From: a bacterium
Lineage (GTDB): Bacteria; Patescibacteriota; Minisyncoccia; Phycocordibacterales; UBA9973
Assembly: GCA_037127795.1 (NCBI GenBank)
Contig: JBAXXQ010000002.1
Location: forward strand, 11 to 64,010
Length of the DNA: 64,000 nucleotides
Direction of reading: 5' to 3'
Each line of letters opens with the position of its first letter. Position 1 is the first letter of the stretch. The translations under genes and the position numbers were made by a program. Shown here in pieces: positions 1 to 64,000 of this stretch. The notes below the pieces were generated by a model. The model did not search any database. It was not told the DNA's origin and saw nothing but the letters and a program-made list of their open reading frames with translations.

Positions 1-10
1 CAATAACGGT

Positions 11-3000
11 GTGATGGAATACAAAGATGTGGGAGGAAGTTGGACTGCTATTACTGGTGGGGGTGGTGCGACGAGTGGGTTGAGTTTGGATGGTGGAGGA
101 AATTTGATTGCGAATACTGTATCTTCAAATATAGCATCATCTAATAGCCCATATCAATCAATACTACTTGGACAAGGGGCTGGTGATGGTATCAATGCAT
201 CAAGTCCATATAACATTTTAATAGGTTCTCATGCAGGGTTTCATGCATATGCAATACAACAAGTTATATTTTTAGGTTCTGGGGCTGGAGATGGTGCGAC
301 GCATGCTGCCAATTCTATTTTTATCGGTACTAATGCTGGATATGGTGATACTGTTGATAATACTTCAAGCTCTGGTTTCTCAATCCTTCTTGGTCCTTCA
401 ACCTCAACAGGTGGTTATTCAAATAGTATTGCGATTGGTAAATCAGCAACAAACAGCGCCACTAATCAATTTATGGTGGGGTCAAATCAGTACCCAATAC
501 GTCAATTTGTTCTTGTTGAGACTGGTGGTCAGAATGCCTACATTAATTTTATAAATGGAAATTCTTCTTATGGAAGTAGTGGTTATGAAACCGGTGACTT
601 GGGTTATGGATTTAAAGATGACAATGGTACCATGAAATACAAAAATGAAGGTGGCTCTTGGACTGCGTTTGGGGGAGGGTCAACAACACCGACATTGGAT
701 GGAAATAATAGTTTTGTTGTAGGTGGAGGTAGTGATCCTTTATTTTCAAATTTTATAGGTATAGGTGCTGGGCAAGGAGCTACGGGGGCACAGGCATCGA
801 ATTTCTTTGGTACTAGTGCTGGAAATAATGCTTATGCCGCAAATAACTCAAATTTCTTTGGTGCAAATGCCGGTCGTGATGCAATTTTTGCATCTAGTTC
901 AAACTTTTTTGGATCTAGCGCTGGTAATAGTGCCACAAACGCTCATGATTCAAATTTCTTAGGAAATAGTGCTGGATATGGTGCAACTAGTGCACAAAAT
1001 TCAAACTTCTTTGGACAATATGCAGGGTACCAAGCAACTAATGCTGGCTTTTCAATTTTCTTAGGTCCTTGGGCTGGCTATAATGCGGTTAGTGCGTATA
1101 ACTCTATTTTTCTTGGTCAAAGTGCTGGTCAAAGTGATAACGTCAACAACACCTCAAACAATGGTTTCTCAATCCTCCTCGGTCCATCAACCTCAACTGG
1201 CGGTTATTCAAACAGTATCGCTATTGGTGGAACTGCAACAAACACAAAATCAAACCAACTTATGCTCGGTTCAAGTAGTTACCCAATCTCTGATCTTTCA
1301 ATCAATAACGTAAACTACACCTTCCCATCTTCACAAGGCTCATCTGGGCAGACATTAGTAAATGATGGAAGTGGGAATTTAACTTGGCAGACAGTAGGAG
1401 GTGTTTCGCTTGATACAGTAGATGCATTTATTGTTGGTGGTGGTGCTGATATGGTCGATTCTGTTTTTATTGGTAAAAATACTGGTGCTGGTGCAACTTC
1501 TGCGCACCATTCTAATTTCTTTGGGGCAGGTACTGGGTATGGTGCAACTAATGCTAGTGGTTCAAATTTCTTAGGAAACGGAGCAGGTTATAGTGCGATA
1601 AGTGCCAGTGGTTCAAATTTTATAGGACAAAATAGTGGATTTTATGCAAATAATGCTAATGATTCAATCTTTTTAGGAAATTACGCTGGTAGTAGCGCAA
1701 CCAACGCTGCTTTCTCAACCTTTATCGGAGGAAATGCTGGTCAAAATGCAACCAATGCCGCTGATGCAATTTTTATAGGAAATGCTGCGGGAGAAGGTGA
1801 TACTATTAATACTTCTTACTCTGGTTCTTATGGTCACTCTGCCATTCTTATTGGTAACGGTACTTCAACTGGTGGGTATATAGATAGTATAGCTATAGGT
1901 CAAGGTGCTACTAATACAAAAACAAACCAGCTTATGCTTGGTTCAAGTGGTTACCCAATTTCTGCTCTCTCAATCAATAATGTAAATTACACCTTCCCAG
2001 CTTCACAAGGTTTATTAGGGCAAACACTCGTAAATGATGGAAATGGAAACCTTAGTTGGAGTACAGTGGGAGGTGGTACAGGGATTACTTCAATTAATGG
2101 TAATACTGCTACCGCACAAACTATTGCAGCAGGGACAGGAATCAGTATATCTAATAATGGGAATGGTACGACAACTATTACTAATACGAGCTCTTCATTA
2201 TTACAGTTTGATGGTACTAATAATTCTTTTTATTCAGCAACAACCCCTGATACTCAAGGTGCTGTATTTTTGGGATATCGAGCTGGTTTTAGTCCTCAAT
2301 CAGAATATAATTCTGTTGCTATTGGAACACAGGCTGGGTATTATGCTTCGCTTAATTCTACAATTGTGGGGTATCAAGCTGGTATGAATGCAAGATATGC
2401 AGAACTCCTTAATGCTTTTGGTATGAATGCTGGATATAATGCAGCAAATGCTCGAAATTCAATTTTTATAGGTGCCAATGCTGGGTATAACGACTCTGTT
2501 GATAATACTTCAGGTGGATATTCAATTCTTATTGGTACAAGTACTAATACTGGCGGCTATTCAAATAGTATCGCCATCGGCTCTAATGCAATCAATACAG
2601 CAACCAACCAGTTCATGATTGGTTCAAGCTCATACCCAATCAATAGTACTGTCATCAAAGGCTCAGGTAGTACTCAATGTACTATCACTACCGGTACTGG
2701 TATTGCGTGTTCTTCAGATATCACTCTCAAGAAAAACATTACTGCAATCCCCGATGGTATGCTTGCAAAAGTATTATCACTCAACCCAGTAACCTACAAC
2801 TGGAAAACACAACTAGACACCGATCCTACCTATGCTGGATTCATCGCACAACAAGTAGAAGTTATATTCCCACAAGCAGTATCTACTGATCCATCTACTG
2901 GTACCAAACTGCTTTCTCCAACAGTACTCATTCCATTTACTATCAAAGCTATACAAGAGATGGATATACAAATGCAAGGTCTCGCAAGTCTCAAAGGGGA

Positions 3001-3169
3001 TAGTGGTAACACCTTCAAGGATGCATTGATTGCATGGTTCGCAGATGTACACAATGGTATCAACAAACTCTTTGTCCGAGAGATAGATACAACCAAGATT
3101 TGTGTTTCAGATACTACAGGCGCAACCTGTATCACCAAAGGACAACTCGACAAACTCCTCGCACGATAA
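11..3169 (+). CDS. Tail-fibre-like surface protein, 5'-partial: the frame is open to the window edge and the N-terminus lies inside a repeat. It has Gly/Asn-rich Hep_Hag/YadA-head-like repeats (SNFFG..AG..AT.A) and a C-terminal peptidase S74 intramolecular chaperone domain.
   Basis: Long ORF with no stop upstream of the GTG/ATG at 11-16. Internal repeats such as GYSNSIAIG..ATN..NQ(F/L)M(V/L)GS recur three times. The C-terminus DITLKKNI...NPVTYNWK...GFIAQQVEVIFPQAV matches the autoproteolytic chaperone domain of phage tail fibres and endosialidases. It is paralogous to the C-terminus of the giant ORF at 38656. Confidence 0.7.
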   Translation: MMEYKDVGGSWTAITGGGGATSGLSLDGGGNLIANTVSSNIASSNSPYQSILLGQGAGDGINASSPYNILIGSHAGFHAYAIQQVIFLGSGAGDGATHAANSIFIGTNAGYGDTVDNTSSSGFSILLGPSTSTGGYSNSIAIGKSATNSATNQFMVGSNQYPIRQFVLVETGGQNAYINFINGNSSYGSSGYETGDLGYGFKDDNGTMKYKNEGGSWTAFGGGSTTPTLDGNNSFVVGGGSDPLFSNFIGIGAGQGATGAQASNFFGTSAGNNAYAANNSNFFGANAGRDAIFASSSNFFGSSAGNSATNAHDSNFLGNSAGYGATSAQNSNFFGQYAGYQATNAGFSIFLGPWAGYNAVSAYNSIFLGQSAGQSDNVNNTSNNGFSILLGPSTSTGGYSNSIAIGGTATNTKSNQLMLGSSSYPISDLSINNVNYTFPSSQGSSGQTLVNDGSGNLTWQTVGGVSLDTVDAFIVGGGADMVDSVFIGKNTGAGATSAHHSNFFGAGTGYGATNASGSNFLGNGAGYSAISASGSNFIGQNSGFYANNANDSIFLGNYAGSSATNAAFSTFIGGNAGQNATNAADAIFIGNAAGEGDTINTSYSGSYGHSAILIGNGTSTGGYIDSIAIGQGATNTKTNQLMLGSSGYPISALSINNVNYTFPASQGLLGQTLVNDGNGNLSWSTVGGGTGITSINGNTATAQTIAAGTGISISNNGNGTTTITNTSSSLLQFDGTNNSFYSATTPDTQGAVFLGYRAGFSPQSEYNSVAIGTQAGYYASLNSTIVGYQAGMNARYAELLNAFGMNAGYNAANARNSIFIGANAGYNDSVDNTSGGYSILIGTSTNTGGYSNSIAIGSNAINTATNQFMIGSSSYPINSTVIKGSGSTQCTITTGTGIACSSDITLKKNITAIPDGMLAKVLSLNPVTYNWKTQLDTDPTYAGFIAQQVEVIFPQAVSTDPSTGTKLLSPTVLIPFTIKAIQEMDIQMQGLASLKGDSGNTFKDALIAWFADVHNGINKLFVREIDTTKICVSDTTGATCITKGQLDKLLAR

Positions 3170-3216
3170 CGTTGACAAATATACATTTTTTGTGTATTGT
3201 TTGAAAAAATATAATT

Positions 3217-3771
3217 ATGGTTTTAATCATTGTAGGGGCTAGTGTCCTGGTAGCAATTTATTTTGGATCCCATCATTGGGTTCAAAAAAAAGAAATTAGT
3301 ACATTAAAAAAATCCAACATTCTTTTGAATGTACGGATTCTGGATCCCCAGGGGGGAGACTCAGTAAAAACATCACTGGTTTTTTTTAGAGAGTATGAAA
3401 AGCTTTCCGAAAATGTATTACATGCATTTACGTATGAGCTTTCTCTGTTCTTGGAAAAGAGGTATCAATATTTATTGGTAGAGGGGAACTTCTATAATAT
3501 TTTTGATGCTATTGAAAAAGACAAAAACATATACGCTGAAACAGTATATATGTTTGATGTTTTTACTAATGTATTAAAGGTACAAAAACTCGCAGAAACG
3601 CTTTCCCTAAAGATTGATCTTGTCGCTGAAAACATTATCAGAGATGAAGATCAGGATCTTGCAAGAGATTTTGCAAATCAGCTAAAAGACCATCGAGGGT
3701 CTATTTGGCTGGGATTTAATAAATCCAAACAGCAAACAATAATTAAACTATTGTCTTGTAAAAAAAGGTAA
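3217..3771 (+). CDS. Hypothetical protein with an N-terminal transmembrane helix
   Basis: 184-aa ORF with a hydrophobic N-terminus (MVLIIVGASVLVAIYFG). No recognisable domain. A terminator hairpin follows. Confidence 0.4.
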   Translation: MVLIIVGASVLVAIYFGSHHWVQKKEISTLKKSNILLNVRILDPQGGDSVKTSLVFFREYEKLSENVLHAFTYELSLFLEKRYQYLLVEGNFYNIFDAIEKDKNIYAETVYMFDVFTNVLKVQKLAETLSLKIDLVAENIIRDEDQDLARDFANQLKDHRGSIWLGFNKSKQQTIIKLLSCKKR

Positions 3772-3806
3772 AAAAAGCCTGGAAACAAATGTTTCCAGGC
3801 TTTCAT
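3770..3806. terminator. Bidirectional Rho-independent terminator between convergent genes
   Basis: Hairpin gcctggaaac-aaat-gtttccaggc flanked by an A-run and a T-run. Confidence 0.6.
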
Positions 3807-3813
3807 GTTTTAA

Positions 3814-4527
3814 TTAAAGAGCTTTAATTTTTTTTATACCCCAACATGTTATGATTCTTCGCAACAACAGTGATGTTATAGAAAAATACAGTGTGTAACA
3901 AATCAATGAAAGATGATAGTACCCTCCTCGAAGTATTTGCTCTTCTCCACCATAACGAACTCCTGAAATAATTATTATTACTAATAAAGAAATAGGATAG
4001 AAAAAAGTTTCCATTTTTCCAAAATTCGATGAAGACTCTTCTTCCAGGTAGTCTTTAAGAAGTTCTTCTTTTGAATTATACAACTTTGGTTGTGCATTTC
4101 TTTTTTGCAACTCTCTAATCAGATAGTTTCTTTGGTGAAATGCGTGCCAGATGAGTAATAAAAATAACACACTATATCCACACAGGCATGCAATCAAAAA
4201 TTTATTTTTTTCAAAATAATGAGGTTTGCACATATGTGTCTTCCATCCATTTCTATAATGAAGAATAGTTCGTGTTATCTTTAGCTTCCAGTGCATCATT
4301 GAAAAAAGATTAAACTTTTCCGGATAAATTCCACGCTCATCTTTTATAACACTAAAGGAATCTTTACACTCCATGAGTGTCACTGCGCGTTCGGTACTGA
4401 TAGATGATGGGTGAGCGTTTAAACTATCCCAAAAATTTTGTACTATATCTGCCGTATCGCATTGTGCAGATACGTGCAATGTTGTAATCATAAGGAGGGC
4501 GATTACTACCACTACTTTTTTTATCAT
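3814..4527 (-). CDS. Hypothetical secreted or membrane protein with a signal peptide and a C-terminal hydrophobic segment
   Basis: 237-aa ORF. The N-terminus MIKKVVVVIALLMITTLHVSAQ is signal-peptide-like. A TM-like stretch lies near the C-terminus. Confidence 0.4.
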   Translation of the reverse strand: MIKKVVVVIALLMITTLHVSAQCDTADIVQNFWDSLNAHPSSISTERAVTLMECKDSFSVIKDERGIYPEKFNLFSMMHWKLKITRTILHYRNGWKTHMCKPHYFEKNKFLIACLCGYSVLFLLLIWHAFHQRNYLIRELQKRNAQPKLYNSKEELLKDYLEEESSSNFGKMETFFYPISLLVIIIISGVRYGGEEQILRGGYYHLSLICYTLYFSITSLLLRRIITCWGIKKIKAL

Positions 4528-4553
4528 ATTCGGTTGTTAATTTATTTGTTGCA

Positions 4554-4581
4554 ATTATATACTATTTAAACAAAAAGTCAA
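4554..4581 (-). promoter_or_regulatory. Sigma70-like promoter (TTGACT-N16-TATAAT on the - strand) for the gene starting at 4527
   Basis: The reverse complement reads ttgactttttgtttaaatagtatataat, about 20 nt upstream of the start codon. Confidence 0.35.
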
Positions 4582-4646
4582 TGTATACTATATGGTGAAT
4601 ATGTTGTAATATCACAAAAAAATGTTCACCTCAAAAACAACAAAAT

Positions 4647-5858
4647 ATGAAAATTTTAGCCGCCTTAGAGCAAGCGCCTCATTGGGCCCTTGCAAACATT
4701 GATCTTACCCCTCGTGTGGAGGATTTGGATCTACCCAAGCAGGACCATTTCCTTTTTGGACACAAAGTGCAGCTTGATGCTGTACAGAAGCAGGATCTTG
4801 ATTTGTCTGTAAAAAGGCAAGCAATCCTTGATTGGCAAGAAGCTGCTCGTGATCTCGCATTGCGCTTCACTGAAAAAGGTTTTCCAAAACCTGTTATTGT
4901 ACCGAAAGAATTGTTTGATACTGTGTGTAAAAAGTGCAAGCTTATCCGGCTTGAAAACATGGATGAAAAAGGTAGTTTACACCTATTTTTTTTAAACATA
5001 GACAATTTCTTTTTTATAAAAGTTTTTGAACATGTATCTCCTTGTATGACAAAAGCAAATGTTCTCGGGGATAATTATTTAAGGCATTGGTGGAATCCTG
5101 GTTGGGGAGGATGGGTTGGAAAACCTATCTATTTTGAACTAAATGACAATCCTTCTTTTTGGGGGAAAGGTGCTAGTGATCCGTATAGTATTGGTCTTGC
5201 ATTTGATAGTGGTTATTTACTAAAACTTGATACACAACAAGCGAAGCATAATTTTGATAGTTTTATGGAAGAGTATAATGACCCATATTATTTATACATG
5301 CTTGCTATGAAAGATCAAAATTTTATTACGATGGGTAGCAAGATGGAAATGAGTAATACATTTGCTGTATTTCCAGAATTACCACCAGAATTTCAAATGC
5401 TTTTGGTAAATCTCAAGAAAACATTTCCGCATTGGCCGGTGTATACCGCTGCTGATCCTGATTTTTTTAGTCTTGTACAAGAAGGGGTTGACGTGAGGAT
5501 TTACACAAAAAAACGTTTTGCCGAGTTTGCTGATATTTTTTCACAGGTAGTAGAAATATCTGAAAATATTAAAAATAAGCAAGAAGAATGGCAGAAAAAA
5601 TTTCTTGATGAATGCGCAGAACAGGGGATATCTCCTACGGGGACACATACGTTTTTGTCAGAAGAGGATGTTGCAAAAGCGGTTCAAATAGAAAAAGACC
5701 CGATTTTTTATCTGCCGGTAGAACTTACACACAAACATGTGAAGTACAAATTTGCTGTGGTGTATGGCCAATGCGGGGAATCTCCGTATGAAAAAGCGGC
5801 TATAGAAGACCTAAAAAATATATCGTATGAGACATTTATGGGGTCGGCTGCAAATTAG
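4647..5858 (+). CDS. Hypothetical protein, 403 aa
   Basis: Long ORF with clean coding character followed by a terminator. No domain was recognised by eye. Confidence 0.5.
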   Translation: MKILAALEQAPHWALANIDLTPRVEDLDLPKQDHFLFGHKVQLDAVQKQDLDLSVKRQAILDWQEAARDLALRFTEKGFPKPVIVPKELFDTVCKKCKLIRLENMDEKGSLHLFFLNIDNFFFIKVFEHVSPCMTKANVLGDNYLRHWWNPGWGGWVGKPIYFELNDNPSFWGKGASDPYSIGLAFDSGYLLKLDTQQAKHNFDSFMEEYNDPYYLYMLAMKDQNFITMGSKMEMSNTFAVFPELPPEFQMLLVNLKKTFPHWPVYTAADPDFFSLVQEGVDVRIYTKKRFAEFADIFSQVVEISENIKNKQEEWQKKFLDECAEQGISPTGTHTFLSEEDVAKAVQIEKDPIFYLPVELTHKHVKYKFAVVYGQCGESPYEKAAIEDLKNISYETFMGSAAN

Positions 5859-5879
5859 TATGGTATTGTTTTTCACACA

Positions 5880-5913
5880 AAAGCCCTGTAGATGTATATC
5901 TGCAGGGCTTTTT
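5880..5913 (+). terminator. Rho-independent terminator
   Basis: Hairpin gccctgtagat...atctgcagggc followed by ttttt. Confidence 0.6.
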
Positions 5914-5933
5914 CTCATATAAAGGCATATATT

Positions 5934-5968
5934 ACTTGACCAAAAAGCAGTATTCTGCTATATTTCCA
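5934..5968 (+). promoter_or_regulatory. Candidate sigma70 promoter (TTGACC-N17-TATATT) upstream of rpsZ
   Basis: Reads ttgaccaaaaagcagtattctgctatatt. It lies in the 200-nt gap before the ribosomal protein genes. Confidence 0.35.
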
Positions 5969-6060
5969 GTCGCACTAAAAGAAGTCCATAGTCCTCTTTT
6001 TGCAACAGATGCAAAAAAAGTATTATGCGATACTCTTAATCAAGTGCACTAATAATCATT

Positions 6061-6246
6061 ATGGCAAAAACATCAGTTATCGCGCGTTCTCAAAAGACGC
6101 CAAAATTTAGTACAAGAGCGGTTAACCGCTGTTTTAAGTGTGGCCGCAGACATGGATATATGAGAGATTTTGATCTCTGCCGTATCTGCTTCCGCGAATT
6201 AGCAAACGAAGGAATGCTCCCAGGTATCCGTAAATCATCATGGTAG
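6061..6246 (+). CDS. rpsZ: 30S ribosomal protein S14 type Z (zinc-binding)
   Basis: 61 aa with CxxC...CxxC ([20 protein letters not shown]), the canonical S14Z sequence. Confidence 0.9.
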
Positions 6247-6253
6247 TTTTTAT

Positions 6254-6646
6254 ATGACAGACCCAATCGCAAACATGTTAATATCGCTCAAAAATGCAGC
6301 AATGATCTCAAAAGAGAAAGTTGTAGTGCCATTTTCTAGTATCAAGCATTCTATTGCAGAATGTCTTTTGAAACACGGCTATGTTGCCTCAGTACAAAAG
6401 AAGACAGAAAAAGGAGACATTGCAGTTTTGGAACTCACTCTCGCATTTGACGCACAAGGTCCAAAGATCCACGATGTTACTCGTGTATCAAAGCCTTCAC
6501 GTCGTATGTACGCAGGAGTAAAAGAAATCCACTCATTCAAAAATGGGCATGGTATGTATGTATTCTCAACACCAAAAGGAATTTTGAGTGACACAGAAGC
6601 ACGCAAAGAACAGGTCGGAGGAGAAGTTATTTGTAGTATTTGGTAG
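6254..6646 (+). CDS. rpsH: 30S ribosomal protein S8
   Basis: The N-terminus MTDPIANMLISLKNA is a typical S8 signature. 130 aa. Confidence 0.9.
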   Translation: MTDPIANMLISLKNAAMISKEKVVVPFSSIKHSIAECLLKHGYVASVQKKTEKGDIAVLELTLAFDAQGPKIHDVTRVSKPSRRMYAGVKEIHSFKNGHGMYVFSTPKGILSDTEARKEQVGGEVICSIW

Positions 6647-6657
6647 AGTTATATATA

Positions 6658-7202
6658 TGAGTAGAGTAGGAAAACAACAATTCACCATCCCAGCAAACGT
6701 TACTGTTACTTTCGAGAACGGACTATTTTCTGTAAAAGGACCACTTGGTACTTTGTCAAAAAACTTTCTTGATACTGTAGTAGTAACTATCGCTGACAAT
6801 GTTATATCTTTTGCACCAGCAGTGGATGAGCCATTTGCACGTGCTCTTTGGGGAACATACGCTTCACATGTGAAGAATATGATCGCTGGAGTACAAGCTC
6901 CATACGTAAAGAAATTGATTCTTGAAGGAGTTGGATTCAAAAGTGAAGTAAAGGCAAATGGGTCTAATAGCGATTTGCACCTTGCACTAGGGTTCTCTCA
7001 TCCCGTAATAGTAAAAATCCCAGAAGGGCTTACTGTTACTGCAGAAAAGAACAATATTACTGTAACAGGTATCAACAAAGAACAAGTAGGGCAATTTACT
7101 GCAGCTGTTCGCGCACTCAAGAAACCAGAACCATATAAAGGTAAAGGGTTCCGATACAGTGACGAAGTTATCCGTCGAAAAGCAGGTAAGAAGACCGCAT
7201 AA
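6658..7202 (+). CDS. rplF: 50S ribosomal protein L6
   Basis: MSRVGKQQFTIPANVTV... is an L6 signature. The start was moved to the ATG at 6658, since the 6588 ORF-track start overlaps rpsH. Confidence 0.9.
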
Positions 7203-7213
7203 CGAGTACAATT

Positions 7214-7561
7214 ATGTCTACACAAAACAAACTACAAAAGAAAATGCGATTGAAGAAAAAGATTCGTTCACGAATCAATGGTACAGATGTACGTCCACGT
7301 ATGACTGTTACTCGTTCAAATACTCACGTATATGTACAACTCATTGACGATACAAAAGCTCGTACATTGGTTGCTGCAAACGATTTGAATCTCAAATCAG
7401 GAAACGGAGTAGAACGTGCTACATTGGTAGGGAAGGCAATTGCAACTCTCGCAAAGAAAGTAAATATCTCTACTGTTGTCTTTGATCGAAACGGCTACAA
7501 ATACGCAGGTCGCGTAAAGGCTTTAGCAGATGCTGCTCGTTTAGAAGGCCTAGAGTTTTAA
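7214..7561 (+). CDS. rplR: 50S ribosomal protein L18
   Basis: Carries the L18 motif RPRMTVTRSNTHVYVQLIDD. 115 aa. Confidence 0.9.
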   Translation: MSTQNKLQKKMRLKKKIRSRINGTDVRPRMTVTRSNTHVYVQLIDDTKARTLVAANDLNLKSGNGVERATLVGKAIATLAKKVNISTVVFDRNGYKYAGRVKALADAARLEGLEF

Positions 7562-7564
7562 TAT

Positions 7565-8146
7565 ATGACTGAACAAAAAACACAATCACAACCACGAGAC
7601 AAACGTCCAGACTCACGTCCACGTCGTCCTGATCGAGCACCTGTTATAAAGGATGTTGATCAAAAGATTCTCGAAATCCGCCGTGTTACTCGTGTGGTAG
7701 CTGGAGGACGTCGTATGAGTTTTGCAGTATCTATGCTTATCGGTGATAAGAAAGGTGTTGTTGGTGTTGGTACTGGAAAAGGTAATGACACAGCACTTGC
7801 TATCGCAAAAGCATTGAAAGATGCAAAAAAGAATGCGCTCAAAATCAAGCTCAACCAAGGACATGCTATCCCTCACGAAATCAGTGCAAAGTACTGTTCT
7901 TCAACAGTAAAACTTTTCCCAAACAAAGGTAAAGGACTTGTAGCTGGTGCAGCTATCCGAGATCTCCTCGTACTTGCTGGTGCAAAAGATGTATCTGCAA
8001 AAGTACTTTCAGGAAGTAAGAACAAGCTCAATACTGCTCGTGCCGTAATGAAAGCATTTGGTCCAATCTCAACTCCTTACAACTTTGCAAATAAGCCTGT
8101 AGAAGCAGCCCCTGTTGCAGAAGCAGTAGAAGCTAAAAAAGAGTAA
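7565..8146 (+). CDS. rpsE: 30S ribosomal protein S5
   Basis: The S5 core RVTRVVAGGRRMSFAVSMLIGDKKG. 193 aa. Confidence 0.9.
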   Translation: MTEQKTQSQPRDKRPDSRPRRPDRAPVIKDVDQKILEIRRVTRVVAGGRRMSFAVSMLIGDKKGVVGVGTGKGNDTALAIAKALKDAKKNALKIKLNQGHAIPHEISAKYCSSTVKLFPNKGKGLVAGAAIRDLLVLAGAKDVSAKVLSGSKNKLNTARAVMKAFGPISTPYNFANKPVEAAPVAEAVEAKKE

Positions 8147-8152
8147 ACCTAT

Positions 8153-8590
8153 ATGTTACACGAATTAAAACCAACAACAAAAAATAAAAAAGCAAAGACT
8201 GTCGGTCGTGGTGGAACACGTGGAAAAACAGCTGGTCGCGGTACAAAAGGACAAAAAGCTCGTTCTGGTCACCGTATCCGTCCACACATCCGTGATATCA
8301 TCAAGAAACTTCCAAAACTTCGTGGCCGTGGAAAGAATATCAACAAGACATTCCGCCTCACTGCACAAGTAGTAAACCTTGATATCATTTCAATGAATTT
8401 TGAAAAGGGTGCAAGTATCACTCCTTCAACATTGTTTGCAAAAGGTCTTATCAAACGTCATCAAGGAATTTTGCCACAAGTAAAAATCCTCGGTACAGGT
8501 AAAATCACTGGTGCCTACTCATTCTACGAATGTTCTGTATCAGCAACAGCAAAAACAAAAATCGAAGCTGCTGGTGGAAAAGTAAACTAA
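8153..8590 (+). CDS. rplO: 50S ribosomal protein L15
   Basis: Gly/Arg/Lys-rich N-terminus (GRGGTRGKTAGRGTKGQKAR) typical of L15. It starts 6 nt after rpsE, which leaves no room for L30. Confidence 0.9.
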   Translation: MLHELKPTTKNKKAKTVGRGGTRGKTAGRGTKGQKARSGHRIRPHIRDIIKKLPKLRGRGKNINKTFRLTAQVVNLDIISMNFEKGASITPSTLFAKGLIKRHQGILPQVKILGTGKITGAYSFYECSVSATAKTKIEAAGGKVN

Positions 8591-8603
8591 CGAAAACAAT
8601 TTT

Positions 8604-9872
8604 ATGCAATCATTTCTAAAAAAACTAAAAATCTTATACACCGATAAAACTCTCCGTAATAAGATCTTGTTTGTAGTACTAGTGCTTGCTATTTTTAGAG
8701 TGCTCGCAGTGATTCCAGTACCTGGTATTGATACGAGTCGTCTCGCGCAGTTTTTCTCTGGTAATCAATTCCTCACACTCTTCAACACCCTTTCAGGGGG
8801 AGGGTTCTCACACTTCTCAATCGTTATGCTTGGGGTGGGTCCTTATATCACCGCATCTATCATTATGCAATTGTCATCTATGATGTGGCCTCGCTTGAAA
8901 GAGCTCATGCAAGAGTCTGGTGAAATTGGTCGCAAGAAATTCAATCAATACACTCGTTTGATTGCTGTGCCAATTGCATTTTTCCAAGGTATTGCATTTT
9001 TGCACTATCTTCAAACACAAAATGTAGTTGATACACTTTCTCTCGGCGCATTGGTAGGAAATGCAATCATTATCGTTGCTGGATCAATGTTGCTTTTGTG
9101 GCTCGCTGAGCTCATCAATGAATTCGGTATTGGTAACGGTACTTCACTTATCATTATGTCTGGTATCGTGGCTACTATCCCACAAAAGATTTCACAATTT
9201 GCATTTACCTATACTGCAGATCAGCTTCCTGTTACACTCTTGTATCTCGCACTCGGATTTATCGTTATCGCAGGAGTAGTATATATCTACGAAGCACAAC
9301 GCCCTGTAGAAGTAACCTACGCTCGTCAAGCTCGTGGTATCCGTATGTTTGGATCAAACGAAACATACATTCCACTTCGTCTTACACAAGCAGGAGTAAT
9401 GCCAATCATCTTTGCATCATCATTGCTTTTGTTCCCACAATTCCTCGCAAACTTCTTTGCAAATAGTACTTCAGCAAAATTGCTTGCAGTATCACACGCA
9501 CTTACTAGTTTCCTCCAAAGTAACTGGCAATATGCGATCGTATACTTCTTGCTCGTAGTATTCTTTACGTACTTCTATACTGCTATTACATTTGATCCAA
9601 AACAAATGGCAGAGAATTTGCAAAAGAATGGTGCATTCATCCCTGGTATTCGTCCTGGAGAATCTACTCGTGCGCACGTTGCAGATATTGTGACCAAGCT
9701 TACACTTGTCGGTTCTATCTTCCTTGGTATCGTCGCAGTACTCCCACTCATTGTTCGTAGTACTACCGGTATCACTGCATTTGCAGTCGGAGGAACATCA
9801 CTCTTGATTACCGTCTCTGTGGTTATCGATCTTATCCGCAAGATTGACGCACAAGTTGCAATGCAAGAATAA
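8604..9872 (+). CDS. secY: Preprotein translocase subunit SecY
   Basis: 422 aa with 10 TM segments and the conserved position after rplO. Confidence 0.9.
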   Translation: MQSFLKKLKILYTDKTLRNKILFVVLVLAIFRVLAVIPVPGIDTSRLAQFFSGNQFLTLFNTLSGGGFSHFSIVMLGVGPYITASIIMQLSSMMWPRLKELMQESGEIGRKKFNQYTRLIAVPIAFFQGIAFLHYLQTQNVVDTLSLGALVGNAIIIVAGSMLLLWLAELINEFGIGNGTSLIIMSGIVATIPQKISQFAFTYTADQLPVTLLYLALGFIVIAGVVYIYEAQRPVEVTYARQARGIRMFGSNETYIPLRLTQAGVMPIIFASSLLLFPQFLANFFANSTSAKLLAVSHALTSFLQSNWQYAIVYFLLVVFFTYFYTAITFDPKQMAENLQKNGAFIPGIRPGESTRAHVADIVTKLTLVGSIFLGIVAVLPLIVRSTTGITAFAVGGTSLLITVSVVIDLIRKIDAQVAMQE

Positions 9873-9876
9873 TATA

Positions 9877-9912
9877 AGAAAAAATTCCGCATTATGCGGA
9901 ATTTTTTCTTAT
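9877..9912 (+). terminator. Rho-independent terminator after secY
   Basis: Palindrome agaaaaaattccgcat/atgcggaattttttct. Confidence 0.6.
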
Positions 9913-9926
9913 GATACACTATCTCT

Positions 9927-10514
9927 ATGACAAACACTGTTTATATTTTTATTGGACAAAGCGGCTCTGGTAAGGGGACACAAGTACAGCTACTTGAGCA
10001 GACTATTCGCGCCCTTCATCCGAGCGATACTATTTTTCACTTAGAAACAGGGGAGAAGTTTCGCGAGCTTATAGAAGGAGAATCTTTCACTTCTCGCAAG
10101 ACAAAACAATATATCGATGATGGTGTATTGCCGCCAGCATTCCTCGGCGTGCATGCATGGAGCCATGTCCTCATAGAAGGATACACTGGCGAAGGGCATG
10201 TATTCCTCGACGGTACCCCTCGCGTATCTGCAGAAGTCCCTGCATTGCTTTCTGCTATTTCATTTTATGATTGGCACCCACATATATTCTATATCGATGT
10301 TGGCGATGCATGGGCTCGCGACAAGCTCCTCGCTCGTGGTCGCGCAGATGATACAGAGGCAGAGATCACTGGTCGCATTGCATGGTTTTATCAAAGTGTG
10401 ATGCCGGCAGTCGATATGCTCAAGAGCTCTCCACTGGTACAATTTCATCATATCAATGGTGAACAAAGTGTAGAAGCAGTCCAACAAGAAATTCTTTCAC
10501 ACCTTTCTATATAA
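9927..10514 (+). CDS. adk: Adenylate kinase, short form, with P-loop GQSGSGKGTQ
   Basis: Walker A GxxGxGKGTQ, the conserved position between secY and map, and a length of 195 aa. Confidence 0.8.
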   Translation: MTNTVYIFIGQSGSGKGTQVQLLEQTIRALHPSDTIFHLETGEKFRELIEGESFTSRKTKQYIDDGVLPPAFLGVHAWSHVLIEGYTGEGHVFLDGTPRVSAEVPALLSAISFYDWHPHIFYIDVGDAWARDKLLARGRADDTEAEITGRIAWFYQSVMPAVDMLKSSPLVQFHHINGEQSVEAVQQEILSHLSI

Positions 10515-10516
10515 GT

Positions 10517-11296
10517 ATGATATATATCAAGACCCCAGAAGAAATAGCACACCTCCGCGAGGCTGGCCCAATACTTGCTCGTATTGTGCAAGAAGTGGCG
10601 GGTATGGCTCGCGAGGGTATGACTACTGGCGAGCTCGACAAGATCGCTGAAGCAAAGATTCGCGACGCAGGTGCAACACCAGGACTCCTCGGCTACAAGC
10701 CCGAAGGTGCTCGCAAACCATATCCAGCGACTATGTGTATCTCGGTCAATGACGAAGTGGTACACGGTATACCAGGGAATCGCGTTCTCAAAAATGGCAA
10801 CATTGTGTCTTTTGATACCGTACTCAAATACAAAGGAGTTTTTGTAGATTATACGACGAGTGTCGGTATTGGCGCTGCAGAGGGCAAAGTAAAAAAGCGC
10901 GATATGGATCTTTTGAAAGTAACCGAAGACTCACTCTATGCGGGTATATATGCGATCAAAGCAGGAAGCCGTACAGGGGACATTGGGGCTGCAATAGAAG
11001 CCTATGTGAAGCCACATAGGCTCGGTATTGTCCGTGGCCTTTCAGGCCACGGCGTCGGCCGCCACATCCACGAAGACCCATATATTCCCAATTATGGCAA
11101 AAAAGGTAAGGGCGAGCTCCTCGTCCCTGGTATGGTCATTGCTATCGAGCCTATGATGACATTGGGCTCAGAAGACGTCCTCGAGCTCCGCGACGGCTAC
11201 ACCCTCGTCACAGACGACCACTCTCGCGCCGCCCATTTTGAACACACGGTACTCATAAATGAAGCAGGAGAAGCCGAAATTTTGACCCAAATCTAA
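10517..11296 (+). CDS. map: Type I methionine aminopeptidase
   Basis: Pita-bread fold motifs (HGIPG, the metal ligands D..D..H..E..E) and the conserved operon position. Confidence 0.9.
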   Translation: MIYIKTPEEIAHLREAGPILARIVQEVAGMAREGMTTGELDKIAEAKIRDAGATPGLLGYKPEGARKPYPATMCISVNDEVVHGIPGNRVLKNGNIVSFDTVLKYKGVFVDYTTSVGIGAAEGKVKKRDMDLLKVTEDSLYAGIYAIKAGSRTGDIGAAIEAYVKPHRLGIVRGLSGHGVGRHIHEDPYIPNYGKKGKGELLVPGMVIAIEPMMTLGSEDVLELRDGYTLVTDDHSRAAHFEHTVLINEAGEAEILTQI

Positions 11297-11322
11297 AGCC
11301 CTGAAAAGGGGCTTTTTTTGTT
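11297..11322 (+). terminator. Rho-independent terminator after map
   Basis: Reads agccctgaaaaggggcttttttt. Confidence 0.55.
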
Positions 11323-11328
11323 GGTTTT

Positions 11329-11694
11329 GTGGTAGAATTCTTATATATGGCTGACATAAAAGAGCTTACTAATAAAGTGGTAAAATTCCGAGACCAGCGA
11401 GATTGGAAGCAATTTCACAACCCCAAAGATCTTTCAATATCTTTGGTTCTTGAAGCAAATGAAGTACTTGAACATTTTCAATGGAAGTCACCAGAGGAAA
11501 TGACTATTCATGTAAAACAGAATAAAAAAGAAATTTCAAAAGAATTATCTGATGTTTTGTATTGGGTACTTTTGATGTCTCATGATTTAGATATTGATGT
11601 AGAAAAAGCTTTTCTTACAAAACTAAAAGAAAACGCAAAAAAATATCCAGTAAAAAAAGCGAAAGGAAGTCATAAGAAATATACTGAGCTGTAA
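11329..11694 (+). CDS. MazG-like nucleotide pyrophosphohydrolase (small all-alpha NTP-PPase, COG1694-like)
   Basis: 121 aa. The pattern R.W..FH...L...L..EA.EVLE.F...S.EE......E...EL.DVL..VL..S..L.IDVE.A matches MazG/YpjD-type house-cleaning NTPases. It sits 4 nt upstream of the next ORF. Confidence 0.65.
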   Translation: MVEFLYMADIKELTNKVVKFRDQRDWKQFHNPKDLSISLVLEANEVLEHFQWKSPEEMTIHVKQNKKEISKELSDVLYWVLLMSHDLDIDVEKAFLTKLKENAKKYPVKKAKGSHKKYTEL

Positions 11695-11697
11695 GAT

Positions 11698-13725
11698 ATG
11701 TCAAAGATAGAAACCTTTCCTTTTAATAAAGATAATTTTGATCAAATCAAAGACTATAAATTTGGTAGAAATTGGCCTGTTGTATATGTTATCGAAGATA
11801 AAAAGGAAGTGTATATAGGACAAACTGTAAATGCTTATTTTAGAAGTAAACAGCACGTAGAAAATCCAGAAAGAAAAAAACTAAAAGAAATTCACATAAT
11901 TACAGACGAGGAATTTAATGTTTCTGCTGCGCTTGATATAGAATCTTGGCTTATTCAATATATATCCGCTGATGGAAAATTTATTTTACAAAACGGTAAT
12001 GGTGGTTTAAAGAATCATAATTATTACGACAGACAGAAATATAAAACAAAATTTGAAATCGCATGGGATCGTCTTCGTGAAAAGGGGATTGTACAAAACA
12101 CTCTTGCTGATTTAAAAAATAGCGATCTATTTAAATACTCACCATATAAGTCTTTAACAGAAGATCAATTCCTTGTTGCAAAACAAATATATAAAGATAT
12201 TAAGAAAAATGAAATAAATACATTTATTGTAAATGGAAAACCGGGAACAGGTAAGACTATTCTTGCGACATATCTTTTTAAGTATTTAAAAGAACAAGAA
12301 GAAACAAAAAATTTAAATATTGGACTTGTTGTACCTATGGCTTCACTTCGTAAAACAATACGAAATGTTTTTTCAAAAATAAAAGGATTAAAATCAAATA
12401 TGGTTATTGGTCCAAACGATGTTGTAAAACAACAGTATGATCTATTGATTGTAGATGAATCACATAGACTACAAAGACGAAAAGGGATTATGGGGTATGG
12501 TGCGTATGATACTGTAAATAAAGGATTAGGTTTGGATAATGAGGGAACTCAACTTGATTGGATTATGAAGTCTTCTAAACACCAAGTATTTTTTTATGAT
12601 GAAAATCAGAGTATAAAACCAGCAGATATTCGTGCAGAAGATTTTAGAAAACTCAATGCAAAAAAATACACACTTAATTCTCAAATGCGTGTTGAAGCTG
12701 GGGAAGAATATATAAAATTTATTGAAGATATTTTTGATTTACAAAAACCAAAACACACAGCATTTTCAAACTATGACTTTCAAATATTTGATGAAGCACA
12801 AGAAATGGTTGATAAGATAAAAGAGAAAGATAAAAAACATAAGCTTGCCCGTGTTGTGGCTGGCTACGCATGGCCATGGCATACAAAACCTGGAAGTAGT
12901 TCAAAGCAAAAATATGATATTGGAATAAATGGATTAGAGCTTATTTGGAATTCTACAGCACAAGATTGGGTAAACTCGTCAAACGCTATAAATGAGGTGG
13001 GGTGTATTCACACAGTACAAGGATACGACTTAAACTATGTAGGCGTGATTATTGGTCCAGAACTCTCATATGATATCAAAAATAAAAAGCTTGTGGTTGA
13101 TAAGCAAAAATATTTTGATACTAATGGACGAAATGGTATTTCTGATCCTTCAGAATTAGAGCGATATATTATAAATATTTACAAGACACTGCTTACTCGT
13201 GGAATCATGGGAACATATATGTATATTTGTGATGAAAGTTTAAGAAACTATTTTAATGATGTTATAAGTCAAAAACCTGTAATAGAAGAAAAGGTAAAAG
13301 AGGAAAAAACAGAAAAAATAAAGTCACCATATACAAAAATGGTTAGCTTGCCACTATATGAATCTGTAGGTTGTGGAGAGTTGATGTTTGCAGATTCTAC
13401 AGTACAAGAAATGGTAGATGTCCCAGAAGAATTTGTTTCAAAGGGGTCAAAATATTTTGTACTTAGAACAGACGGAGATTCTATGGATAAAGCTGGAATA
13501 CATGACGGAGATCTTGTGCTTTGTCGAAAGGACTACCACCCCGAAATAGGGAACAAGGTTATCGCGCTTATTGGTGACGATGCAACTATAAAGGAATATC
13601 GACGCGACCCAGAAGGAAATGTAATACTTCGACCGTGTTCTACAAACCCAAAGCATAAAGATCGTATTTTTACTGAATATGATGATTTGAAAGTACAAGG
13701 GGTAGTGGTTAGGGTTTTAGAATAA
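11698..13725 (+). CDS. Three-domain protein of 675 aa with an N-terminal GIY-YIG nuclease, a central P-loop SF1/DUF2075 (Schlafen/Nhi-like) helicase-type ATPase and a C-terminal LexA/UmuD-family S24 serine peptidase domain. The product is novel.
   Basis: GIY-YIG: VYVIEDKKEVYIGQT..R..QH..E..N. Walker A: NGKPGTGKT. Walker B: LLIVDESHRL. SF1 motif VI-like: IHTVQGYDLNYVGVIIG. S24: the GDSM serine nucleophile and the ATIKEY lysine general base. A VGCGELM Cys-Gly candidate autocleavage site precedes the S24 domain. Confidence 0.7.
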   Translation: MSKIETFPFNKDNFDQIKDYKFGRNWPVVYVIEDKKEVYIGQTVNAYFRSKQHVENPERKKLKEIHIITDEEFNVSAALDIESWLIQYISADGKFILQNGNGGLKNHNYYDRQKYKTKFEIAWDRLREKGIVQNTLADLKNSDLFKYSPYKSLTEDQFLVAKQIYKDIKKNEINTFIVNGKPGTGKTILATYLFKYLKEQEETKNLNIGLVVPMASLRKTIRNVFSKIKGLKSNMVIGPNDVVKQQYDLLIVDESHRLQRRKGIMGYGAYDTVNKGLGLDNEGTQLDWIMKSSKHQVFFYDENQSIKPADIRAEDFRKLNAKKYTLNSQMRVEAGEEYIKFIEDIFDLQKPKHTAFSNYDFQIFDEAQEMVDKIKEKDKKHKLARVVAGYAWPWHTKPGSSSKQKYDIGINGLELIWNSTAQDWVNSSNAINEVGCIHTVQGYDLNYVGVIIGPELSYDIKNKKLVVDKQKYFDTNGRNGISDPSELERYIINIYKTLLTRGIMGTYMYICDESLRNYFNDVISQKPVIEEKVKEEKTEKIKSPYTKMVSLPLYESVGCGELMFADSTVQEMVDVPEEFVSKGSKYFVLRTDGDSMDKAGIHDGDLVLCRKDYHPEIGNKVIALIGDDATIKEYRRDPEGNVILRPCSTNPKHKDRIFTEYDDLKVQGVVVRVLE

Positions 13726-13726
13726 A

Positions 13727-13779
13727 AGAGTATAAAAAAATCCTTTTTATAAAGGATTTTTTTATACTCTTTTATTCAT
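13727..13779. terminator. Bidirectional terminator (perfect ~22-bp-arm palindrome) between convergent genes
   Basis: Reads aagagtataaaaaaatccttt-ttat-aaaggatttttttatactctt. Confidence 0.6.
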
Positions 13780-13787
13780 ATTTTTAA

Positions 13788-14003
13788 TTAATCTTGTTGG
13801 GTTATTTTTGCATTTCCCGTAATTTTAATTTGTGCATTTCCTGTTAAATGTATTCCTGTATTTTTTGTAACACTAGAATAATTACCAGTAATTTCCATAC
13901 TACCACCATCTGTTGATAGGTGTTCAATTTTTGATTTTGGTTGTAAACCAGAAACTAACCCCTCAGTAATACCTGCTGTGATAGATTTTAAGTATTCGGC
14001 CAT
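13788..14003 (-). CDS. Small hypothetical protein (71 aa) with ITGN-type short beta-repeats
   Basis: ORF convergent on the nuclease gene. The repeats are TGNAQIKITGNAKIT. No recognisable family. Confidence 0.3.
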   Translation of the reverse strand: MAEYLKSITAGITEGLVSGLQPKSKIEHLSTDGGSMEITGNYSSVTKNTGIHLTGNAQIKITGNAKITQQD

Positions 14004-14115
14004 ATTGATTTATTGTTTTATTAATCGGTTCGACTAGTCCGATAGGATAATAATACATTTTTACAATAAATACTGTCAACTTGTGAATATCTGTGGATTG
14101 TGTTAATATCTCTAT

Positions 14116-14847
14116 ATGTCTACATGGATTCAAAATAAGCGAAATATATCAGGGCTTTCTCAGGAACAAGTAGCAAAGACGTTGGGGATTTCACGTCCTA
14201 CATATATAAAACTTGAGCACGGGTTGAGTAAACCTACCGCACAGCAAAAAGAGCTTTTGGTGCAATTGTTTGGTGTCTCTACTGAAGCTTTTGAAAAAAA
14301 TGCTACAGAAAAAAAAATAAAAGAAGATACTATATATGAAGTATCTGTACCAAAAGAAAATATTGATAAATTTAAACAGGTACTTTTGTATATAGTGAGT
14401 AAGGTAGGGAGTCGTCCAAATATTGGGCAGACCGCTTTGTATAAATTACTTTATTTTATTGATTTCGATTATTATGAAAAATATCAAGAATACTTGATGG
14501 GGGCTACTTATATAAAAAACACTCATGGTCCAAGTCCTGTTTCGTTTGCAAAGATTGCAAGGGATTTAGAACATGCTGGTGAGCTTGTAGAAGTGCAAAG
14601 TAAGTTTTTCAAATATGATCAAAAGAAATATATTACGACTAATTCTCCTAATGTATCTACACTCACAGCACAAGAATTGCAACATATAGACGAAGAGCTT
14701 GATCGTCTTGCAACAAAAACCGCTCGAGAACTTTCTGATATGTCTCATATAGATACTCCATGGCGAGTAGCAAAAGAAAAAGATATTTTAAATTATAGGC
14801 ATGTATTTTATCGTCCAGATGAAACATCTGTGGTGGATAGTGAGTAA
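14116..14847 (+). CDS. HTH-XRE DNA-binding domain fused to a Panacea (DUF4065/SocA-like) antitoxin domain
   Basis: The N-terminal helix-turn-helix is LSQEQVAKTLGISRPTYIKLEHG. The C-terminal segment ALYKLLYFIDFDYY...HGPSPVSF is a PanA-type signature. Confidence 0.65.
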   Translation: MSTWIQNKRNISGLSQEQVAKTLGISRPTYIKLEHGLSKPTAQQKELLVQLFGVSTEAFEKNATEKKIKEDTIYEVSVPKENIDKFKQVLLYIVSKVGSRPNIGQTALYKLLYFIDFDYYEKYQEYLMGATYIKNTHGPSPVSFAKIARDLEHAGELVEVQSKFFKYDQKKYITTNSPNVSTLTAQELQHIDEELDRLATKTARELSDMSHIDTPWRVAKEKDILNYRHVFYRPDETSVVDSE

Positions 14848-14853
14848 TTATAT

Positions 14854-15189
14854 ATGCCCGAGTTTCATCAATTACCAGAATACCAAAAAGAGCTAAAAAG
14901 GCTTTCTAAAAAATATCCAAGCGTTTCTAATGATATAGAAGATATCAAACAAGTATTATTAGCATCTCCCACAGGAATAGGAAAAAATTTTACTATAATT
15001 TCTTCAGAGAAAGATATAAAAATTGTAAAAGTTCGTATTCAATGTGCTTCTTTACGAAGTCGTACTATCCGACTTATATATGCATACCATGCAAATACTA
15101 TAGAATTTATTTATATAGAGGTATATTTTAAAGGTGATAAGGAAAATGAAGATAGAGTAAGAATTTCAGAATATCTAGAAAATAAATAA
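14854..15189 (+). CDS. RelE/ParE-superfamily-like toxin (putative partner of the Panacea protein)
   Basis: 111 aa, 6 nt downstream of the Panacea ORF. The C-terminal pattern [26 protein letters not shown] resembles RelE/YoeB/HigB-fold toxins. Confidence 0.45.
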
Positions 15190-15190
15190 T

Positions 15191-15406
15191 ATGCCCACCC
15201 AACCCAGCAACCCACTTCAAGGAAAAACGCTAGAGACAATACTTGTGTTTCTTGTCGATATGTATGGCTGGGAGGAGATGAGTAGGAGGATACGGATCAA
15301 TTGTTTTGCGAATGATCCGAGTATCAAGTCTAGTCTGACATTTCTCCGACGGACACCCTGGGCTCGTAATAAAGTAGAGCAGCTGTATATCAAGAGTGTG
15401 GGGTAG
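15191..15406 (+). CDS. VF530/DUF2132-family small DNA-binding protein
   Basis: Reads [55 protein letters not shown], which matches the VF530 family consensus. Confidence 0.6.
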
Positions 15407-15410
15407 AACA

Positions 15411-15440
15411 CAAAAACCGGACTGTTTGTCCGGTTTTTGT
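15411..15440. terminator. Bidirectional Rho-independent terminator
   Basis: Reads aaaaaccggactgtttgtccggttttt. Confidence 0.6.
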
Positions 15441-15443
15441 GCA

Positions 15444-15677
15444 TTAGGCTTTTTTGAGAAATTCGGTGCGGAGCACGAGGCCTTTGACACCTTCGGCGCT
15501 ACACTCGATCAGCTCTTCGTCGTCTGAGAGGCGAATGTTTTTGATCTTGGTCCCTTTTTTGAGGGTGAGGTTGCTTCCTTTTACTTTTAATTCTTTGATT
15601 ACGGTCACACTGTCGCCATGTGCAAGAGTATTGCCATACGCGTCTTTGTGAATTATTACTTCTTCTATATCATCCAT
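15444..15677 (-). CDS. PhnA-like (PhnA C-terminal domain) small protein
   Basis: Reads DAYGNTLAHGDSVTVIKELKVKGS..TLKKGTKIKNIRLSDDEELIEC...GLVLRTEFLKK, a PhnA-domain consensus. Confidence 0.6.
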   Translation of the reverse strand: MDDIEEVIIHKDAYGNTLAHGDSVTVIKELKVKGSNLTLKKGTKIKNIRLSDDEELIECSAEGVKGLVLRTEFLKKA

Positions 15678-15754
15678 TGCTCTAGTATACGGATTTTGAG
15701 AAATAAAAAAAGTGCCGGCTGCACAAAAAATTTTCTAGTATAAAAAATACATAC

Positions 15755-17314
15755 TTGATATACTTGTACACATATATGAAAAAAATTATTTTGAGTTGTA
15801 TTTTTTTGTTTACTATCTGTATGGGTGGGCAAGTATTTGCTGCGAGCCCCACTGTCGCTATATCATTGGGAAGTTATGCGCTCTCTAGTGGCCAGACGAC
15901 AAGTGTTACATTTACATTTTCTGATGCGCCGCGAAGCTTCACTCTTGGGGATATCGCAGCTACTGGTGGTGTGGTGACAAACTTGGTAAATACAGGGAAC
16001 CCACTCGTATACACGGCGCTCTATACACCAAATACAAATACACAATCAACAGGAAATACTATTACCGTACACGCGCTCACTACAAATACTACAATCACTG
16101 GTGTAGGAAGTGGTCCTTCAGAAATGGCTTTTGATGGTACCAATATGTGGGTTGCAGATACGTATGATAATGCGGTGAGTAAGATCGCACCAGATGGTAC
16201 TATTACAAAATACACAGGCACAGGAGGATCGCCATATGCTATTGCTTTTGATGGTACCAATATGTGGACTGCTGATTATGATACAGACTCTGTGACAAAG
16301 ATAAGTCCTAGTGGGGTGATGCATACATATTTTGGTACAGGGCACCATCCCAATAGTATTGCTTTTGACGGTACCAATATGTGGACCGCTGATTTTGGAA
16401 ATAACTCAGTGACCAAGGTTACTCCTAGCGGTACAATGACTACCTATACAGGGACAGGACTACATCCACACGGTATTGCTTTTGATGGTACCAATATGTG
16501 GACCGCAGATTATGATGATGATTCTTTTACTATGATCGCACCAGACGGTACTATAGCGACATCATGGGCAAATGCAGGAAGTAATCCATTTGCTATCGCA
16601 TATGATGGCTCTCGTATGTGGGTGACAGATTTTGGAAGTAATACTGTTTCAAATATTAATACAACAACACACAGTACCAATACATACGCAGGGACAGGTG
16701 CCGGTCCATATGGAATCTCTTTTGATGGTACTAGTATGTGGCTTGCAAACTTTGATGGGGGAAGTATTACAAAAGTAAATACTGATGGTACGATGACGAC
16801 ATATACCGGCATGGGAGATTTTCCATATAGTACAAGATCTGATGGTCATTCTATATGGGTGACAAATATTTTCAGTAGTACAATACACAAACTTGGTTTC
16901 CTTGCTGAGACAAATTCTAATTCTTTTTCTGTAAATACTATACGACATAGTGGTGCGTACAACAGTGTGCGTGCGACATCGATTGATACAAAACCGCTTG
17001 ATTTTATTTTGAATAAAGGAGTGCTTGAAACAAAAGATCCATCTGTTTCTCTTGCGCTTAATGCAGATCCTGCGACAGTGTCTGGGTATGCGATATCTCT
17101 TGATGCGCATTTTGCTGGAGGGATTATTCATCCTTATGGAAAAAGCACCGATACCTATACATACGAGCTACCGCATACTCCTGGTACATATACGGTATAT
17201 CTCAAATATTTTTCAAAAACAGGGAATAGTTCAGAGGTTATACAACACACTATTTCTTATAATAAAAAAATAAAAATACCAAAAAAGGTAATAATAAAAA
17301 AGATTAAAAAATAA
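15755..17314 (+). CDS. Secreted beta-propeller-like repeat protein with about 7 repeats of the FDGTNMW(T/V)AD...V(T/S)KI.P.G..T.Y.GTG..P..IA module. It has a C-terminal beta-domain and a Lys-rich tail.
   Basis: Signal peptide MKKIILSCIFLFTICMGGQVFA. The ~45-aa tandem repeats are streptogramin-lyase/NHL-like propeller blades. Confidence 0.6.
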   Translation: MIYLYTYMKKIILSCIFLFTICMGGQVFAASPTVAISLGSYALSSGQTTSVTFTFSDAPRSFTLGDIAATGGVVTNLVNTGNPLVYTALYTPNTNTQSTGNTITVHALTTNTTITGVGSGPSEMAFDGTNMWVADTYDNAVSKIAPDGTITKYTGTGGSPYAIAFDGTNMWTADYDTDSVTKISPSGVMHTYFGTGHHPNSIAFDGTNMWTADFGNNSVTKVTPSGTMTTYTGTGLHPHGIAFDGTNMWTADYDDDSFTMIAPDGTIATSWANAGSNPFAIAYDGSRMWVTDFGSNTVSNINTTTHSTNTYAGTGAGPYGISFDGTSMWLANFDGGSITKVNTDGTMTTYTGMGDFPYSTRSDGHSIWVTNIFSSTIHKLGFLAETNSNSFSVNTIRHSGAYNSVRATSIDTKPLDFILNKGVLETKDPSVSLALNADPATVSGYAISLDAHFAGGIIHPYGKSTDTYTYELPHTPGTYTVYLKYFSKTGNSSEVIQHTISYNKKIKIPKKVIIKKIKK

Positions 17315-17641
17315 ATGCAAGACAACTCTTTTACTGACTATATCGTCTACGACATACTCGGGCATATTCCCGATATTCGTACCAAAAAAATGTTCTCAGG
17401 GGTGGGGATATATGTCGGGGATAGTATTGTGGCATTTGTCGCTGGTGGGGAATTGTATTTCAAAAGTGATGCAGCATTGGTGCAAAAATATACTGCGCTT
17501 GAGTGTCATCCATTTACCTATACCAAAAACGGTAAAGACATAGCGCTCAAGTATATGTCGGCGACGGAGTCTATGCTCGAAGACCGCGCAATAATGGAAG
17601 AGCGCATCGCGGAGGCTTTGAGTTTGAATAACAAGGAGTGA
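17315..17641 (+). CDS. TfoX N-terminal-domain-like protein
   Basis: Reads KKMFSGVGIYVGDSIVAFVAGGELYFKSD, which matches the TfoX_N pattern (MFGG.G.Y..G..FA.....LY.K.D). Confidence 0.55.
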   Translation: MQDNSFTDYIVYDILGHIPDIRTKKMFSGVGIYVGDSIVAFVAGGELYFKSDAALVQKYTALECHPFTYTKNGKDIALKYMSATESMLEDRAIMEERIAEALSLNNKE

Positions 17642-17647
17642 TATACT

Positions 17648-18076
17648 TTGGGTATGGAGGAATATAATATTTTTGATGCGTGGAACAGCGAAAAGAAAAA
17701 TATTCATGCGGCTGATAATACTACAGACTTTTTCATAAAGCCTCGTGAAATATGGTTTACGAAAATGGGAAAAAATATTGGGTATGAAGAAAATGGTAAA
17801 AAAGAATTTACTCGTCCGGTATTAGTTTTGAAAAAAGTAGGGAATTTATTTTTTACTGTAGCTCTAACAACTAAAGGAAAAGAAGAAAACAAATTTCATT
17901 ATAAATTTACCCAAGCGCATTTTACCGGGGAACACAAAGATCATGAAGATAGTTCTTTTGTAATTCTTTCACAGGCTCGTGTGATGGATAAAAAAAGATT
18001 TCAAGAAAAAATAGGATATATTGGCACTGAAGAATTTGAGATCATAAAACAGAAAATCACAACATTGCTATTGTGA
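17648..18076 (+). CDS. MazF/PemK-family-like toxin (CcdB/MazF fold)
   Basis: Reads REIWFTKMG.NIGYEENGKKEFTRPVLVLKKVGN...VALTTKGKE. The RP(V/A)LVL motif and overall layout match MazF/PemK mRNA interferases. Confidence 0.5.
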   Translation: MGMEEYNIFDAWNSEKKNIHAADNTTDFFIKPREIWFTKMGKNIGYEENGKKEFTRPVLVLKKVGNLFFTVALTTKGKEENKFHYKFTQAHFTGEHKDHEDSSFVILSQARVMDKKRFQEKIGYIGTEEFEIIKQKITTLLL

Positions 18077-18194
18077 TTTTCTGAAACTTTTTCCCTCCTC
18101 GTGAGAGGAGAAATCCCTAAGGACATTTGTATTTACATAATATACCACTTTTTATTGAGCGTCAAATAGTATGATTTGATGATATACTAAGTAT

Positions 18195-18599
18195 ATGAAA
18201 AAGAAGAATGCATATACCTGGTACAAAACCCTCAAAAAACCGTCCTGGGCGCCTCCACAATGGCTTTTTGGCCCGGTATGGACATTCCTCTATATTCTCA
18301 TTTTTATCTCATTTGGGGCTGTTTTTACGGCTTTTGGAAGGGGTTTGATACCGTTTTGGGTAGTACTTCCTTTTGGGATCAATATTTTCTGTAATGCAAT
18401 ATTTACGACACTGCAATTCAAACTCAAAAACAATCTCCTTGCTGCGCTCGATATCAGCCTTGTCCTTATCAGTCTCGTCTGGGCTATGTATGTAGTATAT
18501 CCGTACATACACTGGGTGGCGTATATGCAGATCCCGTACTTGGTGTGGGTTTCTTTTGCGACAGTGTTGCAGTTCACGGTGACATATATAAATAGGTAG
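18195..18599 (+). CDS. tspO: TspO/MBR-family (tryptophan-rich sensory protein) membrane protein
   Basis: Motifs [19 protein letters not shown] and [13 protein letters not shown] match the TspO consensus. Five hydrophobic segments. Confidence 0.65.
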
Positions 18600-18600
18600 T

Positions 18601-19131
18601 ATGGGAGATCTACAATACAGTATCAAGATACACGCGAGAGCGAGAGGGGTAAAAATTTCTATTCATGCAGATGGGCATATCGTAGTGACCAAGTCTCGTC
18701 GCGTATCTGATGCAAAGGTTGCAGAATTGGTCCACACAAAAAAAGAATGGATTTTTGAAAAACAACAAGAGATGTTGTCGCGTCCCAAAAAATATCTTGC
18801 ACACTATACCAAAGAAGATTTTTTACAATACAAAAAAGACGCACTCATACTCGCGACAAAAAAAGTCGCACAGTGGAATGCGATATATCAGTTTCCTATA
18901 CAAAATATTTCTATACGCAATCAAGCTACTCGCTGGGGGAGCTGTACCAAACATCGCTCTATTCAATTTAATTACAAAATAGTATTTCTTCCAGAATACT
19001 TGGTGGACTATCTTGTCGTACACGAATTGTGTCACCTCAAACAGATGAACCATTCGCAAGATTTTTGGGATCTCGTCGGAAAGACTATTCCAGAATACAA
19101 AACATATCGCAAAGAGCTTCAGTTGTATTAG
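18601..19131 (+). CDS. YgjP/DUF45-family metal-dependent hydrolase
   Basis: Reads HELCHLKQMNHSQDFW, identical in pattern to the E. coli YgjP HELCHLKEMNHS..FW zinc motif. Confidence 0.65.
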   Translation: MGDLQYSIKIHARARGVKISIHADGHIVVTKSRRVSDAKVAELVHTKKEWIFEKQQEMLSRPKKYLAHYTKEDFLQYKKDALILATKKVAQWNAIYQFPIQNISIRNQATRWGSCTKHRSIQFNYKIVFLPEYLVDYLVVHELCHLKQMNHSQDFWDLVGKTIPEYKTYRKELQLY

Positions 19132-19151
19132 CTCGGGTGTATACTATAGCT

Positions 19152-19640
19152 ATGCATACACACAATCATCCCATAGTCGGACACATACATCTCACCGTCG
19201 CAAATCTTGATCGCGCAATAGCGTTTTATGAATTGCTCGGTTTTACTATATCTGCACGATATGGGGAGTCTGCGGCATTTATGTCTGCGGGCGGATATCA
19301 CCACCACATAGGGCTCAATACGTGGGCGGGTACCGATGCGACTCCTGCGCCAACAGGGCACACAGGGATGTATCATGTTGCATTTTTGTATCCTAGTCGT
19401 CGCGCATTGGCAGAAGTATTGCAAAAACTTATTGATGCAGGATTTCGTCTCGAAGGAGCTGCAGATCATGGTGTCTCAGAAGCACTCTATCTCCGTGATC
19501 CAGACAACAATGGCGTCGAGCTCTATACTGATCGCCCCAAAGATACCTGGACTGTCCAAAATGATGGCATGGTAGAAATGGTGACCGAGCCGCTCGATCT
19601 CCAAAACCTCCTCGGAGAGCTTGTTGATCCGATTGTATAG
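19152..19640 (+). CDS. VOC-superfamily protein (glyoxalase/bleomycin resistance/dioxygenase fold)
   Basis: Reads GHIHLTVANLDRAIAFYELLGF. The start was moved to the ATG at 19152 to avoid overlap with the YgjP gene. Confidence 0.7.
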   Translation: MHTHNHPIVGHIHLTVANLDRAIAFYELLGFTISARYGESAAFMSAGGYHHHIGLNTWAGTDATPAPTGHTGMYHVAFLYPSRRALAEVLQKLIDAGFRLEGAADHGVSEALYLRDPDNNGVELYTDRPKDTWTVQNDGMVEMVTEPLDLQNLLGELVDPIV

Positions 19641-19662
19641 ATATATTTGCTATACTATATAC

Positions 19663-20190
19663 ATGAAGAAAAAATATTTGGTATATCTCGCGATAATATT
19701 TATTGTACTTGCTATTGTGGCAGCTGTAGGGTTTGCTATTTTACAAATAAAACTTTCAAAAGCACAATCAGTATCACAAACAACAACACTAAGTGAAGTT
19801 GTGGTGAATACAGATGAGGTAATGTCTGCTCCTGTTCCTCCTACGGATTATACACAGCCACTAGCTACAAAGTATGTGACCGGGGCAAGTGTGTGGCCAC
19901 CAAAAGTGACAACAACAAACAAAGCATTTAGTTGTACTGATACACAAAAAGATATTCAGGGAAATATGTATTGTATAAAAAAAGATGCAGAGGGTGCAGC
20001 GGGTAGTACCTATACGACATACACATACAAGACCAAGGTGGGGGAACAACTCGCAACTACGACATTTACTCTCCGCACTGTGCAATGTATGAATTATGAC
20101 GAGCCACAACAGAGCGAATGTACTAATGAACAAAACAACTTTGATGTGGATATGTTTGCCGATGGCCTGATTCATCAATTGGTGAAATAA
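19663..20190 (+). CDS. Membrane-anchored hypothetical protein
   Basis: The N-terminal TM is MKKKYLVYLAIIFIVLAIVAAVGFAIL. The start was moved to the internal ATG that begins the signal anchor. Confidence 0.45.
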   Translation: MKKKYLVYLAIIFIVLAIVAAVGFAILQIKLSKAQSVSQTTTLSEVVVNTDEVMSAPVPPTDYTQPLATKYVTGASVWPPKVTTTNKAFSCTDTQKDIQGNMYCIKKDAEGAAGSTYTTYTYKTKVGEQLATTTFTLRTVQCMNYDEPQQSECTNEQNNFDVDMFADGLIHQLVK

Positions 20191-20224
20191 AAAAAGCCCC
20201 GACATGAATATCGGGGCTTTTGTA
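20191..20224. terminator. Bidirectional Rho-independent terminator
   Basis: Reads aaaaaagccccgacatgaatatcggggctttt. Confidence 0.6.
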
Positions 20225-20232
20225 GTACTACA

Positions 20233-21924
20233 TTACTTTTTTATTACTTTTGTACTTTGATTATTTACCTTAATTACATAAAGGCCTTTTGTATATGCTG
20301 ACATGTCTACACACATCATACTATCAAAAGAAACTTTTGAAAAAAGTACCCTTCCTTGCATATCAGATACTTGTACTATATCTCCAGATTTTATTCCAGA
20401 GATAGTACAACTACTTTGTACAGGATTTGGATACACACTAATTTCGTTGAGGTGATACAATATCTTCTCTATATTACTATAGTGAAAATTTCCATCATTT
20501 TCTAATACCTTTAATCGATAGTACGATATGCCATCTAATGGTTTCTCATCTGTATAGCTTGTAGTGCTTGTTTGCACTAATTGTTCCCAATCTGTACCAG
20601 TAGAGCTTCTTTGTAGTATTACTCTTTCTGTAGAATTCCAGTGTAGTTGTACAATGTCTTTTTCTAGTACGGCATTAAGGTGTAGCCTATCTAAAGCAAG
20701 TACTGTTTGAGGTGAAAGTTTTACAATTAGAATTTGGGACATTCCTTTATTATCAGAAGTTCCTGATAATAAATATCCACCATCTGAAGTTTCTAAGACA
20801 CTCAGAGCGTTATCATAAACTGAATCTTTTATGCTTTTCTGCCATTGTAGTAATCCAGTTGAATCAATTTTAACACATTGGTAATTAGCAGCACTATCAA
20901 GACCAATAGTAATAAAGTCTGAATTTTTTGTTTTTGTTATGTATTTTATAAAAAATCCATAACACTTTTGCCAAATAATATTACCAGTATCGTTAATTTT
21001 AATAATCCAACCATCCTCATTAGGGGTCCCAGTGTATACACTTGTAAGATCTCCGTCTTTTGATGACGTTGTTCCTGCGATAATAAAATTTCCATCATTT
21101 GTTTTTGTTACAGAACGTAGTTCATCATTATTTTTTCCTCCTAAGCATTTTAACCATCGAGTATTTCCGCTAGAATCAATTTTAACAATTACACCATCTG
21201 TTAACCACTTAAAACCACTCCATATGTGATAACCTGGTAGGTCTCCTTGTGTTGACCCAACAACAAGGTAGTCATTACTGATCGTCTCTGTAATAGAATA
21301 TGCTTGATCAGCACTGTCACCACCGACACATTTTTGCCAAATAAGAGATCCAGATCCTGTAAGTTTAACAATCCACATATCAGATGATTGAGATGTATTA
21401 CTCCAGTGATTACCTGAAACATCGCCATCGTTTGATTTTGTAGTTCCAGCAAAAACAATATTGTGATCTGTGGTTTCAATAATGCTCCAAACAAGGTCTT
21501 CTTTTGAGCCACCCAAACTTTTTTCCCATAATATATTTCCAACACTATCAATTCTTGTAACCCAGGCATCACCTAATCCTATAAAACTTTCTCCAGCAAT
21601 AAGATATTCATTATTAAATGTTTTTGTAAATGCCATAACAACACAACTTGTATTGTGTATCATATTTTGCATCTGAATATTTCCCACAGAGTCTCTTGTT
21701 GTAAAATATATACCACCAGAGATAGGCCCAAAAACTTCCTCAATCGAAACATATTGATTGTTACTTTTTTGTATAACCTGTGAGGTTATTGTTGAGTTTC
21801 CGTTTAATCCAATTTTTTTCTGCCATTGAATATTTGGCGCCTGAGCTTTCCCAGAATAGGAAAGTGTAGTAATTGCAAGGATTAAAGTCACTGCAAAAGC
21901 GACTACTTTTGTTACTTTTTTCAT
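20233..21924 (-). CDS. Secreted multi-repeat beta-propeller-like protein with a type IX secretion system (T9SS)-type C-terminal sorting domain
   Basis: Signal peptide MKKVTKVVAFAVTLILAITTLSYSGKAQA. Repeated modules (D/N)GGY(L/I)..G.T....GD. The C-terminus vYPNPv...V.V.D.QGRVLF.......GLYVIKV....TKVIKK matches the T9SS CTD type A. The start is trimmed to MKK. Confidence 0.6.
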   Translation of the reverse strand: MKKVTKVVAFAVTLILAITTLSYSGKAQAPNIQWQKKIGLNGNSTITSQVIQKSNNQYVSIEEVFGPISGGIYFTTRDSVGNIQMQNMIHNTSCVVMAFTKTFNNEYLIAGESFIGLGDAWVTRIDSVGNILWEKSLGGSKEDLVWSIIETTDHNIVFAGTTKSNDGDVSGNHWSNTSQSSDMWIVKLTGSGSLIWQKCVGGDSADQAYSITETISNDYLVVGSTQGDLPGYHIWSGFKWLTDGVIVKIDSSGNTRWLKCLGGKNNDELRSVTKTNDGNFIIAGTTSSKDGDLTSVYTGTPNEDGWIIKINDTGNIIWQKCYGFFIKYITKTKNSDFITIGLDSAANYQCVKIDSTGLLQWQKSIKDSVYDNALSVLETSDGGYLLSGTSDNKGMSQILIVKLSPQTVLALDRLHLNAVLEKDIVQLHWNSTERVILQRSSTGTDWEQLVQTSTTSYTDEKPLDGISYYRLKVLENDGNFHYSNIEKILYHLNEISVYPNPVQSSCTISGIKSGDIVQVSDMQGRVLFSKVSFDSMMCVDMSAYTKGLYVIKVNNQSTKVIKK

Positions 21925-21961
21925 TTTTGTAATTATTTTGTTGTAAATGTAATTTGTATAT

Positions 21962-21990
21962 ATAATAGCATATTTATATATAAAAGTCAA
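21962..21990 (-). promoter_or_regulatory. Strong sigma70-like promoter (TTGACT-N17-TATTAT; copy of the conserved promoter module)
   Basis: The reverse complement reads acttgacttttatatataaatatgctattatatatacaaat. It is about 40 nt upstream of the 21924 start. Confidence 0.5.
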
Positions 21991-22018
21991 GTATATATAG
22001 TTATGTAATACACAACAA

Positions 22019-22050
22019 AAAACCTCTACGAGTTGTAGAGGTTTTTTGTA
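22019..22050 (-). terminator. Rho-independent terminator downstream of rplT
   Basis: Reads aaaaacctctacgagttgtagaggtttttt. Confidence 0.55.
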
Positions 22051-22063
22051 TAGGAGATGATGA

Positions 22064-22408
22064 TTATTTTACGCGTTCAACGATTTTTGCAAAAGAAGTA
22101 GGATTTGTGTGTGCAATATCTGCAAGCACTTTTCGGTCGAGCTCAATCTTGTGTGATTTGAGGGCACCGATGAACTTTGAGTAGCTCATACCAAGAGTGC
22201 GAACTGCAGCATTGATACGTACTTCCCAAAGTGCACGCTTGTCATTCTTTTTGTCTTTGCGGTGTGCAAAGGCATATGTTCCAGCATGAGAAATTGCTTC
22301 CTTTGCTTGTCGTTCTTTTGTTGAGCGGCCAAAACGGTAGCCTTTTACCATAGAAAGTACTTTCTTTCTGCGTTTGAGTGCTACTTGTCCTCCTTTTACT
22401 CTTGTCAT
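22064..22408 (-). CDS. rplT: 50S ribosomal protein L20
   Basis: MTRVKGGQVALKRRKKVLSMVKGYRFGRS... is an L20 signature. Confidence 0.9.
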   Translation of the reverse strand: MTRVKGGQVALKRRKKVLSMVKGYRFGRSTKERQAKEAISHAGTYAFAHRKDKKNDKRALWEVRINAAVRTLGMSYSKFIGALKSHKIELDRKVLADIAHTNPTSFAKIVERVK

Positions 22409-22438
22409 AAATGTATATCTATTGAAATGCTATTAAAA

Positions 22439-22630
22439 TTATTGGTGGGGGATAAAACGTCCAAGATCCTTTGCTTTTATAGCAAAATCTACCATTTTCT
22501 TGCCTGCAAGTTGTGTTGTACGACTTTGCTTTGCATTAAAATGGTTAAATCCTGGCTTTCGTGCCAAAACCTTGCCACTTGGTGTCAATTTAAGGCGTTT
22601 TGTATATGATTTGTTTGTTTTTACTGACAT
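22439..22630 (-). CDS. rpmI: 50S ribosomal protein L35
   Basis: 63 aa and basic (KRLKLTPSGKVLARKPGFNHFNAKQS). Sits between infC and rplT. Confidence 0.85.
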   Translation of the reverse strand: MSVKTNKSYTKRLKLTPSGKVLARKPGFNHFNAKQSRTTQLAGKKMVDFAIKAKDLGRFIPHQ

Positions 22631-22631
22631 A

Positions 22632-23156
22632 TTATGGTTTTTTTGCCGTTTTATCCTTTTCTATAACAACTGCCAATCCTTTTGGCGATCGTTTATATGG
22701 CTCTGCTATCTTATAGTGTTCTGTGATAAAATGCAAGACCCTGTCTAGTCTTTCTCGTAGAAAGGCATCTTGTTGTCCTTTTGAGCGTCCTTTGAGGTAT
22801 AGCTCAACTTTTATCCGGTGACCTTCTTTGAGCCAAGCTGAAGCGGTGCGAGCTTTCATTTCGAGGTCGTGATCTCCGGTCCCTACTTTGATTTGGATGG
22901 CTTTTGTTTCAGAAGGTTTTGCACCAGACTTTGCTTTCTGGGCTTTTTTCTTTTGTTCATAAAGATATTTGCCGTATTCCATTATCTTACAGATAGGTGG
23001 TTTGGCTTGGGGAGTGATCTCGATAAGGTCGAGCCCCATAGATTCTGCTTTTGCTAATGCTTCTGCAATAGGCAAAACACCAAGGTTCTCACCTTCTTCG
23101 TCGATAACGCGAACTTCTTCCGCGCGGATTTGTTTGTTGATTCGTTCCTTCAAAAT
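22632..23156 (-). CDS. infC: Translation initiation factor IF-3; the start codon is uncertain (probably the non-ATG ATT at 23156)
   Basis: INKQIRAEEVRVIDEEGENLGVL... and the C-terminal domain match IF3. The ORF-track ATG at 23210 would overlap the divergent pseudouridine synthase gene. infC classically uses AUU/AUA starts. Confidence 0.8.
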   Translation of the reverse strand: MLKERINKQIRAEEVRVIDEEGENLGVLPIAEALAKAESMGLDLIEITPQAKPPICKIMEYGKYLYEQKKKAQKAKSGAKPSETKAIQIKVGTGDHDLEMKARTASAWLKEGHRIKVELYLKGRSKGQQDAFLRERLDRVLHFITEHYKIAEPYKRSPKGLAVVIEKDKTAKKP

Positions 23157-23171
23157 AAGTATAGTGTTTAA

Positions 23172-23933
23172 ATGTCTGAGTATTATAGAAAAAATTCTGA
23201 TATAAGTCAAATAATTACTACATCAAAAAAGCCGGGCGAAACCCTCGCGGTGTTTTTGGAGCGGGTCCGGGGTACATATGGGGTACCGGCCGGCGTACCG
23301 ATGACGTACGCCGGCCGTCTCGACCCTATGGCCGAAGGCGACATGCTAGTACTCACTGGGGAATATTGTAAACAAAAAGACGATTATCTCGGTTTTGATA
23401 AAACATACATACTAGATATCTTGCTCGGTATCAGTACTGACACTGGAGACATGCTCGGTATTGTTTCAAACATGAATATAGGTGTGTATGCTGAAAAAGA
23501 AATACAAGATGCGGTATCAGAAATAGAAAAAATAAAAACACTCGCATATCCAGAGTATTCTTCAAAGACTATCGAAGGTGTTCCACTTTGGGTTTCTGCA
23601 CGAGCGGGGGACGCAGTGGTAGTACCAGAAAAGGAAGTAATCCTTTCTGATGTATTGTTGCTCTCTATTACATATAAAAAAATACATACGCTCCTCGATG
23701 AATCGTACGAGATCATACGAGAAGTGCAAGGAGATTTTCGGCAGCAGGCTATTTTGTCTGCATGGCAAAAAATATATGAAAATTATGGTGATATAGAAAT
23801 ACCAGTAGTCCGCATACAAGTCACCGCTTCAACAGGTGCATATATGCGCACCCTTGCTCGTAGGGTAGGAGAGATGCTCCAAACCCCAGCGCTTGCATAC
23901 CATATCAATCGCACTAAGATTTGGATTAAATAA
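23172..23933 (+). CDS. Pseudouridine synthase catalytic-domain protein (TruB/RsuA-like)
   Basis: Reads YAGRLDPMAEGDMLVLTGE....YLGFDKTYILDILLGISTDTGDMLG. This is the catalytic Asp motif (RLD/GTLDP type) with a downstream TDT.D pattern. Confidence 0.55.
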   Translation: MSEYYRKNSDISQIITTSKKPGETLAVFLERVRGTYGVPAGVPMTYAGRLDPMAEGDMLVLTGEYCKQKDDYLGFDKTYILDILLGISTDTGDMLGIVSNMNIGVYAEKEIQDAVSEIEKIKTLAYPEYSSKTIEGVPLWVSARAGDAVVVPEKEVILSDVLLLSITYKKIHTLLDESYEIIREVQGDFRQQAILSAWQKIYENYGDIEIPVVRIQVTASTGAYMRTLARRVGEMLQTPALAYHINRTKIWIK

Positions 23934-23935
23934 AA

Positions 23936-23970
23936 AAGACCTCCTTAGAAAAGGAGGCCCGGCCCGTGCC
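23936..23970 (+). terminator. Rho-independent terminator
   Basis: Reads gacctccttagaaaaggaggcc. Confidence 0.5.
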
Positions 23971-23993
23971 ATTTTGATTGCTAATACCAGAAA

Positions 23994-24425
23994 TTAAGCG
24001 ATAAGCTCTTCAAGTTTTACATACCCCTTGATAAAGTCTTCAGTCTTTTTTCTCTCTAAGATGGTATATCCAGATAGACTGTCTCCAGATATTCCCAGTC
24101 TTGCAGGAATACGAAATTTCGTCTTAACGATAATCACTTCTTCGGCAAGATCGTTCCAACCTGCATGTTTGAAGCATGGATGGCTGATCTTAATCGAGTC
24201 ATGATGCGGATTTTTTTCTAAGTATTTACTTAAACACTTAAAAATTTCTCCTCCTGTTAATTTACTTTTTATCAATTCAGCCTCTTTTTCATTTGAGGAC
24301 TGCTTTGGGTGGTGTTGAAAAATTTCTTCGATAGGCACAAAAAATGCACCCTTCTTTAATCTTTCAAGTTTTTCTTGTTCTGACTTCTGTGCCGTCTTGC
24401 GCACTTCTGTTTGATTAGTAAGCAT
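23994..24425 (-). CDS. Hypothetical protein
   Basis: 143-aa ORF with no recognisable domain. Confidence 0.4.
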   Translation of the reverse strand: MLTNQTEVRKTAQKSEQEKLERLKKGAFFVPIEEIFQHHPKQSSNEKEAELIKSKLTGGEIFKCLSKYLEKNPHHDSIKISHPCFKHAGWNDLAEEVIIVKTKFRIPARLGISGDSLSGYTILERKKTEDFIKGYVKLEELIA

Positions 24426-24564
24426 ACAATAATATTTTTTTCTATTATTGCATATTATAAAATAAAGTCAAGTTTAAGATGTGAAGATATTTTGACTTTG
24501 TGTATATACCTGGTAGTATTGTTTTTAAATAACAATATTGTTCAACAAACAAAATTAGCTGCGT

Positions 24565-24873
24565 ATGTTTACTGTTAATGATGCGAACGGGTTTTATACA
24601 AAAACCGGAGCGTACAATTTTTTGAAAGAGCTTCTTGGAGTAGCCAAGAATGTTTTAATTAAAAAAGAATTCTTCAATCTTTTTTTTGAAGAGGTGGATG
24701 GTTTTTTTAAGATCAAGAAACCAGAAGAGTTTGTTAGAGGGCTTTTTGAAAAAAATAAAATCAAAGAGTCAAATTTTGAGTATCATGCACTTGTACAAGA
24801 CAATCAGTCTGACAAGGCACGCACATTGTTTTGTAATGTGCATAACAATGCACGAGCTCTTATGGCTGCCTAA
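24565..24873 (+). CDS. Hypothetical protein
   Basis: 102-aa ORF followed by a perfect 14-bp-stem terminator. Confidence 0.4.
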   Translation: MFTVNDANGFYTKTGAYNFLKELLGVAKNVLIKKEFFNLFFEEVDGFFKIKKPEEFVRGLFEKNKIKESNFEYHALVQDNQSDKARTLFCNVHNNARALMAA

Positions 24874-24879
24874 AAAAAT

Positions 24880-24915
24880 ACCGTTCCAAGGATTAATCCT
24901 TGGAACGGTATTACT
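24880..24915 (+). terminator. Rho-independent terminator
   Basis: Reads taccgttccaagga-ttaa-tccttggaacggta followed by ttactattt. Confidence 0.6.
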
Positions 24916-24939
24916 ATTTATAGGGGATACTAAAGGTAC

Positions 24940-24968
24940 TTGACAAATATATATAAATATGCTATCAT
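24940..24968 (+). promoter_or_regulatory. Strong sigma70-like promoter (TTGACA-N17-TATCAT; copy of the conserved promoter module)
   Basis: Reads ggtacttgacaaatatatataaatatgctatcatatatacaaatac, nearly identical to the element at 29071. Confidence 0.5.
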
Positions 24969-24986
24969 ATATACAAATACTAAAAC

Positions 24987-25268
24987 ATGTTATATTCAAT
25001 TTTTAACGCAGCGACAGTTACTGCAAATAAAATATTTTTTACTTGCGAGGAAAAAAGAGAGCTAAATATTAACTTTCTTGATCCATTTGCTGAACAAAAT
25101 GAAGTGCCGGTTTTTAAAATCAGACACCATAATAGAATCCAGACATCGCAAAGTAAGAAAACTGCTGAGACGATAGCTCAGAATAAAGATCGCAGATATT
25201 ACCGCTCTCTAGGAGAGTGGGAAAAAAGATCTAAGGAAAAAGCTATTGCACAAAGACATGCGGCATAA
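24987..25268 (+). CDS. Hypothetical small basic protein
   Basis: 93-aa ORF directly downstream of a strong promoter and followed by a terminator. No domain recognised. Confidence 0.3.
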   Translation: MLYSIFNAATVTANKIFFTCEEKRELNINFLDPFAEQNEVPVFKIRHHNRIQTSQSKKTAETIAQNKDRRYYRSLGEWEKRSKEKAIAQRHAA

Positions 25269-25284
25269 AAAACACCAGGGGTGG

Positions 25285-25320
25285 GCCAGTTGAAATTAAT
25301 TTTCAACTGGTTTTTTTTGT
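25285..25320 (+). terminator. Rho-independent terminator
   Basis: Reads ccagttgaaattaattttcaactgg followed by tttttttt. Confidence 0.55.
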
Positions 25321-25445
25321 ATGTAAAAAGAAATTTGTAGTTTGTATATAAAAAACCGTATGTAAACTACGGTTTTTTATATATGTGATACTTCGCCAAG
25401 GCGAAGTCCTACAAAAATATAGTCGCGCTTTGCGCTCGTTATTTT

Positions 25446-25840
25446 TGTGGAGATGGGGGGAATCGAACCCCCGTGCAAGTATTGCCGATATATACATCTA
25501 CGTACGTAGTACATGTATATTGTTTTAAAATATATCAGTGCCCCGTGTACAGGAATGATATATTCGAGTCTTTATGTGTTCGGTGTCATCCTAAGACGAG
25601 GGTGACTGCCTACACTCAAAAAAATATTGCCAGTGTTCTTGTATTGAGCATCCAAGAATCTGACACCAGATTGACCTAAATTAGGCGAATGCTGGAGCAA
25701 AGCCAAATGCGTTAGCAAATGGAGACTTTACTGAACCTGAACTGTTTGCAGTTGTCGGTGTGGTTGATAGTTACAGAAGATACAACCATCTCTGGTACGC
25801 ATATATAGCGCGCAATACATGTCGATGCCTGTGCATCCCC
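25446..25840 (-). ncRNA. ssrA: Transfer-messenger RNA (tmRNA, SsrA). It has a tRNA-Ala-like acceptor with a G3:U70 pair and a tag reading frame ANSSGSVKSPFANAFGFAPAFA-stop encoded at 25684-25749 (- strand).
   Basis: The - strand 5' end GGGGATGCACAGGCATCGACATG resembles the E. coli GGGGCUGAUUCUGGAUUCGACGGG. The 3' end GGGGGTTCGATTCCCCCCATCTCCA-CAA gives a T-arm plus a 7-bp acceptor that pairs with the 5' GGGGATG through a G3:U wobble. The gene lies immediately downstream of smpB. Confidence 0.75.
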
Positions 25841-25886
25841 AAATTTGTAAAACAAATTTGTCCCTTTAGTGGGCATAAAATTTGTT

Positions 25887-26330
25887 TTATAAAGCAGCGC
25901 GTTCGCGATCACTGTCGCGTTTTGCTGCTTTTTCTTTCAGTGTGTTTCTTTTGTCAGAGAGCTTTTTACCTTTGGCAATACCAATACTGAGCTTGATCTT
26001 ACCTCCTTTATTATACAATGAAAGTGGGATAATTGCAAAGCCTTTGGTGTGAAGGACTTTATTGAGGTACAAAATTTCTTTTTTGTGTACGAGTAATTTG
26101 CGGGTACGGTATGGATCGTAAGTGTTTACCACATTCTTTTCTTGCCAAGCGGGGATATGTGCGCCGAGGAGTACTACATCAGCACCTACTATATGTACAT
26201 ATGCGCCAGAAAGGCTCCCGCGACTCGCTTTTACAGATTTTACCTCGGTACCCAAAAATTCCACCCCTGCTTCGATGGTGTCTTCTATAGAGTACTCAAG
26301 CCCTGCTTTTTTGTTACGAATATATTCCAT
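25887..26330 (-). CDS. smpB: SsrA-binding protein SmpB
   Basis: Reads IAKGKKLSDKRNTLKEK....RKLLVHKKEI..L...KGFAIIPLSLY, the SmpB consensus. The start is trimmed to MEYIRNKK (ATG at 26330). Confidence 0.85.
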   Translation of the reverse strand: MEYIRNKKAGLEYSIEDTIEAGVEFLGTEVKSVKASRGSLSGAYVHIVGADVVLLGAHIPAWQEKNVVNTYDPYRTRKLLVHKKEILYLNKVLHTKGFAIIPLSLYNKGGKIKLSIGIAKGKKLSDKRNTLKEKAAKRDSDRERAAL

Positions 26331-26370
26331 ATCACTGTATATAGTAGCATTTTTGTGTATAATGTGTGAT

Positions 26371-28281
26371 ATGTCAAAAAAGCAACCAACAACTCCTCCT
26401 ACTCCGGAGAAAACAAAAAAACCAATAGGGAAAATGCCCGGCAAAAACCCTATTACTTCATACATTTTTTCAGCATTACTTGTATTTGCTGTTATTGTTG
26501 CATTGTTTAGCGGGGTGTCTGATTACTATAGTAAAAGACCTGTTGCTATAGGATTTTCTGAAGTAGTGCGCATGGTCCAAGCGGGAGATATAAAGACTAT
26601 CTCAGTGGATGATCAATCTCTCGATATTACCAAAGTAGATGGCACACACCTTACTTCAAAAAAAGAAGCAAATGGATCTTTAGTGGAAACATTGAATGCG
26701 TATGGAGTACCGCAAGATAAATTGGCAAAAGTAGATATCAGTGTAGTAGTGCCAAGCGCCTTTATGTCTTTCTTGGGTACTGCATTGCCAATCATCCTTC
26801 CTATTGGGGTAATCATCTTTTTATTCTTCATGCTCACACGCCAAGCAAAAGGTGCTGGTATGCAAGCATTTACTTTTGGGCAATCAAAAGCTCGTATCAC
26901 AGATCCTAATGATGCAAACAATAAAGTAACATTCAAAGATGTTGCTGGTGCTCGCGAAGCAAAAGAAGAGTTGCGAGAGATTGTAGATTTTTTGAAAAAT
27001 CCAAAAAAGTTTCTTGATATTGGTGCACGTATTCCCAAAGGAGTATTGCTTGCAGGAGCACCAGGTACTGGTAAGACGTTGCTTGCTCGTGCAGTAGCAG
27101 GAGAAGCAGGGGTACCATTTTTCCATCTTTCTGGTAGTGAATTCGTAGAAATGTTTGTCGGTGTTGGGGCAAGTCGTGTACGTGATCTTTTCAAAATGGC
27201 AAAGCGTGCAGCACCTGCAATTATTTTTATTGATGAAATAGATGCAGTAGGACGTGTACGAGGAAGTGGTCATGGGGGAGGAAATGATGAACGTGAGCAA
27301 ACATTGAACCAAATTCTTGTGGAGATGGATGGCTTCGAACCAAACAATAAAGTGATCGTTATGGCAGCGACAAACCGTAGTGATGTGCTCGATCCTGCAT
27401 TGCTTCGCCCAGGGCGTTTTGATCGTCGAGTAACGCTCGATCTTCCAGATCGTCGTGATCGTGAAGAGATATTGAAAGTACATGCAGAGAAAAAACCTTT
27501 TGCTGAAGATGTGAATCTCGTAGTGATAGCAGAGCGAACACCTGGATTTTCTGGTGCAGATCTTTCTTCTCTTATGAATGAAGGTGCTATCTTGGCAGCA
27601 CGTGAAAATAGAAAAAAGGTTGCACAATTTGATCTTGTGCGTTCAATTGAAAAAGTAATGATGGGACCAGAACGTAAGAGTCACCTTATTACAAAACATG
27701 AAAAAGATATTGTGGCATACCACGAAGCAGGACATGCGCTTGTTGCATCAGTATTGCCCGATGCAGATCCAGTACACAAGATCTCTATTATTGCGCGTGG
27801 TTCTGCTGGTGGATTTACTATGAAGCTTCCGTTGGAAGAAAAGCGCCTCACTGCAAAGAAAGAGTATCTCGATGATCTCGCTATGTCTATGGGAGGATAC
27901 GCTGCAGAGCAATTGGTATTTGGTGATATTACTACAGGACCATCTGGTGATCTGCAGACATCAACAAATCTCGCACGTGCTATGGTGACACAATGGGGGA
28001 TGAGTGATGTACTCGGCCCAGTAGCACTTGAGCAAAATACTCGTAATCCAATGACAGGCAACAGTAGAGAATATTCAGAAAAGATCGGAGACCTTATTGA
28101 TGCAGAAGTAGAACGAATGATGAAAGAAGCTCGTGATCGCGCAACAAAAGTACTTGTTGATTATCGTCACGTGCTCGATATCATTGCAGCAAAACTTATC
28201 GAAGTAGAAACGCTTGAACAAAAAGAATACGAAGATATTATCTCAGCACACGGTATTCCTCTCAAAAAGAAAGTGGATTAA
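26371..28281 (+). CDS. ftsH: ATP-dependent zinc metalloprotease FtsH
   Basis: Two N-terminal TM segments, an AAA module ([18 protein letters not shown], the SRH region) and the HEAGHALV zinc motif. The start is set to MSKKQ at 26371. Confidence 0.9.
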
Positions 28282-28772
28282 AACGCGCGGTCGCCTCCGA
28301 CTTCTGCAAGCTTACTTTCAATTTTTTCTAAACATTCATAGTGCCACGCGATAGCTTCATTGCTAAGCTCGAGTAATTGCTCGTGGTTGAGTGCTTCTGC
28401 GGCACCTTGCACAAGAGCAAAGTGTACAATAGCGGCACCAAAGAAAAAACCACTCCATTCAAAAATCTCAATAGGGTTGTGCCATTGATCACCAATATAC
28501 ATTTCGCGCATGGTGGTGAGCTTTTCGCCGGTCTTGAGTGCTTTGGTATGAGTAGTATCAAACATCTCGCTAGTTGTCGCTATATCGAGGAGCGCTTGCT
28601 TGTAGAGGGTATTCTTTTCTTGGATATCGAGGACGAATTCATCGCCGAGCTGGAGTCGTAATGCGTCACCTCCTTTTTCTAGGGTGTCATTTCCTACAGT
28701 ACAAAACGCTACAACTTCTCCGATTTTTTTGGCAACAAATTCATTGATATTCATATGGAGATAGTGTATCAT
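28278..28772 (-). CDS. Hypothetical protein
   Basis: 164-aa ORF convergent with ftsH. No confident domain. Confidence 0.45.
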   Translation of the reverse strand: MIHYLHMNINEFVAKKIGEVVAFCTVGNDTLEKGGDALRLQLGDEFVLDIQEKNTLYKQALLDIATTSEMFDTTHTKALKTGEKLTTMREMYIGDQWHNPIEIFEWSGFFFGAAIVHFALVQGAAEALNHEQLLELSNEAIAWHYECLEKIESKLAEVGGDRAF

Positions 28773-28843
28773 AACTTTTGGTAATCAAATCCGCCCTTAG
28801 CTGTTTTGGCTATCTAAACAGTTTTATAATATATATAATAAAT

Positions 28844-28917
28844 CCGCCTTTAGCTCAGTTGGTTAGAGCGCAGAGCTTATACCTCTGATGTCCATGGTTC
28901 GAATCCATGAAGGCGGA
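28844..28917 (+). tRNA. tRNA-Ile with anticodon UAU (decodes AUA)
   Basis: Cloverleaf: acceptor ccgcctt/aaggcgg, D-arm gctc..gagc, anticodon stem cagag/ctctg with loop cTTATAc (U33-UAU-A37), T-arm catgg-ttcgaat-ccatg, discriminator A. CCA is not encoded. Confidence 0.8.
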
Positions 28918-28948
28918 CAATATGTGGGGCAGATTGTCCTCTACTATT

Positions 28949-29048
28949 AAAAAACAACCTATTTTCCTGTCGGAATTATTCTGCTGAATAATATCCTCAT
29001 TTTCGCCTCAGTCAGGCTCAAAAGTCAGTAAAATAGGCTGTTTTTTAA
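28949..29048. repeat. About 100-nt structured intergenic element bounded by a 17-nt inverted repeat (aaaaaacaacctatttt / aaaataggctgtttttt), with an internal hairpin (gaattattc..gaataat)
   Basis: Inverted repeat with one mismatch and nested palindromes, located between tRNA-Ile and the promoter of the lipoprotein gene. Confidence 0.3.
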
Positions 29049-29074
29049 TACCTTAAAGATAATAAATAGGGTAC

Positions 29075-29103
29075 TTGACTTTTATATATAAATATGCTAT
29101 TAT
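29075..29103 (+). promoter_or_regulatory. Strong sigma70-like promoter (TTGACT-N17-TATTAT; copy of the conserved promoter module)
   Basis: Reads ggtacttgacttttatatataaatatgctattatatgtacaaatac, about 65 nt upstream of the lipoprotein start. Confidence 0.5.
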
Positions 29104-29169
29104 ATGTACAAATACAATAAATAAAAAAAACGAGCATATTGCTCAAATTCATTTACAAAATAATACATT

Positions 29170-30729
29170 ATGAAAAAGATTATTATATCTTTAGTTAGTC
29201 TTGCAGTAGTTGCAATTAGTATTTCATCCTGCTCAAAAACAGCAGATGGTGGGAGTACAACACCTCCGGTAGAAAAAACAAAAGCAACAATTGTTGCAAA
29301 TCAGTCAAGTAATACTGTCTCAACTGGTGATACGGTATTACTGGGAAACTACACCTATACAGTAGTAGATTCTGCAAACGTTAGTAACGTACATGCGCTG
29401 ATAACAGGCACAAGTAGTACAAACATAAGTAATGTGTTTGCTACGATTATTCAAAACGGAAATGTTTTATATAACTTACCGTTGAGTAGTTATGGAAACC
29501 AGGGAGCGAATACGCAACAAGACTTTTTGTTTAGTTGGGGGAAAAATACTTTTCCTGGTGTGTATACAGTGAATGTATATGCTCGCGTTACTAGCAGTGC
29601 TACCAAAGATTCTATTACAACCATTCTTATGTTTGATTGTAATAGTATTGATGGATTAACTTCGTATGGTACTTCAACAAGTAATGCTTCTGTAAAAGAT
29701 ATTTTTGTAAATGGAAATTTGCTGGTATCCGTATCACCAAATACTCCTATTACAAAAAATGTACAAGCAGGACAAACAATTGAAAGTACTCGCATTATGA
29801 TTTCTGCTATTGGTAAAGATTACAGTCCTTCATATATGGAGGTTGTTGTGACAAACCCTGCAATGGTAGGTAGTATTATCTTACAAGATAGTAAAGGAAC
29901 TAAATTGGGTACAGGAAGTATTGCAAATGGTATTGCAAAAATTTCTGTAAGTAATTTTAAGGTTCTAAAAAATACTACAGATTCAGTAATGGTGTTTATG
30001 CAATTAAATACTATTTCATCTCAAACAGGTGTTATGGTAGGAACTACTGTAACAACTGCTACGTATGTAGATAATTTTGGTAAAACAATTATTGATCAAA
30101 ATGATTATGCTGGTAATGGTATGTATGTGTATAAAACCTTGTTTTCAATAACAGGAAATAACACAACAAAACAAATTACACCAGGTGTTGCTATGTCGTT
30201 ATACGATATGACGATACGAGGTACAGGTACATTAAAACAAATTACCTACAAAATTACATGGAATCAAAAAGGTACAGATACTCTCAAGATTCCACTACAA
30301 TTTTTTGAAGGTAATACTAATGTTACAAATGTAGTTTATTTCACCAATCAAAACGGTGATACTATTACGTATGCTACGCCGACAACCACTGCAATCACCG
30401 TAACGTATATGTCTGGACTTGAAGAGTCTCAGATATCTAGCTCAACAGAATATATCTTAAAAGGTATTTGTGTTGGATTTAATACAAACGGTAGTGGTGT
30501 TCGTGTTGATCTTGTGTTGGATGCGCAGTATGTGAATCCTGGTGCCATAAGTTATGTTTCGTATCTTAAGCAATTTCAAGTTTCTTTGAATGGAACAGTT
30601 CCAGCTTTATTACTTAGTGACGCAAGCGCTGCAGGACATAATGCAGTACCTGGGCTTAGTACTACTGATTGGTTTTCTTCGTATCTTATCGATGCGAAGA
30701 ATATGGTATCAAGTACTATATTCAAATAA
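29170..30729 (+). CDS. Putative lipoprotein (signal peptide with lipobox-like ISSC), Thr/Ser/Asn-rich beta-rich surface protein
   Basis: The N-terminus MKKIIISLVSLAVVAISISSCSK has the Cys lipidation motif. Low-complexity T/S/N/V composition. Confidence 0.55.
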   Translation: MKKIIISLVSLAVVAISISSCSKTADGGSTTPPVEKTKATIVANQSSNTVSTGDTVLLGNYTYTVVDSANVSNVHALITGTSSTNISNVFATIIQNGNVLYNLPLSSYGNQGANTQQDFLFSWGKNTFPGVYTVNVYARVTSSATKDSITTILMFDCNSIDGLTSYGTSTSNASVKDIFVNGNLLVSVSPNTPITKNVQAGQTIESTRIMISAIGKDYSPSYMEVVVTNPAMVGSIILQDSKGTKLGTGSIANGIAKISVSNFKVLKNTTDSVMVFMQLNTISSQTGVMVGTTVTTATYVDNFGKTIIDQNDYAGNGMYVYKTLFSITGNNTTKQITPGVAMSLYDMTIRGTGTLKQITYKITWNQKGTDTLKIPLQFFEGNTNVTNVVYFTNQNGDTITYATPTTTAITVTYMSGLEESQISSSTEYILKGICVGFNTNGSGVRVDLVLDAQYVNPGAISYVSYLKQFQVSLNGTVPALLLSDASAAGHNAVPGLSTTDWFSSYLIDAKNMVSSTIFK

Positions 30730-30776
30730 TCTTTTTCATTTTGTTTTATTGAATGTTTTAAGTTCTTCTTAAGGCA

Positions 30777-30812
30777 AAGACCTTCTGTTTCTACAGAAGG
30801 TCTTTTTTATTA
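30777..30812. terminator. Bidirectional Rho-independent terminator
   Basis: Reads aaagaccttctgtttctacagaaggtcttttt. Confidence 0.6.
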
Positions 30813-30816
30813 CCTG

Positions 30817-32988
30817 TTATTCAAAGTGTAGTCTTCCTATATCTGCAATCTTTTCGAGTAGTGCTGGGTAGTTTTCGAGTGTTTCATTCTTCTCTATAAT
30901 ATCAATTGCAGATTTTCGGGCGAGTTCTACAAGGCGAGGATTTTTTAATGATTCCATACCGATATCGCTCATACCCCATTGTTTACTACCGACAAGTTCT
31001 CCTGCGCCGCGCATATCGAGATCGTACTCTGCAAGTTCAAAACCGTTTTTTGCTTGTAAGAATCGCTTGAGACGTTCCACACTTTTTTCATTTGTTGTTT
31101 CACTAAAGAGATAACAGTATGGTTGGTGTGCGCTACGCATAACACGGCCGCGAAGCTGGTGTAATTGCGAAAGTCCAAAACGCTCTGAACCTTCGATGAT
31201 AATACTTGTTGCATTAGGTACATTGATACCAACTTCAACCACTGATGTTGCGACGAGGATATCGATATGTCCTTCAGCAAAAGATTCCATAGTTGCTTCC
31301 TTTTTTTCTTTGGTCATTTTGCTGTGGAGTATACCAATACGGTATGTAGGGAATACATACTCTTGGAGACGTTTTGCTTCGCTTACTACAGACTTCATAA
31401 TCATTACTTGTGCATCTTCTGGATCTGATTCATTGATGCGAGGGCAGATAATATATGCTTGGCGCCCCTCTGCAAGAAGACTGCGCATATGCTCGTATGC
31501 TTTTTCTCTTTCACTTGGTGCTGTCGCGTAGCTAGTGATAATAGGCTTTCTATTTTTAGGCATTTCATCTATGACACTGAGATCGAGGTTACCATAGACA
31601 GTGAGTGCGAGAGAGCGAGGGATAGGAGTAGCTGTCATCGAAAGGAAGTGCGGATAGTGTGTATCTTTTTTTGCCAATGCTTGACGCTGTGCGAGTCCAA
31701 AGCGATGTTGTTCATCGATAATCACCAGTGCTAAATGTTTGAATACGAGTGTTTTTTGAATCAATGCGTGGGTCCCGATGACGATAGGAATTTCACCATT
31801 TGCAATCCATTTTTTGAGTTGTGGTTTTGAAATAGTGGTCCATGGGGTCTGGCTCGATGCGACCTTGGTAGGGAATTTGCGACAGCCACTTCCGGTAATA
31901 AGTGCTATTTGCATACCTGTGTGTGCAAACATTTCTACAAAACTTTCGAAGTGTTGTGTTGCAAGAAGTTCTGTCGGAGCCATGTACGCAACTTGTAAAT
32001 TACCAAAACTTTGTTTTTTGTCGTCTACACCCGGGCGAGACATACTAGTCAGATATGCAGCTACAGCGGCGACAGCGGTCTTACCACTTCCTACATCACC
32101 TTCGAGAAGGCGAGACATAGGCGAATCCTTCATCAAGTCTGCTGCAATATCTGCAATACAGCGAGCCTGAGCATCACTAGGAGTAAAAGGAAAACGCGAT
32201 ACAATGTCTTGTATTTTTTTATCATCAGCGATGACTTGATAGGCTGATTGTTTTTGTAAACTCTTTTTTTCTTTTTGAAATGAAACTTGTATAGAAAATA
32301 ATTCTTCAAAAGAAAATCGTTTTCGCGCAATGAGTGCATCATCTTTTGTCTTGGGTGTGTGTATCCAAATAAGTGCTGAGTATAAGGGTGGGAGAGAGTA
32401 TTGTTCGCGATATTCTTGAGGTATAGGATCGAGAATGTCTTGCATTTGCGGGAGGATTTTTGCTATTGCATGGGTGATCCATAAACTAGAAACATGCTTT
32501 GTTTCTTTATATATTGGGGTCAGTGTTGTCGTGTCTGTTGTAGCAAAAAGTGAATCAATACTATCTATGGCGAGTACTTTTTCTTTTTGTATAGTAGGGT
32601 TGATGATGGTGAATTTACCATTTTTTTCACTTACTTTTCCAGAGAGTGCAATATTTTGCCCAACAGAAAACATCTTGCCTATATAGGGTTGATTGAGCCA
32701 GAGTACTTCGATAGAGCCACTCATGTCGGTGACGGTTGCGTATGTCGCAGGGATACGAGATGTAAATGTTTTTTTGGTTTGGATTTTTTGAATAGTGCCG
32801 TGAATGGTGATTGGTGTATCAGTAGTTGCGTGCTCGATAGAGACATACTCGCTTGCATCTGCGTAGCGAGTAGGGAAATGATACAACAAATCACCGACCG
32901 TATGGAGGCCGAGTTTTGTAAGACCTATTTTGATATCTGGCTTGATATGAAGACAGGTAGTAAGTGGTGTCTTGATATTGAGCGCCAT
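30817..32988 (-). CDS. recG: ATP-dependent DNA helicase RecG
   Basis: An N-terminal wedge/OB region, Walker A GDVGSGKT and Walker B DEQHRFG helicase motifs, and a 723-aa length typical of RecG. Confidence 0.85.
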   Translation of the reverse strand: MALNIKTPLTTCLHIKPDIKIGLTKLGLHTVGDLLYHFPTRYADASEYVSIEHATTDTPITIHGTIQKIQTKKTFTSRIPATYATVTDMSGSIEVLWLNQPYIGKMFSVGQNIALSGKVSEKNGKFTIINPTIQKEKVLAIDSIDSLFATTDTTTLTPIYKETKHVSSLWITHAIAKILPQMQDILDPIPQEYREQYSLPPLYSALIWIHTPKTKDDALIARKRFSFEELFSIQVSFQKEKKSLQKQSAYQVIADDKKIQDIVSRFPFTPSDAQARCIADIAADLMKDSPMSRLLEGDVGSGKTAVAAVAAYLTSMSRPGVDDKKQSFGNLQVAYMAPTELLATQHFESFVEMFAHTGMQIALITGSGCRKFPTKVASSQTPWTTISKPQLKKWIANGEIPIVIGTHALIQKTLVFKHLALVIIDEQHRFGLAQRQALAKKDTHYPHFLSMTATPIPRSLALTVYGNLDLSVIDEMPKNRKPIITSYATAPSEREKAYEHMRSLLAEGRQAYIICPRINESDPEDAQVMIMKSVVSEAKRLQEYVFPTYRIGILHSKMTKEKKEATMESFAEGHIDILVATSVVEVGINVPNATSIIIEGSERFGLSQLHQLRGRVMRSAHQPYCYLFSETTNEKSVERLKRFLQAKNGFELAEYDLDMRGAGELVGSKQWGMSDIGMESLKNPRLVELARKSAIDIIEKNETLENYPALLEKIADIGRLHFE

Positions 32989-32995
32989 ATGAGAT

Positions 32996-33352
32996 TTAGA
33001 GTTCTTGGACTCGTTCTACAATTTCATCAAGAGTAAATTGGGCTTTGATCATAAAATCTGTTGCACCAAGATTTTTTGCTTTTTCTATATCAGCAGCTGT
33101 GCCAAGATTTGAAAATACGATAATAGGAATATTTTTGGTTGCTTCGTTGTGGCGAGCTTTGGTCAAAAGGGTAAAGCCGTCTGTTTCAGGGAGCATGAGA
33201 TCGAGCAAAATACATTCTGGATCCTTTTTAAGCTCAGTATCAAATTCTTCTTCAGATGAGGCATAGGTTACATCAAATCCTTTTTTATTGAACTTGGTAA
33301 CTTCCATATTTTTGAGAAATGTGTCGTCTTCTACAATAAGTAATTTTTTCAT
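32996..33352 (-). CDS. Single-domain response regulator (CheY-like receiver)
   Basis: Reads LIVEDD..., with the phospho-acceptor D in ILLDLMLP and T/K motifs. 118 aa with no output domain. Confidence 0.8.
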   Translation of the reverse strand: MKKLLIVEDDTFLKNMEVTKFNKKGFDVTYASSEEEFDTELKKDPECILLDLMLPETDGFTLLTKARHNEATKNIPIIVFSNLGTAADIEKAKNLGATDFMIKAQFTLDEIVERVQEL

Positions 33353-33375
33353 ATAGGCTATTGTAGCATATTGCC

Positions 33376-34116
33376 CTAAGAAACTGTACTAGGAAGGACA
33401 AGGGTAAACGTAGTCCCTATAGACTCTTTACTATGGCAGAGAAGTGTCCCATTGTGATGTTTTGCAATCATATAGGCAGTATAAAGCCCAAGACCACTCC
33501 CAACACTTTCTTTTTCTTTTGCATTTGTTGCACGGAAGAATTTACCAAAGAGTTGTTCTTGTTCTTTTTCTGGGATACCAATACCGTGATCACGAACAAT
33601 AATATTGATGTTTTTTGTATCTTGTGTAAGCGCTACTTCGACACCTTCACCTTTGTTACTATATTTAAGTGCATTACTAAATAGGTTTTCAAGAAGGATT
33701 TTGATCTTATCTATATCGATATGTGCGATAATTTCTTTTTGTGGTTTGGTGAACAAAATAGGGACACCGCGTTTGAAACTTTCACTAGAAAATTCTGCAA
33801 TAATAGCATCGACTACTGATACAAGATTTGCTTCAACAATATTGTATGAAATATGCATATCATCGTTTTGACTAAAATTGATCAAATCAGTAACAATTTC
33901 GATAAGGTGTTCGTTTTGTGAAAATCCTTGCGTCAATGCATTTTTTTGTTCGTCAGTAATAGGACCAAAATCACTATCGAGGAACATACTAAGCATCCAT
34001 TTTTGTGCGGTGAGTGATGTGCGGAGCTCATGTGCGACCAAAGACATCACCTCACGCTTGTTTTGGTTTTCTTGTTCAAGCTTTTCTATTTTTTGTAAGA
34101 GTTCTTCTGGATTCAT
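33376..34116 (-). CDS. Soluble sensor histidine kinase (HisKA plus HATPase_c, no TM segments)
   Basis: The H-box is LVAHELRTSLTAQ. The N/G boxes are ENLFSNALKYS and DHGIGIPEKEQEQLFGKFFRA...GSGLGL. Confidence 0.8.
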   Translation of the reverse strand: MNPEELLQKIEKLEQENQNKREVMSLVAHELRTSLTAQKWMLSMFLDSDFGPITDEQKNALTQGFSQNEHLIEIVTDLINFSQNDDMHISYNIVEANLVSVVDAIIAEFSSESFKRGVPILFTKPQKEIIAHIDIDKIKILLENLFSNALKYSNKGEGVEVALTQDTKNINIIVRDHGIGIPEKEQEQLFGKFFRATNAKEKESVGSGLGLYTAYMIAKHHNGTLLCHSKESIGTTFTLVLPSTVS

Positions 34117-34139
34117 AGAGTGACTAGTATATCATAGAA

Positions 34140-34173
34140 AAACCTCCCTGTGTTACCAGGGAGGTTTTTGTCT
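34140..34173 (-). terminator. Rho-independent terminator for the 34188-34682 gene
   Basis: Reads aaaacctccctgtgttaccagggaggttttt. Confidence 0.55.
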
Positions 34174-34187
34174 AAGAGGTCAATATC

Positions 34188-34682
34188 TTATTGTTTTTTC
34201 AATGCTTGGAGCTCTGCTTTTTTATCAGCAATAGCTTTCTTTTTTGCATCAAGTGCTGCTTTTTTCTCAGCTTTTATTTTTTCTTGTGCAGCCTTCTTTT
34301 CTGCGGCTTTTGCAATACGAGCATCAGAGGCAACCTTTTTTGCAGCATCAAGTGCAGCTTTCATTGCGTCTTGATCTGTTTTGATTTTTGCTTGATCAGC
34401 AACGATAGCTGTTTTGAGTGTTGCAATTTTTGCTGTGTCTTTTGCTTTTTTTGCATCCATAAGTGCTGCACGATCAGCTTTGAGAGTTGCACGATCATCT
34501 GTTACAAGTTTCTTTGCAGCTACGTATGCAGCATCATCTGTTGCTTTTGGTACTGTTGTAGTTGCTGGAGCAGAAATTACTACAGGAGTTGCTGTTGTAT
34601 TTGCATCTTGTGCGTATGATGTAGTGAGAGCAGCAAATGCAATTGCGGGAATTGCAAGAGACATAATAAGTTGTTTTTTCAT
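34188..34682 (-). CDS. Secreted Ala/Lys-rich low-complexity coiled-coil-like protein
   Basis: Signal peptide MKKQLIMSLAIPAIAFAALTTSYAQ. The remainder is A/K/D/T-rich repeats (KKA.A..K). Confidence 0.5.
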   Translation of the reverse strand: MKKQLIMSLAIPAIAFAALTTSYAQDANTTATPVVISAPATTTVPKATDDAAYVAAKKLVTDDRATLKADRAALMDAKKAKDTAKIATLKTAIVADQAKIKTDQDAMKAALDAAKKVASDARIAKAAEKKAAQEKIKAEKKAALDAKKKAIADKKAELQALKKQ

Positions 34683-34788
34683 ATTGTGTATATTGAGCTA
34701 CATTTACTAGTAAAGACTATCAACTGCAGCATTTGATAAGTCCATGTATATAGTATATCAGATATGGTGGCGAGGCTTTCCACAATAC

Positions 34789-34820
34789 AAAAACCTCCCC
34801 AAAAGGGGAGGTTTTTGTAT
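34789..34820 (-). terminator. Rho-independent terminator downstream of the RRM gene
   Basis: Reads aaaaacctccccaaaaggggaggttttt. Confidence 0.55.
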
Positions 34821-34835
34821 GAATTGAGTACCTAA

Positions 34836-35096
34836 TTAGTTACGCTTTTCACTTGGGCGAGCGATATCTACGAAGATTGTTCGTCCGTCAAATTCTGTGT
34901 TGTTGAGCTTTGAAACAGCTGCTTGTGCTTCTGCTTCTGTAGAAAATTCTACGAAACCGAAACCTTTTGATTTGCCTGTCATTTTATCAAAAATAACATT
35001 TGCACTTGTAACGTTTCCAACTTGAGCAAAATAGTCTTTTAATGCTTGGTTGTCTGTTTTGAAAGGCAAGCTTCCAACGAATACTTTATTTAACAT
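34836..35096 (-). CDS. RRM-type RNA-binding protein
   Basis: RNP2 is KVFVGSL and RNP1 is KGFGFVEF. 86 aa. Confidence 0.8.
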   Translation of the reverse strand: MLNKVFVGSLPFKTDNQALKDYFAQVGNVTSANVIFDKMTGKSKGFGFVEFSTEAEAQAAVSKLNNTEFDGRTIFVDIARPSEKRN

Positions 35097-35171
35097 GAAT
35101 TTTTTTTGTTTTGTTTAAACGCAACGTACGGTATTAAGTAGTACATTACTGGGTTTCAGTGTATCACAGGC

Positions 35172-36023
35172 TTATTGTTTTGGGAAATAGTCCGTCAATA
35201 CGTCGCTGTTGTAAATAAGGGTGCCAAGCTCACCAAATGCGTAGTTTTTGCCACCGAGCGTGATAGTAGATCCACCGATAATAGGGTTGGTATTTGGATT
35301 TGAATTTCCAAAGCCAGTATTAAAAATTGTAATACTGATACCAGGGGTGAGTGCATCACCGAGAGAAGCATTATTCCACTGTGCTTGTACTTCTTTGAGG
35401 AAAAGTGCCGTGTATAAATATGAGTAATAGTGATTGTGTGCATCGGTAAGACGATCATAGAGTACTGTATCGTGTATATCAGTAGGATTGTATGCGATGA
35501 GATTCGCCATGTCAGCGCCAGGGTAGAATGCACTATGGGTATCTTTGAGATGGTTTTCTATAGCAGTCGCAGTGTCTTGTTTGATACCAGAAACACCGAG
35601 TGAGAATTTTGAAAGAGAGCCGAGAATTTTTAATGGTTCAAAATATTTTTTGAAACTTTCTCTATTTGAAGTAAAAAAGCGTAGTTGTTCTGGTGTCACA
35701 GTAGAGATAATAAGTCGAGCGGGAACACCTGTCTCGTGTGAGACGCGAGTAATAATATCTTTGTCTTTGATAAGTCCTGCTTGTACGACATTCCATTCTG
35801 GTGTTTGGTCCCAATCGCAGACAGTACTTGTGTCATTGCAAGGAGTAGTTTTTACGGAAGTTTTTTGAGCACTTTTGAAAAAACTATCACGCTCGACACT
35901 TGACCCTCGGACATTAAATACGCCCCAATGCATACCGATATAGACGCTTGTAGTTGCAAGGCCGATAAGTGCAAATACCACAATGAGTATTTTGCCAAAA
36001 ATAATAAGATAGTTCTTTATCAT
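35172..36023 (-). CDS. Membrane-anchored hypothetical protein
   Basis: Long ORF, trimmed to the internal Met (MIKNYLIIFGKILIVVFALIG) because the ORF-track N-terminal extension would contain a terminator hairpin at 36066-36103. Confidence 0.45.
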   Translation of the reverse strand: MIKNYLIIFGKILIVVFALIGLATTSVYIGMHWGVFNVRGSSVERDSFFKSAQKTSVKTTPCNDTSTVCDWDQTPEWNVVQAGLIKDKDIITRVSHETGVPARLIISTVTPEQLRFFTSNRESFKKYFEPLKILGSLSKFSLGVSGIKQDTATAIENHLKDTHSAFYPGADMANLIAYNPTDIHDTVLYDRLTDAHNHYYSYLYTALFLKEVQAQWNNASLGDALTPGISITIFNTGFGNSNPNTNPIIGGSTITLGGKNYAFGELGTLIYNSDVLTDYFPKQ

Positions 36024-36065
36024 AGTGCTACTATAAACGAAAAAGTGTTTTTTGTCATACAGGTA

Positions 36066-36103
36066 ATTAAAAAAGCCGGTTTGTGTTTTAAAACACAAAC
36101 CGG
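36066..36103 (-). terminator. Rho-independent terminator for the 36126-36575 gene
   Basis: Reads gccggtttgtgtttt-aaaacacaaaccggc. Confidence 0.55.
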
Positions 36104-36125
36104 CCACCTTCCTGGAAGGATTTAA

Positions 36126-36575
36126 TTAAATTGATCTAATGTACTCTACAGGTTTTTGTATTACCCATGAAAAAACCATTATATATAAAACTGAAAATAA
36201 TGCGTCTGGTATTATATTAATAAGACCATGGTAGCTAATATTTCCCAGTAATGGATATATAATCATCTGGGCAATGAATGCTCCAATAGGGAGAGTTACA
36301 AAAAATGCTGCAAATTTCATAAATGCTCTAATTTCTGAATTTTTTTCGTTTTTTGATTTATACCAAATAAACAAACCGGCACTCATTCCCATAATGATTA
36401 TTATTCCTACTAAAGGAATGGTGAAAATGTGTAGTATTTTTTTTGTCTCTGTATTTGTAATATAGAGAGAAATTAAATCACTAGCTGATCCGATTATAAA
36501 TACAGAAATTAAAAATATTGATACTAGTTTTTTGCAAACTGTAGAATACTTAAAGAAGAAGATAATCTTTTTCAT
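36126..36575 (-). CDS. Integral membrane hypothetical protein (4 TM)
   Basis: 149-aa hydrophobic ORF directly downstream of a copy of the conserved promoter. Confidence 0.45.
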   Translation of the reverse strand: MKKIIFFFKYSTVCKKLVSIFLISVFIIGSASDLISLYITNTETKKILHIFTIPLVGIIIIMGMSAGLFIWYKSKNEKNSEIRAFMKFAAFFVTLPIGAFIAQMIIYPLLGNISYHGLINIIPDALFSVLYIMVFSWVIQKPVEYIRSI

Positions 36576-36612
36576 AATTGTTATTTTATTGTGGAGAACT
36601 TGTTATAAGTAT

Positions 36613-36641
36613 ATAATAGCATATTTTCAATTAAAAGTCAA
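36613..36641 (-). promoter_or_regulatory. Sigma70-like promoter (TTGACT-N17-TATTAT; copy of the conserved promoter module)
   Basis: The reverse complement reads gattgacttttaattgaaaatatgctattatatac. Confidence 0.45.
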
Positions 36642-36648
36642 TCATACA

Positions 36649-36677
36649 AAAACCCCTTAATATAAGGGGTTTTTGAG
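36649..36677 (-). terminator. Rho-independent terminator downstream of the DoxX gene
   Basis: Reads aaaaaccccttaatataaggggttttt. Confidence 0.55.
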
Positions 36678-36701
36678 GTATATAGAAGAAATATCGTCTA
36701 A

Positions 36702-37145
36702 TTATGCTTTTGGAGCAACGTCTGCATCGATACATGCAGGGCATGTACTACAGCCACAAATACGTGCTACGAGAGAGTATTTGCCACCTCCAGAAAGGAA
36801 GAGTGAGAGTGCTGAGAAGAAAAGGATAAAAGGTGTCATTACCATGTTGATATTGTTGTGTACTACATACACTGCAACAAGCATAGTAATAGCGAGCAAT
36901 GCAGCTGCGAGGCGTGTCCATGCACCGAGTACAATAGCGATACCACCGATAAGTTCTGTGAATGATACGATGTATGTCCAGAATGCATTGAAGCCCATTT
37001 GTGCAAACATACCTACAGTGATTTGAAGGTGACTTACTTTTTCCCATCCTGCGAGAATAAATACTGCACCAAAACCGATGCGAAGTACAAGGAGCCCTAT
37101 GTCGTTATTTACCCATGTACATTTTTTAACAATTGAATTAAACAT
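36702..37145 (-). CDS. DoxX-family membrane protein
   Basis: Reads DIGLLVLRIGFGAVFILAGWEK, a DoxX signature. 4 TM. Confidence 0.7.
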   Translation of the reverse strand: MFNSIVKKCTWVNNDIGLLVLRIGFGAVFILAGWEKVSHLQITVGMFAQMGFNAFWTYIVSFTELIGGIAIVLGAWTRLAAALLAITMLVAVYVVHNNINMVMTPFILFFSALSLFLSGGGKYSLVARICGCSTCPACIDADVAPKA

Positions 37146-37205
37146 AATTATCTTACTTATTTTTTTAATTTATTAATACGAGCGATTATACCACAGAGAG
37201 GATTT

Positions 37206-37388
37206 TTAAATCCAATGGATCAAATATGCGATAAAAAGTATTGCGCCAAGGAGGCCGAGTAGTGGTTGTATTCGTGAGAGAATACCGATAATAACAACAG
37301 CGATAACTACTTTTACCCACCCAAGTACCAAGAGAGAAGCCCAGATCGTTTGCAAAAGTGTTTGAATGATTGTTTGTATGCTTGTCAT
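37206..37388 (-). CDS. Small hydrophobic protein (60 aa)
   Basis: Two TM-like segments. Weak support. Confidence 0.3.
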   Translation of the reverse strand: MTSIQTIIQTLLQTIWASLLVLGWVKVVIAVVIIGILSRIQPLLGLLGAILFIAYLIHWI

Positions 37389-37442
37389 ATAGCTATAAGT
37401 ATATATTGCACCAAAACAAAAGCAATAGCGTATACTATATAC

Positions 37443-38591
37443 ATGAATACAGATATATATGCGGCATCACTTGCGTTGCACAAAAAAAATAAAGGAAAGC
37501 TCGAGACAGTAAGTAAGGTACGACTTGATTCAAAAGAGATTCTTTCGCTCGCGTATAGTCCGGGGGTCGCAGAAGTATCTCGTGAGATTGCACGCGATCC
37601 AAACCTTGCTCGTGAATACACACTCAAAGGCAACACTATTGCTATTGTCTCAGACGGCTCAGCTATTTTAGGGCTTGGCAATCTCGGAGCGCTCGCTGCT
37701 ATTCCTGTGATGGAGGGCAAAGCCGCAATATTCAAAGAGTTTGCTGGAGTGGATGCATTCCCTATATGTCTCGACACACAAGATACTGAAGAAATTATTT
37801 CTATTGTAAAAAAAATCGCACCAGTGTTTGGTGGAATCAATCTCGAAGATATCGCAGCGCCTCGTTGTTTTGAAATTGAAGAGCGCTTGCGTAAAGAATT
37901 ATCTATTCCTGTAATGCACGATGATCAATGGGGTGCAGCGACAGTGACTCTCGCGGGAGTAATCAATTCGCTCAAGCTTATTGGCAAAACAAAAGAAGAA
38001 GTGAAAGTGGTGCTCAGTGGTATTGGTGCTGCAGGAGTAGCGACAGCACGACTACTTTTGATATATGGTATTACCAATATTGTTTTTTGTGATAGTAAAG
38101 GAATAATTTTTGATGGTCGCACAGACATAACCAAAGAAAAACAAGAACTTCTCAATGGTAGTAGTGCATCTCCCGTAGAAGGAGACCTCGCTATGGCAGT
38201 ACAAGACGCAGATATCTTTATTGGCCTTTCAAAACCAGGGGTTTTGACGCCTGATATGGTCCGTTCTATGGGGCCAAAGCCTGTGATTTTTGCTCTCGCA
38301 AACCCAACTCCGGAGATAATGCCTGACATAGCAAAAGAGTCTGGTGTATTTATTGTCGCTACTGGCCGCAGTGATTTTCCAAATCAAGTGAACAACTCAC
38401 TCGTATTCCCAGGTGCATTCAAAGGCATGCTCGAAGCAAATATTCCACAATTCAAAAATGAAATGTTTAGTATCATTGCGCAAGCACTCGCAGATTTTGT
38501 AGAAAATCCGACACCCGAAAAAATAATTCCTTCGATGTGGGACGCGGGTATAGTAGAGCTTGTTTCTAGTGTAGTAAAAAACTTCTCGTAA
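37443..38591 (+). CDS. NAD(P)-dependent malic enzyme (small bacterial type)
   Basis: Reads SLAYSPGVAEVSREIA, followed by a nucleotide-binding domain VLSGIGAAGVA. The start was moved to MNTDIYAASLAL (ATG at 37443). Confidence 0.85.
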   Translation: MNTDIYAASLALHKKNKGKLETVSKVRLDSKEILSLAYSPGVAEVSREIARDPNLAREYTLKGNTIAIVSDGSAILGLGNLGALAAIPVMEGKAAIFKEFAGVDAFPICLDTQDTEEIISIVKKIAPVFGGINLEDIAAPRCFEIEERLRKELSIPVMHDDQWGAATVTLAGVINSLKLIGKTKEEVKVVLSGIGAAGVATARLLLIYGITNIVFCDSKGIIFDGRTDITKEKQELLNGSSASPVEGDLAMAVQDADIFIGLSKPGVLTPDMVRSMGPKPVIFALANPTPEIMPDIAKESGVFIVATGRSDFPNQVNNSLVFPGAFKGMLEANIPQFKNEMFSIIAQALADFVENPTPEKIIPSMWDAGIVELVSSVVKNFS

Positions 38592-38655
38592 TCCACAAAA
38601 AAAGCTTTCATTAATTTACTTTTTCTAGTAAAATATAAGGGACGTTTGTCGTTTC

Positions 38656-41600
38656 ATGAGAGCAAATATTTTTAAAAAATTTGCGTCGTTCATTTTGTAC
38701 ATTTTTGTACTCTCTTTTGTCGTACCAAGTACAACTCTCGCTATCACAGGAGCCCCAAGTATTATCAGCTACCAAGGAAGACTTACAGATAGCTCTGGTA
38801 ACTTGCTCGGTGGCGCAGGCACACTCTATGCATTCAAGTTTTCTATCTGGGACAATTCAGTAGTGGGGGCTGGTACCAAGCTTTGGCCTGCAGCAAATCC
38901 TGGCGTAGATTCTGTGCAGGTCACTGATGGGGTGTTCAATGTCCGCATCGGTGATACTGCGAACGGCTACCCAGATACACTCAACTACAATTTCCAAGAT
39001 AATGCCAATGTCTATTTGCAAATAGAAGTTTCTTCTGATGGTACGACATTCGAGACGCTTGGTCCTCGTCAGCAAATCACTTCAGCAGGCTATGCGATAA
39101 ATGCACAGACACTGCAGGGCCTCACCCCTGGTACTGGCGCAAACAATCTTTTGCAATTGGGAAGTAATGGCGAGATCAATCTCTCAGGAAATGGTATTTC
39201 TACACTCGGCAATGTAGGTCTCGGTACTGTATCGAGCGGTGTATGGCATGGCGATCCTATTGCAGACGGCTATTTTGTAAAAACAGGGAACTGGGAAGGA
39301 AATTTTGGTGGGTACGATAGTAGTTACTATCTCAATGCGACTCATTTATCAAACTTCCAAATCCCATTTGATACTGCATTCGCGACAAAGACTACAGATA
39401 GTCTCGCAGAAGGAAGTTTGAATAAATATTTTACCGATACTCGTGCGCGCAATGCTATATCTGTAGCAGGTGCACCGTTGAGCTACGATACTAGTACTGG
39501 AGTAGTATCTATCGCACAAGCAGATAGTACACATGCAGGATTTGTATCAGCGGCAGATTACAACACCTTCAACAACAAACAAGATGTATTGATCTCTGGC
39601 ACTAATATAAAAACAATAAACTCAAATTCTCTCCTCGGTGCGGGAGATATTTCTGTTGCGACATTGCTTGGCTATACACCATACAACACAACAAACCCAA
39701 GTAATTTTATTTCAAATATTGGCGGCCTCGTAACTCCTGGTACCAATGTCTCAATCACCGGGAGTGGTACTGCGATAGATCCGTTTGTTATCACTAGTAC
39801 CAATCCAGGTGGGACAGTGACTTCTTTTGCTTTTACAAACAGTAACGGCTTCACAGGGAGTGTTTCAAATAGTGGGACTACGCCGACACTAACGCTTGCT
39901 TTGCAATATGCAAACAGTACACAAGACGGTCAGCTTTCTGCTACTGATTACAATACCTTTAATAATAAACAAGATACACTCGGCTACACACCATACAATG
40001 CGACCAACCCCGCAGGATATATCTCAAATCTTAACGCACTTACTACAACAAATTTGAATGAAGGAAGTAATTTGTATTTCACCAATGCCCGCGCAATAAG
40101 CGCACTCACCGGGCAAAATATTTCATTATTAAATAATAACGCTGGCTATATCACCGGTGTCTCATGGGGTGGTATTACAGGACTTCTTGCAAATCAAACA
40201 GACCTCCAAAATGCACTCAATGCAAAACAAAATGTCATCACACTCGGCACTACTGCACAATATCTCCGTGGAGACTTGTCTCTTGGGACATTTCCAACTG
40301 CAGTATCGAGTTTTACCAATGATGCAAACTATATCACCACCGCAGGTGCACGAAGTGCTATATCTGTAGCTAGTACACCACTCACATACAATAGTAGTAC
40401 GGGGGTAGTCGGTATCAATCAGGCAAATAGTACAACCGATGGTTTTGTATCAAGTACTGATTGGAATACATTCAATAATAAATTTAGTCTCCCAGCCCTT
40501 ACAAGTGGCTCTGTTGTTTTTGCAAATGGTTCAACACTTGCACAGGATAACAATAACTACTATTGGGACAGCACTAATGCGCGTTTGGCAATTGGTGGCT
40601 CTTCGTCAGGTGCAAGTTATCCAAGTGTTGCAATGACAGGTGCAAGTACTCCGAGTCCTTATGTGGCTAGTGCCTCAACTTTTAATACAGGGTTTGAAGC
40701 CTATAGAGCTTTTGATAATAATAGTGGTACAAACTGGAATAATACTGCAAGTACTGGTTGGCTTGCTATTGACCTAGGTAGTACGACAACAATAAATAAA
40801 TACCAAATTCAAGCATTAAATAGTGCTGGTACTGTTTCTGCGACCCCAAAAACATGGACTCTCGAAGGTTCTACTACAGGTGCATGGGCTGGGGAACAAG
40901 TGATTATTGATACTCAGGCAAGCCAAACAGGTTGGACTGTAAGCGAAATACGAACTTTCACTCTTTCATCAGCACAATCATATAGATACTATCGTATAAA
41001 TATATCTGCAACTAATGGGTACCCTACAATAGGTATAACCTCATTTGTTTTACAAAATACTTCACCTATTCACGTTTCTCCGCTTGCAAAACTCCATATC
41101 ACCGCTGGATCAAATACGGAAAAAGGTCTCATTGTACAAGGTGCTGCAAGTCAAACTGCAAACCTTCAAGAATGGCAGGATAGTGCAGGGGGTATATTGT
41201 CATATATGACCCCCGCGGGAAATATAGGGTTTGGATATGGTAGTCATACTATATCTATAGATGCTCCATCATCAAACAGTAATGGAAGTAATTTGACGAT
41301 TATTGCGGGGGCTACTACTGGGACTGGATACACAGGAGGAAATTTGTACTTACTTCCTGGGGCAACTGCGGGAGGAGGTTCTGCAGGTAGTGTTTGGATT
41401 GGGGGAAACTCTTCAGGTAATTACCAATCATATAGTAATAATATTCAAGGTTTTACAAGAGTTAGGAATGGGGGGCCTAATACAAATAATTTACTTGCTC
41501 TTGCTGGTGGATCCGGTTTGGATAACTGGGTATTCTCATACGATCAAACAAATAAATATGCAATTACGACATATGCGAGTACGTATCAAGCGCAATTTAA

Positions 41601-44600
41601 AACTGCTACAGCGTATACATTTGATAATAATGTAGGTGTTGGTACTATTTCTCCCTCAGCACGATTGCACTCTCTTGCTACTACCGAGCAGCTTCGCCTT
41701 GGATATGACACAGCAAATTACATGTCTACTACTATTGGTAGCACTGGCAATGCAACTCTCGCACTCACTGGCACCGGCACTCCAGCATTTACATTCTCAA
41801 ACCCTATAAATATCTCTGGTGCACTCACTGCGACAAGTATTACAAACTCATCACTCACTCAAGGCTCAGTACTCTTTGCAGGTGTGGGTGGGTTAGAGTC
41901 ACAAGACAATAACAACTACTATTGGGATAGTACCAATGCACGGTTGGCAATTGGAGGGTATTTAGGCGGGACTGTATATCCGACAACTGCAATGACTGCA
42001 AATAATCTACCATCTCCTTATGTAGCAAGTGCCTCATCTGTATCGGGAGGTTACCCAGAATATCAGGCTTTTGATAAAAACGCTTCAACATTTTGGGCAT
42101 CTCTTGTTAATAATCCAACCGGTTGGATTGCGATTGATTTGGGTAGTACTACAACAATAAATAGATATCAGGTACAAGCTACTTCTGGTGGAGGAAATGT
42201 AAACCCTAAAAACTGGACTCTCGAAGGTTCTACAACTGGCGCATGGGCAGGTGAGCAAGTAGTACTTGATACTCAAACAAACCAAACCGGCTTAATGACA
42301 GGGGGTGCGATTCTCACATACACTCTTTCGTCAAATCAATCATACAGATATTACAGATTAAACGTGAGTGCAAACAATGGCGCTACTAACTACCTTGAGG
42401 TTGCTAGTTTCAATGTACAAAATACAAATACAACTCATGTAGCACCACTTGCAAAACTCCATATCACCTCAGGTTCACAGACTGAAAAAGGTTTGATTGT
42501 TCAAGGATACGCAAGTCAAACTGCAAACCTTCAAGAATGGCAGGATAGTACTGGTGCAGTGAAGGCATATATTGATCCGTTCGGTCAGATTACTTCATCA
42601 AGTAATATTTATGCAACAGGTACTGTTACTGGTGGTAATGGAAGAATTATAATGTCTGGTGGTTTAACTAATGGAGCAAACGGTTCTATCTACACACAAT
42701 CAGGACAATCAAGAAGTTTGGAATTGGTAGTCGATCAAACTGCTGGTCGCGGAATGCTTATTCAGACAGGGACAGGGTATGTAGGAGTAGGTACTACATC
42801 TCCTACGTCTATGCTCGATGTAGCAACAAATGCGCTCGGTACAACACAGACAACAACAAGTGGTCTTGCGCTAGAAAACAACACTGCAGGTGCGCTCAAC
42901 GCAATGCAAATATCTCCAGCTGTACGTATGAGCGGGCAGGGATGGTATGTAAACGGAAGTGTATCACAACAAGTTGATGCTCGTATGTATGTGTTGCCAG
43001 TTCAAGGAACATCAGCAAATGCAACAACGTCAATAGTATTTGATGCACAAGATGGAAGTCGTGGAGGATTTAATAAAATTGCTGATTTTTCTAATCAATA
43101 CGGAGGTACCAGTGGAAATTTAAATTTATATGATAGCGGTGTTATTAAGGCTTCTTTGTTTGCTGGAGGTAATGCAAGATTAAATTTAAATGGAGGTATA
43201 GTAACTAGTCGAGGTAGTAATATTATAATGAGTACATCAGTTCTTAACGATCCTAATACTTATAATATGGGGATGGTGACATCTATATCTAACACTCTTC
43301 CACAATTTTCTGCAAACTATAATGCGACAAACTATTTTACAACAACGGTAGGTAGTACAGGCAACGCAACACTCGCACTTACAGGTACTGGTACACCATC
43401 ATTTACATTTTCAAACCCCGTAAATATTTCTGGTGCACTCACTGCGACAAATATTACCAACTCATCCCTCACCCAAGGCTCAGTAATCTTTGCTGGTGCG
43501 GGTGGAGTAGAGAGTCAGGATAACAATAACTACTATTGGGATAGTGTAAACAATCGTCTTTCTATTGGAGGGTATTTAGGTGGGACTGTATATCCAACTT
43601 CTTCAATGACTACAAACAGCTTGCCATCTCCTTATGTGGCTACGTCTAGCGGCTCTCAAATTGGTGGGTATGAATCATTTAGAGCTTTTGATGGAGTCCT
43701 TTCATCTGCGTGGGCTGTTGGGACTACTTCTGGTTGGCTTGCTCTAGATACAGGTAATGCTCTTGGGACAACAATAAATAAATATCAAGTACAAGCATCA
43801 AATCCGATGGGCATAGGTATTGGTTCTATGCCAAAAAACTGGACTATTGAAGGTTCTACAACTGGTGCATGGGCTGGTGAGCAAGTAACCATTGATACAC
43901 AAACAAATCAAACTGCTTGGTCTTTAGGAGAAATTAGAACATATCCCCTTTCAACACCTCAAACATATAGATATTATCGTATAAACATTAGTGCAAACAA
44001 TGGTAGTAGTTCATATACTGGTATTGGTGCATTTAATCTTCAGAATACTGCAACAACACACGTAGCACCTCTTGCAAAACTTCATATCACTTCAGGTTCA
44101 CAGACAGAAAAAGGATTGATCGTACAAGGATATAATTCTCAAACTGCAAACCTCCAGGAGTGGCAGGATAGTAGTGGAAGTATAAAAGCATATGTTGATA
44201 GTGGTGGTACTTTTAATACCGGTGCTACTATTGTTGCGACAGGTTCTATTACTGGGGGAAATGGAAGAGTTGGTATAGGTGCGGGTCTTACAAGTAGTAC
44301 GAACGGCGCGATATATTCTACTTCTGGAAAAAGTTTGGAATTGGTTACAGATTCAACAGCTGGTCGTGGAATGCTTATTCAAACAGGAACAGGTAATGTC
44401 GGTATTGGCACAACATCACCTTCAGCAAAAACACACATTCTCGGTACTACTGAACAACTCCGCCTCGGATACGATGCTTCAAACTACATGTCTACTACTA
44501 TTGGTAGCACTGGCAATGCAACTCTCGCACTCACTGGCACCGGCACTCCAGCATTTACATTCTCAAACCCTATAAATATCTCTGGTGCACTCACTGCGAC

Positions 44601-47600
44601 AAGTATTACAAACTCATCACTCACTCAAGGCTCAGTACTCTTTGCAGGTGTGGGTGGGTTAGAGTCACAAGACAATAACAACTACTATTGGGATAGTTCA
44701 ACACAACGTCTTGCAATTGGAGGTTCTTCATCGGGGTCAAGTTATCCAAGCGTTGTTATGACCGGGAATAGTAGTCCGTCTCCGTATGTAGCTAGTGCAT
44801 CAGGTACTAATTATGGTGCACCGTGGAACGCTTTTGATAATAATTCTTCAACAACATGGAAATCTAATGTACTTGGATCAGGTTGGCTTGCTATTGATTT
44901 AGGAAGTGTTACAACTATAAATAAATATCAAATTCAGGTAGATCCTGTCTACACTAGTAATCAACCAAAAACATGGACTCTCGAAGGTTCTACTACGGGT
45001 GCATGGGGAGGTGAGCAAGTAACTCTCGACACACAGGCGAGTCAAACAGGGTGGGCTGTGGGTGAAATACGTACATTTACTCTTTCGTCATCTCAATCAT
45101 ATAGATATTTTAGAATAAATGTCACAGCAGTTTCTGGTGTTGATAATGTGGTTATTGCTTCATTTGTTTTACAAAATACTTCTCCGACCCACGTTTCTCC
45201 TCTTGCAAAACTCCATATCACTGCTGGATCAAATATTGAAAAAGGTCTCATCGTACAGGGTGTAGCAAGTCAAACCGCAAACCTCCAAGAGTGGCAAAGT
45301 AGTACCGGAAGTATTTTGTCTACTATAAATAGCAGTGGATATTTGGGTATTGGAACAAGTACTCCTCGATATCAAATTGAATTAAATAGCGGAACTGCTA
45401 ATTCAAGTCTTGTATTGTCGGATTCCGCAGCTTCGTCTACAAGTCGTGGACTTTCTTGGACACGATCAAGTGATGGAACAGTATTTCAATATATTTCTGC
45501 AACAACTGATAGTGGAAATATGCTTTTAGCAGCATATCACAATGTATTGTTTGTCTCAGGATCTGGTAGTGGTGTTGGTATGGGACTTCCGACAACAAAC
45601 AATTTCCTTTCAGGTAAATTGCATATTCGTGGAGAAAGCTCTGATACATCTTCAAACACTTATACAGGTACCAATGCATTGTATGTAGAAAACTCGCTTG
45701 CGCAACAGCTCTTCTCTGTGGCAAACACAGGAAGCGTCGGTATTGGTACAAACACTCCTACATCATTACTCCAAGTAACTCAACGTACAACAGGTGCGGG
45801 TACTGTTACCAACACTGCGGGCGGTACAACTGTTACTGGTACTGGTACACAATTTACAAACACCTTTAAAGTCGGAGACACAATCACTATCGGTGGGCAG
45901 ACTGTTGCTATTTCTGCTATTGCATCAGATACAGGTATGACAACAGCTGCGATCACAAATGCAAATACCAATGCGGCATATACACTCGTCGGTGGAAATA
46001 GATTTGCGGTGAGTGGTAATGGAAATACTATCGTTGGTCCTGCAACATATAGTCCGTCTAATGCACAATTCTTTGTTTCAAACTCAACATATAATAATGG
46101 ATCAGGGGTTATTATTGATACGAGTGGGACATACCCAAATGCAAGTACAAACCCTCTTATTGGATTTGTGGGTGCTGGATTAACACTACCTTCATCGTGG
46201 ATTCAGGCTGTATTGCCGTATGGTGCAATGCAGATGAGAGCGTATAGTGACTTGCAAATTACAACTACAAATGCAACAGGGGGAGGTTTGAGTGTCAACA
46301 GTGGGGCTACATTTAGTGCTTCGTTGGGTAGAATAAATGCAGCGGGTACGCGTACCTCAGTTTCTGGGCAAGCATCTAGTTTCTATAGTAATGTTGCACT
46401 TACCGCAGCAGCAACAAATGATATTTTGGCAAGTTATTATATAAATGATACTTATGTTCCTGGTGCATTTACTGGTGTTACTCAATACGGTATTTATCAA
46501 AACAATACTGCGCAAAACTATTTCCAAGGGAATGTGGGAGTAGGTACTGCGACACCTTCTGCAAAACTACATTCTCTTTCTACTGGTGAACAGCTTCGTC
46601 TTGGATATGACGCGTCAAACTATACCGCATTTACAACATCTTCAACTGGAAACTTAACTATTAATCCAAGTGGTGCTGCGGTCCAAATTGCTGGTAATTC
46701 TGCCCTTATTATAAATCCTGGAAATGGAACACTGGGTGTCGGTGTAAGTGCTCCAACAGCAAAAGTTGATATTGCAGATATTGCACTTGCCGGTAGTGGA
46801 TCACTTGCTGGATCGGTGTTAAATATCGCACAAACTTGGAATACGTCAGGTTCACCTACTGCTATAAAATTGGCGGTTACAAATACTGCAAGTAACGCTA
46901 CCTCAAGTTATCTCCTTGATTTGCAGGCAAACAATAGCGGAGGAGGAATGTATTCTAAGTTTAGTGTGAGATATGATGGGTATGTCGTTGCGGGTTCTTC
47001 AATATCAGCAGGTGGTGCTTTTGTAGGGTTAACAAACGGACAAGATAATCAGCCTATTATTAAAAATAATAATACAGCGTTTGGTTTATGGACAACAAAT
47101 TCACTATCATCAAGTTATGTAGGCTATGGTACTAATATCACACTAGGTATGAATATGAATAGTACTGGAAACTTTGGATTCAGTACTACGGCAACAGCAA
47201 CAGAGAAAGTGACAATTGCAGATACAACTCTTGCTGGTAGTGGGTCACTTACTGGCTCAGTACTTAATCTTACACAAACATGGAATACAACAGGAGCACC
47301 AACTGCTATTAAATTGAATGTGACAAACACTGCAAGTACAGGGACGCCAAAACTTCTTGATTTGCAAGTGGGAGGAGTGTCGAAGTTCTATGTGCCAGCG
47401 AGTGGTAGTGTTCAGGCACCAAACGGCATTGTTGCAAGTAGTGGATTCACTATGAATGGTGGCTTAGGAATTGGTTCTGCATTTGCTGGTAATGGATCAT
47501 GGGGTAATTCTTCTGGCTCAAATGTGATTAATGGTGTTGCAATTTATCCTACAATAAACCTTACTGGTACATATTCAGGAAGTGCATTTGGATTTTCTTT

Positions 47601-48783
47601 TACGCCTACTATTACATCATCAACAGGAAGCTTGTATGCGTTTTATTCTTCAAATGGTATGAACTCGTTTACCGATACTATTTCTGCTAGTTCAGGTTCT
47701 CGTGCTGGTTCACTCCTTTCTCTTAATCAAAAATGGAATACAACAGGAAGTCCGACAGCTATACTCCTTAATGTGACAAATGGGTCTGGTGGTGCTGGAG
47801 TAGCTGGAACTAATGCTAATTTAATGGATTTGCAAATGGGAGGAACGAGCATGTTTGCTGTAGGGGCAAATGGAAATGTGGGTATCAATGGTATTCCGAC
47901 AAATCGTCTCTCTGTTATGGGTGCAAGTGGTGATACTACTGTAGTTAATATCGGTACGACCAGTGGAAACAACTGTAGCTTCTCGACAACGACTGGCTCA
48001 TGGAGTTGTGCGTCTGATATTCGTTTGAAGCATGATATCTCAGATATTTCTGCAGCAGATGCGCTTGCAAAGCTTGGTATGCTCAATCCAGTATTCTTCC
48101 GATATAATTGGCAAGCAGATAGTGAGTCTGCTATTGCTGGATTCATCGCGCAAGATTTTGAAAAAGTATTTCCAGAGCTCGTAAATACAGATCCAAATAC
48201 AGGATACAAGTCGCTCTCATATGCACCACTTATGCCGTACGTAGTAAAAGGACTCAATGATCAAGAAAAGAAAATTTCTGATATGGATATTCGTGTTTCA
48301 AAATTGGAAACAATACTCGCACTCGCAACACCTAGTACAAATTCTTTTGATGGAGTACTTGCAAGTATGAATGCAAATGTGATCGACGGGGTGGCGCATT
48401 TCAAGAGTTTGTTTGTCGATACTATACATGTAGACAAGGGTATCGAAATGAAAGATCAAACAACTGGCGCATTGTACTGTGTAGTAATCAATAATGGTGA
48501 TTGGGTAAAAAATCCTGGTCCTTGTGATACACCAGTAGTGGTGCCGCTTGCGCCAACACCTGCAGTATCTGTACCGACTACTACGACAACCCCAAATACA
48601 ATTCCGGATACACCCGTAGTAAGTCCTACTCCAAGCACAACAGATACTAGTACTCCATCAGTAACAACTACAGTTACGCCAGATCCAGCACCTAGTTCTG
48701 CTCCAGTAGTAGCCCCAACCAATACAACTGATTCTGCTCCAGCACCTACAGTAGCAGCACCTGTAACAACAACCACCCCATAA
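38656..48783 (+). CDS. Giant secreted surface and tail-fibre-like protein (3375 aa) with a signal peptide and LGYTPYN(T/A)TNP modules. It has four ~130-aa discoidin (F5/8 type C)-like modules, each followed by a conserved PLAKLHITSGS.TEKGLIVQG.ASQTANLQEWQDS block, and (V/I)G(V/I)GT.(S/T)P. fibre repeats. The C-terminus carries a peptidase S74 intramolecular chaperone domain and a Thr/Pro-rich tail.
   Basis: Signal MRANIFKKFASFILYIFVLSFVVPSTTLA. Discoidin-like blocks lie near 40680-41070, 42040-42430, 43660-44060 and 44810-45190 (AFD.N.ST.W...GWLAIDLGS.TTINKYQIQ...PK.WTLEGSTTGAWAGEQV). The chaperone domain sits at about 48000-48330 (SDIRLKHDISDI...NPVFFRYNW...GFIAQDFEKVFPELV). The PT-rich tail is at 48520-48780. 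Confidence 0.85.
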   Translation: MRANIFKKFASFILYIFVLSFVVPSTTLAITGAPSIISYQGRLTDSSGNLLGGAGTLYAFKFSIWDNSVVGAGTKLWPAANPGVDSVQVTDGVFNVRIGDTANGYPDTLNYNFQDNANVYLQIEVSSDGTTFETLGPRQQITSAGYAINAQTLQGLTPGTGANNLLQLGSNGEINLSGNGISTLGNVGLGTVSSGVWHGDPIADGYFVKTGNWEGNFGGYDSSYYLNATHLSNFQIPFDTAFATKTTDSLAEGSLNKYFTDTRARNAISVAGAPLSYDTSTGVVSIAQADSTHAGFVSAADYNTFNNKQDVLISGTNIKTINSNSLLGAGDISVATLLGYTPYNTTNPSNFISNIGGLVTPGTNVSITGSGTAIDPFVITSTNPGGTVTSFAFTNSNGFTGSVSNSGTTPTLTLALQYANSTQDGQLSATDYNTFNNKQDTLGYTPYNATNPAGYISNLNALTTTNLNEGSNLYFTNARAISALTGQNISLLNNNAGYITGVSWGGITGLLANQTDLQNALNAKQNVITLGTTAQYLRGDLSLGTFPTAVSSFTNDANYITTAGARSAISVASTPLTYNSSTGVVGINQANSTTDGFVSSTDWNTFNNKFSLPALTSGSVVFANGSTLAQDNNNYYWDSTNARLAIGGSSSGASYPSVAMTGASTPSPYVASASTFNTGFEAYRAFDNNSGTNWNNTASTGWLAIDLGSTTTINKYQIQALNSAGTVSATPKTWTLEGSTTGAWAGEQVIIDTQASQTGWTVSEIRTFTLSSAQSYRYYRINISATNGYPTIGITSFVLQNTSPIHVSPLAKLHITAGSNTEKGLIVQGAASQTANLQEWQDSAGGILSYMTPAGNIGFGYGSHTISIDAPSSNSNGSNLTIIAGATTGTGYTGGNLYLLPGATAGGGSAGSVWIGGNSSGNYQSYSNNIQGFTRVRNGGPNTNNLLALAGGSGLDNWVFSYDQTNKYAITTYASTYQAQFKTATAYTFDNNVGVGTISPSARLHSLATTEQLRLGYDTANYMSTTIGSTGNATLALTGTGTPAFTFSNPINISGALTATSITNSSLTQGSVLFAGVGGLESQDNNNYYWDSTNARLAIGGYLGGTVYPTTAMTANNLPSPYVASASSVSGGYPEYQAFDKNASTFWASLVNNPTGWIAIDLGSTTTINRYQVQATSGGGNVNPKNWTLEGSTTGAWAGEQVVLDTQTNQTGLMTGGAILTYTLSSNQSYRYYRLNVSANNGATNYLEVASFNVQNTNTTHVAPLAKLHITSGSQTEKGLIVQGYASQTANLQEWQDSTGAVKAYIDPFGQITSSSNIYATGTVTGGNGRIIMSGGLTNGANGSIYTQSGQSRSLELVVDQTAGRGMLIQTGTGYVGVGTTSPTSMLDVATNALGTTQTTTSGLALENNTAGALNAMQISPAVRMSGQGWYVNGSVSQQVDARMYVLPVQGTSANATTSIVFDAQDGSRGGFNKIADFSNQYGGTSGNLNLYDSGVIKASLFAGGNARLNLNGGIVTSRGSNIIMSTSVLNDPNTYNMGMVTSISNTLPQFSANYNATNYFTTTVGSTGNATLALTGTGTPSFTFSNPVNISGALTATNITNSSLTQGSVIFAGAGGVESQDNNNYYWDSVNNRLSIGGYLGGTVYPTSSMTTNSLPSPYVATSSGSQIGGYESFRAFDGVLSSAWAVGTTSGWLALDTGNALGTTINKYQVQASNPMGIGIGSMPKNWTIEGSTTGAWAGEQVTIDTQTNQTAWSLGEIRTYPLSTPQTYRYYRINISANNGSSSYTGIGAFNLQNTATTHVAPLAKLHITSGSQTEKGLIVQGYNSQTANLQEWQDSSGSIKAYVDSGGTFNTGATIVATGSITGGNGRVGIGAGLTSSTNGAIYSTSGKSLELVTDSTAGRGMLIQTGTGNVGIGTTSPSAKTHILGTTEQLRLGYDASNYMSTTIGSTGNATLALTGTGTPAFTFSNPINISGALTATSITNSSLTQGSVLFAGVGGLESQDNNNYYWDSSTQRLAIGGSSSGSSYPSVVMTGNSSPSPYVASASGTNYGAPWNAFDNNSSTTWKSNVLGSGWLAIDLGSVTTINKYQIQVDPVYTSNQPKTWTLEGSTTGAWGGEQVTLDTQASQTGWAVGEIRTFTLSSSQSYRYFRINVTAVSGVDNVVIASFVLQNTSPTHVSPLAKLHITAGSNIEKGLIVQGVASQTANLQEWQSSTGSILSTINSSGYLGIGTSTPRYQIELNSGTANSSLVLSDSAASSTSRGLSWTRSSDGTVFQYISATTDSGNMLLAAYHNVLFVSGSGSGVGMGLPTTNNFLSGKLHIRGESSDTSSNTYTGTNALYVENSLAQQLFSVANTGSVGIGTNTPTSLLQVTQRTTGAGTVTNTAGGTTVTGTGTQFTNTFKVGDTITIGGQTVAISAIASDTGMTTAAITNANTNAAYTLVGGNRFAVSGNGNTIVGPATYSPSNAQFFVSNSTYNNGSGVIIDTSGTYPNASTNPLIGFVGAGLTLPSSWIQAVLPYGAMQMRAYSDLQITTTNATGGGLSVNSGATFSASLGRINAAGTRTSVSGQASSFYSNVALTAAATNDILASYYINDTYVPGAFTGVTQYGIYQNNTAQNYFQGNVGVGTATPSAKLHSLSTGEQLRLGYDASNYTAFTTSSTGNLTINPSGAAVQIAGNSALIINPGNGTLGVGVSAPTAKVDIADIALAGSGSLAGSVLNIAQTWNTSGSPTAIKLAVTNTASNATSSYLLDLQANNSGGGMYSKFSVRYDGYVVAGSSISAGGAFVGLTNGQDNQPIIKNNNTAFGLWTTNSLSSSYVGYGTNITLGMNMNSTGNFGFSTTATATEKVTIADTTLAGSGSLTGSVLNLTQTWNTTGAPTAIKLNVTNTASTGTPKLLDLQVGGVSKFYVPASGSVQAPNGIVASSGFTMNGGLGIGSAFAGNGSWGNSSGSNVINGVAIYPTINLTGTYSGSAFGFSFTPTITSSTGSLYAFYSSNGMNSFTDTISASSGSRAGSLLSLNQKWNTTGSPTAILLNVTNGSGGAGVAGTNANLMDLQMGGTSMFAVGANGNVGINGIPTNRLSVMGASGDTTVVNIGTTSGNNCSFSTTTGSWSCASDIRLKHDISDISAADALAKLGMLNPVFFRYNWQADSESAIAGFIAQDFEKVFPELVNTDPNTGYKSLSYAPLMPYVVKGLNDQEKKISDMDIRVSKLETILALATPSTNSFDGVLASMNANVIDGVAHFKSLFVDTIHVDKGIEMKDQTTGALYCVVINNGDWVKNPGPCDTPVVVPLAPTPAVSVPTTTTTPNTIPDTPVVSPTPSTTDTSTPSVTTTVTPDPAPSSAPVVAPTNTTDSAPAPTVAAPVTTTTP
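41720..41931 (+). repeat. Copy 1 of a perfect 212-bp intragenic direct repeat (identical to 44486-44697)
   Basis: acatgtctactactattggtagcactggc...caataacaactactattgggatagt is identical at both positions by direct reading. A diverged third copy lies at about 43330-43545. Confidence 0.85.
44486..44697 (+). repeat. Copy 2 of the perfect 212-bp intragenic direct repeat
   Basis: See copy 1. The two copies are 2766 bp apart within the same ORF and in the same frame. Confidence 0.85.
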
Positions 48784-48784
48784 T

Positions 48785-50104
48785 ATGAAAAACGTATATA
48801 AAAAAATTCTATATATAGTAGTCTTGGGAATAGGAATTTTTTCTTATTCGCAAGTGTCTGCAACAAGTATCGTGGGATTAGATTTTTCTATTGTGAATCC
48901 GATTCTTTCTAGTGGTTTTGCGCAAATAAAATCTACCAATTTTGGGCTTGGGCAATCGTTTGGGCAAAGTGTAATAGGGAAGTCTATCTCTGCTCGATTC
49001 CAGGTGTGGAGTGGGTTCCAATACTATGCGACAGCAAAATCGTTTGTTGCGACAGCACAACCAGGAGATAGTAAAATAACGTATTCATGGACTGCGCCGC
49101 AGACATATCTGGGTGCGACTGTTGGTTCATATGAACTCGGTATAGGTACTACGCCAGGGACATATGTATTTCAAAATGTAGAAAGTGTTACTACGTTTGT
49201 AAAACCAGGACTTACCAATGGTGTGCAGTATTATGCAATCATAAAAGCAGTTTCTCCTGGTGGGGCTGTACTTTCTTTTTCTAATGTACTAATTACAAAA
49301 CCAGTAGCGGCTACTATAAATCCTGGTACTGGCGGCGGCGGTGGAGGCGGTGGAGGAGGTGGTCCTTCGAATACTGGCTCTGTTGGTAATGCAGCTATTA
49401 TTATAAAAGGTATTGCATACCCTGGTGCGCAAGTGACTATTCTCAAAGATGGTGCAGTACAAGCGGTGACTACTGCAGATATGGGGGCTTTGTTTTCTAT
49501 TACTATAAATAATCTCGTCGCAGCGCAGTATACATTTGGCGTATATGCGACAGATTCAAATGGAAAAAAATCTAGTGCGTATAGCTTCCCGATGACACTT
49601 ACTGACTCAGTGACTGCCGAGATCGACAATGTATTCCTCGCGCCAACTATTGGGGTAGATAGTAGTACGGTGAAAAAGGGTGATCCGATTGGGATTTTTG
49701 GTACTGCTGCGCCGAATGCACAGGTCAATATTTATGTGCACTCGGCGCAGCAATTCACTGAGCAGGTGAGTGCGTCAAAAGTCGGTGCATGGTTCAAGCA
49801 ATTTGATACATCATTCCTCGAGCTTGGAGATCACGTGACATTTTCTCGACAAATAAAAGGCACGCAAGTGACTGATGTCAGTCAGAGTGTCGGCTTCACG
49901 GTGGGTGATAAAACTATAAAAGAAAATACTACGTGTGGGCGCAGTGATATGAACTGCGACAAGAAGGTGAATATTACAGACTTGAGTATGCTCTTGTATT
50001 ACTGGCACAAAACACCTCCTGCAAATTCAAAAGCAGATATAAATAAAGATAAGATTGTTGACTCAAAAGATTTTTCAATATTACTATATGACTGGACAGG
50101 ATAA
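48785..50104 (+). CDS. Secreted protein with FN3/Ig-like beta domains, a poly-Gly linker and a C-terminal dockerin-like domain
   Basis: Signal anchor MKNVYKKILYIVVLGIGIFSYSQVSA. The linker is GTGGGGGGGGGGGPS. The C-terminus carries two Ca-loop/helix repeats, DMNCDKKVNITDLSMLLYYW and DINKDKIVDSKDFSILLYDW. Confidence 0.6.
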   Translation: MKNVYKKILYIVVLGIGIFSYSQVSATSIVGLDFSIVNPILSSGFAQIKSTNFGLGQSFGQSVIGKSISARFQVWSGFQYYATAKSFVATAQPGDSKITYSWTAPQTYLGATVGSYELGIGTTPGTYVFQNVESVTTFVKPGLTNGVQYYAIIKAVSPGGAVLSFSNVLITKPVAATINPGTGGGGGGGGGGGPSNTGSVGNAAIIIKGIAYPGAQVTILKDGAVQAVTTADMGALFSITINNLVAAQYTFGVYATDSNGKKSSAYSFPMTLTDSVTAEIDNVFLAPTIGVDSSTVKKGDPIGIFGTAAPNAQVNIYVHSAQQFTEQVSASKVGAWFKQFDTSFLELGDHVTFSRQIKGTQVTDVSQSVGFTVGDKTIKENTTCGRSDMNCDKKVNITDLSMLLYYWHKTPPANSKADINKDKIVDSKDFSILLYDWTG

Positions 50105-51227
50105 AAAACAAAAATTATATACCATATTTTTTTATACACTTATAGTATTTTTGTGTAGTGTATTTCGTGTACATGCTGCTGTGCTTTCTGTCGGATCAGC
50201 GCAGCAAAATATATATGTTGGCGATAGTGTCTCTATTGATTACTATATAGATACCCAAGACGCGCCAATAAATGTCGTCGATGCGACATTGCACTATGAT
50301 GCAAAAACATTACGCGTAGACAATATCTCTACTGGAAATTCTGCGGCAAGTATCTGGGCAGAAAGTCCTAGTGTGGTACGTGATGGCTTTATACATTTTG
50401 TTGCAGGGTTCCCTGATGGTATAACAGGCAACCATATATCACTCCTTCGTGTTACCTATGTAGCGCAAAGTGCTGGAAGTTCATTTCTTTCAAATACTAT
50501 ACAAAATTCGCACGTATATATAAATAATGGCGCAGGGACAGAGCAAGAGCTCTCTATGCAGCCTGTGAGTTTTATGATTCTCCCAGAAGGCGGCAAGGTC
50601 GCCACTATATCTTCTAATACAAATCCTATGCAGACTAATTGGTACAAAGATCACGATGTCAAAATTCATTTCACTATGCAAAAAGATAGTGTGTATAGTT
50701 ATAGTTTCAGTACCAATCAAGAGCTTATCCCAAGCGATACCCCAATGCAGACAAATGGTGATGTACTGTATGAGCATATTCCTGATGGAGTGTACTATTT
50801 CAAGCTTGCTATGAAGAGTGGCTCAGGATGGAGCGAAGCGGGGGTATATAGAGTACAAATAGATAGTACTAGTCCCACTATTTTGTCTGCATATATAAGT
50901 AGTGACATGTCTATATATAGTGGTAATGCATTCGTATCTTTTTCTGGGGTAGATAAAACAAGTGGTATCGCGCAATATGCAGTACGCAGTGGGTACTTTG
51001 GGTTCTATCATACAGCGACAAGTCCATACAAAATAAATCGTCCATTGTTTGGTAATTTTATTACTGTGCGTGCGCGTGATGTTGCAGGTAATACTAGTAC
51101 AGAGACAGTGTACTATCCTGCATACATTCCAAATTGGCTTGCAATAATACTGTTGTGTATACTTGTGTGTGGTTTGTTGTTGCGATACACCACACTCCGT
51201 CGTATACTTACTAAGATACAAAAATAA
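50088..51227 (+). CDS. Membrane-anchored surface protein with an N-terminal cohesin-like beta-sandwich domain and a C-terminal TM anchor
   Basis: Signal ...FLCSVFRVHA. The domain begins AVLSVGSAQQNIYVGDSVSIDYYIDTQ..INVVDATLHYDAKTLRV..ISTG, matching the cohesin start pattern. The C-terminal TM is NWLAIILLCILVCGLLL followed by RR. The start was chosen at the ATG at 50088. Confidence 0.45.
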   Translation: MTGQDKKQKLYTIFFYTLIVFLCSVFRVHAAVLSVGSAQQNIYVGDSVSIDYYIDTQDAPINVVDATLHYDAKTLRVDNISTGNSAASIWAESPSVVRDGFIHFVAGFPDGITGNHISLLRVTYVAQSAGSSFLSNTIQNSHVYINNGAGTEQELSMQPVSFMILPEGGKVATISSNTNPMQTNWYKDHDVKIHFTMQKDSVYSYSFSTNQELIPSDTPMQTNGDVLYEHIPDGVYYFKLAMKSGSGWSEAGVYRVQIDSTSPTILSAYISSDMSIYSGNAFVSFSGVDKTSGIAQYAVRSGYFGFYHTATSPYKINRPLFGNFITVRARDVAGNTSTETVYYPAYIPNWLAIILLCILVCGLLLRYTTLRRILTKIQK

Positions 51228-51230
51228 TTT

Positions 51231-51953
51231 ATGAAAAAATTTTTTACACTCATATCAATTTTCTTTTTTACTTCAGTACTTGTAGTACATGCTGCTGTTA
51301 TATCTATCGCGCCAAGTAGTAAGTCTGTTGTTGAGGGAACAACCTTTAGTGTATCTGTAGAAGTAAATACAAAAGGCCAAGCGGTAAATGCTGCAGAGAC
51401 CACGGTAAGCTTCCCATCTGATTTACTCGAAGTAGTATCTGTTGCTGGTGCAAAAACTTTTTCATTACAAACACCAGGGTCTCCTTCTCGTACAGAAAAC
51501 TCAGTTTCATTTTCTGCAGGGATACCATCTCCAGGATACAATGGTCCTCGTGGTGGAGTAGGGCGTATTACCTTTAAAGCAAAAACACCAGGTAGTGCTC
51601 GTATAACAGTTACTTCTGGAAAAGTATTGCTCAACGACGGCAATGCGACAGATGTATTTGATGGTACAACAAATGCACTTATTACTATCACTGCTGCACC
51701 AAAGAAAGAAGTACCTGTTGAGGTAGTACCAGCTCCAGAGACTCCAGCTACAGTAACACCAACAGAAACACTTCCTCCAATCACTCCAACTGTTGCGCCT
51801 GTAGTACAGACTGCACCAACTCAGACCATATCGATCAAAGTATCTGATCTCTTCACCCTTATATACGTACTTATCGGAATAATCGTTCTTCTTGCAATAT
51901 CAGTACTTATTCTTGTACTCTTGTTACTCAAAAAGAATAAGAAGATTAAATAA
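51231..51953 (+). CDS. Membrane-anchored cohesin-like domain protein with a Pro/Thr linker and a C-terminal TM anchor
   Basis: Signal ...FTSVLVVHA. The domain begins AVISIAPSSKSVVEGTTFSVSVEVNTKGQAVNAAETTVSFPSDLLEVVSVAG, paralogous to the N-domain of the preceding gene. A PT-rich linker is followed by the TM LIGIIVLLAISVLILVLLLL and KKNKK. Confidence 0.45.
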   Translation: MKKFFTLISIFFFTSVLVVHAAVISIAPSSKSVVEGTTFSVSVEVNTKGQAVNAAETTVSFPSDLLEVVSVAGAKTFSLQTPGSPSRTENSVSFSAGIPSPGYNGPRGGVGRITFKAKTPGSARITVTSGKVLLNDGNATDVFDGTTNALITITAAPKKEVPVEVVPAPETPATVTPTETLPPITPTVAPVVQTAPTQTISIKVSDLFTLIYVLIGIIVLLAISVLILVLLLLKKNKKIK

Positions 51954-51959
51954 TTAAAA

Positions 51960-51998
51960 ACCGCCCCCGTCAGCTGACGGGGGCGGTTTTTTTATAAG
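51960..51998. terminator. Bidirectional Rho-independent terminator
   Basis: Reads aaaaccgcccccgtcagctgacgggggcggttttttt. Confidence 0.65.
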
Positions 51999-52001
51999 AG
52001 A

Positions 52002-52361
52002 TTATTTTTTAATTGCATTTAGTGCGCCGATTTTTCCAAGATCCACTTTTCCAATTTGCTCTTCATCGATATTAAATATTGAAACACCAAAATATACTAC
52101 AAATGCGATAACAATAAAATCGATACCATTGTTTATAAAAGTACCGTAATGTATTGCAGCGTGTCCTACATGAAATACTTCTGTATCGAGATCGTTCACT
52201 CCACCGAGCAATCCATGCAATATCGGATTGATGATATCTACTACGAGGGAAGTGACGAATTTTGATATAGCACCACCAAGAATAAAACCGACAGCAAGGC
52301 CGACAATCCCTTGGTTTTTTATGAAATTTTTGAATCCTTTAAATTTTTTGATACCAGGCAT
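52002..52361 (-). CDS. mscL: Large-conductance mechanosensitive channel MscL
   Basis: Reads FKNFIKNQGIVGLAVGFILGGAISKFVTSLVVDIINPIL, the MscL TM1 consensus. 119 aa. Confidence 0.85.
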   Translation of the reverse strand: MPGIKKFKGFKNFIKNQGIVGLAVGFILGGAISKFVTSLVVDIINPILHGLLGGVNDLDTEVFHVGHAAIHYGTFINNGIDFIVIAFVVYFGVSIFNIDEEQIGKVDLGKIGALNAIKK

Positions 52362-52422
52362 AATTTTTATACTAGCATAGTTTTATTATATGTCTATATA
52401 TAGCCTGGTATATACTATATAT

Positions 52423-54651
52423 ATGAGCATTACAAAAACATACAAAATAAAAGGTATGCATTGTGCAAGTTGTGCAGCTATTATTACCAATAAAGTTTCA
52501 AAAATTCCTGGTGTAGAAAATATTGTTGTACAAATTGGTACAGAAAAAGCACAGCTTTCTTTTGCTGAAGATATTGTTTCATTAACCGATATAAATAATA
52601 CTATTGGAGTATTGGGGTACAGTTTTGAATCTACAGAATCCATACATGGAGAAAAAGAAAAACACTTGCACGATATGAAAATAAAAGCTGTATATAGTAC
52701 TCCTATTGCAGTATTCGTATTTTTACTTATGCTTTGGGATATTGTATCAAAAAGTTTTTCTTTTGTGCCAGCATTACCACTATCAATGATGCTTTTTAAT
52801 AGTGTCCTTTTTGTACTATCTAGTGTCACACTGTTCTGGATTGGTAGACCGTTTTTGCAAGGAGTAATAAATTTTATAAAACATAAGGTTGCAAATATGG
52901 ATACACTTATCGGTATAGGGACGAGTGTTGCGTACCTGTATAGTGTGTTGATTATGATGTTCCCGTATATGCGCACAGTGTTACACCTTCTGGAGACTAC
53001 ATATTTTGATGTAGTAATAGTAGTTATTGGTTTTGTACATTTGGGAAAATATCTAGAAGCACGATCAAAGCTTCGTACTGGAGAAGCAATAGAAAAACTT
53101 ATTGGACTTCAGGCGAAAACAGCAATAGTAATACGAAATGGTGTTGAACAAGAAATATCAGTAGAGCATGTTGTTGTAGGAGATATTTTTATTGTAAAAC
53201 CTGGAGTAAAAATTCCTGTTGATGGATTGGTTATTTCTGGAAGCTCTTCTGTAGATGAATCTATGATTACCGGAGAATCTATCCCTGTCGATAAAGGTAT
53301 CGGCAGTAGTGTTGTCGGTGCGACTATTAATAAACAAGGGAATATGCAATGTAGAGCAACAAAAGTTGGGTCTGATACAGTGCTCGCTCAAATCATAAAA
53401 ATGGTTGAAGATGCGCAAGGGTCACGTGCCCCAATACAAAAACTCGCGGATAAAATTTCTAGCGTATTTGTTCCTGTAGTACTTTTGATCGCTATTGCTA
53501 CATTACTAGTGTGGCTTGGTGTAGGAAGTTTTTTTATTGGATTTTCTAGTGCGCTTTCGTATGGGATACTTTCTTTTGTCGGAGTGCTTGTTATAGCGTG
53601 TCCGTGTGTTCTTGGTCTTGCAACACCGACTGCGATTATTGTAGGTGTCGGTAATGGTGCAGAGCATGGTATATTGATTCGCAATGCTGAAGCTTTAGAA
53701 AAATTGAGTAAAGTTACTACAGTAGTCCTAGATAAGACAGGCACTCTTACAAAAGGAAAACCTGAAGTAACAGATATTATCTCTCTTGATAGCGCGTGGA
53801 CAGAAACAGAGATTCTTCGTATAAGTGTAAGTATAGAAAAACTTTCTGAACACCCACTTGCTGATGCTATTGTTGTGAAAGCGGGAGAGCAGCATATAAA
53901 ACTCGGTAGCGTTACAAATTTTGAAGCACTTGAAGGTGTGGGAGTACAAGGTGTAATTGATGGAAAACATATTGTGATTCATAGGCCATCAAAAATTGAC
54001 GCGCAAGAAACAAAAATCAAAGAATTACAAGAACAAGGAAAAACAGTCGTTATTGTTGAGGTTGATAAAAAACAAGTTGGTCTTATCGCACTTTCTGATA
54101 CTCTCAAAGAAGAATCAAAAGAAGTAGTAAAAAAACTTCATGCAAGAAATATCAAAGTAGTAATGCTTACTGGAGACAACTATGTAGCTGCACAGTATAT
54201 TGCAAAACTCGCAGGTATCGATGAGGTGATTGCAGAAGTATTACCCGGAGAAAAAGCAGGTAAGATAAAAGAATTGCAAAAGGATGGCGCTTTTGTTGCG
54301 ATGGTGGGGGATGGTATCAACGATGCGCCGGCGCTTGTACAAGCAGATGTTGGTATTGCTATGGGTACAGGGATAGACGTTGCTATAGAGTCTTCTGGTA
54401 TCACGCTTCTTGGTGGTGATATTACAAAGGTTGTGCAGGCAATACAGCTTTCAAAAATAACCATGGCTGGTATACGACAAAATCTTTTTTGGGCTTTTAT
54501 TTTCAATATACTAGGAGTTCCTATTGCTGCTGGGGTATTATATCCAATATGGGGTATAACATTAAATCCGGTATTTGCAGGTCTTGCTATGGCGTTCTCA
54601 AGTGTTTGTGTAGTATCAAACTCATTACGAATTAAAACTAAAAAAATATAA
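52423..54651 (+). CDS. copA: Copper-translocating P1B-type ATPase (CopA-like) with an N-terminal HMA domain
   Basis: HMA motif [10 protein letters not shown], the CPC motif in a TM segment, the phosphorylation motif DKTGTLT and the [10 protein letters not shown] motif. Confidence 0.85.
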
Positions 54652-54653
54652 TT

Positions 54654-55670
54654 ATGAAACAATATACTTTTCACATAACAGGCACTCATTGCGCATCATG
54701 TAAAATCTTGATAGAAGATATTTTGCAAGAAAATACAGATATACAAAAATCGAGTGTACATATCAAAAAAGAAATACTTTCTATTGATACAGATAGTGAC
54801 AAAACTCCTGAAGAAATTATTTTTGATATAAATCAAAAAATACAACAGCACGGCTATGTGGTATCTCTTGAAAAACCTCTCGCACTACAAGACAAAAAAC
54901 AATACGAAATACTTTGGACAGCTATCCCTATAGGGCTTGTATTTTTAGTGTTATTTTTTATGTTACAAAAGTCAGGTATTTTGAATCTTGGTATTGGGGG
55001 TACGACAACACCGAGTACTAGTTTTATAATTGGGCTTATTGCGTCTGTTTCAAGCTGTCTTGCTATTGTGGGTGGCTTGATACTTTCTCTTTCTACAAGT
55101 CTTGCACAAGATGAAAAAGAAAACACAAAAAGAGCTGTTGTGTTATTTCATGTAGGACGAATTATTGGCTTTGGATTACTTGGGGGGCTACTTGGAATGA
55201 TAGGGGGTGTTATAGGTATTAGTTTTACTTTTTCTGCAATACTAGGGCTTATTGCAGCTAGTATTATGATAGTACTCGGACTCAATCTTATCGGAGTATT
55301 TAGAAAAAGCAGTATCACACTACCTGCTGGTATATTTACTTATTTTAGAAAAATAGAACACACCTCTATTGCGCCCATTGTGATAGGGGTAGGAACATTT
55401 TTCTTGCCATGTGGGTTTACTCAATCAATGCAATTCGCAGCACTTTCGAGCGGATCGTTTTTGGGAGGAATGGGGATTATGCTCGGTTTTGCTTTAGGGA
55501 CATTGCCGGTTTTGAGTATGTTGTCATTTAGTTCTGTAGGGTTTGCAAAATCAAAACATGCGCCATTGTTTTTTGCATCAGCAGGAGTAGTGGTTATAGG
55601 ATTGGGATTGTTTGCACTACTTGCAGGACTCGCTGGTCTCGGTATTATTAGTCCATTATTTACTATATAA
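54654..55670 (+). CDS. HMA-domain-fused polytopic membrane protein (DsbD_2/CcdA- or TauE-like core with 7 TM)
   Basis: The N-terminal HMA domain reads GTHCASCKILIE. Seven hydrophobic segments with Gly-rich helices and a membrane-embedded LPCG motif. It starts 3 nt after copA. Confidence 0.5.
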   Translation: MKQYTFHITGTHCASCKILIEDILQENTDIQKSSVHIKKEILSIDTDSDKTPEEIIFDINQKIQQHGYVVSLEKPLALQDKKQYEILWTAIPIGLVFLVLFFMLQKSGILNLGIGGTTTPSTSFIIGLIASVSSCLAIVGGLILSLSTSLAQDEKENTKRAVVLFHVGRIIGFGLLGGLLGMIGGVIGISFTFSAILGLIAASIMIVLGLNLIGVFRKSSITLPAGIFTYFRKIEHTSIAPIVIGVGTFFLPCGFTQSMQFAALSSGSFLGGMGIMLGFALGTLPVLSMLSFSSVGFAKSKHAPLFFASAGVVVIGLGLFALLAGLAGLGIISPLFTI

Positions 55671-55677
55671 TATTTGT

Positions 55678-56070
55678 ATGGAGAAAAAAGCTAGTATGAT
55701 TTTAATATCAGGTTTTGTTATCGGTCTCGGTATTATTTTTATGTATCGAGGGGGTGGGGTACAAAATACTCCGACAAATACTAATGCAGTAGTTGTAAAA
55801 GATGGTGTGCAATATATCACTATACACGCAGGTGGCGGCTATAGTCCTAAAGAATCTACTGCACAAGCAGGTATCCCTACGAAGCTTGTAGTACAAACAA
55901 ATGGCGCATACGACTGCTCATCTGCACTTGTAATACACTCGCTCAATTATCAAAAAATGCTCCCTCAGATAGGCACAGAGACTATAGATGTAGGTATTCC
56001 AAAAGCTGGTGTTCCACTCCGCGGGGTATGTGGTATGGGTATGTATAGCTTTGTGGTGAATTTTAAATAA
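55678..56070 (+). CDS. Small membrane-anchored beta-rich putative metal-binding protein (cupredoxin/EfeO-like?)
   Basis: N-terminal TM followed by a ~100-aa soluble domain containing C...VCGMGMY. It lies in the cop cluster. The fold assignment is weak. Confidence 0.35.
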   Translation: MEKKASMILISGFVIGLGIIFMYRGGGVQNTPTNTNAVVVKDGVQYITIHAGGGYSPKESTAQAGIPTKLVVQTNGAYDCSSALVIHSLNYQKMLPQIGTETIDVGIPKAGVPLRGVCGMGMYSFVVNFK

Positions 56071-56090
56071 TAAGAGTATACTGTGTCTTT

Positions 56091-56540
56091 ATGGTGCAGG
56101 TTTTGTTTCCTAGAAATGCGTACGCAAAACACCTAACTTGTTTAAAAAACTCTTGTGCTTTTTGTACCGAAGGTGGAGAGCTTTTAATTAAAAGATTTCA
56201 ATATTGGGATTGGATATATTCAAAATTCCCATATAGAAAATTCCATACACTTCTTATACCAAAGCGACATATAACACGGTTTGAAGAATTACAAACAGAA
56301 GAGCTTTTTGAACTTAGTAGTATTCTCAAAGAAGTAGAGCATAGATATATAGATGCGCATATTGTGAGTGAAGATTCTGTGTATGGTGATCAAATGTATT
56401 TTTGTTGGAGGTCTCGTTTTGTACCCAAGGAGAAAAAATCAGTAGAGCATTTTCATTTACATATTTGTCCTAAGTTTGAAATACAGCAGGGAATTATTCT
56501 CGAAGACGACGCGTGGGATATTGAGATAGGGGTTTTGTAG
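56091..56540 (+). CDS. HIT-family hydrolase
   Basis: Histidine triad HFHLHICP near the C-terminus. Confidence 0.6.
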   Translation: MVQVLFPRNAYAKHLTCLKNSCAFCTEGGELLIKRFQYWDWIYSKFPYRKFHTLLIPKRHITRFEELQTEELFELSSILKEVEHRYIDAHIVSEDSVYGDQMYFCWRSRFVPKEKKSVEHFHLHICPKFEIQQGIILEDDAWDIEIGVL

Positions 56541-56616
56541 GAATAATATAGTGTGAGATTTCGTCACCCAGTAGGCGATTCTGCTGAATCGCGAATTACT
56601 AAGTTTTTTAGTATTG

Positions 56617-56703
56617 CGGAGGATGTGAGATTCGAACTCACGGGGCCGATTAAAGCCCGACGGTTTAGTAAACCGTTGATTTAAACCACTCATCCAATCC
56701 TCC
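56617..56703 (-). tRNA. Type-II (long variable arm) tRNA with discriminator G73, most consistent with tRNA-Ser. The anticodon loop reads UUACUAA, giving an apparent ACU anticodon (unusual).
   Basis: The - strand reads ggaggat-tg-gat-gagtggtttaa-atc-a-acggt-ttactaa-accgt-cgggctttaatcggcccc-gtgag-ttcgaat-ctcac-atcctcc-g. This gives a 7-bp acceptor, a 3-bp D stem, an 18-nt variable arm and a canonical TTCGAAT T-loop. The T-loop is canonical only on the - strand. Confidence 0.65.
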
Positions 56704-56748
56704 AGATCGTATTGGTTTAGGATACGACTTCGCTACTATAGCAAAAAT

Positions 56749-57261
56749 TTAGTTGAGTTTCAATAGTTTGAGAACGAGCACTGCGACAGGGTCTGCACTT
56801 GGTCCATATACCATAACCCCACCGAGAAGTCCTGTTATAGAGATTGCAATAAGTCCAAGGAATGCAAGGATTCCAGATACTACCTTTCCTCCAAAAAAGG
56901 CTTGGTACCAGTTGAGTATTTTTTGTACAAAATTACTTTGTATTTTTACCAACATATTTTTTTCTTGTAATGTTGCAATAATTTCTACTACGAGAAGTAC
57001 TATATATATGATAGTCGCAAGACCAGCAAAATTTGAATGAGCTTCTACAATACTACGCACTGGTCTGAATACGTGCTCTGCTGCATCACCAGTTTGTAAT
57101 GCAATAAATGCACCAAGGACACCGATAGTAAGAGTGATCCGTTCTATATCACGCCATGTGATAGAAGGAAAATACTTTTTTGTAGGAAGTAATTTGATAA
57201 TTGAATATATAAAAAGTAATGCGATCGGGAAGTGTACGAACAGTGGGTGAATATTTGTCAT
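56749..57261 (-). CDS. DUF2231-like integral membrane protein
   Basis: The N-terminus HPLFVHFPIALLFIY is characteristic of DUF2231-type membrane proteins. 170 aa with 4-5 TM. Confidence 0.4.
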   Translation of the reverse strand: MTNIHPLFVHFPIALLFIYSIIKLLPTKKYFPSITWRDIERITLTIGVLGAFIALQTGDAAEHVFRPVRSIVEAHSNFAGLATIIYIVLLVVEIIATLQEKNMLVKIQSNFVQKILNWYQAFFGGKVVSGILAFLGLIAISITGLLGGVMVYGPSADPVAVLVLKLLKLN

Positions 57262-57327
57262 ATGTATCAGTATAGACTACATATAGGCTTCCGGGCAATA
57301 AATCTATATTTATGGCATAATCAATAT

Positions 57328-59076
57328 ATGAAAGGAAATGGTGCTCCACAAACAGAACAAAAGAAAATAAGCGTATTTAGTGTGCTCGGTGGGTATAAAA
57401 AAACCATCGTTTTTTTGATACTACTTACCCTTGTAGGGAATGCGTTGACATTGTTTGTACCAAAATTTATTGCAAAAAATATTGATGCATATACTGCAGG
57501 TGTTTTTGATATGCATGCTGCTGTCTGGGAATTTATTTTTGTTTCTATTGGGGTATTTGTGTTTACCTATATACAGAGTGTTGTGCAGACATATGCATCA
57601 GAGCGAGTTGCAAAAGATTTGCGAAGAAAAGTAGTACAAAAAATATCTGAACAAAACTACGCATATATTCAAAAAAAAGATCCTGCAAAACTCCTCACAG
57701 TACTTACTTCAGATATTGATTCGGTGAAATTGTTCGTCTCTCAAGCTATTGTTTCTATTGTGTCATCATTTGCGGTGATTGTGGGTGCTGCGATATTACT
57801 TATTTCTATACATTGGAAATTGGGATTGGTGGTGCTGTGCGTGATACCTGTTATTGCTACGGTATTCTTTTTTATATTTTCAAAAATACGAGTACTGTTT
57901 TTGCGCACGAGAGAGATTGTCGACAAACTCAACAAGGTCATCAATGAAAGTATTCTTGGTGCTGCGCTTATTCGGGTAGTTCATGGTGAGCACGCAGAAT
58001 ACAAAAAATTCTTTACGGTAAATACTGAAGCAAAAAATACCGGTCTTAGTATTTTGAAATTGTTTGCGTCGCTTATCCCGCTTATTACATTTGTCTCAGG
58101 GCTTGGGACTATTGCAATTGTTGCATTAGGAGGACATTTTGTAATTATCGGTACTATGTCACTTGGGCAATTTACGGCGTTTTATACATATCTTGCAATG
58201 CTTATTTTCCCAATACTTATTATTGGGTTTATGAGTAATATTATTGCGCAAGCAAGTGCTTCGTATACGCGTATTGCTTCAGTACTTGATTCTGCAGAGC
58301 CTGTAAAAACTGATGGTATCATTGCTCCTATTGTAGGCTCTATAGAAGTACAAGATGTATCTTTGGTATTGCGCGATACTACTATATTGCAAAACATTTC
58401 TTTTTCTGTGAAAAAAAATACCCGTACTGCTATTATTGGTCCGACTGCTGCAGGGAAGACACAATTGCTCTATATGCTCAGTGGGCTTATACAGCCAACG
58501 AGTGGGAGTATTTTGTATGGCAATACGCCGATAGATGCATACGATATGCAAAGTTTTCATTCACAAGTAGGTCTTGTATTTCAAGATAGTGTTATTTTTA
58601 ATACTACTATACGCGAAAATATTGCATTCAATACATCAGTCACCGAAGAGAGTTTATTGCGCGCAATACAAACCGCAGCATTGGAAGATTTTATAGATGC
58701 ATTACCAGAAAAGTTATATACCGTTATTTCTGAGCGCGGATCAAATCTTTCTGGAGGGCAGAAGCAACGTATCATGCTTGCTCGAGCTCTTGCGACAAAC
58801 CCATCTGTGCTTTTGCTCGATGATTTTACGGCACGTGTAGATATAGAAACAGAGCGTACTATTTTGCAAAATATAAAACATAACTACCCAGATCTTACGC
58901 TTATTTCTGTGACGCAAAAAATTGCACCAGTCGAAGAGTATGATGCAATTATTCTTTTGATGGAAGGAGAGCTTATCGCTACAGGGACACATGAGCAATT
59001 GCTCGCAGTCGTTCCAGAATATGCCCAATTGTACGATACACAACAATCAACACAACAATATGAATTACAAACTTAA
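57328..59076 (+). CDS. ABC transporter permease/ATPase fusion (MsbA/multidrug-exporter type), subunit 1 of a probable heterodimer
   Basis: Six-TM exporter domain, Walker A GPTAAGKT, signature LSGGQKQR and Walker B LLLDD. The start was set to MKGNGAPQ (ATG at 57328). Confidence 0.8.
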   Translation: MKGNGAPQTEQKKISVFSVLGGYKKTIVFLILLTLVGNALTLFVPKFIAKNIDAYTAGVFDMHAAVWEFIFVSIGVFVFTYIQSVVQTYASERVAKDLRRKVVQKISEQNYAYIQKKDPAKLLTVLTSDIDSVKLFVSQAIVSIVSSFAVIVGAAILLISIHWKLGLVVLCVIPVIATVFFFIFSKIRVLFLRTREIVDKLNKVINESILGAALIRVVHGEHAEYKKFFTVNTEAKNTGLSILKLFASLIPLITFVSGLGTIAIVALGGHFVIIGTMSLGQFTAFYTYLAMLIFPILIIGFMSNIIAQASASYTRIASVLDSAEPVKTDGIIAPIVGSIEVQDVSLVLRDTTILQNISFSVKKNTRTAIIGPTAAGKTQLLYMLSGLIQPTSGSILYGNTPIDAYDMQSFHSQVGLVFQDSVIFNTTIRENIAFNTSVTEESLLRAIQTAALEDFIDALPEKLYTVISERGSNLSGGQKQRIMLARALATNPSVLLLDDFTARVDIETERTILQNIKHNYPDLTLISVTQKIAPVEEYDAIILLMEGELIATGTHEQLLAVVPEYAQLYDTQQSTQQYELQT

Positions 59077-60829
59077 TACACAAAAAAATATTGTTGGTGA
59101 GAAAAAAAGTTTTTTCCAAACTATGCGCGGGCTTCGTCCGCTTGTTGAAGGTCAAGAAAAACGTCTCGGCATTGCAATCGTTGCGATTGTGGTGAACTCA
59201 GCAATAAACCTTTCTGCGCCATTGCTTATTGGGTACACTATAGATACCTATATAACTCACAAAAATATGCATGGAGTATATATCTCTGCATTTGTTTTGC
59301 TCGGTATGTATATTGTCGCTTTGGGGACGAGCTATCTGCAGACGACACTCATGGGTCAGGTAGGGCAAAGATTGTTATTTAATTTGCGTAATAATATTTT
59401 TAATAAATTACAAGAACTTCCTATTGCATTTTTTAATCAAAATAAAGCAGGAGATCTCATTTCTCGTATAAACAATGATACTGATAAATTGAACGCATTT
59501 TTCTCGCAATCATTGGTGCAATTTATGGGAAGTCTTTTTGTTATGCTCGGTGCAGGTATTGCAGTACTTTGTATAAATTGGAAATTGGGATTGTTTGCAT
59601 TGTTGCCAGCGATAATAATGTTTGTCCTTACGAGAGGGCTCTCAGTTTGGGTAAAACAAAGAAATGCGAAAAGTCTTGCGAGTGTAGGTGATCTCAGTGC
59701 TGAGATACAAGAAAGTATTGAAAACTTTAAGGTGGTTATTACTGCACATAGACAAGATTATTTTGTAAAAAAATTTGATGCGGTAAATAAAGTAAACTAC
59801 GCGACGGCGATATCTGCAGGTATTGCAAACAATATTTTTATCCCGCTCTATGGACTCGCTGCAAACATTGCACAAATAATAGTACTCGCATATGGGATAT
59901 ATCTCATCTCGCTCGGGCATTTTACTGTCGGACTTTTGGTAAGCTTTTTCTCATATGTAACAAATTTTTATAACCCATTGCGACAACTCGCAGCACTCTG
60001 GGGGAACTTCCAAGTAGCACTTGCGGGCTGGGATCGCGTGTCTGCAATTCTTGCATTGGATACAGATCTTGTTGTTGCACCAGCTGATACACATATGCAC
60101 AAAGGCAATCTCGGGGTGCTTCATTTTGATCATGTACATTTTAGGTATGCAGATGGTGCGGTAGTGCTTCGTGATGCGACATTTACTTTAGAGCAAGGTA
60201 AAACATATGCATTGGTAGGGCCGACAGGAGGAGGAAAAACAACGACTGCTATGCTCATGGCGAGATTGTATGATCCGACAGATGGGGAAGTATTTTTGCG
60301 CGGAGTAAATATCAAAACCATATCTCCAGAAGAGCGTACAAAAAGTATTGGATTTATTTTGCAAGAACCGTTCCTATTTTATGGTACACTGGCAGAAAAT
60401 ATAGTATATGGAAATACAGAGTATAAAAATTATACTCATGAAATGTTATTGGAAAAATTGGACGATATGGGTCTTACCGATCTTATTGCACGTTTTGAAA
60501 AAGGTCTTGATACGCATATCAATAATATGAGCGAAAGTATCAGTCTCGGACAAAAACAAATTATTTCTTTTGTACGAGCAATTTTACGCAACCCTGATGT
60601 TTTGATTCTCGATGAAGCAACTGCAAATATAGATACCGTGACAGAAGAATTGTTGCAATCTATTTTACAAAAATTACCAGCAAAAACTACACGTATTGTG
60701 ATAGCACACAGACTACATACTATCGCAAATGCTGACGAAATATTTTTTGTTAATAATGGATCAATTGTTGCTGCTGGGTCTATGGAGCACGCGCTCGATA
60801 TGTTGCTCCATGGGAAGCGAACGAGTTAA
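59060..60829 (+). CDS. ABC transporter permease/ATPase fusion, subunit 2 of the heterodimer
   Basis: TM exporter domain, Walker A GPTGGGKTT, signature SLGQKQ and Walker B ILDEAT. It overlaps the upstream gene by 17 nt. The start at MNYK is uncertain. Confidence 0.8.
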   Translation: MNYKLNTQKNIVGEKKSFFQTMRGLRPLVEGQEKRLGIAIVAIVVNSAINLSAPLLIGYTIDTYITHKNMHGVYISAFVLLGMYIVALGTSYLQTTLMGQVGQRLLFNLRNNIFNKLQELPIAFFNQNKAGDLISRINNDTDKLNAFFSQSLVQFMGSLFVMLGAGIAVLCINWKLGLFALLPAIIMFVLTRGLSVWVKQRNAKSLASVGDLSAEIQESIENFKVVITAHRQDYFVKKFDAVNKVNYATAISAGIANNIFIPLYGLAANIAQIIVLAYGIYLISLGHFTVGLLVSFFSYVTNFYNPLRQLAALWGNFQVALAGWDRVSAILALDTDLVVAPADTHMHKGNLGVLHFDHVHFRYADGAVVLRDATFTLEQGKTYALVGPTGGGKTTTAMLMARLYDPTDGEVFLRGVNIKTISPEERTKSIGFILQEPFLFYGTLAENIVYGNTEYKNYTHEMLLEKLDDMGLTDLIARFEKGLDTHINNMSESISLGQKQIISFVRAILRNPDVLILDEATANIDTVTEELLQSILQKLPAKTTRIVIAHRLHTIANADEIFFVNNGSIVAAGSMEHALDMLLHGKRTS

Positions 60830-60831
60830 TT

Positions 60832-61386
60832 ATGATACACCTTTTACTTACCTATAAATATATAATCCTTATCCCACTAGCAATTATTGAGGGTCCTATT
60901 GTGACTATACTTGCTGGGTTTTTGGTGACTCTTGGTGTTATGAATCCGTTTATTATTTATCCGATAATGGTTGTAGGGGATGCTGTAGGGGACGGGCTTA
61001 TATATTATGTTGGCTATACAGGGAAAAAACTTCTTTCTTTTTTTAAGGTAGATGATGCGAAGCTGGTACGTGCAAAAAAATATTTTGCAGACAATCACCA
61101 CAAAGCAATCACTATGTCGAAACTTATTCATGGTATTGGGTTTGTGGGGCTTATTGCTGCAGGTGCGACACATGTGCCATATAAAAAATATTTTACTACG
61201 TGCATACTTATTTCTATGGTGCAGTCTTTTGTAATGCTTGCTATAGGAATATTATTTGGACACGCATATATAACAATAGAAAAATATTTGAATACCTATG
61301 CAGCAGTAGTAAGTAGTATTGGTATTATCGTAGTAGCTGTTGTAGTATTAAAAAAATATGTATTTAAACCCAAAATAATATTATGA
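60832..61386 (+). CDS. DedA/SNARE-associated (TVP38) family membrane protein
   Basis: Reads LIPLAIIEGPIVTILAGFLVTLG....VVGDAVGDGLIYYVGY, the DedA consensus. Confidence 0.6.
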   Translation: MIHLLLTYKYIILIPLAIIEGPIVTILAGFLVTLGVMNPFIIYPIMVVGDAVGDGLIYYVGYTGKKLLSFFKVDDAKLVRAKKYFADNHHKAITMSKLIHGIGFVGLIAAGATHVPYKKYFTTCILISMVQSFVMLAIGILFGHAYITIEKYLNTYAAVVSSIGIIVVAVVVLKKYVFKPKIIL

Positions 61387-62570
61387 AACAGGAAAAAAGA
61401 AAACTACATATTGCAATGATCTGTGACCCGATAGGGAGTAATAAATCTGGTGTTGTAATGTCTACGTTGCGATTTTCGAAACTACTTACCGATCGCGGAC
61501 ACCATGTGATCTTTATTGCAGCAAATTCAGATGAGCACAAAAAATACAGTATTCACAATGGTGTATATACCTATAGATTCCGTAGTCTGCCAGTACCAAA
61601 ATCTGGTGGATGGAATCTCGCATTTCCAACTGTCGCAGAATTGAAAAAAGTTTTTATCGATGAAAAAATCGATGTAGTACATATTATTTTGCCGATGTCG
61701 GGAGCTATAGTTGCTATCAAGGCAGCACGTGCATTGGGGATAAAAATTGTCGCGCACTCACATTCACAACCAGAAAATCTTTTTATGGATGCGCCAAAGT
61801 TTTTGCAACCAACACTCAACAAAACTTGGAACAAATATCTCGCCTGGCTATATAGCAAGTCTGAAGCGCTTATTTATCCAACAGAAATGGCAAAAAGTTT
61901 GTTGCACGGTTTAGGAAAAAAAGACCACACCGCAGTAGTGATTAGTAATGGTATTCATACGCAAGAATTTCAACCATTGCCTGTAGGAGACTTTTTTACT
62001 CGATACAATATCCCTGAAGAAAAAATAAAATTAGTTTTTGTTGGAAGATTATTTCCAGAAAAATCCGTTGATACTTTGATACGAGCAATCCCTCATATAT
62101 TGCAAAAGCATACCAATATGCACGTGCTTATTGTGGGAGGTGGACATTTGCGTGAAAAATTGGAAGCTATAGCGCGAGAGCTTGGTGTAATAGAATATAT
62201 AACATTTCTCGGGCTGGTGAGCGAAACAGACAAGATACATGCATACAATGCAAGTGATATTTTTGTCCTACCATCGCTTGCAGAGCTCGAAGGTATGGTG
62301 GTACTTGAGGCTATGGCATGTGGTAAGCCGATACTTATTGCAGATGCACCAATGAGTGCGTCGAGATATTTTGTAGATGGTAATGGATTTTTATTTGCGC
62401 ACAAAAATCCCGTGCATCTCGCCGAGCAAGCATTACAATTGATTCTTGATGAAAAATTGAGAAAGACTATGGGGGAGAGAAGTTTAGAAAATAGTAAGAA
62501 TTTTGATATTATGAAAAGTGTTGAACAGCTTGAAGATGTGTACTATCTTGCATTGAATCATCATGACTGA
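61383..62570 (+). CDS. GT4-family glycosyltransferase
   Basis: The C-terminal GT-B motif reads VLPSLAELEGMVVLEAMACGKPIL, with an E..E-type signature. Confidence 0.75.
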   Translation: MKQEKRKLHIAMICDPIGSNKSGVVMSTLRFSKLLTDRGHHVIFIAANSDEHKKYSIHNGVYTYRFRSLPVPKSGGWNLAFPTVAELKKVFIDEKIDVVHIILPMSGAIVAIKAARALGIKIVAHSHSQPENLFMDAPKFLQPTLNKTWNKYLAWLYSKSEALIYPTEMAKSLLHGLGKKDHTAVVISNGIHTQEFQPLPVGDFFTRYNIPEEKIKLVFVGRLFPEKSVDTLIRAIPHILQKHTNMHVLIVGGGHLREKLEAIARELGVIEYITFLGLVSETDKIHAYNASDIFVLPSLAELEGMVVLEAMACGKPILIADAPMSASRYFVDGNGFLFAHKNPVHLAEQALQLILDEKLRKTMGERSLENSKNFDIMKSVEQLEDVYYLALNHHD

Positions 62571-63366
62571 ATATTTTTTGAATAATGAAATATCATATCG
62601 TACCAATAGTTTTGTAAAGGATAGAAAAACTATAGTGTTTGTGCACGGGCTTTCTGGGTCATGTTCTGCGTGGTATCCATACGAGCCTTTTTTTGAGCAA
62701 GAATATAATATTGTAATGTATGATATTCGAGGGCATGGGAATTCAAAAAAGTATCCTTTATATACTGATTATGAAATACATAGTTTTGCCCAAGATTTAC
62801 AAAAACTTTTAGACTACCTCGAAATACAACAGTGCATCATGGTGAGTAATTCTTTTGGTACTCTTATTGCACTCGAGTTTATAAAAGAAAATCAAGATAG
62901 AGTAATAGGTAATATCCTCACTTCACCAATCATATACCTCAATGAAGAACCTTCTGCAACATACATGCGAGGATTTCTTGACATACTCACATCAATACTC
63001 GGACTATTCCCGTTTCAAAGTAAACCTCGCGGACGAGTGGATTATGCGAAACACAAAAATTCTACTGATTGGGATATACGAAGAAATCTCGCAGATATGA
63101 GAAATACGACACTTCGCGCGCATATGCATACACTCCGCCAATCATTGGTTTTGGGACAGGAGTATTTTGTAGAAAAAATATCTATACCGACTATCATCAT
63201 GCATGGAGAAAAAGACTCTATGGTGCCGTACAAAAACGCAGTATTACTTGCACAAAAAATCCCCCATGCAGAATTTATTTCAATACCCAATATAGATCAC
63301 AATACCGCCCATAATGCAGTCGGTACAATAGTAGCGGCTATAAAGAAAATGTGTAGTACACTATAG
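62563..63366 (+). CDS. Alpha/beta-fold hydrolase
   Basis: HGLSGS oxyanion region, the nucleophile elbow VSNSFG and the C-terminal His DHNTAH. Confidence 0.65.
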   Translation: MTEYFLNNEISYRTNSFVKDRKTIVFVHGLSGSCSAWYPYEPFFEQEYNIVMYDIRGHGNSKKYPLYTDYEIHSFAQDLQKLLDYLEIQQCIMVSNSFGTLIALEFIKENQDRVIGNILTSPIIYLNEEPSATYMRGFLDILTSILGLFPFQSKPRGRVDYAKHKNSTDWDIRRNLADMRNTTLRAHMHTLRQSLVLGQEYFVEKISIPTIIMHGEKDSMVPYKNAVLLAQKIPHAEFISIPNIDHNTAHNAVGTIVAAIKKMCSTL

Positions 63367-63368
63367 AT

Positions 63369-64000
63369 ATGAGACAGTGGTACAAACAATGCTTTACCGA
63401 TAGACGCTTTATTTATTCTCTTATAGAAGGATTTTTTTTACTCGGTATAAGTTTGATAATACAATTTTTTACTAGTGCGTATGTAAATAGTCTACCTTCT
63501 ACTCCAGTAGCTGATTTGATTTTAAGTAATACTCGTGTGCATGATGTCGATGGTATGTTTGTTTGGGGGACAGTATTTATATTTTTGTTTGTAGTATTTT
63601 TGGGTATAAAAGAAATACAGCGTGTACCATTTATTATAAAAAGTGTTGCATTGTTTACACTTATTAGATCAGTATTTGTCGTACTGACGCATATCAGTGC
63701 ATTCCCTACACATATTGCTATAAGTTCTGCGTTTTTTACCAGAGAAGCATTTAATGGTATCTTCACAGGAAATGATTTGTTTTTCTCGGGGCACACAGGA
63801 TTACCATTTTTGCTCGCATTGATGTTTTGGGATAGTGTATATCTCCGGTATATCTTCCTTTTTTTCTCAGGTATGTTTGCGACTGTGGTATTGCTCGGTC
63901 ATATTCACTATTCTATAGATGTGCTTTCAGCATTCTTTATTACGTATAGTATTTTCCAGCTCTGTAAATTCTTTTTCAAAAAAGATTGGGAATTATTTGG
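63369..64000 (+). CDS. PAP2-superfamily-like integral membrane protein, 3'-partial (runs off the window; absent from the ORF track)
   Basis: The frame is open from the ATG at 63369 to the window end. It is multi-TM with an FFSGHTGL (PSGH-like) motif and LLGHIHYSIDVL (SR..H...D-like), suggestive of the PAP2 C2/C3 motifs. Confidence 0.45.
   Translation, partial: MRQWYKQCFTDRRFIYSLIEGFFLLGISLIIQFFTSAYVNSLPSTPVADLILSNTRVHDVDGMFVWGTVFIFLFVVFLGIKEIQRVPFIIKSVALFTLIRSVFVVLTHISAFPTHIAISSAFFTREAFNGIFTGNDLFFSGHTGLPFLLALMFWDSVYLRYIFLFFSGMFATVVLLGHIHYSIDVLSAFFITYSIFQLCKFFFKKDWELF

Follow-up and report, generated by a model that had tools for sequence, protein, structure and literature searches.

Here we report a two-gene operon at positions 11347–13725 (+) of the window, the whole 64-kb stretch of DNA analysed, which encodes a MazG-like pyrophosphatase and a 675-aa fusion protein. 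In the latter (11698–13725, +), assigned from the ORF, profiles, alignment and a structural model, a GIY-YIG nuclease, an SF1B (DUF2075) helicase and an S24 autopeptidase are joined in one polypeptide. The combined evidence tentatively points, at somewhat less than an even chance, to a horizontally spread, defence-type nuclease–helicase whose activity would be switched by RecA-filament-stimulated self-cleavage.

ORF reading located both genes on the + strand, as the sequence-only reading had described them, and the operon is self-contained: it has a putative promoter of its own and is flanked by terminators. Upstream, an intrinsic terminator (11295–11315, +), found by terminator scan and direct reading, has an 8-bp stem with four GC pairs followed by a T-run; it closes the secY–adk–map unit, and the module is thus transcriptionally isolated from it. 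Downstream, repeat search and terminator scan identified a perfect 27-nt inverted repeat (13720–13777, assigned to neither strand), a bidirectional terminator that is 100% complementary with a 4-nt loop, overlaps the stop codon of the 675-aa ORF and closes the operon. An extended −10 element, TGgTAGAAT (11330–11338, +), read directly and putatively acting as the promoter, lies 8 nt upstream of the ATG at 11347, a distance so short that the mRNA would be leaderless or nearly so. The arrangement TTGaAAAA ... TGgGATAGT/TAGAAT, 6–10 nt upstream of the ATG, is also present in loci L002–L009, L018 and L020. Given that homologues align from ATG 11347 and that the extended −10 element lies 8 nt before it, this codon is most likely the start of the MazG-like gene, in place of the GTG at 11329 that had been assumed. 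The proposed co-transcription of the two genes holds, with an intergenic gap of 3 nt instead of 4 nt. In the 130 nt upstream of the pyrophosphatase gene at about 85 loci, inspected by eye without a motif finder, only sigma-70-type promoters and no common palindrome resembling an SOS box were seen; nor did inspection by eye reveal a Bacillus GAAC-N4-GTTC box in the upstream regions of L014–L016. These constitutive-looking promoters, lacking an SOS-box-like palindrome in related loci, fit post-translational control. An Rfam search found no RNA family within or near the module.

The first gene (11347–11694, +) encodes a 115-aa MazG-like all-alpha NTP pyrophosphatase of the DCTPP1/RS21-C6 type, which matches PF12643 with 62.1 bits against a cutoff of 27. 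A phmmer search against the PDB gave the mammalian dCTP pyrophosphatase DCTPP1 (mouse/human, E 8e-19) as the closest solved relative, with 37% identity to the mouse protein over 105 aa. The metal-binding tetrad E-x2-E ... E-x2-D (E36, E39, E66 and D69) is intact and, together with W20, H24, W46, Y100, K111 and Y112, invariant in 87 of 87 partner sequences; mammalian DCTPP1 (RS21-C6) has the same tetrad and, at the C terminus, the same KYT(E/D)L tail. The similarity to DCTPP1 suggests a pyrophosphatase of the dCTP or modified-dCTP type. The partner had been proposed to deplete nucleotides or to modulate alarmones; since it is DCTPP1-like, a role in the dNTP pool is favoured over one in alarmone metabolism.

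The three-domain reading of the 675-aa protein was borne out by matches to PF09848 and PF00717 together with family-level evidence for the GIY-YIG domain, and the quoted motifs lie where they had been placed: GKPGTGKT at residues 180–187, LIVDESHRL at 250–258, GDSM with S595, and ATIKEY with K632. The AlphaFold2 model of the protein has a mean pLDDT of 82 and a pTM of 0.70. The GIY-YIG core (residues 27–103; 11776–12006, +) was delimited by conserved residues, PF01541 and profile matches. On its own, the window protein scores 18.9–21.4 bits against PF01541, just below the Pfam cutoff of 22.6; each of the 18 N-terminal domains sampled from homologues matches the profile at E≤0.01 (the best at 6.9e-10), and the homologues P0175, P0264, P0266 and P0268 exceed the cutoff. 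Furthermore, a profile built from the sampled domains retrieved no solved structures other than those of GIY-YIG nucleases (T4 EndoII, UvrC, I-TevI and SLX1). Residues Y30, Y39, G41, R49, H53, E82 and N99 are invariant or nearly so in relatives with and without S24 (alignments A1, A2 and A3). The GIY-YIG domain is confirmed by this family-level sequence evidence.

The following domain (residues 151–525; 12148–13272, +), defined by PF09848, Foldseek and invariant residues, is an SF1B helicase/DUF2075 (SLFN group III) ATPase. It matches the PF09848 SLFN-g3_helicase/DUF2075 profile with 234 bits (E 3e-69, residues 175–512), and Foldseek retrieved RecD2, Upf1, Dna2, nsp13, SLFN11 and SLFN14. Walker A (12235–12258), Walker B (12445–12471), motif V (13003–13038) and motif VI (13180–13212) all lie on the + strand, and alignment revealed that G180, G183, G185, K186, D253, E254, Q304, R331 and R501 are invariant. 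The stretch VQGYDLNYVGVIIG, previously taken as motif-VI-like, is in fact SF1 motif V; motif VI is TLLTRG, carrying the invariant R501. These similarities assign the protein to the DUF2075/SLFN group III SF1B helicases, for which an ATP-dependent activity that translocates 5'-3' and unwinds is predicted. The suggested kinship with Nhi/AbiO-type DUF2075 proteins was upheld by PADLOC (AbiO 4e-15, Nhi 1.4e-14), in the helicase region only.

A Lys/Glu-rich linker (residues 526–546; 13273–13335, +), disordered in the model (pLDDT <50) and variable in length and sequence in the alignment, leads to the LexA/UmuD-type S24 peptidase domain (residues 547–675; 13336–13722, +), which was identified by PF00717, a PDB profile search and Foldseek. 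Residues 552–671 match PF00717 (Peptidase_S24) with 79.9 bits against a cutoff of 23.3, the domain profile retrieves LexA (3e-16) and UmuD (9e-13) from the PDB, and superposition on the LexA C-terminal domain by Foldseek gave a TM of 0.86 and an rmsd of 2.4. Alignment with LexA and UmuD placed the putative scissile bond Cys559-Gly560 at 13372–13377, the Ser595 codon at 13480–13482 and the Lys632 codon at 13591–13593 (+), in register with A84-G85, S119 and K156 of E. coli LexA and with C24-G25, S60 and K97 of UmuD. The cleavage-site strand follows the pattern PL-x3-V/A-G/P-Cys, with the cut before the next Gly. C559-G560, S595 and K632 are kept in 120 of 120 close homologues, and Cys/Ala-Gly, Ser and Lys in nearly all S24-bearing clusters less than 50% identical to one another, a conservation which argues that selection acts on the cleavage apparatus. 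The tail thus holds a complete LexA/UmuD-type apparatus, and self-cleavage, either RecA-stimulated or alkaline, is predicted. Two allelic types of the S24 module, 40–50% identical to each other, are swapped on nuclease–helicases that stay 78–84% identical, the behaviour expected of a sensor module.

The protein is neither LexA nor UmuD proper, given that its scores fall below the NCBIfam equivalog cutoffs (74.7 versus 110.95 for TIGR00498, 64 versus 110 for NF007621) and that, where LexA has a winged HTH and UmuD is a stand-alone subunit of about 139 aa, its N-terminal part is a nuclease–helicase. LexA, UmuD and phage cI share with the tail the fold, the Ser-Lys dyad and the cleavage-site strand, and UmuD also has a Cys-Gly scissile bond. 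The cargo differs: a 545-residue enzyme here, an HTH DNA-binding domain in LexA and cI, and a 24-residue peptide in UmuD. No recA or lexA was found in the 64-kb window, where the sole LexA-like stretch is the tail of the fusion itself; a canonical LexA is encoded in a related genome (locus L011), so a RecA/LexA axis exists in these bacteria.

The full-length fusion recurs in more than 120 clusters at 90% identity, and the arrangement is therefore not due to chance; it is a minority branch, accounting for 19 of the 150 best 50%-identity clusters. Among loci with both flanks available, the MazG-like gene is adjacent in 34 of 35 S24-bearing and 38 of 44 S24-lacking ones. The pairing extends over Patescibacteria, Bacteroidota (L013), Bacillus megaplasmids, gut metagenomes and the more distant P0121 and P0126, and is nearly obligatory across phyla. 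Pairing with the MazG-like gene, which the sequence-only reading had tied to the fusion, is thus real without being specific to it: it characterises the whole GIY-YIG–DUF2075 family as well as a sister group of PD-(D/E)XK type, and the two-gene module is older and broader than had been implied. Close relatives without S24 (L026, L028 and L029) are 57–65% identical over residues 1–520. The nuclease–helicase is therefore tolerated without an S24 lock, which weakens the idea of a simple autoinhibitory lock.

The module is horizontally spread. Its GC content is 0.318 versus 0.446 in the adjacent secY–adk–map unit, it is AT-richer than its own flanks in 22 of 23 loci, and some relatives reside on plasmids. 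Toxin–antitoxin modules adjoin it (SocA/Panacea in the window, L006 and L018; ParDE in L017), and relatives neighbour C5 methyltransferases. All-against-all clustering of the neighbours revealed no generally conserved third gene; subgroup-specific partners include a PLD–helicase–DUF3427 protein (9 loci), Nudix hydrolases (11), HNH_2 endonucleases (5) and a TPR protein (7). The neighbourhoods of S24-bearing members are mixed, with MFS transporters, TspO, aldo-keto reductases and a methyladenine glycosylase beside defence-like genes. Several of these neighbours recur among loci of the Candidate Phyla Radiation (CPR), TspO in 8 of them, which suggests a partly stable chromosomal residence. Between 10500 and 19500 of the window, neither att-like direct repeats flanking the module nor an integrase was seen. 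A phage origin was rejected: the module is mainly cellular or plasmid-borne, with at least five distant S24-less relatives in IMG/VR and few in GenBank phages.

In the searchable literature we found no description of the S24 fusion and no paper combining DUF2075 with MazG or with S24/LexA, in keeping with the earlier statement that no nuclease–helicase fused to S24 has been characterised. The claim that the candidate as a whole is undescribed stands for the fusion alone, the pyrophosphatase+DUF2075 pair having been shortlisted for defence by the Sorek laboratory as the "Pyrophosphatase" candidate SG192/SG193 (Millman et al. 2022, bioRxiv 10.1101/2022.05.11.491447, Table S2), the only place, a supplementary table, where the pair appears in that literature. 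No defence was observed for SG192, and SG193 failed to clone (same table). Like the module in the window, SG192/SG193 comprise two genes, a small MazG-like pyrophosphatase and a nuclease–DUF2075 protein; the pyrophosphatase of SG192 shares 48% identity with that of the window (E 1e-32), and its DUF2075 partner aligns with the fusion in the helicase domain only (26% identity, E 1e-14). The SG192/SG193 partners differ, however, in that they lack S24 and begin with a PD-(D/E)XK-like domain. Nhi (S. epidermidis SERP2475), "Nhi-like" (Millman et al. 2022) and AbiO resemble the fusion in placing an N-terminal nuclease before a DUF2075 SF1B helicase in one polypeptide, and proteins of this type are horizontally spread, often plasmid-borne and of demonstrated antiphage role. 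However, the nuclease of Nhi is of the PD-(D/E)XK/HsdR type instead of GIY-YIG, Nhi is a single gene without S24 whereas the fusion is almost always paired with the MazG-like gene, and the N- and C-terminal parts of the two proteins have no sequence similarity; the PADLOC Nhi model matches residues 141–473 only (model positions 172–434 of 470). The GIY-YIG domain and the nearly obligatory partner rule against assignment to Nhi proper.

These comparisons enable us to propose a putative model, in which the dependence on RecA, the direction in which the switch works, the DNA that is targeted and the substrate of the pyrophosphatase are inferred. The pair would be a defence-type module that targets nucleic acids in the manner of Nhi/AbiO, the helicase loading onto DNA that is foreign or aberrant and the GIY-YIG domain cleaving it. 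In the dNTP pool, the pyrophosphatase would act on dCTP or base-modified dCTP/dUTP; it may either deprive phages that depend on these nucleotides of their supply or bar modified nucleotides released by DNA degradation from entering the host genome, so that the nuclease spares self DNA. In the S24 branch, RecA–ssDNA filaments arising from DNA damage or phage replication would stimulate self-cleavage at Cys559-Gly560 and free a 559-residue nuclease–helicase from its dimerising, RecA-docking tail. The enzyme would thereby be gated post-translationally by the SOS signal, not transcriptionally via a LexA box, and cleavage may be a licensing step that releases it onto the ssDNA at the filament. The proposal that cleavage unlocks the nuclease is thus one of two candidate directions, and we lean only slightly towards licensing over an off-switch. 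In favour of defence are the foreign-like GC content, the toxin–antitoxin neighbours, the PLD–helicase–DUF3427, HNH_2, methyltransferase and Nudix genes beside relatives, the PADLOC similarity to AbiO/Nhi, the plasmids and the shortlisting by the Sorek laboratory. Against it count the absence of observed defence in the only tested relative, the PD-(D/E)XK-type SG192, the mixed neighbourhoods of S24-bearing loci, and nuclease and helicase parts unusually conserved for a defence gene (78–84% identity over 120 clusters).

Such conservation would also fit a repair enzyme, and the pair might serve SOS-linked DNA repair or fork processing instead of immunity, a reading we consider unlikely yet worth weighing. 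The enzyme would then act on damaged DNA or stalled forks, the S24 domain would dock it on RecA filaments, where it would be activated or released, and the DCTPP1-like partner and Nudix neighbours would sanitise damaged dNTPs. The profile matches to UvrC and SLX1, the LexA/UmuD-like tail, the classical house-cleaning nature of DCTPP1 and Nudix enzymes, and housekeeping and repair neighbours such as the methyladenine glycosylase are consistent with this, as is the action of the eukaryotic relative SLFN11 at stressed forks. However, the distribution is patchy and the module compositionally foreign in 22 of 23 loci; relatives are plasmid-borne and associated with toxin–antitoxin modules, methyltransferases and putative modification-dependent nucleases, and the DUF2075 relatives of tested function are antiphage proteins (Nhi).

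Somewhat less probable again is a defence module turned off by cleavage: S24 would hold the enzyme as a dimer, in which a pair of GIY-YIG sites could introduce double-strand breaks, and RecA-stimulated cleavage upon damage to the host's own DNA would turn it into a disabled monomer, so that ssDNA gaps and repair intermediates of the host escape attack. For LexA and phage cI, cleavage indeed inactivates, by detaching the dimerising S24 domain from the functional one (PMC8565304). The viable S24-less close relatives also agree with a core enzyme that needs no lock. LexA cleavage exposes a latent ClpX signal, and non-CPR clades of the fusion would likewise expose -VAA, -AAA or -AAC C-termini. In the CPR clade, however, the C-terminus after the cut is -VGC or -APC, without degron similarity to the organism's tmRNA tag, which ends in -APAFA, and the ClpX argument was discarded there. 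Moreover, the damage-responsive regulators of defence systems known to us turn defence on, not off.

That S24 is a non-catalytic dimerisation or RecA-docking appendage, or cleaves another protein in trans, with self-cleavage of no regulatory role, is improbable: S24 C-terminal domains are dimerisation modules and the cleavage-site strand is modelled with modest confidence (pLDDT 54–66, residues 541–570), but a purely structural role would not demand the conservation of the scissile pair, Ser and Lys noted above.

S24 autopeptidases are known as switches of repressors (LexA, cI) and of one polymerase subunit (UmuD); here such a switch would be wired to a 545-residue nuclease–helicase in a conserved family. 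If the preferred reading of a RecA-gated defence enzyme is true, a DNA-damage or phage-replication signal would be newly coupled to an enzyme without a change in transcription. The DCTPP1-like pyrophosphatase and nuclease–DUF2075 pair is among the more tightly linked unexplained two-gene modules, and it ties the poorly understood bacterial relatives of Schlafen helicases to dNTP-pool control. To our knowledge, few defence systems are recognised in Patescibacteria, and a widespread one would be useful to know. A bolder combination, which we hold doubtful, is that the tail turns the nuclease–helicase into an effector responding directly and post-translationally to the RecA signal: the filament-stimulated cut at Cys559-Gly560 would license DNA destruction on the spot without a transcriptional SOS step, the partner would protect self by excluding modified dNTPs from host DNA, and the module would represent a new "autoprotease-gated" class of immune or suicide effector, a bacterial counterpart of damage-triggered SLFN11 action. 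Both genes have mammalian relatives, DCTPP1 and the SLFN helicase domain; the Pfam family to which the helicase of the fusion belongs takes its name from Schlafen group III, and that helicase matches structures of SLFN11 and SLFN14. In mammals the DCTPP1 and SLFN genes are unlinked, and SLFN proteins carry an RNase domain in place of GIY-YIG and no S24; a functional or evolutionary link to the bacterial module is speculation.

Gene 2 of the module (11698–13725, + strand) encodes a 675-aa fusion protein of a GIY-YIG nuclease, a DUF2075 helicase and an S24 peptidase. Pfam assigns residues 175–512 to SLFN-g3_helicase/DUF2075 (234 bits) and residues 552–671 to Peptidase_S24 (79.9 bits); the GIY-YIG domain of this protein alone scores just under the Pfam cutoff. 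At the family level, the predicted GIY-YIG assignment of the N-terminus holds. The N-terminal domains sampled from diverse relatives all matched PF01541 (18 of 18; best E value 6.9e-10), the cutoff was exceeded in four relatives, and a profile of the domain searched against solved structures returned GIY-YIG nucleases only (T4 endonuclease II, UvrC, I-TevI and SLX1). Among relatives down to 33% identity, residues Y30, Y39, G41, R49, H53, E82 and N99 vary hardly or not at all. The helicase motifs are invariant, namely Walker A (G180–T187), Walker B (D253–E254), motif V (HTVQGYD) and motif VI (TLLTRG, with R501); the stretch previously labeled motif VI is in fact motif V. The AlphaFold2 model of the protein (mean pLDDT 82, pTM 0.70) contains a disordered linker at residues 526–546, and its helicase part structurally matches RecD2, Upf1, Dna2, nsp13, SLFN11 and SLFN14.

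The tail of the model matches the C-terminal domain of LexA, with a TM score of 0.86 and an rmsd of 2.4 Å. Upon alignment with E. coli LexA (A84–G85) and UmuD (C24–G25), C559–G560 falls on the scissile bond, S595 and K632 are in register with the nucleophile and the general base, respectively, and the 'PL(V/F/Y)' strand before the scissile bond is kept. The cleavage-site and catalytic residues are present in 120 of 120 close homologues, and Ala-Gly or Cys-Gly together with the Ser and Lys is kept in nearly all of 19 S24-bearing clusters that are mutually <50% identical. By these alignments, the S24 domain appears competent for cleavage. Scores for LexA and UmuD both fall below the NCBIfam cutoffs; the protein is neither of them, but an S24 module attached to an enzyme. 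Within the Candidate Phyla Radiation (CPR) clade, two S24 types, xGCGxL and APCGxP, are mutually 40–50% identical, whereas the remainder of the protein stays 78–84% identical across both, indicating that the tail has been exchanged as a module. At one related locus (L010, 3476–5499), two overlapping ORFs of 407 and 283 aa together make up the fusion gene; identity to the window protein is 81% for the 5' part and 55% for the 3' part. Either this copy has suffered a frameshift or become a pseudogene, or recombination has given it the other S24 type.

The gene 1 protein matches PF12643 (MazG-like) at 62 bits. Among solved structures, it comes closest to mouse and human dCTP pyrophosphatase 1 (RS21-C6/DCTPP1; E value 8e-19), with 37% of 105 aligned residues identical and the KYT(E/D)L tail shared at the C-terminus. 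Across 87 partner sequences, neither the acidic tetrad of E36, E39, E66 and D69 nor the aromatic pocket residues vary. Given this likeness and that DCTPP1 hydrolyzes dCTP, with a preference for 5-modified dCTPs, a role in the dNTP pool appears more likely for gene 1 than the alarmone-modulating role once offered as one alternative.

The two genes form a compact plus-strand transcription unit spanning 11295–13777. The upstream secY-adk-map genes (8604–11296) end in an intrinsic terminator (11295–11315, +), recognized by a terminator scan and direct reading. An extended –10 element, TGgTAGAAT (11330–11338, +), follows 15 bases past this terminator, and another 8 bases separate it from the ATG at 11347. 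The ORF listing puts the start of gene 1 at GTG 11329; we took gene 1 as 11347–11694 (+, 115 aa), because homologues align only from residue 5–13 of the longer ORF and a comparison of upstream regions places a similar –10 element 6–10 nt before the ATG in related loci. The mRNA is probably leaderless or near-leaderless. Only 3 nt separate the gene 1 stop from the gene 2 start (TAA gat ATG), and a perfect 27-nt inverted repeat (13720–13777) overlapping the gene 2 stop codon closes the unit. The opposite-strand short ORFs inside both genes (51–83 aa) found no support, and an Rfam search detected no RNA families in the module region.

The fusion is common, amounting to >120 clusters at 90% identity of full-length proteins that are 66–80% identical, mainly from Patescibacteria/CPR MAGs. 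Once the best 150 relatives were clustered at 50%, S24 was found in 19 and the GIY-YIG-helicase alone in 126; relatives lacking the tail (S24–) are up to 57–65% identical (L026, L028 and L029). We surveyed the neighbours in 98 loci and counted pairing where both flanks were present. The pairing is near-obligate: a MazG-like gene is adjacent in 34 of 35 S24+ and 38 of 44 S24– loci, mostly upstream with a junction of –3 to +7 nt, and directly downstream instead in a gut-metagenome subgroup. It also occurs in a Bacteroidota MAG (38% identity), in Bacillus megaplasmids and in the distant homologues P0121 and P0126. Since S24+ and S24– loci share the pairing, the conserved unit is the pyrophosphatase plus the nuclease-helicase, with S24 as an add-on in one set of branches. 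The three-domain fusion and MazG-type pair put forward in the sequence-only reading are thus confirmed by Pfam, the family-level GIY-YIG matches, the conserved residues and the locus survey; its S24 serine and lysine also stand. The motif VI label was an error, the alarmone option is the less likely one, and the interpretation as a whole is partly supported.

The reversed-order S24– loci are L068–L070, L072, L075, L077, L079, L080, L082, L085–L087, L091 and L096, several of them from human-gut metagenome assemblies; in several, the pair lies beside a ~985-aa PLDc_2-ResIII-Helicase_C-DUF3427 protein and a Nudix gene. Tandem pairs of DUF2075-type genes occur in some loci, for example on a Bacillus plasmid (L015), where a 686-aa 'GIY-YIG nuclease family protein' (1513–3573) sits beside a 560-aa DUF2075 gene.

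In the searchable literature, we found no paper that joins DUF2075 to either MazG or S24/LexA. Two constructs named 'Pyrophosphatase' are listed by Millman et al. 2022 (bioRxiv 10.1101/2022.05.11.491447) in Table S2. SG192, from Bacillus firmus, pairs a 98-aa pyrophosphatase with a DUF2075 protein of 643 aa and showed no defence (entered as 'x'); cloning of SG193, from B. thuringiensis, failed. Thus, a pyrophosphatase–DUF2075 pair had been nominated for defence before and yielded no positive result. Identity between the SG192 pyrophosphatase and the gene 1 protein is 48%, whereas the SG192 partner matches the gene 2 protein in the helicase only, bearing another N-terminal domain and no S24. 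Nhi and 'Nhi-like' are the proven antiphage DUF2075 nuclease-helicases, and defence surveys treat PF09848 as an Abi family. A nuclease–DUF2075 helicase with a pyrophosphatase partner is the known kind; new here is the putative S24 gating.

We propose a model in which gene 2 would encode a defence-type nuclease-helicase, assisted by the dNTP-pool enzyme of gene 1. In the S24 branch, the enzyme would be gated by RecA-stimulated self-cleavage at C559–G560. By eye, no SOS-like palindrome was found upstream of the module in related loci, and the promoters look constitutive, which would fit a post-translational control of gene 2. One related genome (L011) encodes a canonical LexA, which shows that the RecA/LexA pathway exists in these bacteria. 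Cleavage might be a licensing step, as in the earlier proposal that it unlocks the nuclease-helicase: damage-responsive control turns other defence systems on, and SLFN11 is activated by damage. It might instead be an off-switch, as LexA and cI lose activity on cleavage and S24– relatives are evidently tolerated. A role in repair instead of defence is a serious rival to the model, favored by the UvrC-like nuclease matches, the house-cleaning partners and how strongly the enzyme is conserved.

The L011 ORF (1–1084, –) combines LexA (winged HTH, IAAG cleavage site, GDSM, KKL) with C5 cytosine methyltransferase motifs, of which the N-terminal DLFAGIGG and GFPCQAFS are seen before the locus ends within the ORF. 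Provided it is real, it would be a LexA–methyltransferase fusion, carried by a Paceibacterota MAG at a distance of ~5 kb to the module.

The module is of foreign composition: its GC content is 0.318, whereas the adjacent secY-adk-map reaches 0.446 and the window as a whole 0.385. Of 23 loci checked, 22 have a module that is richer in AT than the flanking DNA. Among the matches listed, viral contigs held few copies, and distant ones. Downstream, an HTH_3 and SocA/Panacea antitoxin-type gene (243 aa) is followed 6 nt on by a 111-aa ORF (together 14116–15189, +), which matches no family and by eye looks like a toxin of the RelE/ParE type. A SocA/Panacea gene directly follows the module in two related loci as well (L006 and L018), each time with another small partner ORF, and ParDE adjoins it in a third (L017). 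Divergent from the HTH/Panacea gene is a 71-aa ORF (13788–14003, –) with a near-consensus promoter (14079–14050, TTGACA-18-TATTAT, 11/12); it has no Pfam or PHROG matches and was not found in the related loci.

PLD-helicase-DUF3427 proteins lie near relatives in 9 loci, an association noted for McaZI-type modification-dependent enzymes (PMC6765204); other recurrent neighbours are Nudix hydrolases (11 loci), C5 methyltransferases (6) and HNH_2 endonucleases (5). The 150 neighbours of S24+ loci that were tallied form a mixed set, including toxins, methyltransferases, PADLOC candidate families, transporters, TspO and a glycosylase, some neighbours being recurrent among CPR loci. Among the genes around S24+ loci, three match PDC-S41 of PADLOC, with E values down to 1e-286. 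The window itself contains genes for a VF530 DNA-binding protein (15191–15406, +), a 77-aa ORF (15444–15677, –), a 142-aa ORF (17648–18076, +) that by eye is like a ~130-aa ORF family in L002, L004, L005 and L025, and a 134-aa membrane ORF (18195–18599, +) resembling the TspO family of related loci. In other CPR loci, the TspO family (8 loci), the 77-aa ORF (L003–L005) and VF530 (L001) have relatives no more than a few kb from the module, suggesting an accessory neighbourhood that is loosely conserved.

A 519-aa predicted secreted protein (15755–17314, +) carries 117-nt (39-aa) tandem repeats with the motif 'AFDGTNMWTAD', in at least 5 copies that are 60–80% identical at the DNA level. Farther along, a tmRNA (25445–25840, –) encodes a tag peptide ending in -APAFA rather than -LAA. 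ARAGORN called a tRNA-Ile with anticodon TAT (28844–28918, +) and a tRNA-Ser with anticodon ACT (56616–56703, –), both of which are uncommon in bacteria.

Follow-up and report, generated by a model that had tools for sequence, protein, structure and literature searches.

The main open reading frame (ORF) of the 64,000-nucleotide stretch of DNA analysed here (the window) encodes a protein in which a GIY-YIG-like nuclease head and a helicase-type ATPase are joined to a C-terminal peptidase S24 domain that carries a candidate self-cleavage site, Cys559-Gly560 (Table 1). Self-cleavage by S24 domains is a textbook switch of the SOS response, known for the repressors LexA and phage cI and for UmuD. 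Our best explanation, to which we assign as a whole a probability of roughly 45%, is that the last 128 residues constitute a self-cleaving module of the LexA type, predicted to be catalytically intact, and that self-cleavage most likely switches on or releases the nuclease-helicase. The identity of the domains, the place of the site, the dyad, its conservation, the position of the loop in the models and the two-gene unit are results of the analysis; cleavage itself, RecA* as the trigger and activation by cleavage are what we infer. A signal from DNA damage or phage replication would then probably cut the enzyme directly, not a gene repressor.

Table 1. Features of the two-gene unit and its encoded proteins, in window coordinates.
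Feature	Position	Strand	Basis
Terminator-like hairpin at the end of the secY-adk-map operon upstream; 5' limit of the two-gene unit	11295..11315	+	consensus scan
MazG-like nucleotide pyrophosphohydrolase gene, 121 aa from GTG	11329..11694	+	Pfam MazG-like E 6e-17; PHROG pyrophosphatase
Main ORF, 675 aa + stop	11698..13725	+	GIY-YIG-like head, DUF2075/SLFN-group-3 ATPase-helicase, linker, Peptidase_S24
GIY-YIG-like nuclease head, about aa 27-105	11776..12012	+	sub-cut-off Pfam score, invariant residues
DUF2075/Schlafen group 3 helicase-type ATPase, aa 175-512	12220..13233	+	Pfam PF09848, E 3.2e-69
Walker A, GKPGTGKT	12235-12258	+	ATPase motif
Walker B, DESH	12454-12465	+	ATPase motif
Linker, flexible, Lys/Glu-rich, aa 526-545 (20 residues)	13273..13332	+	low pLDDT, poor conservation
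Peptidase S24 (LexA-CTD-like) domain, aa 548-675, including cleavage-site strand and loop	13339..13722	+	Pfam PF00717
Predicted scissile bond Cys559-Gly560 (TGT GGA)	13372..13377	+	column shared with LexA A84-G85, UmuD C24-G25, cI A-G
Ser595, predicted nucleophile (GDSM)	13480..13482	+	aligns with LexA S119
Lys632, predicted general base (TIKEY)	13591..13593	+	aligns with LexA K156
Long perfect hairpin, 27 paired bases, -34 kcal/mol, A and T runs on flanks	13725..13772	.	fold z-score -13.4

The candidate cleavage site and its catalytic dyad

Around the site, the translation of 11698..13725 reads ...SLPLYESVGCGELMFADSTVQEMVDVPEEFVSKGSKYFVLRTDGDSMDKAGIHDGDLV...DDATIKEY... and contains both the linker peptide and the ATIKEY stretch that the sequence-only reading had quoted. 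The Cys-Gly dipeptide occurs only once in the 675-residue protein. When the C-terminal part was aligned to LexA, UmuD and cI, this dipeptide fell into the scissile column, and Ser595 and Lys632 onto the dyad: phmmer against PDB sequences paired 'vgcge' with 'iRAGE' of T. maritima LexA, and MAFFT placed Cys-Gly in the column at which LexA, UmuD and lambda cI are cut. The Cys-to-Ser and Ser-to-Lys spacing of the window protein (36/37) is that of UmuD (36/37), the corresponding values in LexA being 35/37. The sequence features expected of the S24 family are present, with the serine in G-x-S-M, the lysine 37 residues downstream of it and the Cys-Gly 36 residues before Ser595. Hydrolysis of this bond would yield a 559-residue nuclease-ATPase body and a 116-residue S24 part, in agreement with the earlier estimate of about 120 residues for the detached fragment. 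At the level of sequence, Cys559-Gly560 is confirmed as a candidate self-cleavage site of the LexA/UmuD type, reflecting homology and not chance.

In a MAFFT alignment of 120 homologs with 66-100% identity, Cys559, Ser595 and Lys632 are present in all 120 and Gly560 in 119. A broader set of 157 non-redundant S24-bearing relatives, drawn from CPR (candidate-phyla-radiation) bacteria, Bacteroidota and viral contigs and reaching below 40% identity, has Cys-Gly in 133 members, Ala-Gly in 20 and another dipeptide in four (CW, IG, AS, AT). The serine is invariant in this set (157/157) and the lysine nearly so; an apparent Lys-to-Ile exchange in one member (P0046) in the hmmalign alignment conflicts with MAFFT and was treated as an alignment artefact. 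To our knowledge, Ala-Gly and Cys-Gly are the only scissile dipeptides of the S24 protease family. The exchange of Ala and Cys at P1 implies that a small residue is required there, not a thiol. A redox lock between Cys559 and the invariant Cys609 was rejected, since the position of the latter is also Cys in most Ala-Gly relatives and shows no co-variation with the Cys at P1.

The four members without a canonical dipeptide, one of which also has Arg in place of the lysine, would fit a scenario in which the S24 domain has degenerated and is kept only for dimerisation, or is a protease cutting in trans, and the Cys-Gly is incidental. We consider this very unlikely, given that the serine, the lysine and a canonical dipeptide (153/157) have been retained across such divergent sequences, that the switch between Ala and Cys falls exactly on the P1 column, as a scissile site predicts, and that the loop is closed in the structural models described below. 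The four losses imply that cleavage is dispensable in some members, and the conservation of dipeptide and dyad shows what appears to be selection on cleavage itself, not on binding alone.

Two separate AlphaFold runs predicted the S24 domain with a pLDDT of 80-95 and the loop block with a moderate value of about 73. In Foldseek comparisons with LexA structures, which had been part of the AlphaFold training data, the models matched closed forms (1jhe_A, 8gms_A, 8s7g_A, 8trg_I) at 2.2-2.4 Å (TM 0.84-0.86, 125-126 columns) and open forms (8b0v_A, 3jsp_A, 3k2z_A, nanobody complexes, 8trg_J) at 4.2-4.8 Å. The assignment of these structures as open or closed follows PMC11787620 and bioRxiv 10.1101/2023.10.30.564768. 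As in closed LexA, the strand preceding the site extends in the model to Gly558. The predicted models thus have the LexA-CTD fold with the cleavage loop in the closed, cleavage-competent position. Together with spacing, dyad and conservation, the modelled loop position bears out the earlier proposal of a Cys-Gly candidate site with UmuD-like geometry ahead of the S24 domain.

In LexA, Phe203 of RecA is held by six residues (V79, V82, F111, L113, V146, V153). They map to Y554, V557, F587, L589, I622 and A629 of the window protein, and all six positions are hydrophobic family-wide. Bulk on the N-terminal side of LexA sterically hinders docking in the RecA groove and, by analogy, the 559-residue body might do likewise. 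The preserved pocket speaks for our best explanation, with RecA as co-protease. It would also be expected if the S24 domain were mainly a targeting module, which docks in the RecA-ssDNA groove and delivers the nuclease-helicase to forks that have stalled or to intermediates of phage recombination-dependent replication, with cleavage as a release step or timer. A long flexible tether would suit a recruitment domain; further, the human DUF2075-type protein SLFN11 responds to DNA damage and defective replication, and the proposed targets of Nhi are replication intermediates of phages. We regard this role as rather unlikely, because the pocket residues double as fold core, which makes their conservation weak evidence, and because the strictly kept dipeptide and dyad point beyond binding.

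Domain layout and genomic setting

The full-length product of the main ORF was modelled with a mean pLDDT of 83. Its nuclease head remains below the Pfam GIY-YIG cut-off (E 0.0018, 18.9 bits against 22.6), which is passed by the relatives L099 (32.8) and L014 (25.5), the latter a Bacteroidota homolog with an Ala-Gly site. Profile matches of this head to I-TevI, T4 EndoII and UvrC in PDB are weak (E 0.05-0.1), and the family alignment shows Y30, Y39, G41, R49, E82 and N99 to be invariant. The ATPase belongs to PF09848 (SLFN-g3_helicase; 234 bits, cut-off 24), both of its Walker motifs are invariant among relatives, and its Foldseek matches are to RecD2, Dda, Upf1, nsp13 and the helicase domains of SLFN11/14. 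The linker that follows has a pLDDT below 50 (about 32) and no consensus residue in its alignment columns. The S24 domain matches PF00717 over profile positions 1-116 of 116 (E 1.5e-22, 79.9 bits, cut-off 23.3).

Most close relatives lack the S24 domain; they are 520-600 residues long and end at about residue 520-526 of the window protein. Since this is near the position where the cut would fall, the body should be a complete enzyme on its own, and cleavage would produce an enzyme with the architecture of these relatives. The S24 domain is also found joined to DUF2075 proteins that bear another N-terminal head (L062, L081). Annotated plasmid and phage collections contained only S24-less relatives or stand-alone S24 repressor and UmuD genes, and the 686-residue 'GIY-YIG nuclease family protein', the second large protein at a Bacillus plasmid locus, shows no Ala/Cys-Gly ... 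G-x-S-M ... Lys motif in its translation. Nature provides a ready comparison series in the variants that lack S24, have Ala-Gly or Cys-Gly, or carry a broken site.

The S24-less relatives also bear on the idea that cleavage is an off-switch, which would expose a new C-terminus as a degron for a protease or break an S24-mediated dimer, so that the nuclease-helicase is removed when RecA* appears, for example protecting recombination intermediates of repair. LexA offers a precedent, as its N-terminal fragment, ending in ...VAA, is reportedly degraded by ClpXP. In distant relatives of the window protein the cleaved C-terminus would be ...AAA or ...AAC, similar to an ssrA-type tail; moreover, dimers are formed by the S24 domains of LexA, UmuD and cI and are the working form of Nhi. 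The clade of the window protein, in contrast, would end in ...SVGC or ...SAPC, which is not Ala-Ala-like, and the body is complete without the S24 domain, judging from the S24-less relatives. An off-switch thus seems distinctly improbable to us.

The MazG-like gene and the main ORF form a two-gene unit between terminator-like hairpins. The preceding map gene (Peptidase_M24) ends at 11296, and the MazG-like gene, whose true start may be the ATG at 11347, ends 4 nt ahead of the main ORF. It lies directly upstream in 13 of 13 genome loci and is upstream on other contigs too. The hairpin at the 3' end looks like a bidirectional intrinsic terminator that closes the unit. Neighbouring genes encode toxin-antitoxin pairs, Fic, a restriction-modification methylase and ubiquitin-like systems, a defence-like setting; other neighbours at the window locus include HTH-Panacea, and a neighbouring HTH protein has a weak PADLOC match to CapH. 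PADLOC and PHROGs gave no defence-family match for the MazG-like protein or for the product of a 111-aa ORF downstream. Among the CPR bacteria that carry the cassette, at least one encodes a canonical LexA.

Proposed release of the nuclease-helicase

If self-cleavage switches on or releases the enzyme, as we favour, Ser595 and Lys632 would hydrolyse Cys559-Gly560 in their own chain or in that of a dimer partner. By analogy with LexA, the cleavage loop would probably alternate between an open and a closed position, and a co-protease would probably stabilise the closed, cleavable one. The likeliest co-protease would be RecA on ssDNA, as it arises in DNA damage, prophage induction and phage replication. 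Cleavage would free the 559-residue GIY-YIG-like nuclease/DUF2075 helicase from the 116-residue S24 domain, and this Nhi-like, DNA-degrading enzyme would most likely be switched on or released without a transcriptional step, to work with the conserved MazG-like nucleotide pyrophosphatase.

That the S24 domain acts as an 'autoinhibitory lock', as the sequence-only reading had suggested, is plausible and is favoured by the S24-less relatives, which end about where the cut would be. A rigid lock is disfavoured by the tethering of the S24 domain through a 20-residue, poorly conserved linker of low pLDDT; disordered in the models and unconserved, this linker would be more in keeping with a sensor on a tether than with rigid inhibition. 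The existence of relatives without any lock further means that the body may need no inhibition.

A more far-reaching reading, which we offer tentatively and with some doubt, is that of a post-translational SOS effector contained in one polypeptide. RecA-ssDNA would trigger a Schlafen-type nuclease-helicase to cleave itself, and the released enzyme would degrade replicating phage or damaged DNA, with the MazG-like partner adding control of the nucleotide pool. The pair would then constitute an undescribed two-gene defence system of CPR bacteria, Bacteroidota, Firmicutes plasmids and phage-like contigs.

We found no publication on a fusion of DUF2075/Schlafen and S24 domains, within a literature coverage that was incomplete, so that this absence is no proof. 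If the proposal is true, S24 switches, found until now on repressors and a polymerase subunit, would for the first time be seen to control an enzyme, and the protein would be a bacterial counterpart of the logic of SLFN11. The sensing of damage or phage replication could act on an effector enzyme in a single step, with no transcription in between. The switch would also provide a simple, testable way to approach the bacterial DUF2075/Schlafen-like enzymes, which are poorly understood, together with the MazG-like partner that always accompanies them, as well as a first functional hint for a gene pair that is abundant in CPR/Patescibacteria, organisms that are not yet genetically tractable.

Comparison with known systems

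The C-terminal domain of LexA (MEROPS S24; structures from E. coli, T. maritima and P. aeruginosa) shares with the window protein the fold (TM 0.84-0.86), the Ser/Lys dyad, a bond between a small residue and Gly 35-36 residues before the serine, a PL-x-x-x-V-x-[AC]-G-E motif and a hydrophobic pocket matching the site of RecA Phe203. The order of functional N-terminal part, linker, site and S24 domain is also the same. The arrangement had earlier been called the reverse of LexA, a description that has to be dropped, as effector, site and S24 domain follow each other in the LexA/cI order, the differences being confined to what the N-terminal part is and how large it is. In LexA this part is a winged-helix DNA-binding domain, whereas the window protein has a 520-residue nuclease-helicase; P1 is Ala in LexA and Cys in the window protein, and the identity is only 27%. 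The match to the LexA equivalog TIGR00498 is limited to residues 525-674 and scores 74.7 bits, below the cut-off of 110.95. From its nuclease-helicase N-terminus, P1 Cys, low identity and sub-cut-off score we conclude that the window protein is not a transcription factor.

UmuD, a subunit of DNA polymerase V, has the same Cys-Gly scissile bond, identical 36/37 spacing and 30% identity. Its cleavage activates and does not destroy the protein (UmuD to UmuD'), which we count, by analogy, as a likeness to the activation proposed here. In contrast to the window protein, UmuD is a stand-alone protein of 139 residues that pairs with UmuC, and a small N-terminal arm is removed from it, whereas here a large enzyme would be released. 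The neighbours of the main ORF include no umuC-like gene or Y-family polymerase. The label 'UmuD-like' given to the site in the sequence-only reading is thus apt for the dipeptide and the 36-residue spacing, but not for the domain score, which in NCBIfam is higher for LexA than for UmuD (NF007621, 64 bits against a cut-off of 110), both being below their cut-offs. PHROGs scores are likewise nearer to LexA/cI-type repressors (repressor 82 bits, UmuD-like 65).

The layout of the single-protein anti-phage systems Nhi, Nhi-like and AbiO, with a nuclease at the N-terminus and a DUF2075 ATPase of the SF1 helicase type behind it, resembles that predicted for the window protein; the defence-island-like setting is a further likeness. 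PADLOC matches to Nhi (E 1.4e-14) and AbiO (E 3.7e-15) are partial and confined to the ATPase part, the Nhi model (PDLC02372) covering only residues 141-473. The Nhi paper describes a single-component system and groups the nuclease domain with restriction-endonuclease-like nucleases, which differ from the GIY-YIG-like head of the window protein. In the literature covered, we found no link of Nhi to MazG or S24.

Schlafen group 3 proteins (human SLFN11, SLFN14) have the same family of helicase-type ATPase, as seen from Pfam SLFN-g3_helicase and the Foldseek matches 7zel and 9jr9. The nuclease response of SLFN11 is tied to DNA damage and replication stress. SLFN11 and SLFN14 differ from the window protein in their nuclease domain and have no protease switch; the shared logic is an analogy only.

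In CapH/CapP-type regulators of defence operons, a separate metalloprotease cuts a repressor and acts via transcription. As would be the case here, a DNA-damage signal leads through proteolysis to the release of an immune function. The difference is that the window protein would unite protease, site and effector in one polypeptide.

The candidate cleavage site and its conservation

The stretch at 13350-13725 is the 3' end of a single long ORF (main ORF; residue numbers refer to it), in which a helicase domain and a domain covering the full Peptidase_S24 profile follow an N-terminal head. In the ATPase, the motifs GKPGTGKT and DESH do not vary across the family. At residues 28-63 the head matches the GIY-YIG family of Pfam below threshold; judged from sequence, it is likely a GIY-YIG nuclease, because two relatives exceed the Pfam cut-off (L099, 32.8 bits; L014, 25.5 bits), the family profile weakly matches the structures of I-TevI, T4 endonuclease II and UvrC, all three true GIY-YIG proteins, and six head residues (Y30, Y39, G41, R49, E82, N99) are invariant in the family.

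Coordinates of the main ORF, its domains and neighboring features in the window
Feature	Position	Strand	Remarks
Terminator-like hairpin	11295-11315		just past map gene; 5' bound of gene pair
MazG-like nucleotide pyrophosphohydrolase	11329..11694	+	Pfam E 6e-17; ends 4 nt before main ORF
Main ORF	11698..13725	+	675 aa
SLFN-g3_helicase / DUF2075	residues 175-512	+	Pfam E 3e-69, above threshold
Peptidase_S24	residues 552-671	+	Pfam E 1.5e-22, above threshold
Cys559-Gly560 (TGT GGA), predicted scissile bond	13372-13377	+	sole Cys-Gly in the protein
Cys609	13522-13524	+	within LVLC
Terminator-like hairpin, very strong	13725-13772 (within 13720-13777)		-34 kcal/mol, z-score -13.4; perfect 27-bp stem
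Small ORF	13788-14003	-
HTH_3 + SocA/Panacea-domain protein and 111-aa ORF	14116-15189	+	243 aa; second ORF 7 nt downstream
VF530 DNA-binding protein	15191-15406
PhnA/YjdM	15444-15677	-
Giant ORF	38656-48783	+	3375 aa

A sequence-only reading had proposed a UmuD-like Cys-Gly autocleavage site directly before the S24 domain, and the peptide it quoted occurs in the translated ORF exactly as given. Ser595, within GDSM, lies 36 residues after Cys559 and 37 before Lys632, within TIKEY; the predicted C-terminal fragment past the bond comprises 116 residues. A phmmer search against PDB sequences aligned the segment 'slplyesvgcge' to 'KIPLIGEIRAGE' of T. maritima LexA (E 3e-12). For a MAFFT alignment we used reference sequences of E. 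coli LexA, UmuD and lambda cI, whose landmark residues match published numbers and to which identity is 27-30%. Cys559-Gly560 shares a column with LexA A84-G85, UmuD C24-G25 and the Ala-Gly bond of cI, Ser595 falls on LexA S119 and Lys632 on LexA K156. The flanks match as well, with P552/L553 on P77/L78, E561 on E86 and M563/F564 on L88/L89 of LexA. Site, predicted nucleophile and lysine thus all fall on known landmarks and, with both alignments, the dyad and the flanks in agreement, the dipeptide is the homologue of the LexA/UmuD cleavage site. In NCBIfam, the S24 domain stays below the cut-offs of both LexA and UmuD; its profile scores bring it somewhat nearer to LexA and to repressors of the cI type than to UmuD. 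We estimate the probability that the main ORF carries a real, cleavage-competent LexA-type site at about 0.75-0.8.

The three-part architecture is common to all of the at least 120 close cluster representatives in the protein database (66-100% identity), in which Cys559, Ser595 and Lys632 are conserved in 120/120 and Gly560 in 119/120. Distant members (35-50% identity), collected from 50%-identity representatives and from scans of metagenome, genome and viral contigs, have either Ala-Gly, as in ...RAAAGNFS of a Bacteroidota genome, or Cys-Gly, as in ...QAACGYFG, at this position. Among 157 non-redundant S24-bearing family members, all with the nucleophile serine, 133 have Cys-Gly and 20 Ala-Gly, the exceptions being four members with CW, AS, AT, or IG accompanied by a change of the lysine to arginine. 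Ala-Gly and Cys-Gly are the two known cleaved dipeptides of the S24 protease family, so their alternation matches what is predicted for a scissile site. It also rules out the need for a thiol at P1, the residue before the scissile bond. The four members with broken dipeptides (L025 2986-5208, L032 2818-5199, P0117, P0162) would serve as natural non-cleavable controls. A further cysteine, Cys609, is invariant in the close family and also present in most distant Ala-Gly relatives, corresponds to valine in LexA, and shows no co-variation with the P1 cysteine.

The modelled cleavage loop and RecA as a possible trigger

In an AlphaFold model of the whole protein (mean pLDDT 83), the S24 domain is all-β and well folded, whereas the linker at residues 526-545 is disordered (pLDDT about 32). 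We superposed this model and a separate one of residues 536-675 alone (pLDDT 88.8) on LexA structures over identical 125-126 columns. LexA is known in a closed, cleavage-competent state with the site inside the catalytic pocket (1JHE, 8GMS, 8TRG, 8S7G) and in an open state (1JHF, 3JSP, 3K2Z, 8B0V) (PMC11787620; bioRxiv 10.1101/2023.10.30.564768). Closed chains (1jhe_A, 8gms_A, 8s7g_A, 8trg_I) fitted with an rmsd of 2.2-2.4 Å and, for the three of CTD length, a target-normalised TM of 0.84-0.86; open chains (8b0v_A, 7b5g, 7ocj, 7zra, 1jhc, 8trg_J, 3jsp_A, 3k2z_A) fitted with 4.2-4.8 Å and a TM of 0.74-0.78 for those of CTD length. The near-full-length chains 8trg_I, 3jsp_A and 3k2z_A scored 0.52-0.58 because these targets are longer. 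8TRG provides an internal control, with 2.4 Å for its RecA-bound closed chain I versus 4.6 Å for its unbound chain J. In the model, the pre-site strand extends to Gly558 and Cys-Gly sits in the next turn, in agreement with closed LexA as described (PMC11787620). As indirect evidence on whether the loop can reach the active site, the superposed predictions fit closed better than open LexA, in a loop block whose pLDDT is only about 73 and from a predictor trained having seen the compared LexA structures.

In closed LexA only, Phe203 of RecA enters a pocket formed by V79, V82, F111, L113, V146 and V153 (bioRxiv 10.1101/2023.10.30.564768). The aligned main-ORF residues (Y554, V557, F587, L589, I622, A629) are hydrophobic throughout the family, which agrees with a dependence on RecA* (RecA on single-stranded DNA) but is weak evidence for it, since pocket residues double as fold core. 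Added bulk N-terminal of LexA impedes docking (bioRxiv 10.1101/2023.10.30.564768), and the 559-residue body might obstruct RecA unless the long linker relieves the obstruction.

One cassette host of the candidate phyla radiation (CPR), the Paceibacterota MAG at locus L012, encodes a canonical LexA whose site is Ala-Gly, so that at least some hosts have an SOS-type system. This LexA ORF (JAIPHX010000003.1, 1-1084, minus strand; HTH, ...SIAAGQP..., GDSM, TLKKL), at a distance of about 5 kb from the cassette, reads on in frame and stop-free to a C5 cytosine methyltransferase motif (TIDLFAGIGGIRMGF). Either this is a further S24 fusion of an unusual kind, or it is an artefact of assembly or of a frameshift.

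Modularity of the S24 domain and the possible outcome of cleavage

Most close relatives in a 50%-identity library are 520-600 residues long and stop at the equivalent of about residue 520-526, without S24. Conversely, S24 domains with a Cys-Gly or Ala-Gly site are also joined to DUF2075 proteins with an unrelated 250-residue head, which matches neither GIY-YIG nor any other family in Pfam, again with a MazG-like gene upstream (L062 2377-4749, L081 2215-4659). The S24 domain is therefore a modular add-on, and the 1-559 product would, by its sequence, be built like a family member that stands on its own.

This resemblance is our best argument that self-cleavage would release a working 559-residue nuclease-helicase. 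Such an outcome would fit the precedent of UmuD, which cleavage activates. We give a RecA*-type trigger and activation by release, taken together, slightly less than an even chance. The autoinhibitory lock of the sequence-only reading, if rigid, is argued against by a linker that is flexible and unconserved and by the S24-less enzymes, which are tolerated uninhibited. There are two alternatives: the S24 domain may recruit the enzyme to filaments of RecA, from which cleavage would then release it, or cleavage may lead to loss of the enzyme, as in LexA. Products of the distant relatives would end in ...AAA or ...AAC, which speaks for loss, and those of the clade of the main ORF in ...VGC or ...APC, which speaks against it.

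The MazG-like partner and relation to known systems

The MazG-like gene lies directly upstream in 13/13 genome loci with upstream sequence, including that of a 38%-identical Bacteroidota homolog, as well as in JGI, NCBI and Logan contigs and three IMG/VR contigs. Since it also precedes many relatives that lack S24, and others whose head differs, it is a partner of the DUF2075 core and not of the S24 add-on. It matches no defence family in PADLOC. On the Bacillus sp. PGP15 plasmid p1 (L115 1036-5662), three consecutive genes encode a nucleotide pyrophosphohydrolase, a DUF2075 relative without S24 and, between them, a 686-residue protein annotated as 'GIY-YIG nuclease family protein', which suggests a broader family of MazG-linked nuclease/NTPase cassettes. 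The strong hairpin after the main ORF, with A and T runs on both flanks, looks like a terminator that serves both directions, for the cassette on one side and the small minus-strand ORF on the other.

Hosts are mostly CPR/Patescibacteria, with some among Bacteroidota. Other neighbors vary, often being toxin-antitoxin pairs, Fic, M78+HTH, a ubiquitin-like system, DNA glycosylases or a DNA methylase. Several CPR genomes share genes for a YgjP-like metallopeptidase, PemK toxin, TspO and YjdM no more than a few kb away from the cassette (window 17315-19131; L017; L019), so the neighborhood is partly syntenic and not a purely random island. The HTH_3 + SocA/Panacea protein and the following ORF, which has no family match, look like a Panacea-type antitoxin-toxin pair.

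Our literature search, of incomplete coverage, found no paper on a fusion of DUF2075 with S24 or on a pairing of DUF2075 and MazG. Some JGI automatic names read 'DUF2075 family protein/SOS-response transcriptional repressor LexA', so pipelines have seen the architecture, without interpretation. The main-ORF body is alike in architecture to the defence nuclease-helicases Nhi, Nhi-like and AbiO, to which PADLOC matches are partial, but differs by its nuclease head and extra parts; its helicase falls into the Schlafen group 3 family. The protein shows every membership feature of Peptidase S24 that could be tested. Without a DNA-binding domain and with a score under the cut-off, it is not LexA. 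Nor is it UmuD, since S24 does not stand alone here, umuC is absent from the neighborhood and the score again misses the cut-off. It would work by the same self-cleavage as both.

Follow-up and report, generated by a model that had tools for sequence, protein, structure and literature searches.

Why would a CPR bacterium keep, in a neighborhood that includes malic enzyme, RecG, tmRNA, SecY, and FtsH, a gene whose giant product reads in large part like a phage tail fiber? The gene in question lies on the forward strand of a 64,000-nt stretch of genomic DNA (here termed the window), where a single ORF at 38656..48783 opens with ATG and runs through 3,375 codons without an internal stop, coding for what appears to be a secreted, chimeric fiber protein. 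The first-pass annotation had already placed a 3,375-aa protein here, and its coordinates and length were reproduced exactly. The domains that it listed are all present, but it had missed the signal peptide, an N-terminal domain (with its family) like the one that anchors the mosaic adhesive trimer (MAT) fibers of the predator Bdellovibrio, and the operon with dockerin- and cohesin-like genes. Its comparison with episymbiotic CPR agrees with the best named matches of SecY, which are from Ca. Paceibacterota, and with the provenance of the related loci described below, all 79 of which lie in Patescibacteria MAGs.

Architecture of the giant fiber protein

The protein, which is the most G/T/S/N-rich of the region (T, 13.4%; S, 11.9%; G, 11.9%; N, 8.9%), begins with a signal peptide (aa 1-29, 38656..38742, +) composed of MRANIFKK, a hydrophobic core, and TLA. 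Its cleavage site was placed by eye, and AxA|AG(V/T)P occurs at the matching position in homologs; no other hydrophobic segment is found in the protein. The signal peptide is followed by a domain (aa 30-163, 38743..39144, +) that, when isolated, matches the NCBIfam profile Bdello_MAT_N (NF053851) with an E value of 3.3e-11 and 43.3 bits, the best stretch spanning profile positions 7-89 of 162; the whole protein scores 32.8 bits. Both scores are below the cutoff of 60 bits, which rules out membership in the Bdellovibrio subfamily. The same profile is matched by 53 of 78 CPR homologs. An AF2 model predicts an all-beta domain, a beta-sandwich, with a pLDDT of >90 over aa ~34-140 (~105 residues) and with no fold match in the PDB at E<0.06, in agreement with the description of the MAT N-domain as lacking a PDB homolog (PMC10769870). 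All 21 Bdellovibrio MATs possess a ~130-aa beta-rich domain right after the signal peptide (PMC10769870), the arrangement by which the MAT superfamily is recognized and which we also found in the fiber. The profile matches show the N-domain to be a homolog, if a remote one, of the Bdellovibrio MAT N-domain and, by analogy, it presumably anchors the fiber at the cell surface.

The proximal shaft (aa 164-613, 39145..40494, +) has no match in Pfam, and self-BLAST recovered from it ~70-aa internal repeats that pair aa 238-308 with 546-609 and aa 279-349 with 409-453. The first ~290 aa are 56 to 60% identical to the CPR proteins P0001 to P0003. The middle shaft (aa 2252-2690, 45409..46725, +), likewise devoid of Pfam matches, includes a ~110-aa mobile mini-domain (aa ~2359-2468) that is common to many S74 fibers from metagenomes. 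When aa 2252-2700 were used as a query, metagenome relatives aligned only at query residues ~100 to 220, and 20 of the 49 metagenome loci thus matched contained S74 ORFs. The distal tip (aa 2691-3119, 46726..48012, +) consists of three ~150-aa repeats of the form LAGSGSL...WNT.G.PTA... detected by self-BLAST, a unit that recurs in the CPR protein P0069, and it ends in a C3107...C3118 loop directly before the predicted cleavage site. Two PHROG families connect the protein to phages: phrog_1980 ('tail fiber protein') spans aa 2836-3220 (385 aa; 9e-16), and phrog_17517 ('tail protein') matches the fiber with an E value of 1.5e-94. The NVGIGT-type fiber repeats pointed out earlier were located as five copies of [NYS]VG[IV]GT, at aa 992, 1375, 1914, 2360, and 2626, three of which are trailed by A[KR][LT]H. 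A ~50-aa shaft unit (PLAKLHI...NLQEWQ) is found, in up to 26 repeats, in thousands of fiber-like proteins as well as in viral contigs.

Windowed self-BLAST revealed a ~250-aa module in four copies that are 55 to 78% identical to each other (E values of 1e-43 to 1e-73), and in a four-copy alignment the others are 60 to 72% identical to the first. The Pfam profile PF00754 (F5_F8_type_C) recovers the protein with 6.4e-34 and 117 bits in four stretches (cutoff, 28.2), and PF22633 does so with 1.4e-27, which bears out the proposal of four F5/8 type C modules that the earlier annotation had suggested checking with HMMs. Module 1 (aa 614-860, 40495..41235, +) has its discoidin core at aa 672-791 (nt 40669-41028; 40.7 bits), module 2 (aa 1066-1312, 41851..42591, +) at aa 1124-1247 (nt 42025-42396; 52.8 bits), module 3 (aa 1604-1856, 43465..44223, +) at aa 1662-1787 (nt 43639-44016; 22.0 bits), and module 4 (aa 1988-2251, 44617..45408, +) at aa 2046-2160 (nt 44791-45135; 35.4 bits). 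Module 3 taken alone falls below the PF00754 cutoff and is ~60% identical to the other copies. The earlier module consensus agrees with the four-copy alignment nearly letter for letter, and the discoidin identity of the core stands at the profile level; the repeat unit extends beyond it and comprises a shaft lead-in, the discoidin core, and the ~50-aa shaft unit, one copy of which (PLAKLHIT...NLQEWQ) is present in each module.

In the PDB, the core matches by sequence 4zy9 and 2rv9, two discoidin modules that bind chitosan, at ~20% identity. A single-module AF2 model, made from an alignment of the four internal copies only, reached a pLDDT of 49 overall and 54 to 79 in the core, the monomer being disordered beyond it; the top Foldseek matches of this low-confidence model are all CBM32/discoidin structures (E values of 2e-5 to 1e-3). 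Binding residues are not conserved across the CBM32 family. The modules are predicted to be glycan-binding lectins.

The Peptidase_S74 domain (aa 3120-3256, 48013..48423, +), an intramolecular chaperone and autoprotease, was retrieved by PF13884 with 7.7e-13 and 5e-14 over aa 3120-3176 and 49 to 52.8 bits (cutoff, 22). The motif SDIRLK occurs once in the protein, at the start of the domain, and aligns with the solved S74 fibers 8jov (ASDERLK) and 6f45 (SSDRRIK) and also with MyRF (7dc3), supplying the S-D-x-x-x-K catalytic dyad with S3120 (nt 48013-48015) as the predicted nucleophile and K3125 (nt 48028-48030) as its partner. The C-terminal S74 domain of the first-pass annotation is therefore upheld by both profile and dyad, and autocleavage of the fiber is predicted from these residues. 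That annotation also had a PT-rich tail following S74; the tail exists (aa 3303-3375 plus stop, 48562..48783, +; 90% P/T/S/A/V), but a 46-aa segment (aa 3257-3302, 48424..48561, +) with a Cys pair, C3275/C3290, lies between the two. The corresponding motif, C...C(I/V)..xQL, is found at the equivalent post-S74 position in CPR homologs and in a paralog within the window, and the extension is unmatched in viral contigs, where matches stop at or before query residue 120. The tail contains neither an LPXTG motif nor a TM segment, and tails of low complexity also close the majority of the complete relatives that were inspected. The paralog, a second S74-terminated fiber of at least 1,055 aa (2..3169, +), is cut by the left edge of the window, up to which its frame is open. 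It scores 55.2 bits against the Pfam S74 profile, is 39% identical to the giant protein in that domain (tblastn), and has the Cys motif after S74 as well, while lacking the PT tail.

An operon with dockerin- and cohesin-like genes

The fiber gene is the first of four genes separated by gaps of 1, -17, and 3 nt. The ATG of the second (48785..50104, +; 439 aa) lies 1 nt past the fiber stop, and its product is a secreted protein with fn3, Big_6, and Dockerin_1 domains, the last scoring 30.2 bits against a Pfam cutoff of 22.9, with weak matches to dockerins in the PDB. The third (50088..51227, +), listed as an ORF with a TTG start at 50055 and likely starting at the ATG at 50088, encodes a signal peptide, a cohesin-like domain, and a C-terminal TM helix. 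Its Pfam Cohesin score is just below the cutoff (23.1 versus 24.1 bits), it has no cohesin match in the PDB, and its ortholog at the P0003 locus is recorded as 'Cohesin (weak)'. The product of the fourth (51231..51953, +; 240 aa) has a signal peptide, a cohesin-like domain, a PT linker, and a C-terminal TM helix but no Pfam match; its tblastn matches in related loci coincide with those of the N-terminal part of the third gene, which was also retrieved by a jackhmmer search seeded with the domain of the fourth. The block is ended by a bidirectional terminator hairpin (51956..51991), a perfect palindrome with a 16-bp stem and A5/T5 flanks. No comparably strong hairpin was found within or between the four genes, other terminator-like calls having stems of ≤8 bp.

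Of the 79 related genome loci, 14 or more carry dockerin and/or cohesin-like genes, always on the strand of the fiber gene, a raw count that is not scaled to a genome-wide background frequency; at the P0003 locus they are in the same order as in the window. The same synteny is present in 4 of 49 metagenome loci that had been selected independently. The fiber protein itself has nothing resembling a dockerin or cohesin. On the basis of this conserved synteny, we hypothesize that the three partner products, one with a dockerin and two that are cohesin-like and membrane anchored, act as the mount or partner of the fiber N-domain. A general link to type IV pili, suggested by the four pilin genes that flank P0003, the closest complete relative, was rejected: the window lacks the prepilin motif, which occurs in only 2 of 79 loci.

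Family and relation to known systems

Relatives of the N-domain were found 83 times in genomes, all of them CPR, at 79 genome loci. The same scan method applied to 2.9 million viral contigs returned no relative of the N-domain, 111 of the shaft unit, and 35 of the S74 core. Judged by these sequence relationships, the fiber is chimeric, combining an N-domain confined to CPR in the data searched with a shaft and S74 domain shared with viral contigs. Complete relatives span 296 to 3,449 aa, and their ends vary between S74, Kelch, Ig-like, and small non-S74 domains. Such exchange among members, between S74 with SDxxxK and other adhesive tips, is expected of the MAT superfamily and is seen in the fiber and its CPR relatives. 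The fiber is a very long member of this CPR-wide family. Discoidin modules within the shaft are rare. As a common feature of the family the module was discarded, since neither the 79 genome loci nor the 49 metagenome loci gave a match; giant homologs were sought by an exhaustive search of representative proteins, and P0313 is the sole other protein found that unites the MAT-like N-domain, discoidin module, S74, and PT tail.

The closest parallel in plan is provided by the MAT fibers of the S74 subgroup, such as Bd3182 (Caulton et al. 2024, PMC10769870). Both have a signal peptide with a ~130-aa N-domain (3e-11), a long shaft bearing loop motifs of the type VG.G..P...L, an S74 domain with SDxxxK at the C terminus (present in 13 of the 21 Bdellovibrio MATs), tip swapping across the family, and lectin-type domains, which in MATs are used in recognition; both are encoded by a cellular gene in a bacterium living on other cells. 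MAT fibers are characterized as intertwined homotrimers of beta-helix/beta-prism form that lie at the cell surface and recognize epitopes on prey or host. The fiber differs in coming from a CPR taxon absent from the list of MATs outside Bdellovibrio and in its length, 3,375 aa compared with a typical ~1,000 aa and a listed maximum of 1,915 aa (PMC10769870). Its lectin domains are of the discoidin/CBM32 type, with four along the shaft, whereas those of MATs are at the tip. It has in addition the Cys-loop and PT-rich tail past S74 and the dockerin/cohesin-like operon, and at the sequence level its VG(I/V)GT..P...L motif is one residue longer than the published MAT capping-loop consensus.

With phage S74 fibers and tailspikes (K1F endosialidase and the T5 L-shaped fiber pb1) the protein shares the S74 chaperone with its Ser-Lys dyad, the phrog_1980 match, and the ~50-aa shaft unit. 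Unlike them, it has a Sec signal peptide, a cell-specific N-domain in place of a virion-attachment domain, no phage genes around it, and a post-S74 extension not found in viral contigs. The earlier description of a phage-fiber-like protein in a cellular gene is therefore sound, on the strength of the distal 385-aa PHROG match, the housekeeping neighbors, and the Sec-type signal peptide. The CBM32/F5/8 type C domains of Paenibacillus chitosanase (DD1/DD2; 4zy9, 2rv9) and Clostridium perfringens are the best PDB sequence and fold matches of the modules, which differ from them in having only ~20% identity, no attached enzyme, and an embedding in a fiber repeat. The dockerin-type giants of Omnitrophota (West-Roberts et al., 10.1101/2023.11.21.568195) are likewise very large and secreted, come from ultrasmall bacteria with a predatory or symbiotic way of life, and couple discoidin repeats to cohesin/dockerin-type attachment elements; their repeats, too, break assemblies. 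There, dockerin and discoidin are in one much larger protein with a C-terminal TM region; here, the dockerin and cohesin-like domains are on separate operon partners. Neither 'S74' nor 'tail fib' occurs in that preprint, and in the literature searched we found no published paper linking CPR to tail fibers, S74, MAT, or cohesin-dockerin.

Proposed function and alternatives

We favor, with moderate confidence, the interpretation that the protein is a Sec-exported, phage-tail-fiber-like surface fiber of a Paceibacterota bacterium, a member of a CPR family built on the MAT plan, and a multivalent adhesin for host cell-surface glycans. The role in host attachment is suggested by analogy and backed by the homology of the N-domain to the prey-recognition fibers of Bdellovibrio (PMC10769870). 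The sequence suggests that the Sec signal peptide would first be removed, after which the conserved N-terminal beta-sandwich would hold the fiber at the cell surface, possibly in partnership with the dockerin and cohesin-like products of the other three operon genes. By the precedent of known S74 proteins, the S74 domain would then nucleate trimer folding from the C terminus and cut itself at S3120, freeing a 256-aa fragment (chaperone, Cys-loop, and PT tail) and exposing the tip with its three ~150-aa repeats; if the cut happens, the post-S74 extension and PT tail are lost with the chaperone. Four discoidin/CBM32-like domains looped out of each chain would give a trimer displaying twelve such domains at four levels, on a fiber whose length, scaled roughly from the ~550 Å of Bd3182 (PMC10769870), may be 150 to 200 nm.

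An alternative that we regard as unlikely is a structural or environmental adhesin unconnected with host recognition, sticking to particles, chitin/chitosan, biofilm matrix, or sister cells. Among solved structures, those nearest to the discoidin core are chitosan binders, cohesin/dockerin systems classically organize substrate-bound complexes, and the organism is without a known host. Against this, all cultivated Patescibacteria are obligate episymbionts (PMC12206443), the N-domain family is homologous to prey-recognition fibers, and the extreme mosaicism of the tips is easier to reconcile with recognition of particular partners than with a general-purpose glue.

Quite improbable, too, is a surface-displayed, tailspike-like polysaccharide depolymerase in which the discoidin modules target a hidden catalytic region, so that the protein breaks down capsule or wall polymers of the host and does more than adhere. 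The first S74 domains to be described were those of endosialidase tailspikes, glycoside hydrolases are the usual companions of CBM32 modules, and the PDB and fold matches of the modules are themselves enzyme borne; moreover, about 1,000 aa of the fiber (aa 861-980, 1313-1546, and 2252-2690) have no family assignment and could in principle house an enzyme. Yet, Pfam, NCBIfam, and PHROGs yielded no catalytic domain, beta-helix, or lyase family in the fiber at E≤1, the unassigned stretches are G/S/T/N-rich with the same fiber motifs as the rest of the protein, and their metagenome relatives are other S74 fibers.

It is very unlikely that the 3,375-aa ORF is in part an assembly artifact with the number or order of modules wrong. 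The point of risk is an exact 213-nt repeat (41719..41931 = 44485-44697, +), either a recent gene-conversion tract or a site of misassembly, whose copies bracket a unit of 2,766 nt. This unit is exactly 922 codons, so a miscount would stay in frame, and the exactness of the repeat makes the number of modules provisional. Genes of this family do break assemblies, contig ends truncating 57 of the 80 family ORFs from public MAGs, and searches elsewhere turned up neither an identical copy nor an ortholog: an exact protein look-up had nothing on record, and a metagenome scan with the nonrepeated aa 2252-2700 returned no ortholog, the best match being 78% identical over the ~110-aa mini-domain. However, the remaining repeats of the fiber are just 67 to 84% identical at the DNA level, the modules differ from one another (60 to 72%) so that none can be a duplicated read-through, and relatives of 3,054 to 3,455+ aa exist. 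The least credible reading, a phage, prophage, or tailocin tail-fiber gene lying in the chromosome, has the PHROG matches and the viral currency of the shaft units and S74 in its favor but is rejected on the signal peptide, the housekeeping neighbors (with no structural PHROG match among ten unannotated ones), the operon shared with membrane-anchored cohesin-like proteins, and an N-domain seen at 79 CPR genome loci and in none of 2.9 million viral contigs.

Returning to the host-directed adhesin, a broader and doubtful extension of this interpretation is that, across Patescibacteria, a MAT-like repertoire of phage-derived chimeric fibers sets host choice and is mounted by a cohesin-like/dockerin scaffold, with the 3,375-aa protein as an extreme form whose shaft would present twelve lectin domains per trimer for multivalent reading of host glycans; if true, cohesin-dockerin would serve as an adhesin socket instead of in enzyme assembly, an unusual use. 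According to PMC12206443, type IV pili are the sole well-studied element by which CPR bacteria find and hold their hosts. The fiber gene and its family offer a second concrete and testable candidate for this grip, with a base homologous to the prey-recognition fibers of Bdellovibrio and swappable shafts and tips common to phages. The truncation of so many public MAG copies at contig ends explains the underreporting of such genes. The lectin modules are expressible and suited to glycan arrays, and the recurrent dockerin/cohesin-like operon suggests, as a hypothesis, a route by which the fiber is mounted. Fiber and tip repertoires could serve as genomic predictors of host range in uncultivated CPR bacteria.

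Architecture of the giant fibre protein

The giant is encoded by one ATG-started, 3,375-codon ORF that is free of internal stops (window 38656..48783, + strand), exactly the position and length noted in the first-pass annotation; an uninterrupted ORF of this size cannot have arisen by chance in DNA of ~40% G+C. Its domain content, signal peptide-like N terminus, and Ser-Lys motif are read directly from the protein. A Sec-type signal peptide (aa 1 to 29), the sole hydrophobic segment of a protein that lacks an LPXTG motif, is followed by a conserved beta-sandwich domain (the N-domain, aa 30 to 163; AF2 pLDDT of >90 over ~105 residues). Self-BLAST delineates a proximal shaft of ~70-aa repeats (aa 164 to 613) and, together with motifs, four modules spaced by VG(I/V)GT...LRLGYD units (aa 614 to 2251). 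A middle shaft with a ~110-aa mini-domain common to many metagenomic S74 fibres (aa 2252 to 2690) leads into three distal repeats of ~150 aa (aa 2691 to 3119), which close in a C3107...C3118 loop. Then come the S74 chaperone/autoprotease domain (aa 3120 to 3256; Pfam and motif), an extension with a second Cys pair (aa 3257 to 3302), and a PT-rich tail (aa 3303 to 3375), the final 73 residues being 90% P/T/S/A/V.

The first-pass annotation had proposed, from inspection of the sequence, four repeated discoidin-like modules, NVGIGT-type fibre repeats, a terminal S74 chaperone, and a mucin-like tail, and all of these were recovered. Peptidase_S74 matches at aa 3120 to 3176 (Pfam, 7.7e-13), beginning at the only SDxxxK motif of the giant (S3120-DIRL-K3125); the VG(I/V)GT..(S/T)P motif occurs five times; and phrog_1980 ("tail fiber protein") matches aa 2836 to 3220. 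The mini-domain (aa 2359 to 2468, nt ~45730 to 46059), which contains TGAGTVTNTAGGTTVTGTGTQFTNTFKVGDTITIGG, is common to 40-odd metagenome contigs (among the 49 loci L196 to L244, selected via the middle shaft) at 45 to 78% identity. ORFs that end in S74 are present on at least 20 of these contigs, which makes the mini-domain look like a mobile cassette of the shaft.

Windowed self-BLAST places the ~250-aa module at aa 614 to 860, 1066 to 1312, 1604 to 1856, and 1988 to 2251 (55 to 78% identity, E values of 1e-43 to 1e-73), with smaller repeat families flanking on both sides, and alignment of the four copies yields the consensus proposed earlier. At the DNA level, the repeats of the giant are 67 to 84% identical and thus too diverged for assembly collapse, except for an exact 213-nt repeat (41719 to 41931 and 44485 to 44697). 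Its copies lie 2,766 nt, or 922 codons, apart and bracket a unit containing modules 2 and 3, so a wrong count of that unit would preserve the reading frame. An assembly artefact would be confined to such a miscount of one in-frame unit and is very improbable. The ORF as such is credible, with the module number given as assembled; no identical or orthologous copy of the giant was found in the queried collections.

Within each module, a discoidin core sits between a shaft lead-in and a ~50-aa PLAKLHI...NLQEWQ unit. Pfam F5_F8_type_C matches four stretches of the giant (6.4e-34), as anticipated in the first-pass annotation, and a related NedA-like model scores 1.4e-27. Scanned piecewise, the cores score 40.7, 52.8, 22.0, and 35.4 bits; the cutoff is 28.2, and core 3, at 22.0 bits, falls below it and is accepted solely by its likeness to the other copies. 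The nearest relatives of the core are small proteins (~35 to 45% identity); it also resembles phage tail or carbohydrate-binding proteins (29 to 37%), and the related solved structures are chitosan-binding CBM32 modules. The discoidin module is absent from the 79 genome loci with N-domain relatives (L001 to L079) and from the 49 metagenome loci, the latter having been chosen via another part of the giant. Searched exhaustively by profile, 1.84 billion representatives gave 11,882 matches, the great majority of them through the ~50-aa shaft unit, of which a single protein may have up to 26 repeats. Among the 150 matches listed, the best stretch covers the entire module in 3 proteins, one of which (P0313, 2,481 aa) combines a MAT-like N-domain (NCBIfam, 1.4e-4; 36% identity to that of the giant) with one discoidin module, an S74 domain, and a PT-rich tail. 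The composite is therefore rare but not unique, and four discoidin modules per chain are the extreme among the proteins seen.

A MAT-like base in a Patescibacteria-wide family

The N-domain, which the first-pass annotation had missed, links the giant to the mosaic adhesive trimer (MAT) fibres of Bdellovibrio. NCBIfam Bdello_MAT_N scores 32.8 bits on the whole giant and 43.3 bits (E of 3.3e-11) on the isolated domain; although this lies below the curated cutoff of 60 bits of a Bdellovibrio-specific model, the profile match is statistically clear, and the same model is matched by 53 of 78 homologues from Patescibacteria (CPR). The homology of the base with MAT N-domains is likewise a direct observation. 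B. bacteriovorus has 21 MAT fibres, every one with a ~130-aa beta-rich domain directly after the signal peptide, and 13 of the 21 terminate in an S74 domain with SDxxxK, whose autocleavage has been demonstrated for Bd3182 (PMC10769870). These fibres are surface located and have lectin-type tips that can be swapped, with O-antigen glycans of the prey as the ligand of one such tip; their N-domain has no PDB homologue and is presumed to bind the predator's surface (PMC10769870). The AF2 model of the CPR N-domain is similar in this respect, with no fold match in the PDB (best E of 0.065).

The first 600 aa of the giant retrieve 272 proteins, many labeled "partial," and those with names are nearly all from Patescibacteria. 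A pattern scan with the first 240 aa, covering one genome per species, retrieves 83 relatives at 79 loci (best identity, 66%), whose titles nearly all name Patescibacteria lineages, with a few given only as "bacterium" and one as Candidatus Binatia. At these loci, 57 of the 80 ORFs starting with the N-domain run into a contig end, which indicates that genes of this family routinely break assemblies; its members are systematically cut short in public CPR metagenome-assembled genomes, and many database entries are partial. Complete members range from 296 to 3449 aa and end in S74, Kelch, Ig-like, or small conserved non-S74 domains, a mosaic design that matches that of MATs; low-complexity tails terminate most of those examined. 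After the chaperone, S74-type members have a Cys...Cys(I/V)..xQL motif in common. An identical scan of 2.9 million viral contigs found no relatives of the N-domain, as against 111 of the shaft unit and 35 of the S74 core; the giant is therefore a chimera of a cell-specific base with a shaft and chaperone shared with phages.

Giant size recurs in the family with differing inserted domains, as in members of 3,449 aa with Kelch repeats (L011, 8754 to 19100), 3,054 aa with a Bact_surface_Ig-like end (L021, 9950 to 19111), and >3,455 aa with S74 at aa 3173 to 3265 and more sequence beyond (L079, 3695 to 14059). Many short complete members (~330 to 360 aa; e.g., P0019, P0020, P0023, P0029, and P0034 in alignment A1) have in place of S74 a distinct small C-terminal domain (…ENLWVC.GG.CG…GN.IVE…ILEFDEGQ); these are the CPR counterparts of non-S74 MATs. 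The window itself carries a second S74-terminated fibre gene (2 to 3169, + strand), cut by the left edge and encoding at least 1,055 aa, with a G/N/S/A-rich shaft, S74 at aa ~902 to 957 of the listed ORF, and the family post-S74 motif ICVSDTTGATCITKGQLDKLLAR as its terminus, with no PT tail. There are thus at least two fibre paralogues within 64 kb.

Cellular context and a conserved operon

The cellular context and the operon are also directly observed. The window encodes one tmRNA, two tRNAs, SecY, FtsH, RecG, a P-type ATPase, and ABC transporters, and a malic enzyme gene lies directly upstream of the giant. The best named relatives of SecY are from Candidatus Paceibacterota (69 to 73% identity), with unnamed ones reaching 89 to 92%. 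None of 10 neighbouring ORFs, 9 of which have no Pfam match, matches a structural PHROG, and only one matches any (phrog_806, "unknown function," E of 1.3e-4). With the cellular genes, this rules out a prophage and, alongside the signal peptide-like N terminus and the phrog_1980 match, supports the earlier proposal of a phage-fibre-like adhesin built into a cellular gene.

Elsewhere in the window, a 675-aa protein (11698 to 13725, + strand) joins a Schlafen-group-3-like DNA/RNA helicase (PF09848, 3e-69) to a C-terminal LexA-like Peptidase_S24, a fusion that, judged by its domains, looks defence related. A 585-aa protein (20233 to 21990, - strand) ends in Por_Secre_tail (7e-10), the C-terminal sorting domain of type IX secretion, which is surprising for a genome of Patescibacteria. 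ARAGORN assigns tRNA-Ile with anticodon TAT (28844 to 28918, + strand) and tRNA-Ser with anticodon ACT, with wobble A (56616 to 56703, - strand); both anticodons are uncommon among bacteria.

Gene 2 begins 1 nt past the fibre stop and encodes a secreted fn3/Big_6/Dockerin_1 protein; gene 3, overlapping its 3' end, encodes a protein with a signal peptide, a cohesin domain of borderline score, and a TM helix at the C terminus; and the shorter gene 4, 3 nt farther on, has a cohesin-like domain joined by a PT linker to a TM helix. A terminator with a perfect 16-bp palindrome follows (51956 to 51991). Dockerin/cohesin-like relatives are encoded at most 10 kb from the fibre gene, on its strand every time, at 14 of the 79 genome loci (raw count), in the window's order at the locus of P0003, a close complete CPR relative, and downstream of S74 fibres at 4 of the 49 independent metagenome loci. 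The neighbourhood is conserved.

Equivalents of window 48785 to 51991 recur beside MAT-like/S74 fibre genes at many CPR loci, namely L010, L023, L029, L047, L053, L062, L066, L071, L073, L078, L193, L208, L228, and L235. They encode, on the same strand, a secreted fn3/Big_6/dockerin protein plus one or two cohesin-like proteins, each with a TM anchor at its C terminus. At several loci, a conserved ~146- to 151-aa protein (…LQVTQPLQP…INRDQI…) is encoded immediately ahead of the dockerin gene. At the P0003 locus (L193; GCA_036405895.1, DASWWS010000001.1), four near-identical type IV pilin-like genes (MKNRGFTLIELLVV; 6624 to 7922 and 14121 to 15840) flank the fibre-dockerin-cohesin-like gene block; such genes are absent from the window and occur at just 2 of the 79 other loci. 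Neither a dockerin nor a cohesin signature is present in the fibre protein itself, and its physical link to the operon partners is therefore put forward only as a hypothesis.

A predicted host-attachment fibre

On the basis of the families involved, we suggest that the giant would be exported by Sec and would trimerize from the C to the N terminus, driven by S74. Self-cleavage at S3120 would then remove a fragment of 256 aa, leaving the distal repeats exposed. The trimer would display twelve discoidin domains laterally, and these may bind host-surface glycans, while the N-domain would attach the fibre to the symbiont's own surface. Scaled roughly from the ~550 Å of the Bd3182 fibre (PMC10769870), its length may be of the order of 150 to 200 nm, about the size of the cell.

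A depolymerase targeted by the CBM32-type modules is possible but unlikely, and no catalytic family was detected with Pfam, NCBIfam, or PHROGs. The giant could instead be an adhesin for particles or matrix rather than for a host, which we consider unlikely. Origin from a phage or tailocin, for all the fibre-like shaft and chaperone, is contradicted by the signal peptide, the genomic context, and the distribution of the N-domain and is extremely unlikely.

The giant is most aptly placed in a family of MAT-like chimeric fibres, as a CPR member that differs from known MAT-like fibres in its taxon, its four in-shaft discoidin modules, its extended C terminus, and its operon with dockerin and cohesin-like membrane proteins. 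The MATs listed outside Bdellovibrio come from Oligoflexia, PVC, Proteobacteria, the FCB group, and Omnitrophica (PMC10769870); CPR members and discoidin tips are missing from that list, and its longest protein has 1,915 aa, in contrast to the 3,375 aa of this CPR protein. With its functional steps all inferred from family precedent, the giant offers an entry point for tests of how Patescibacteria recognize their hosts.
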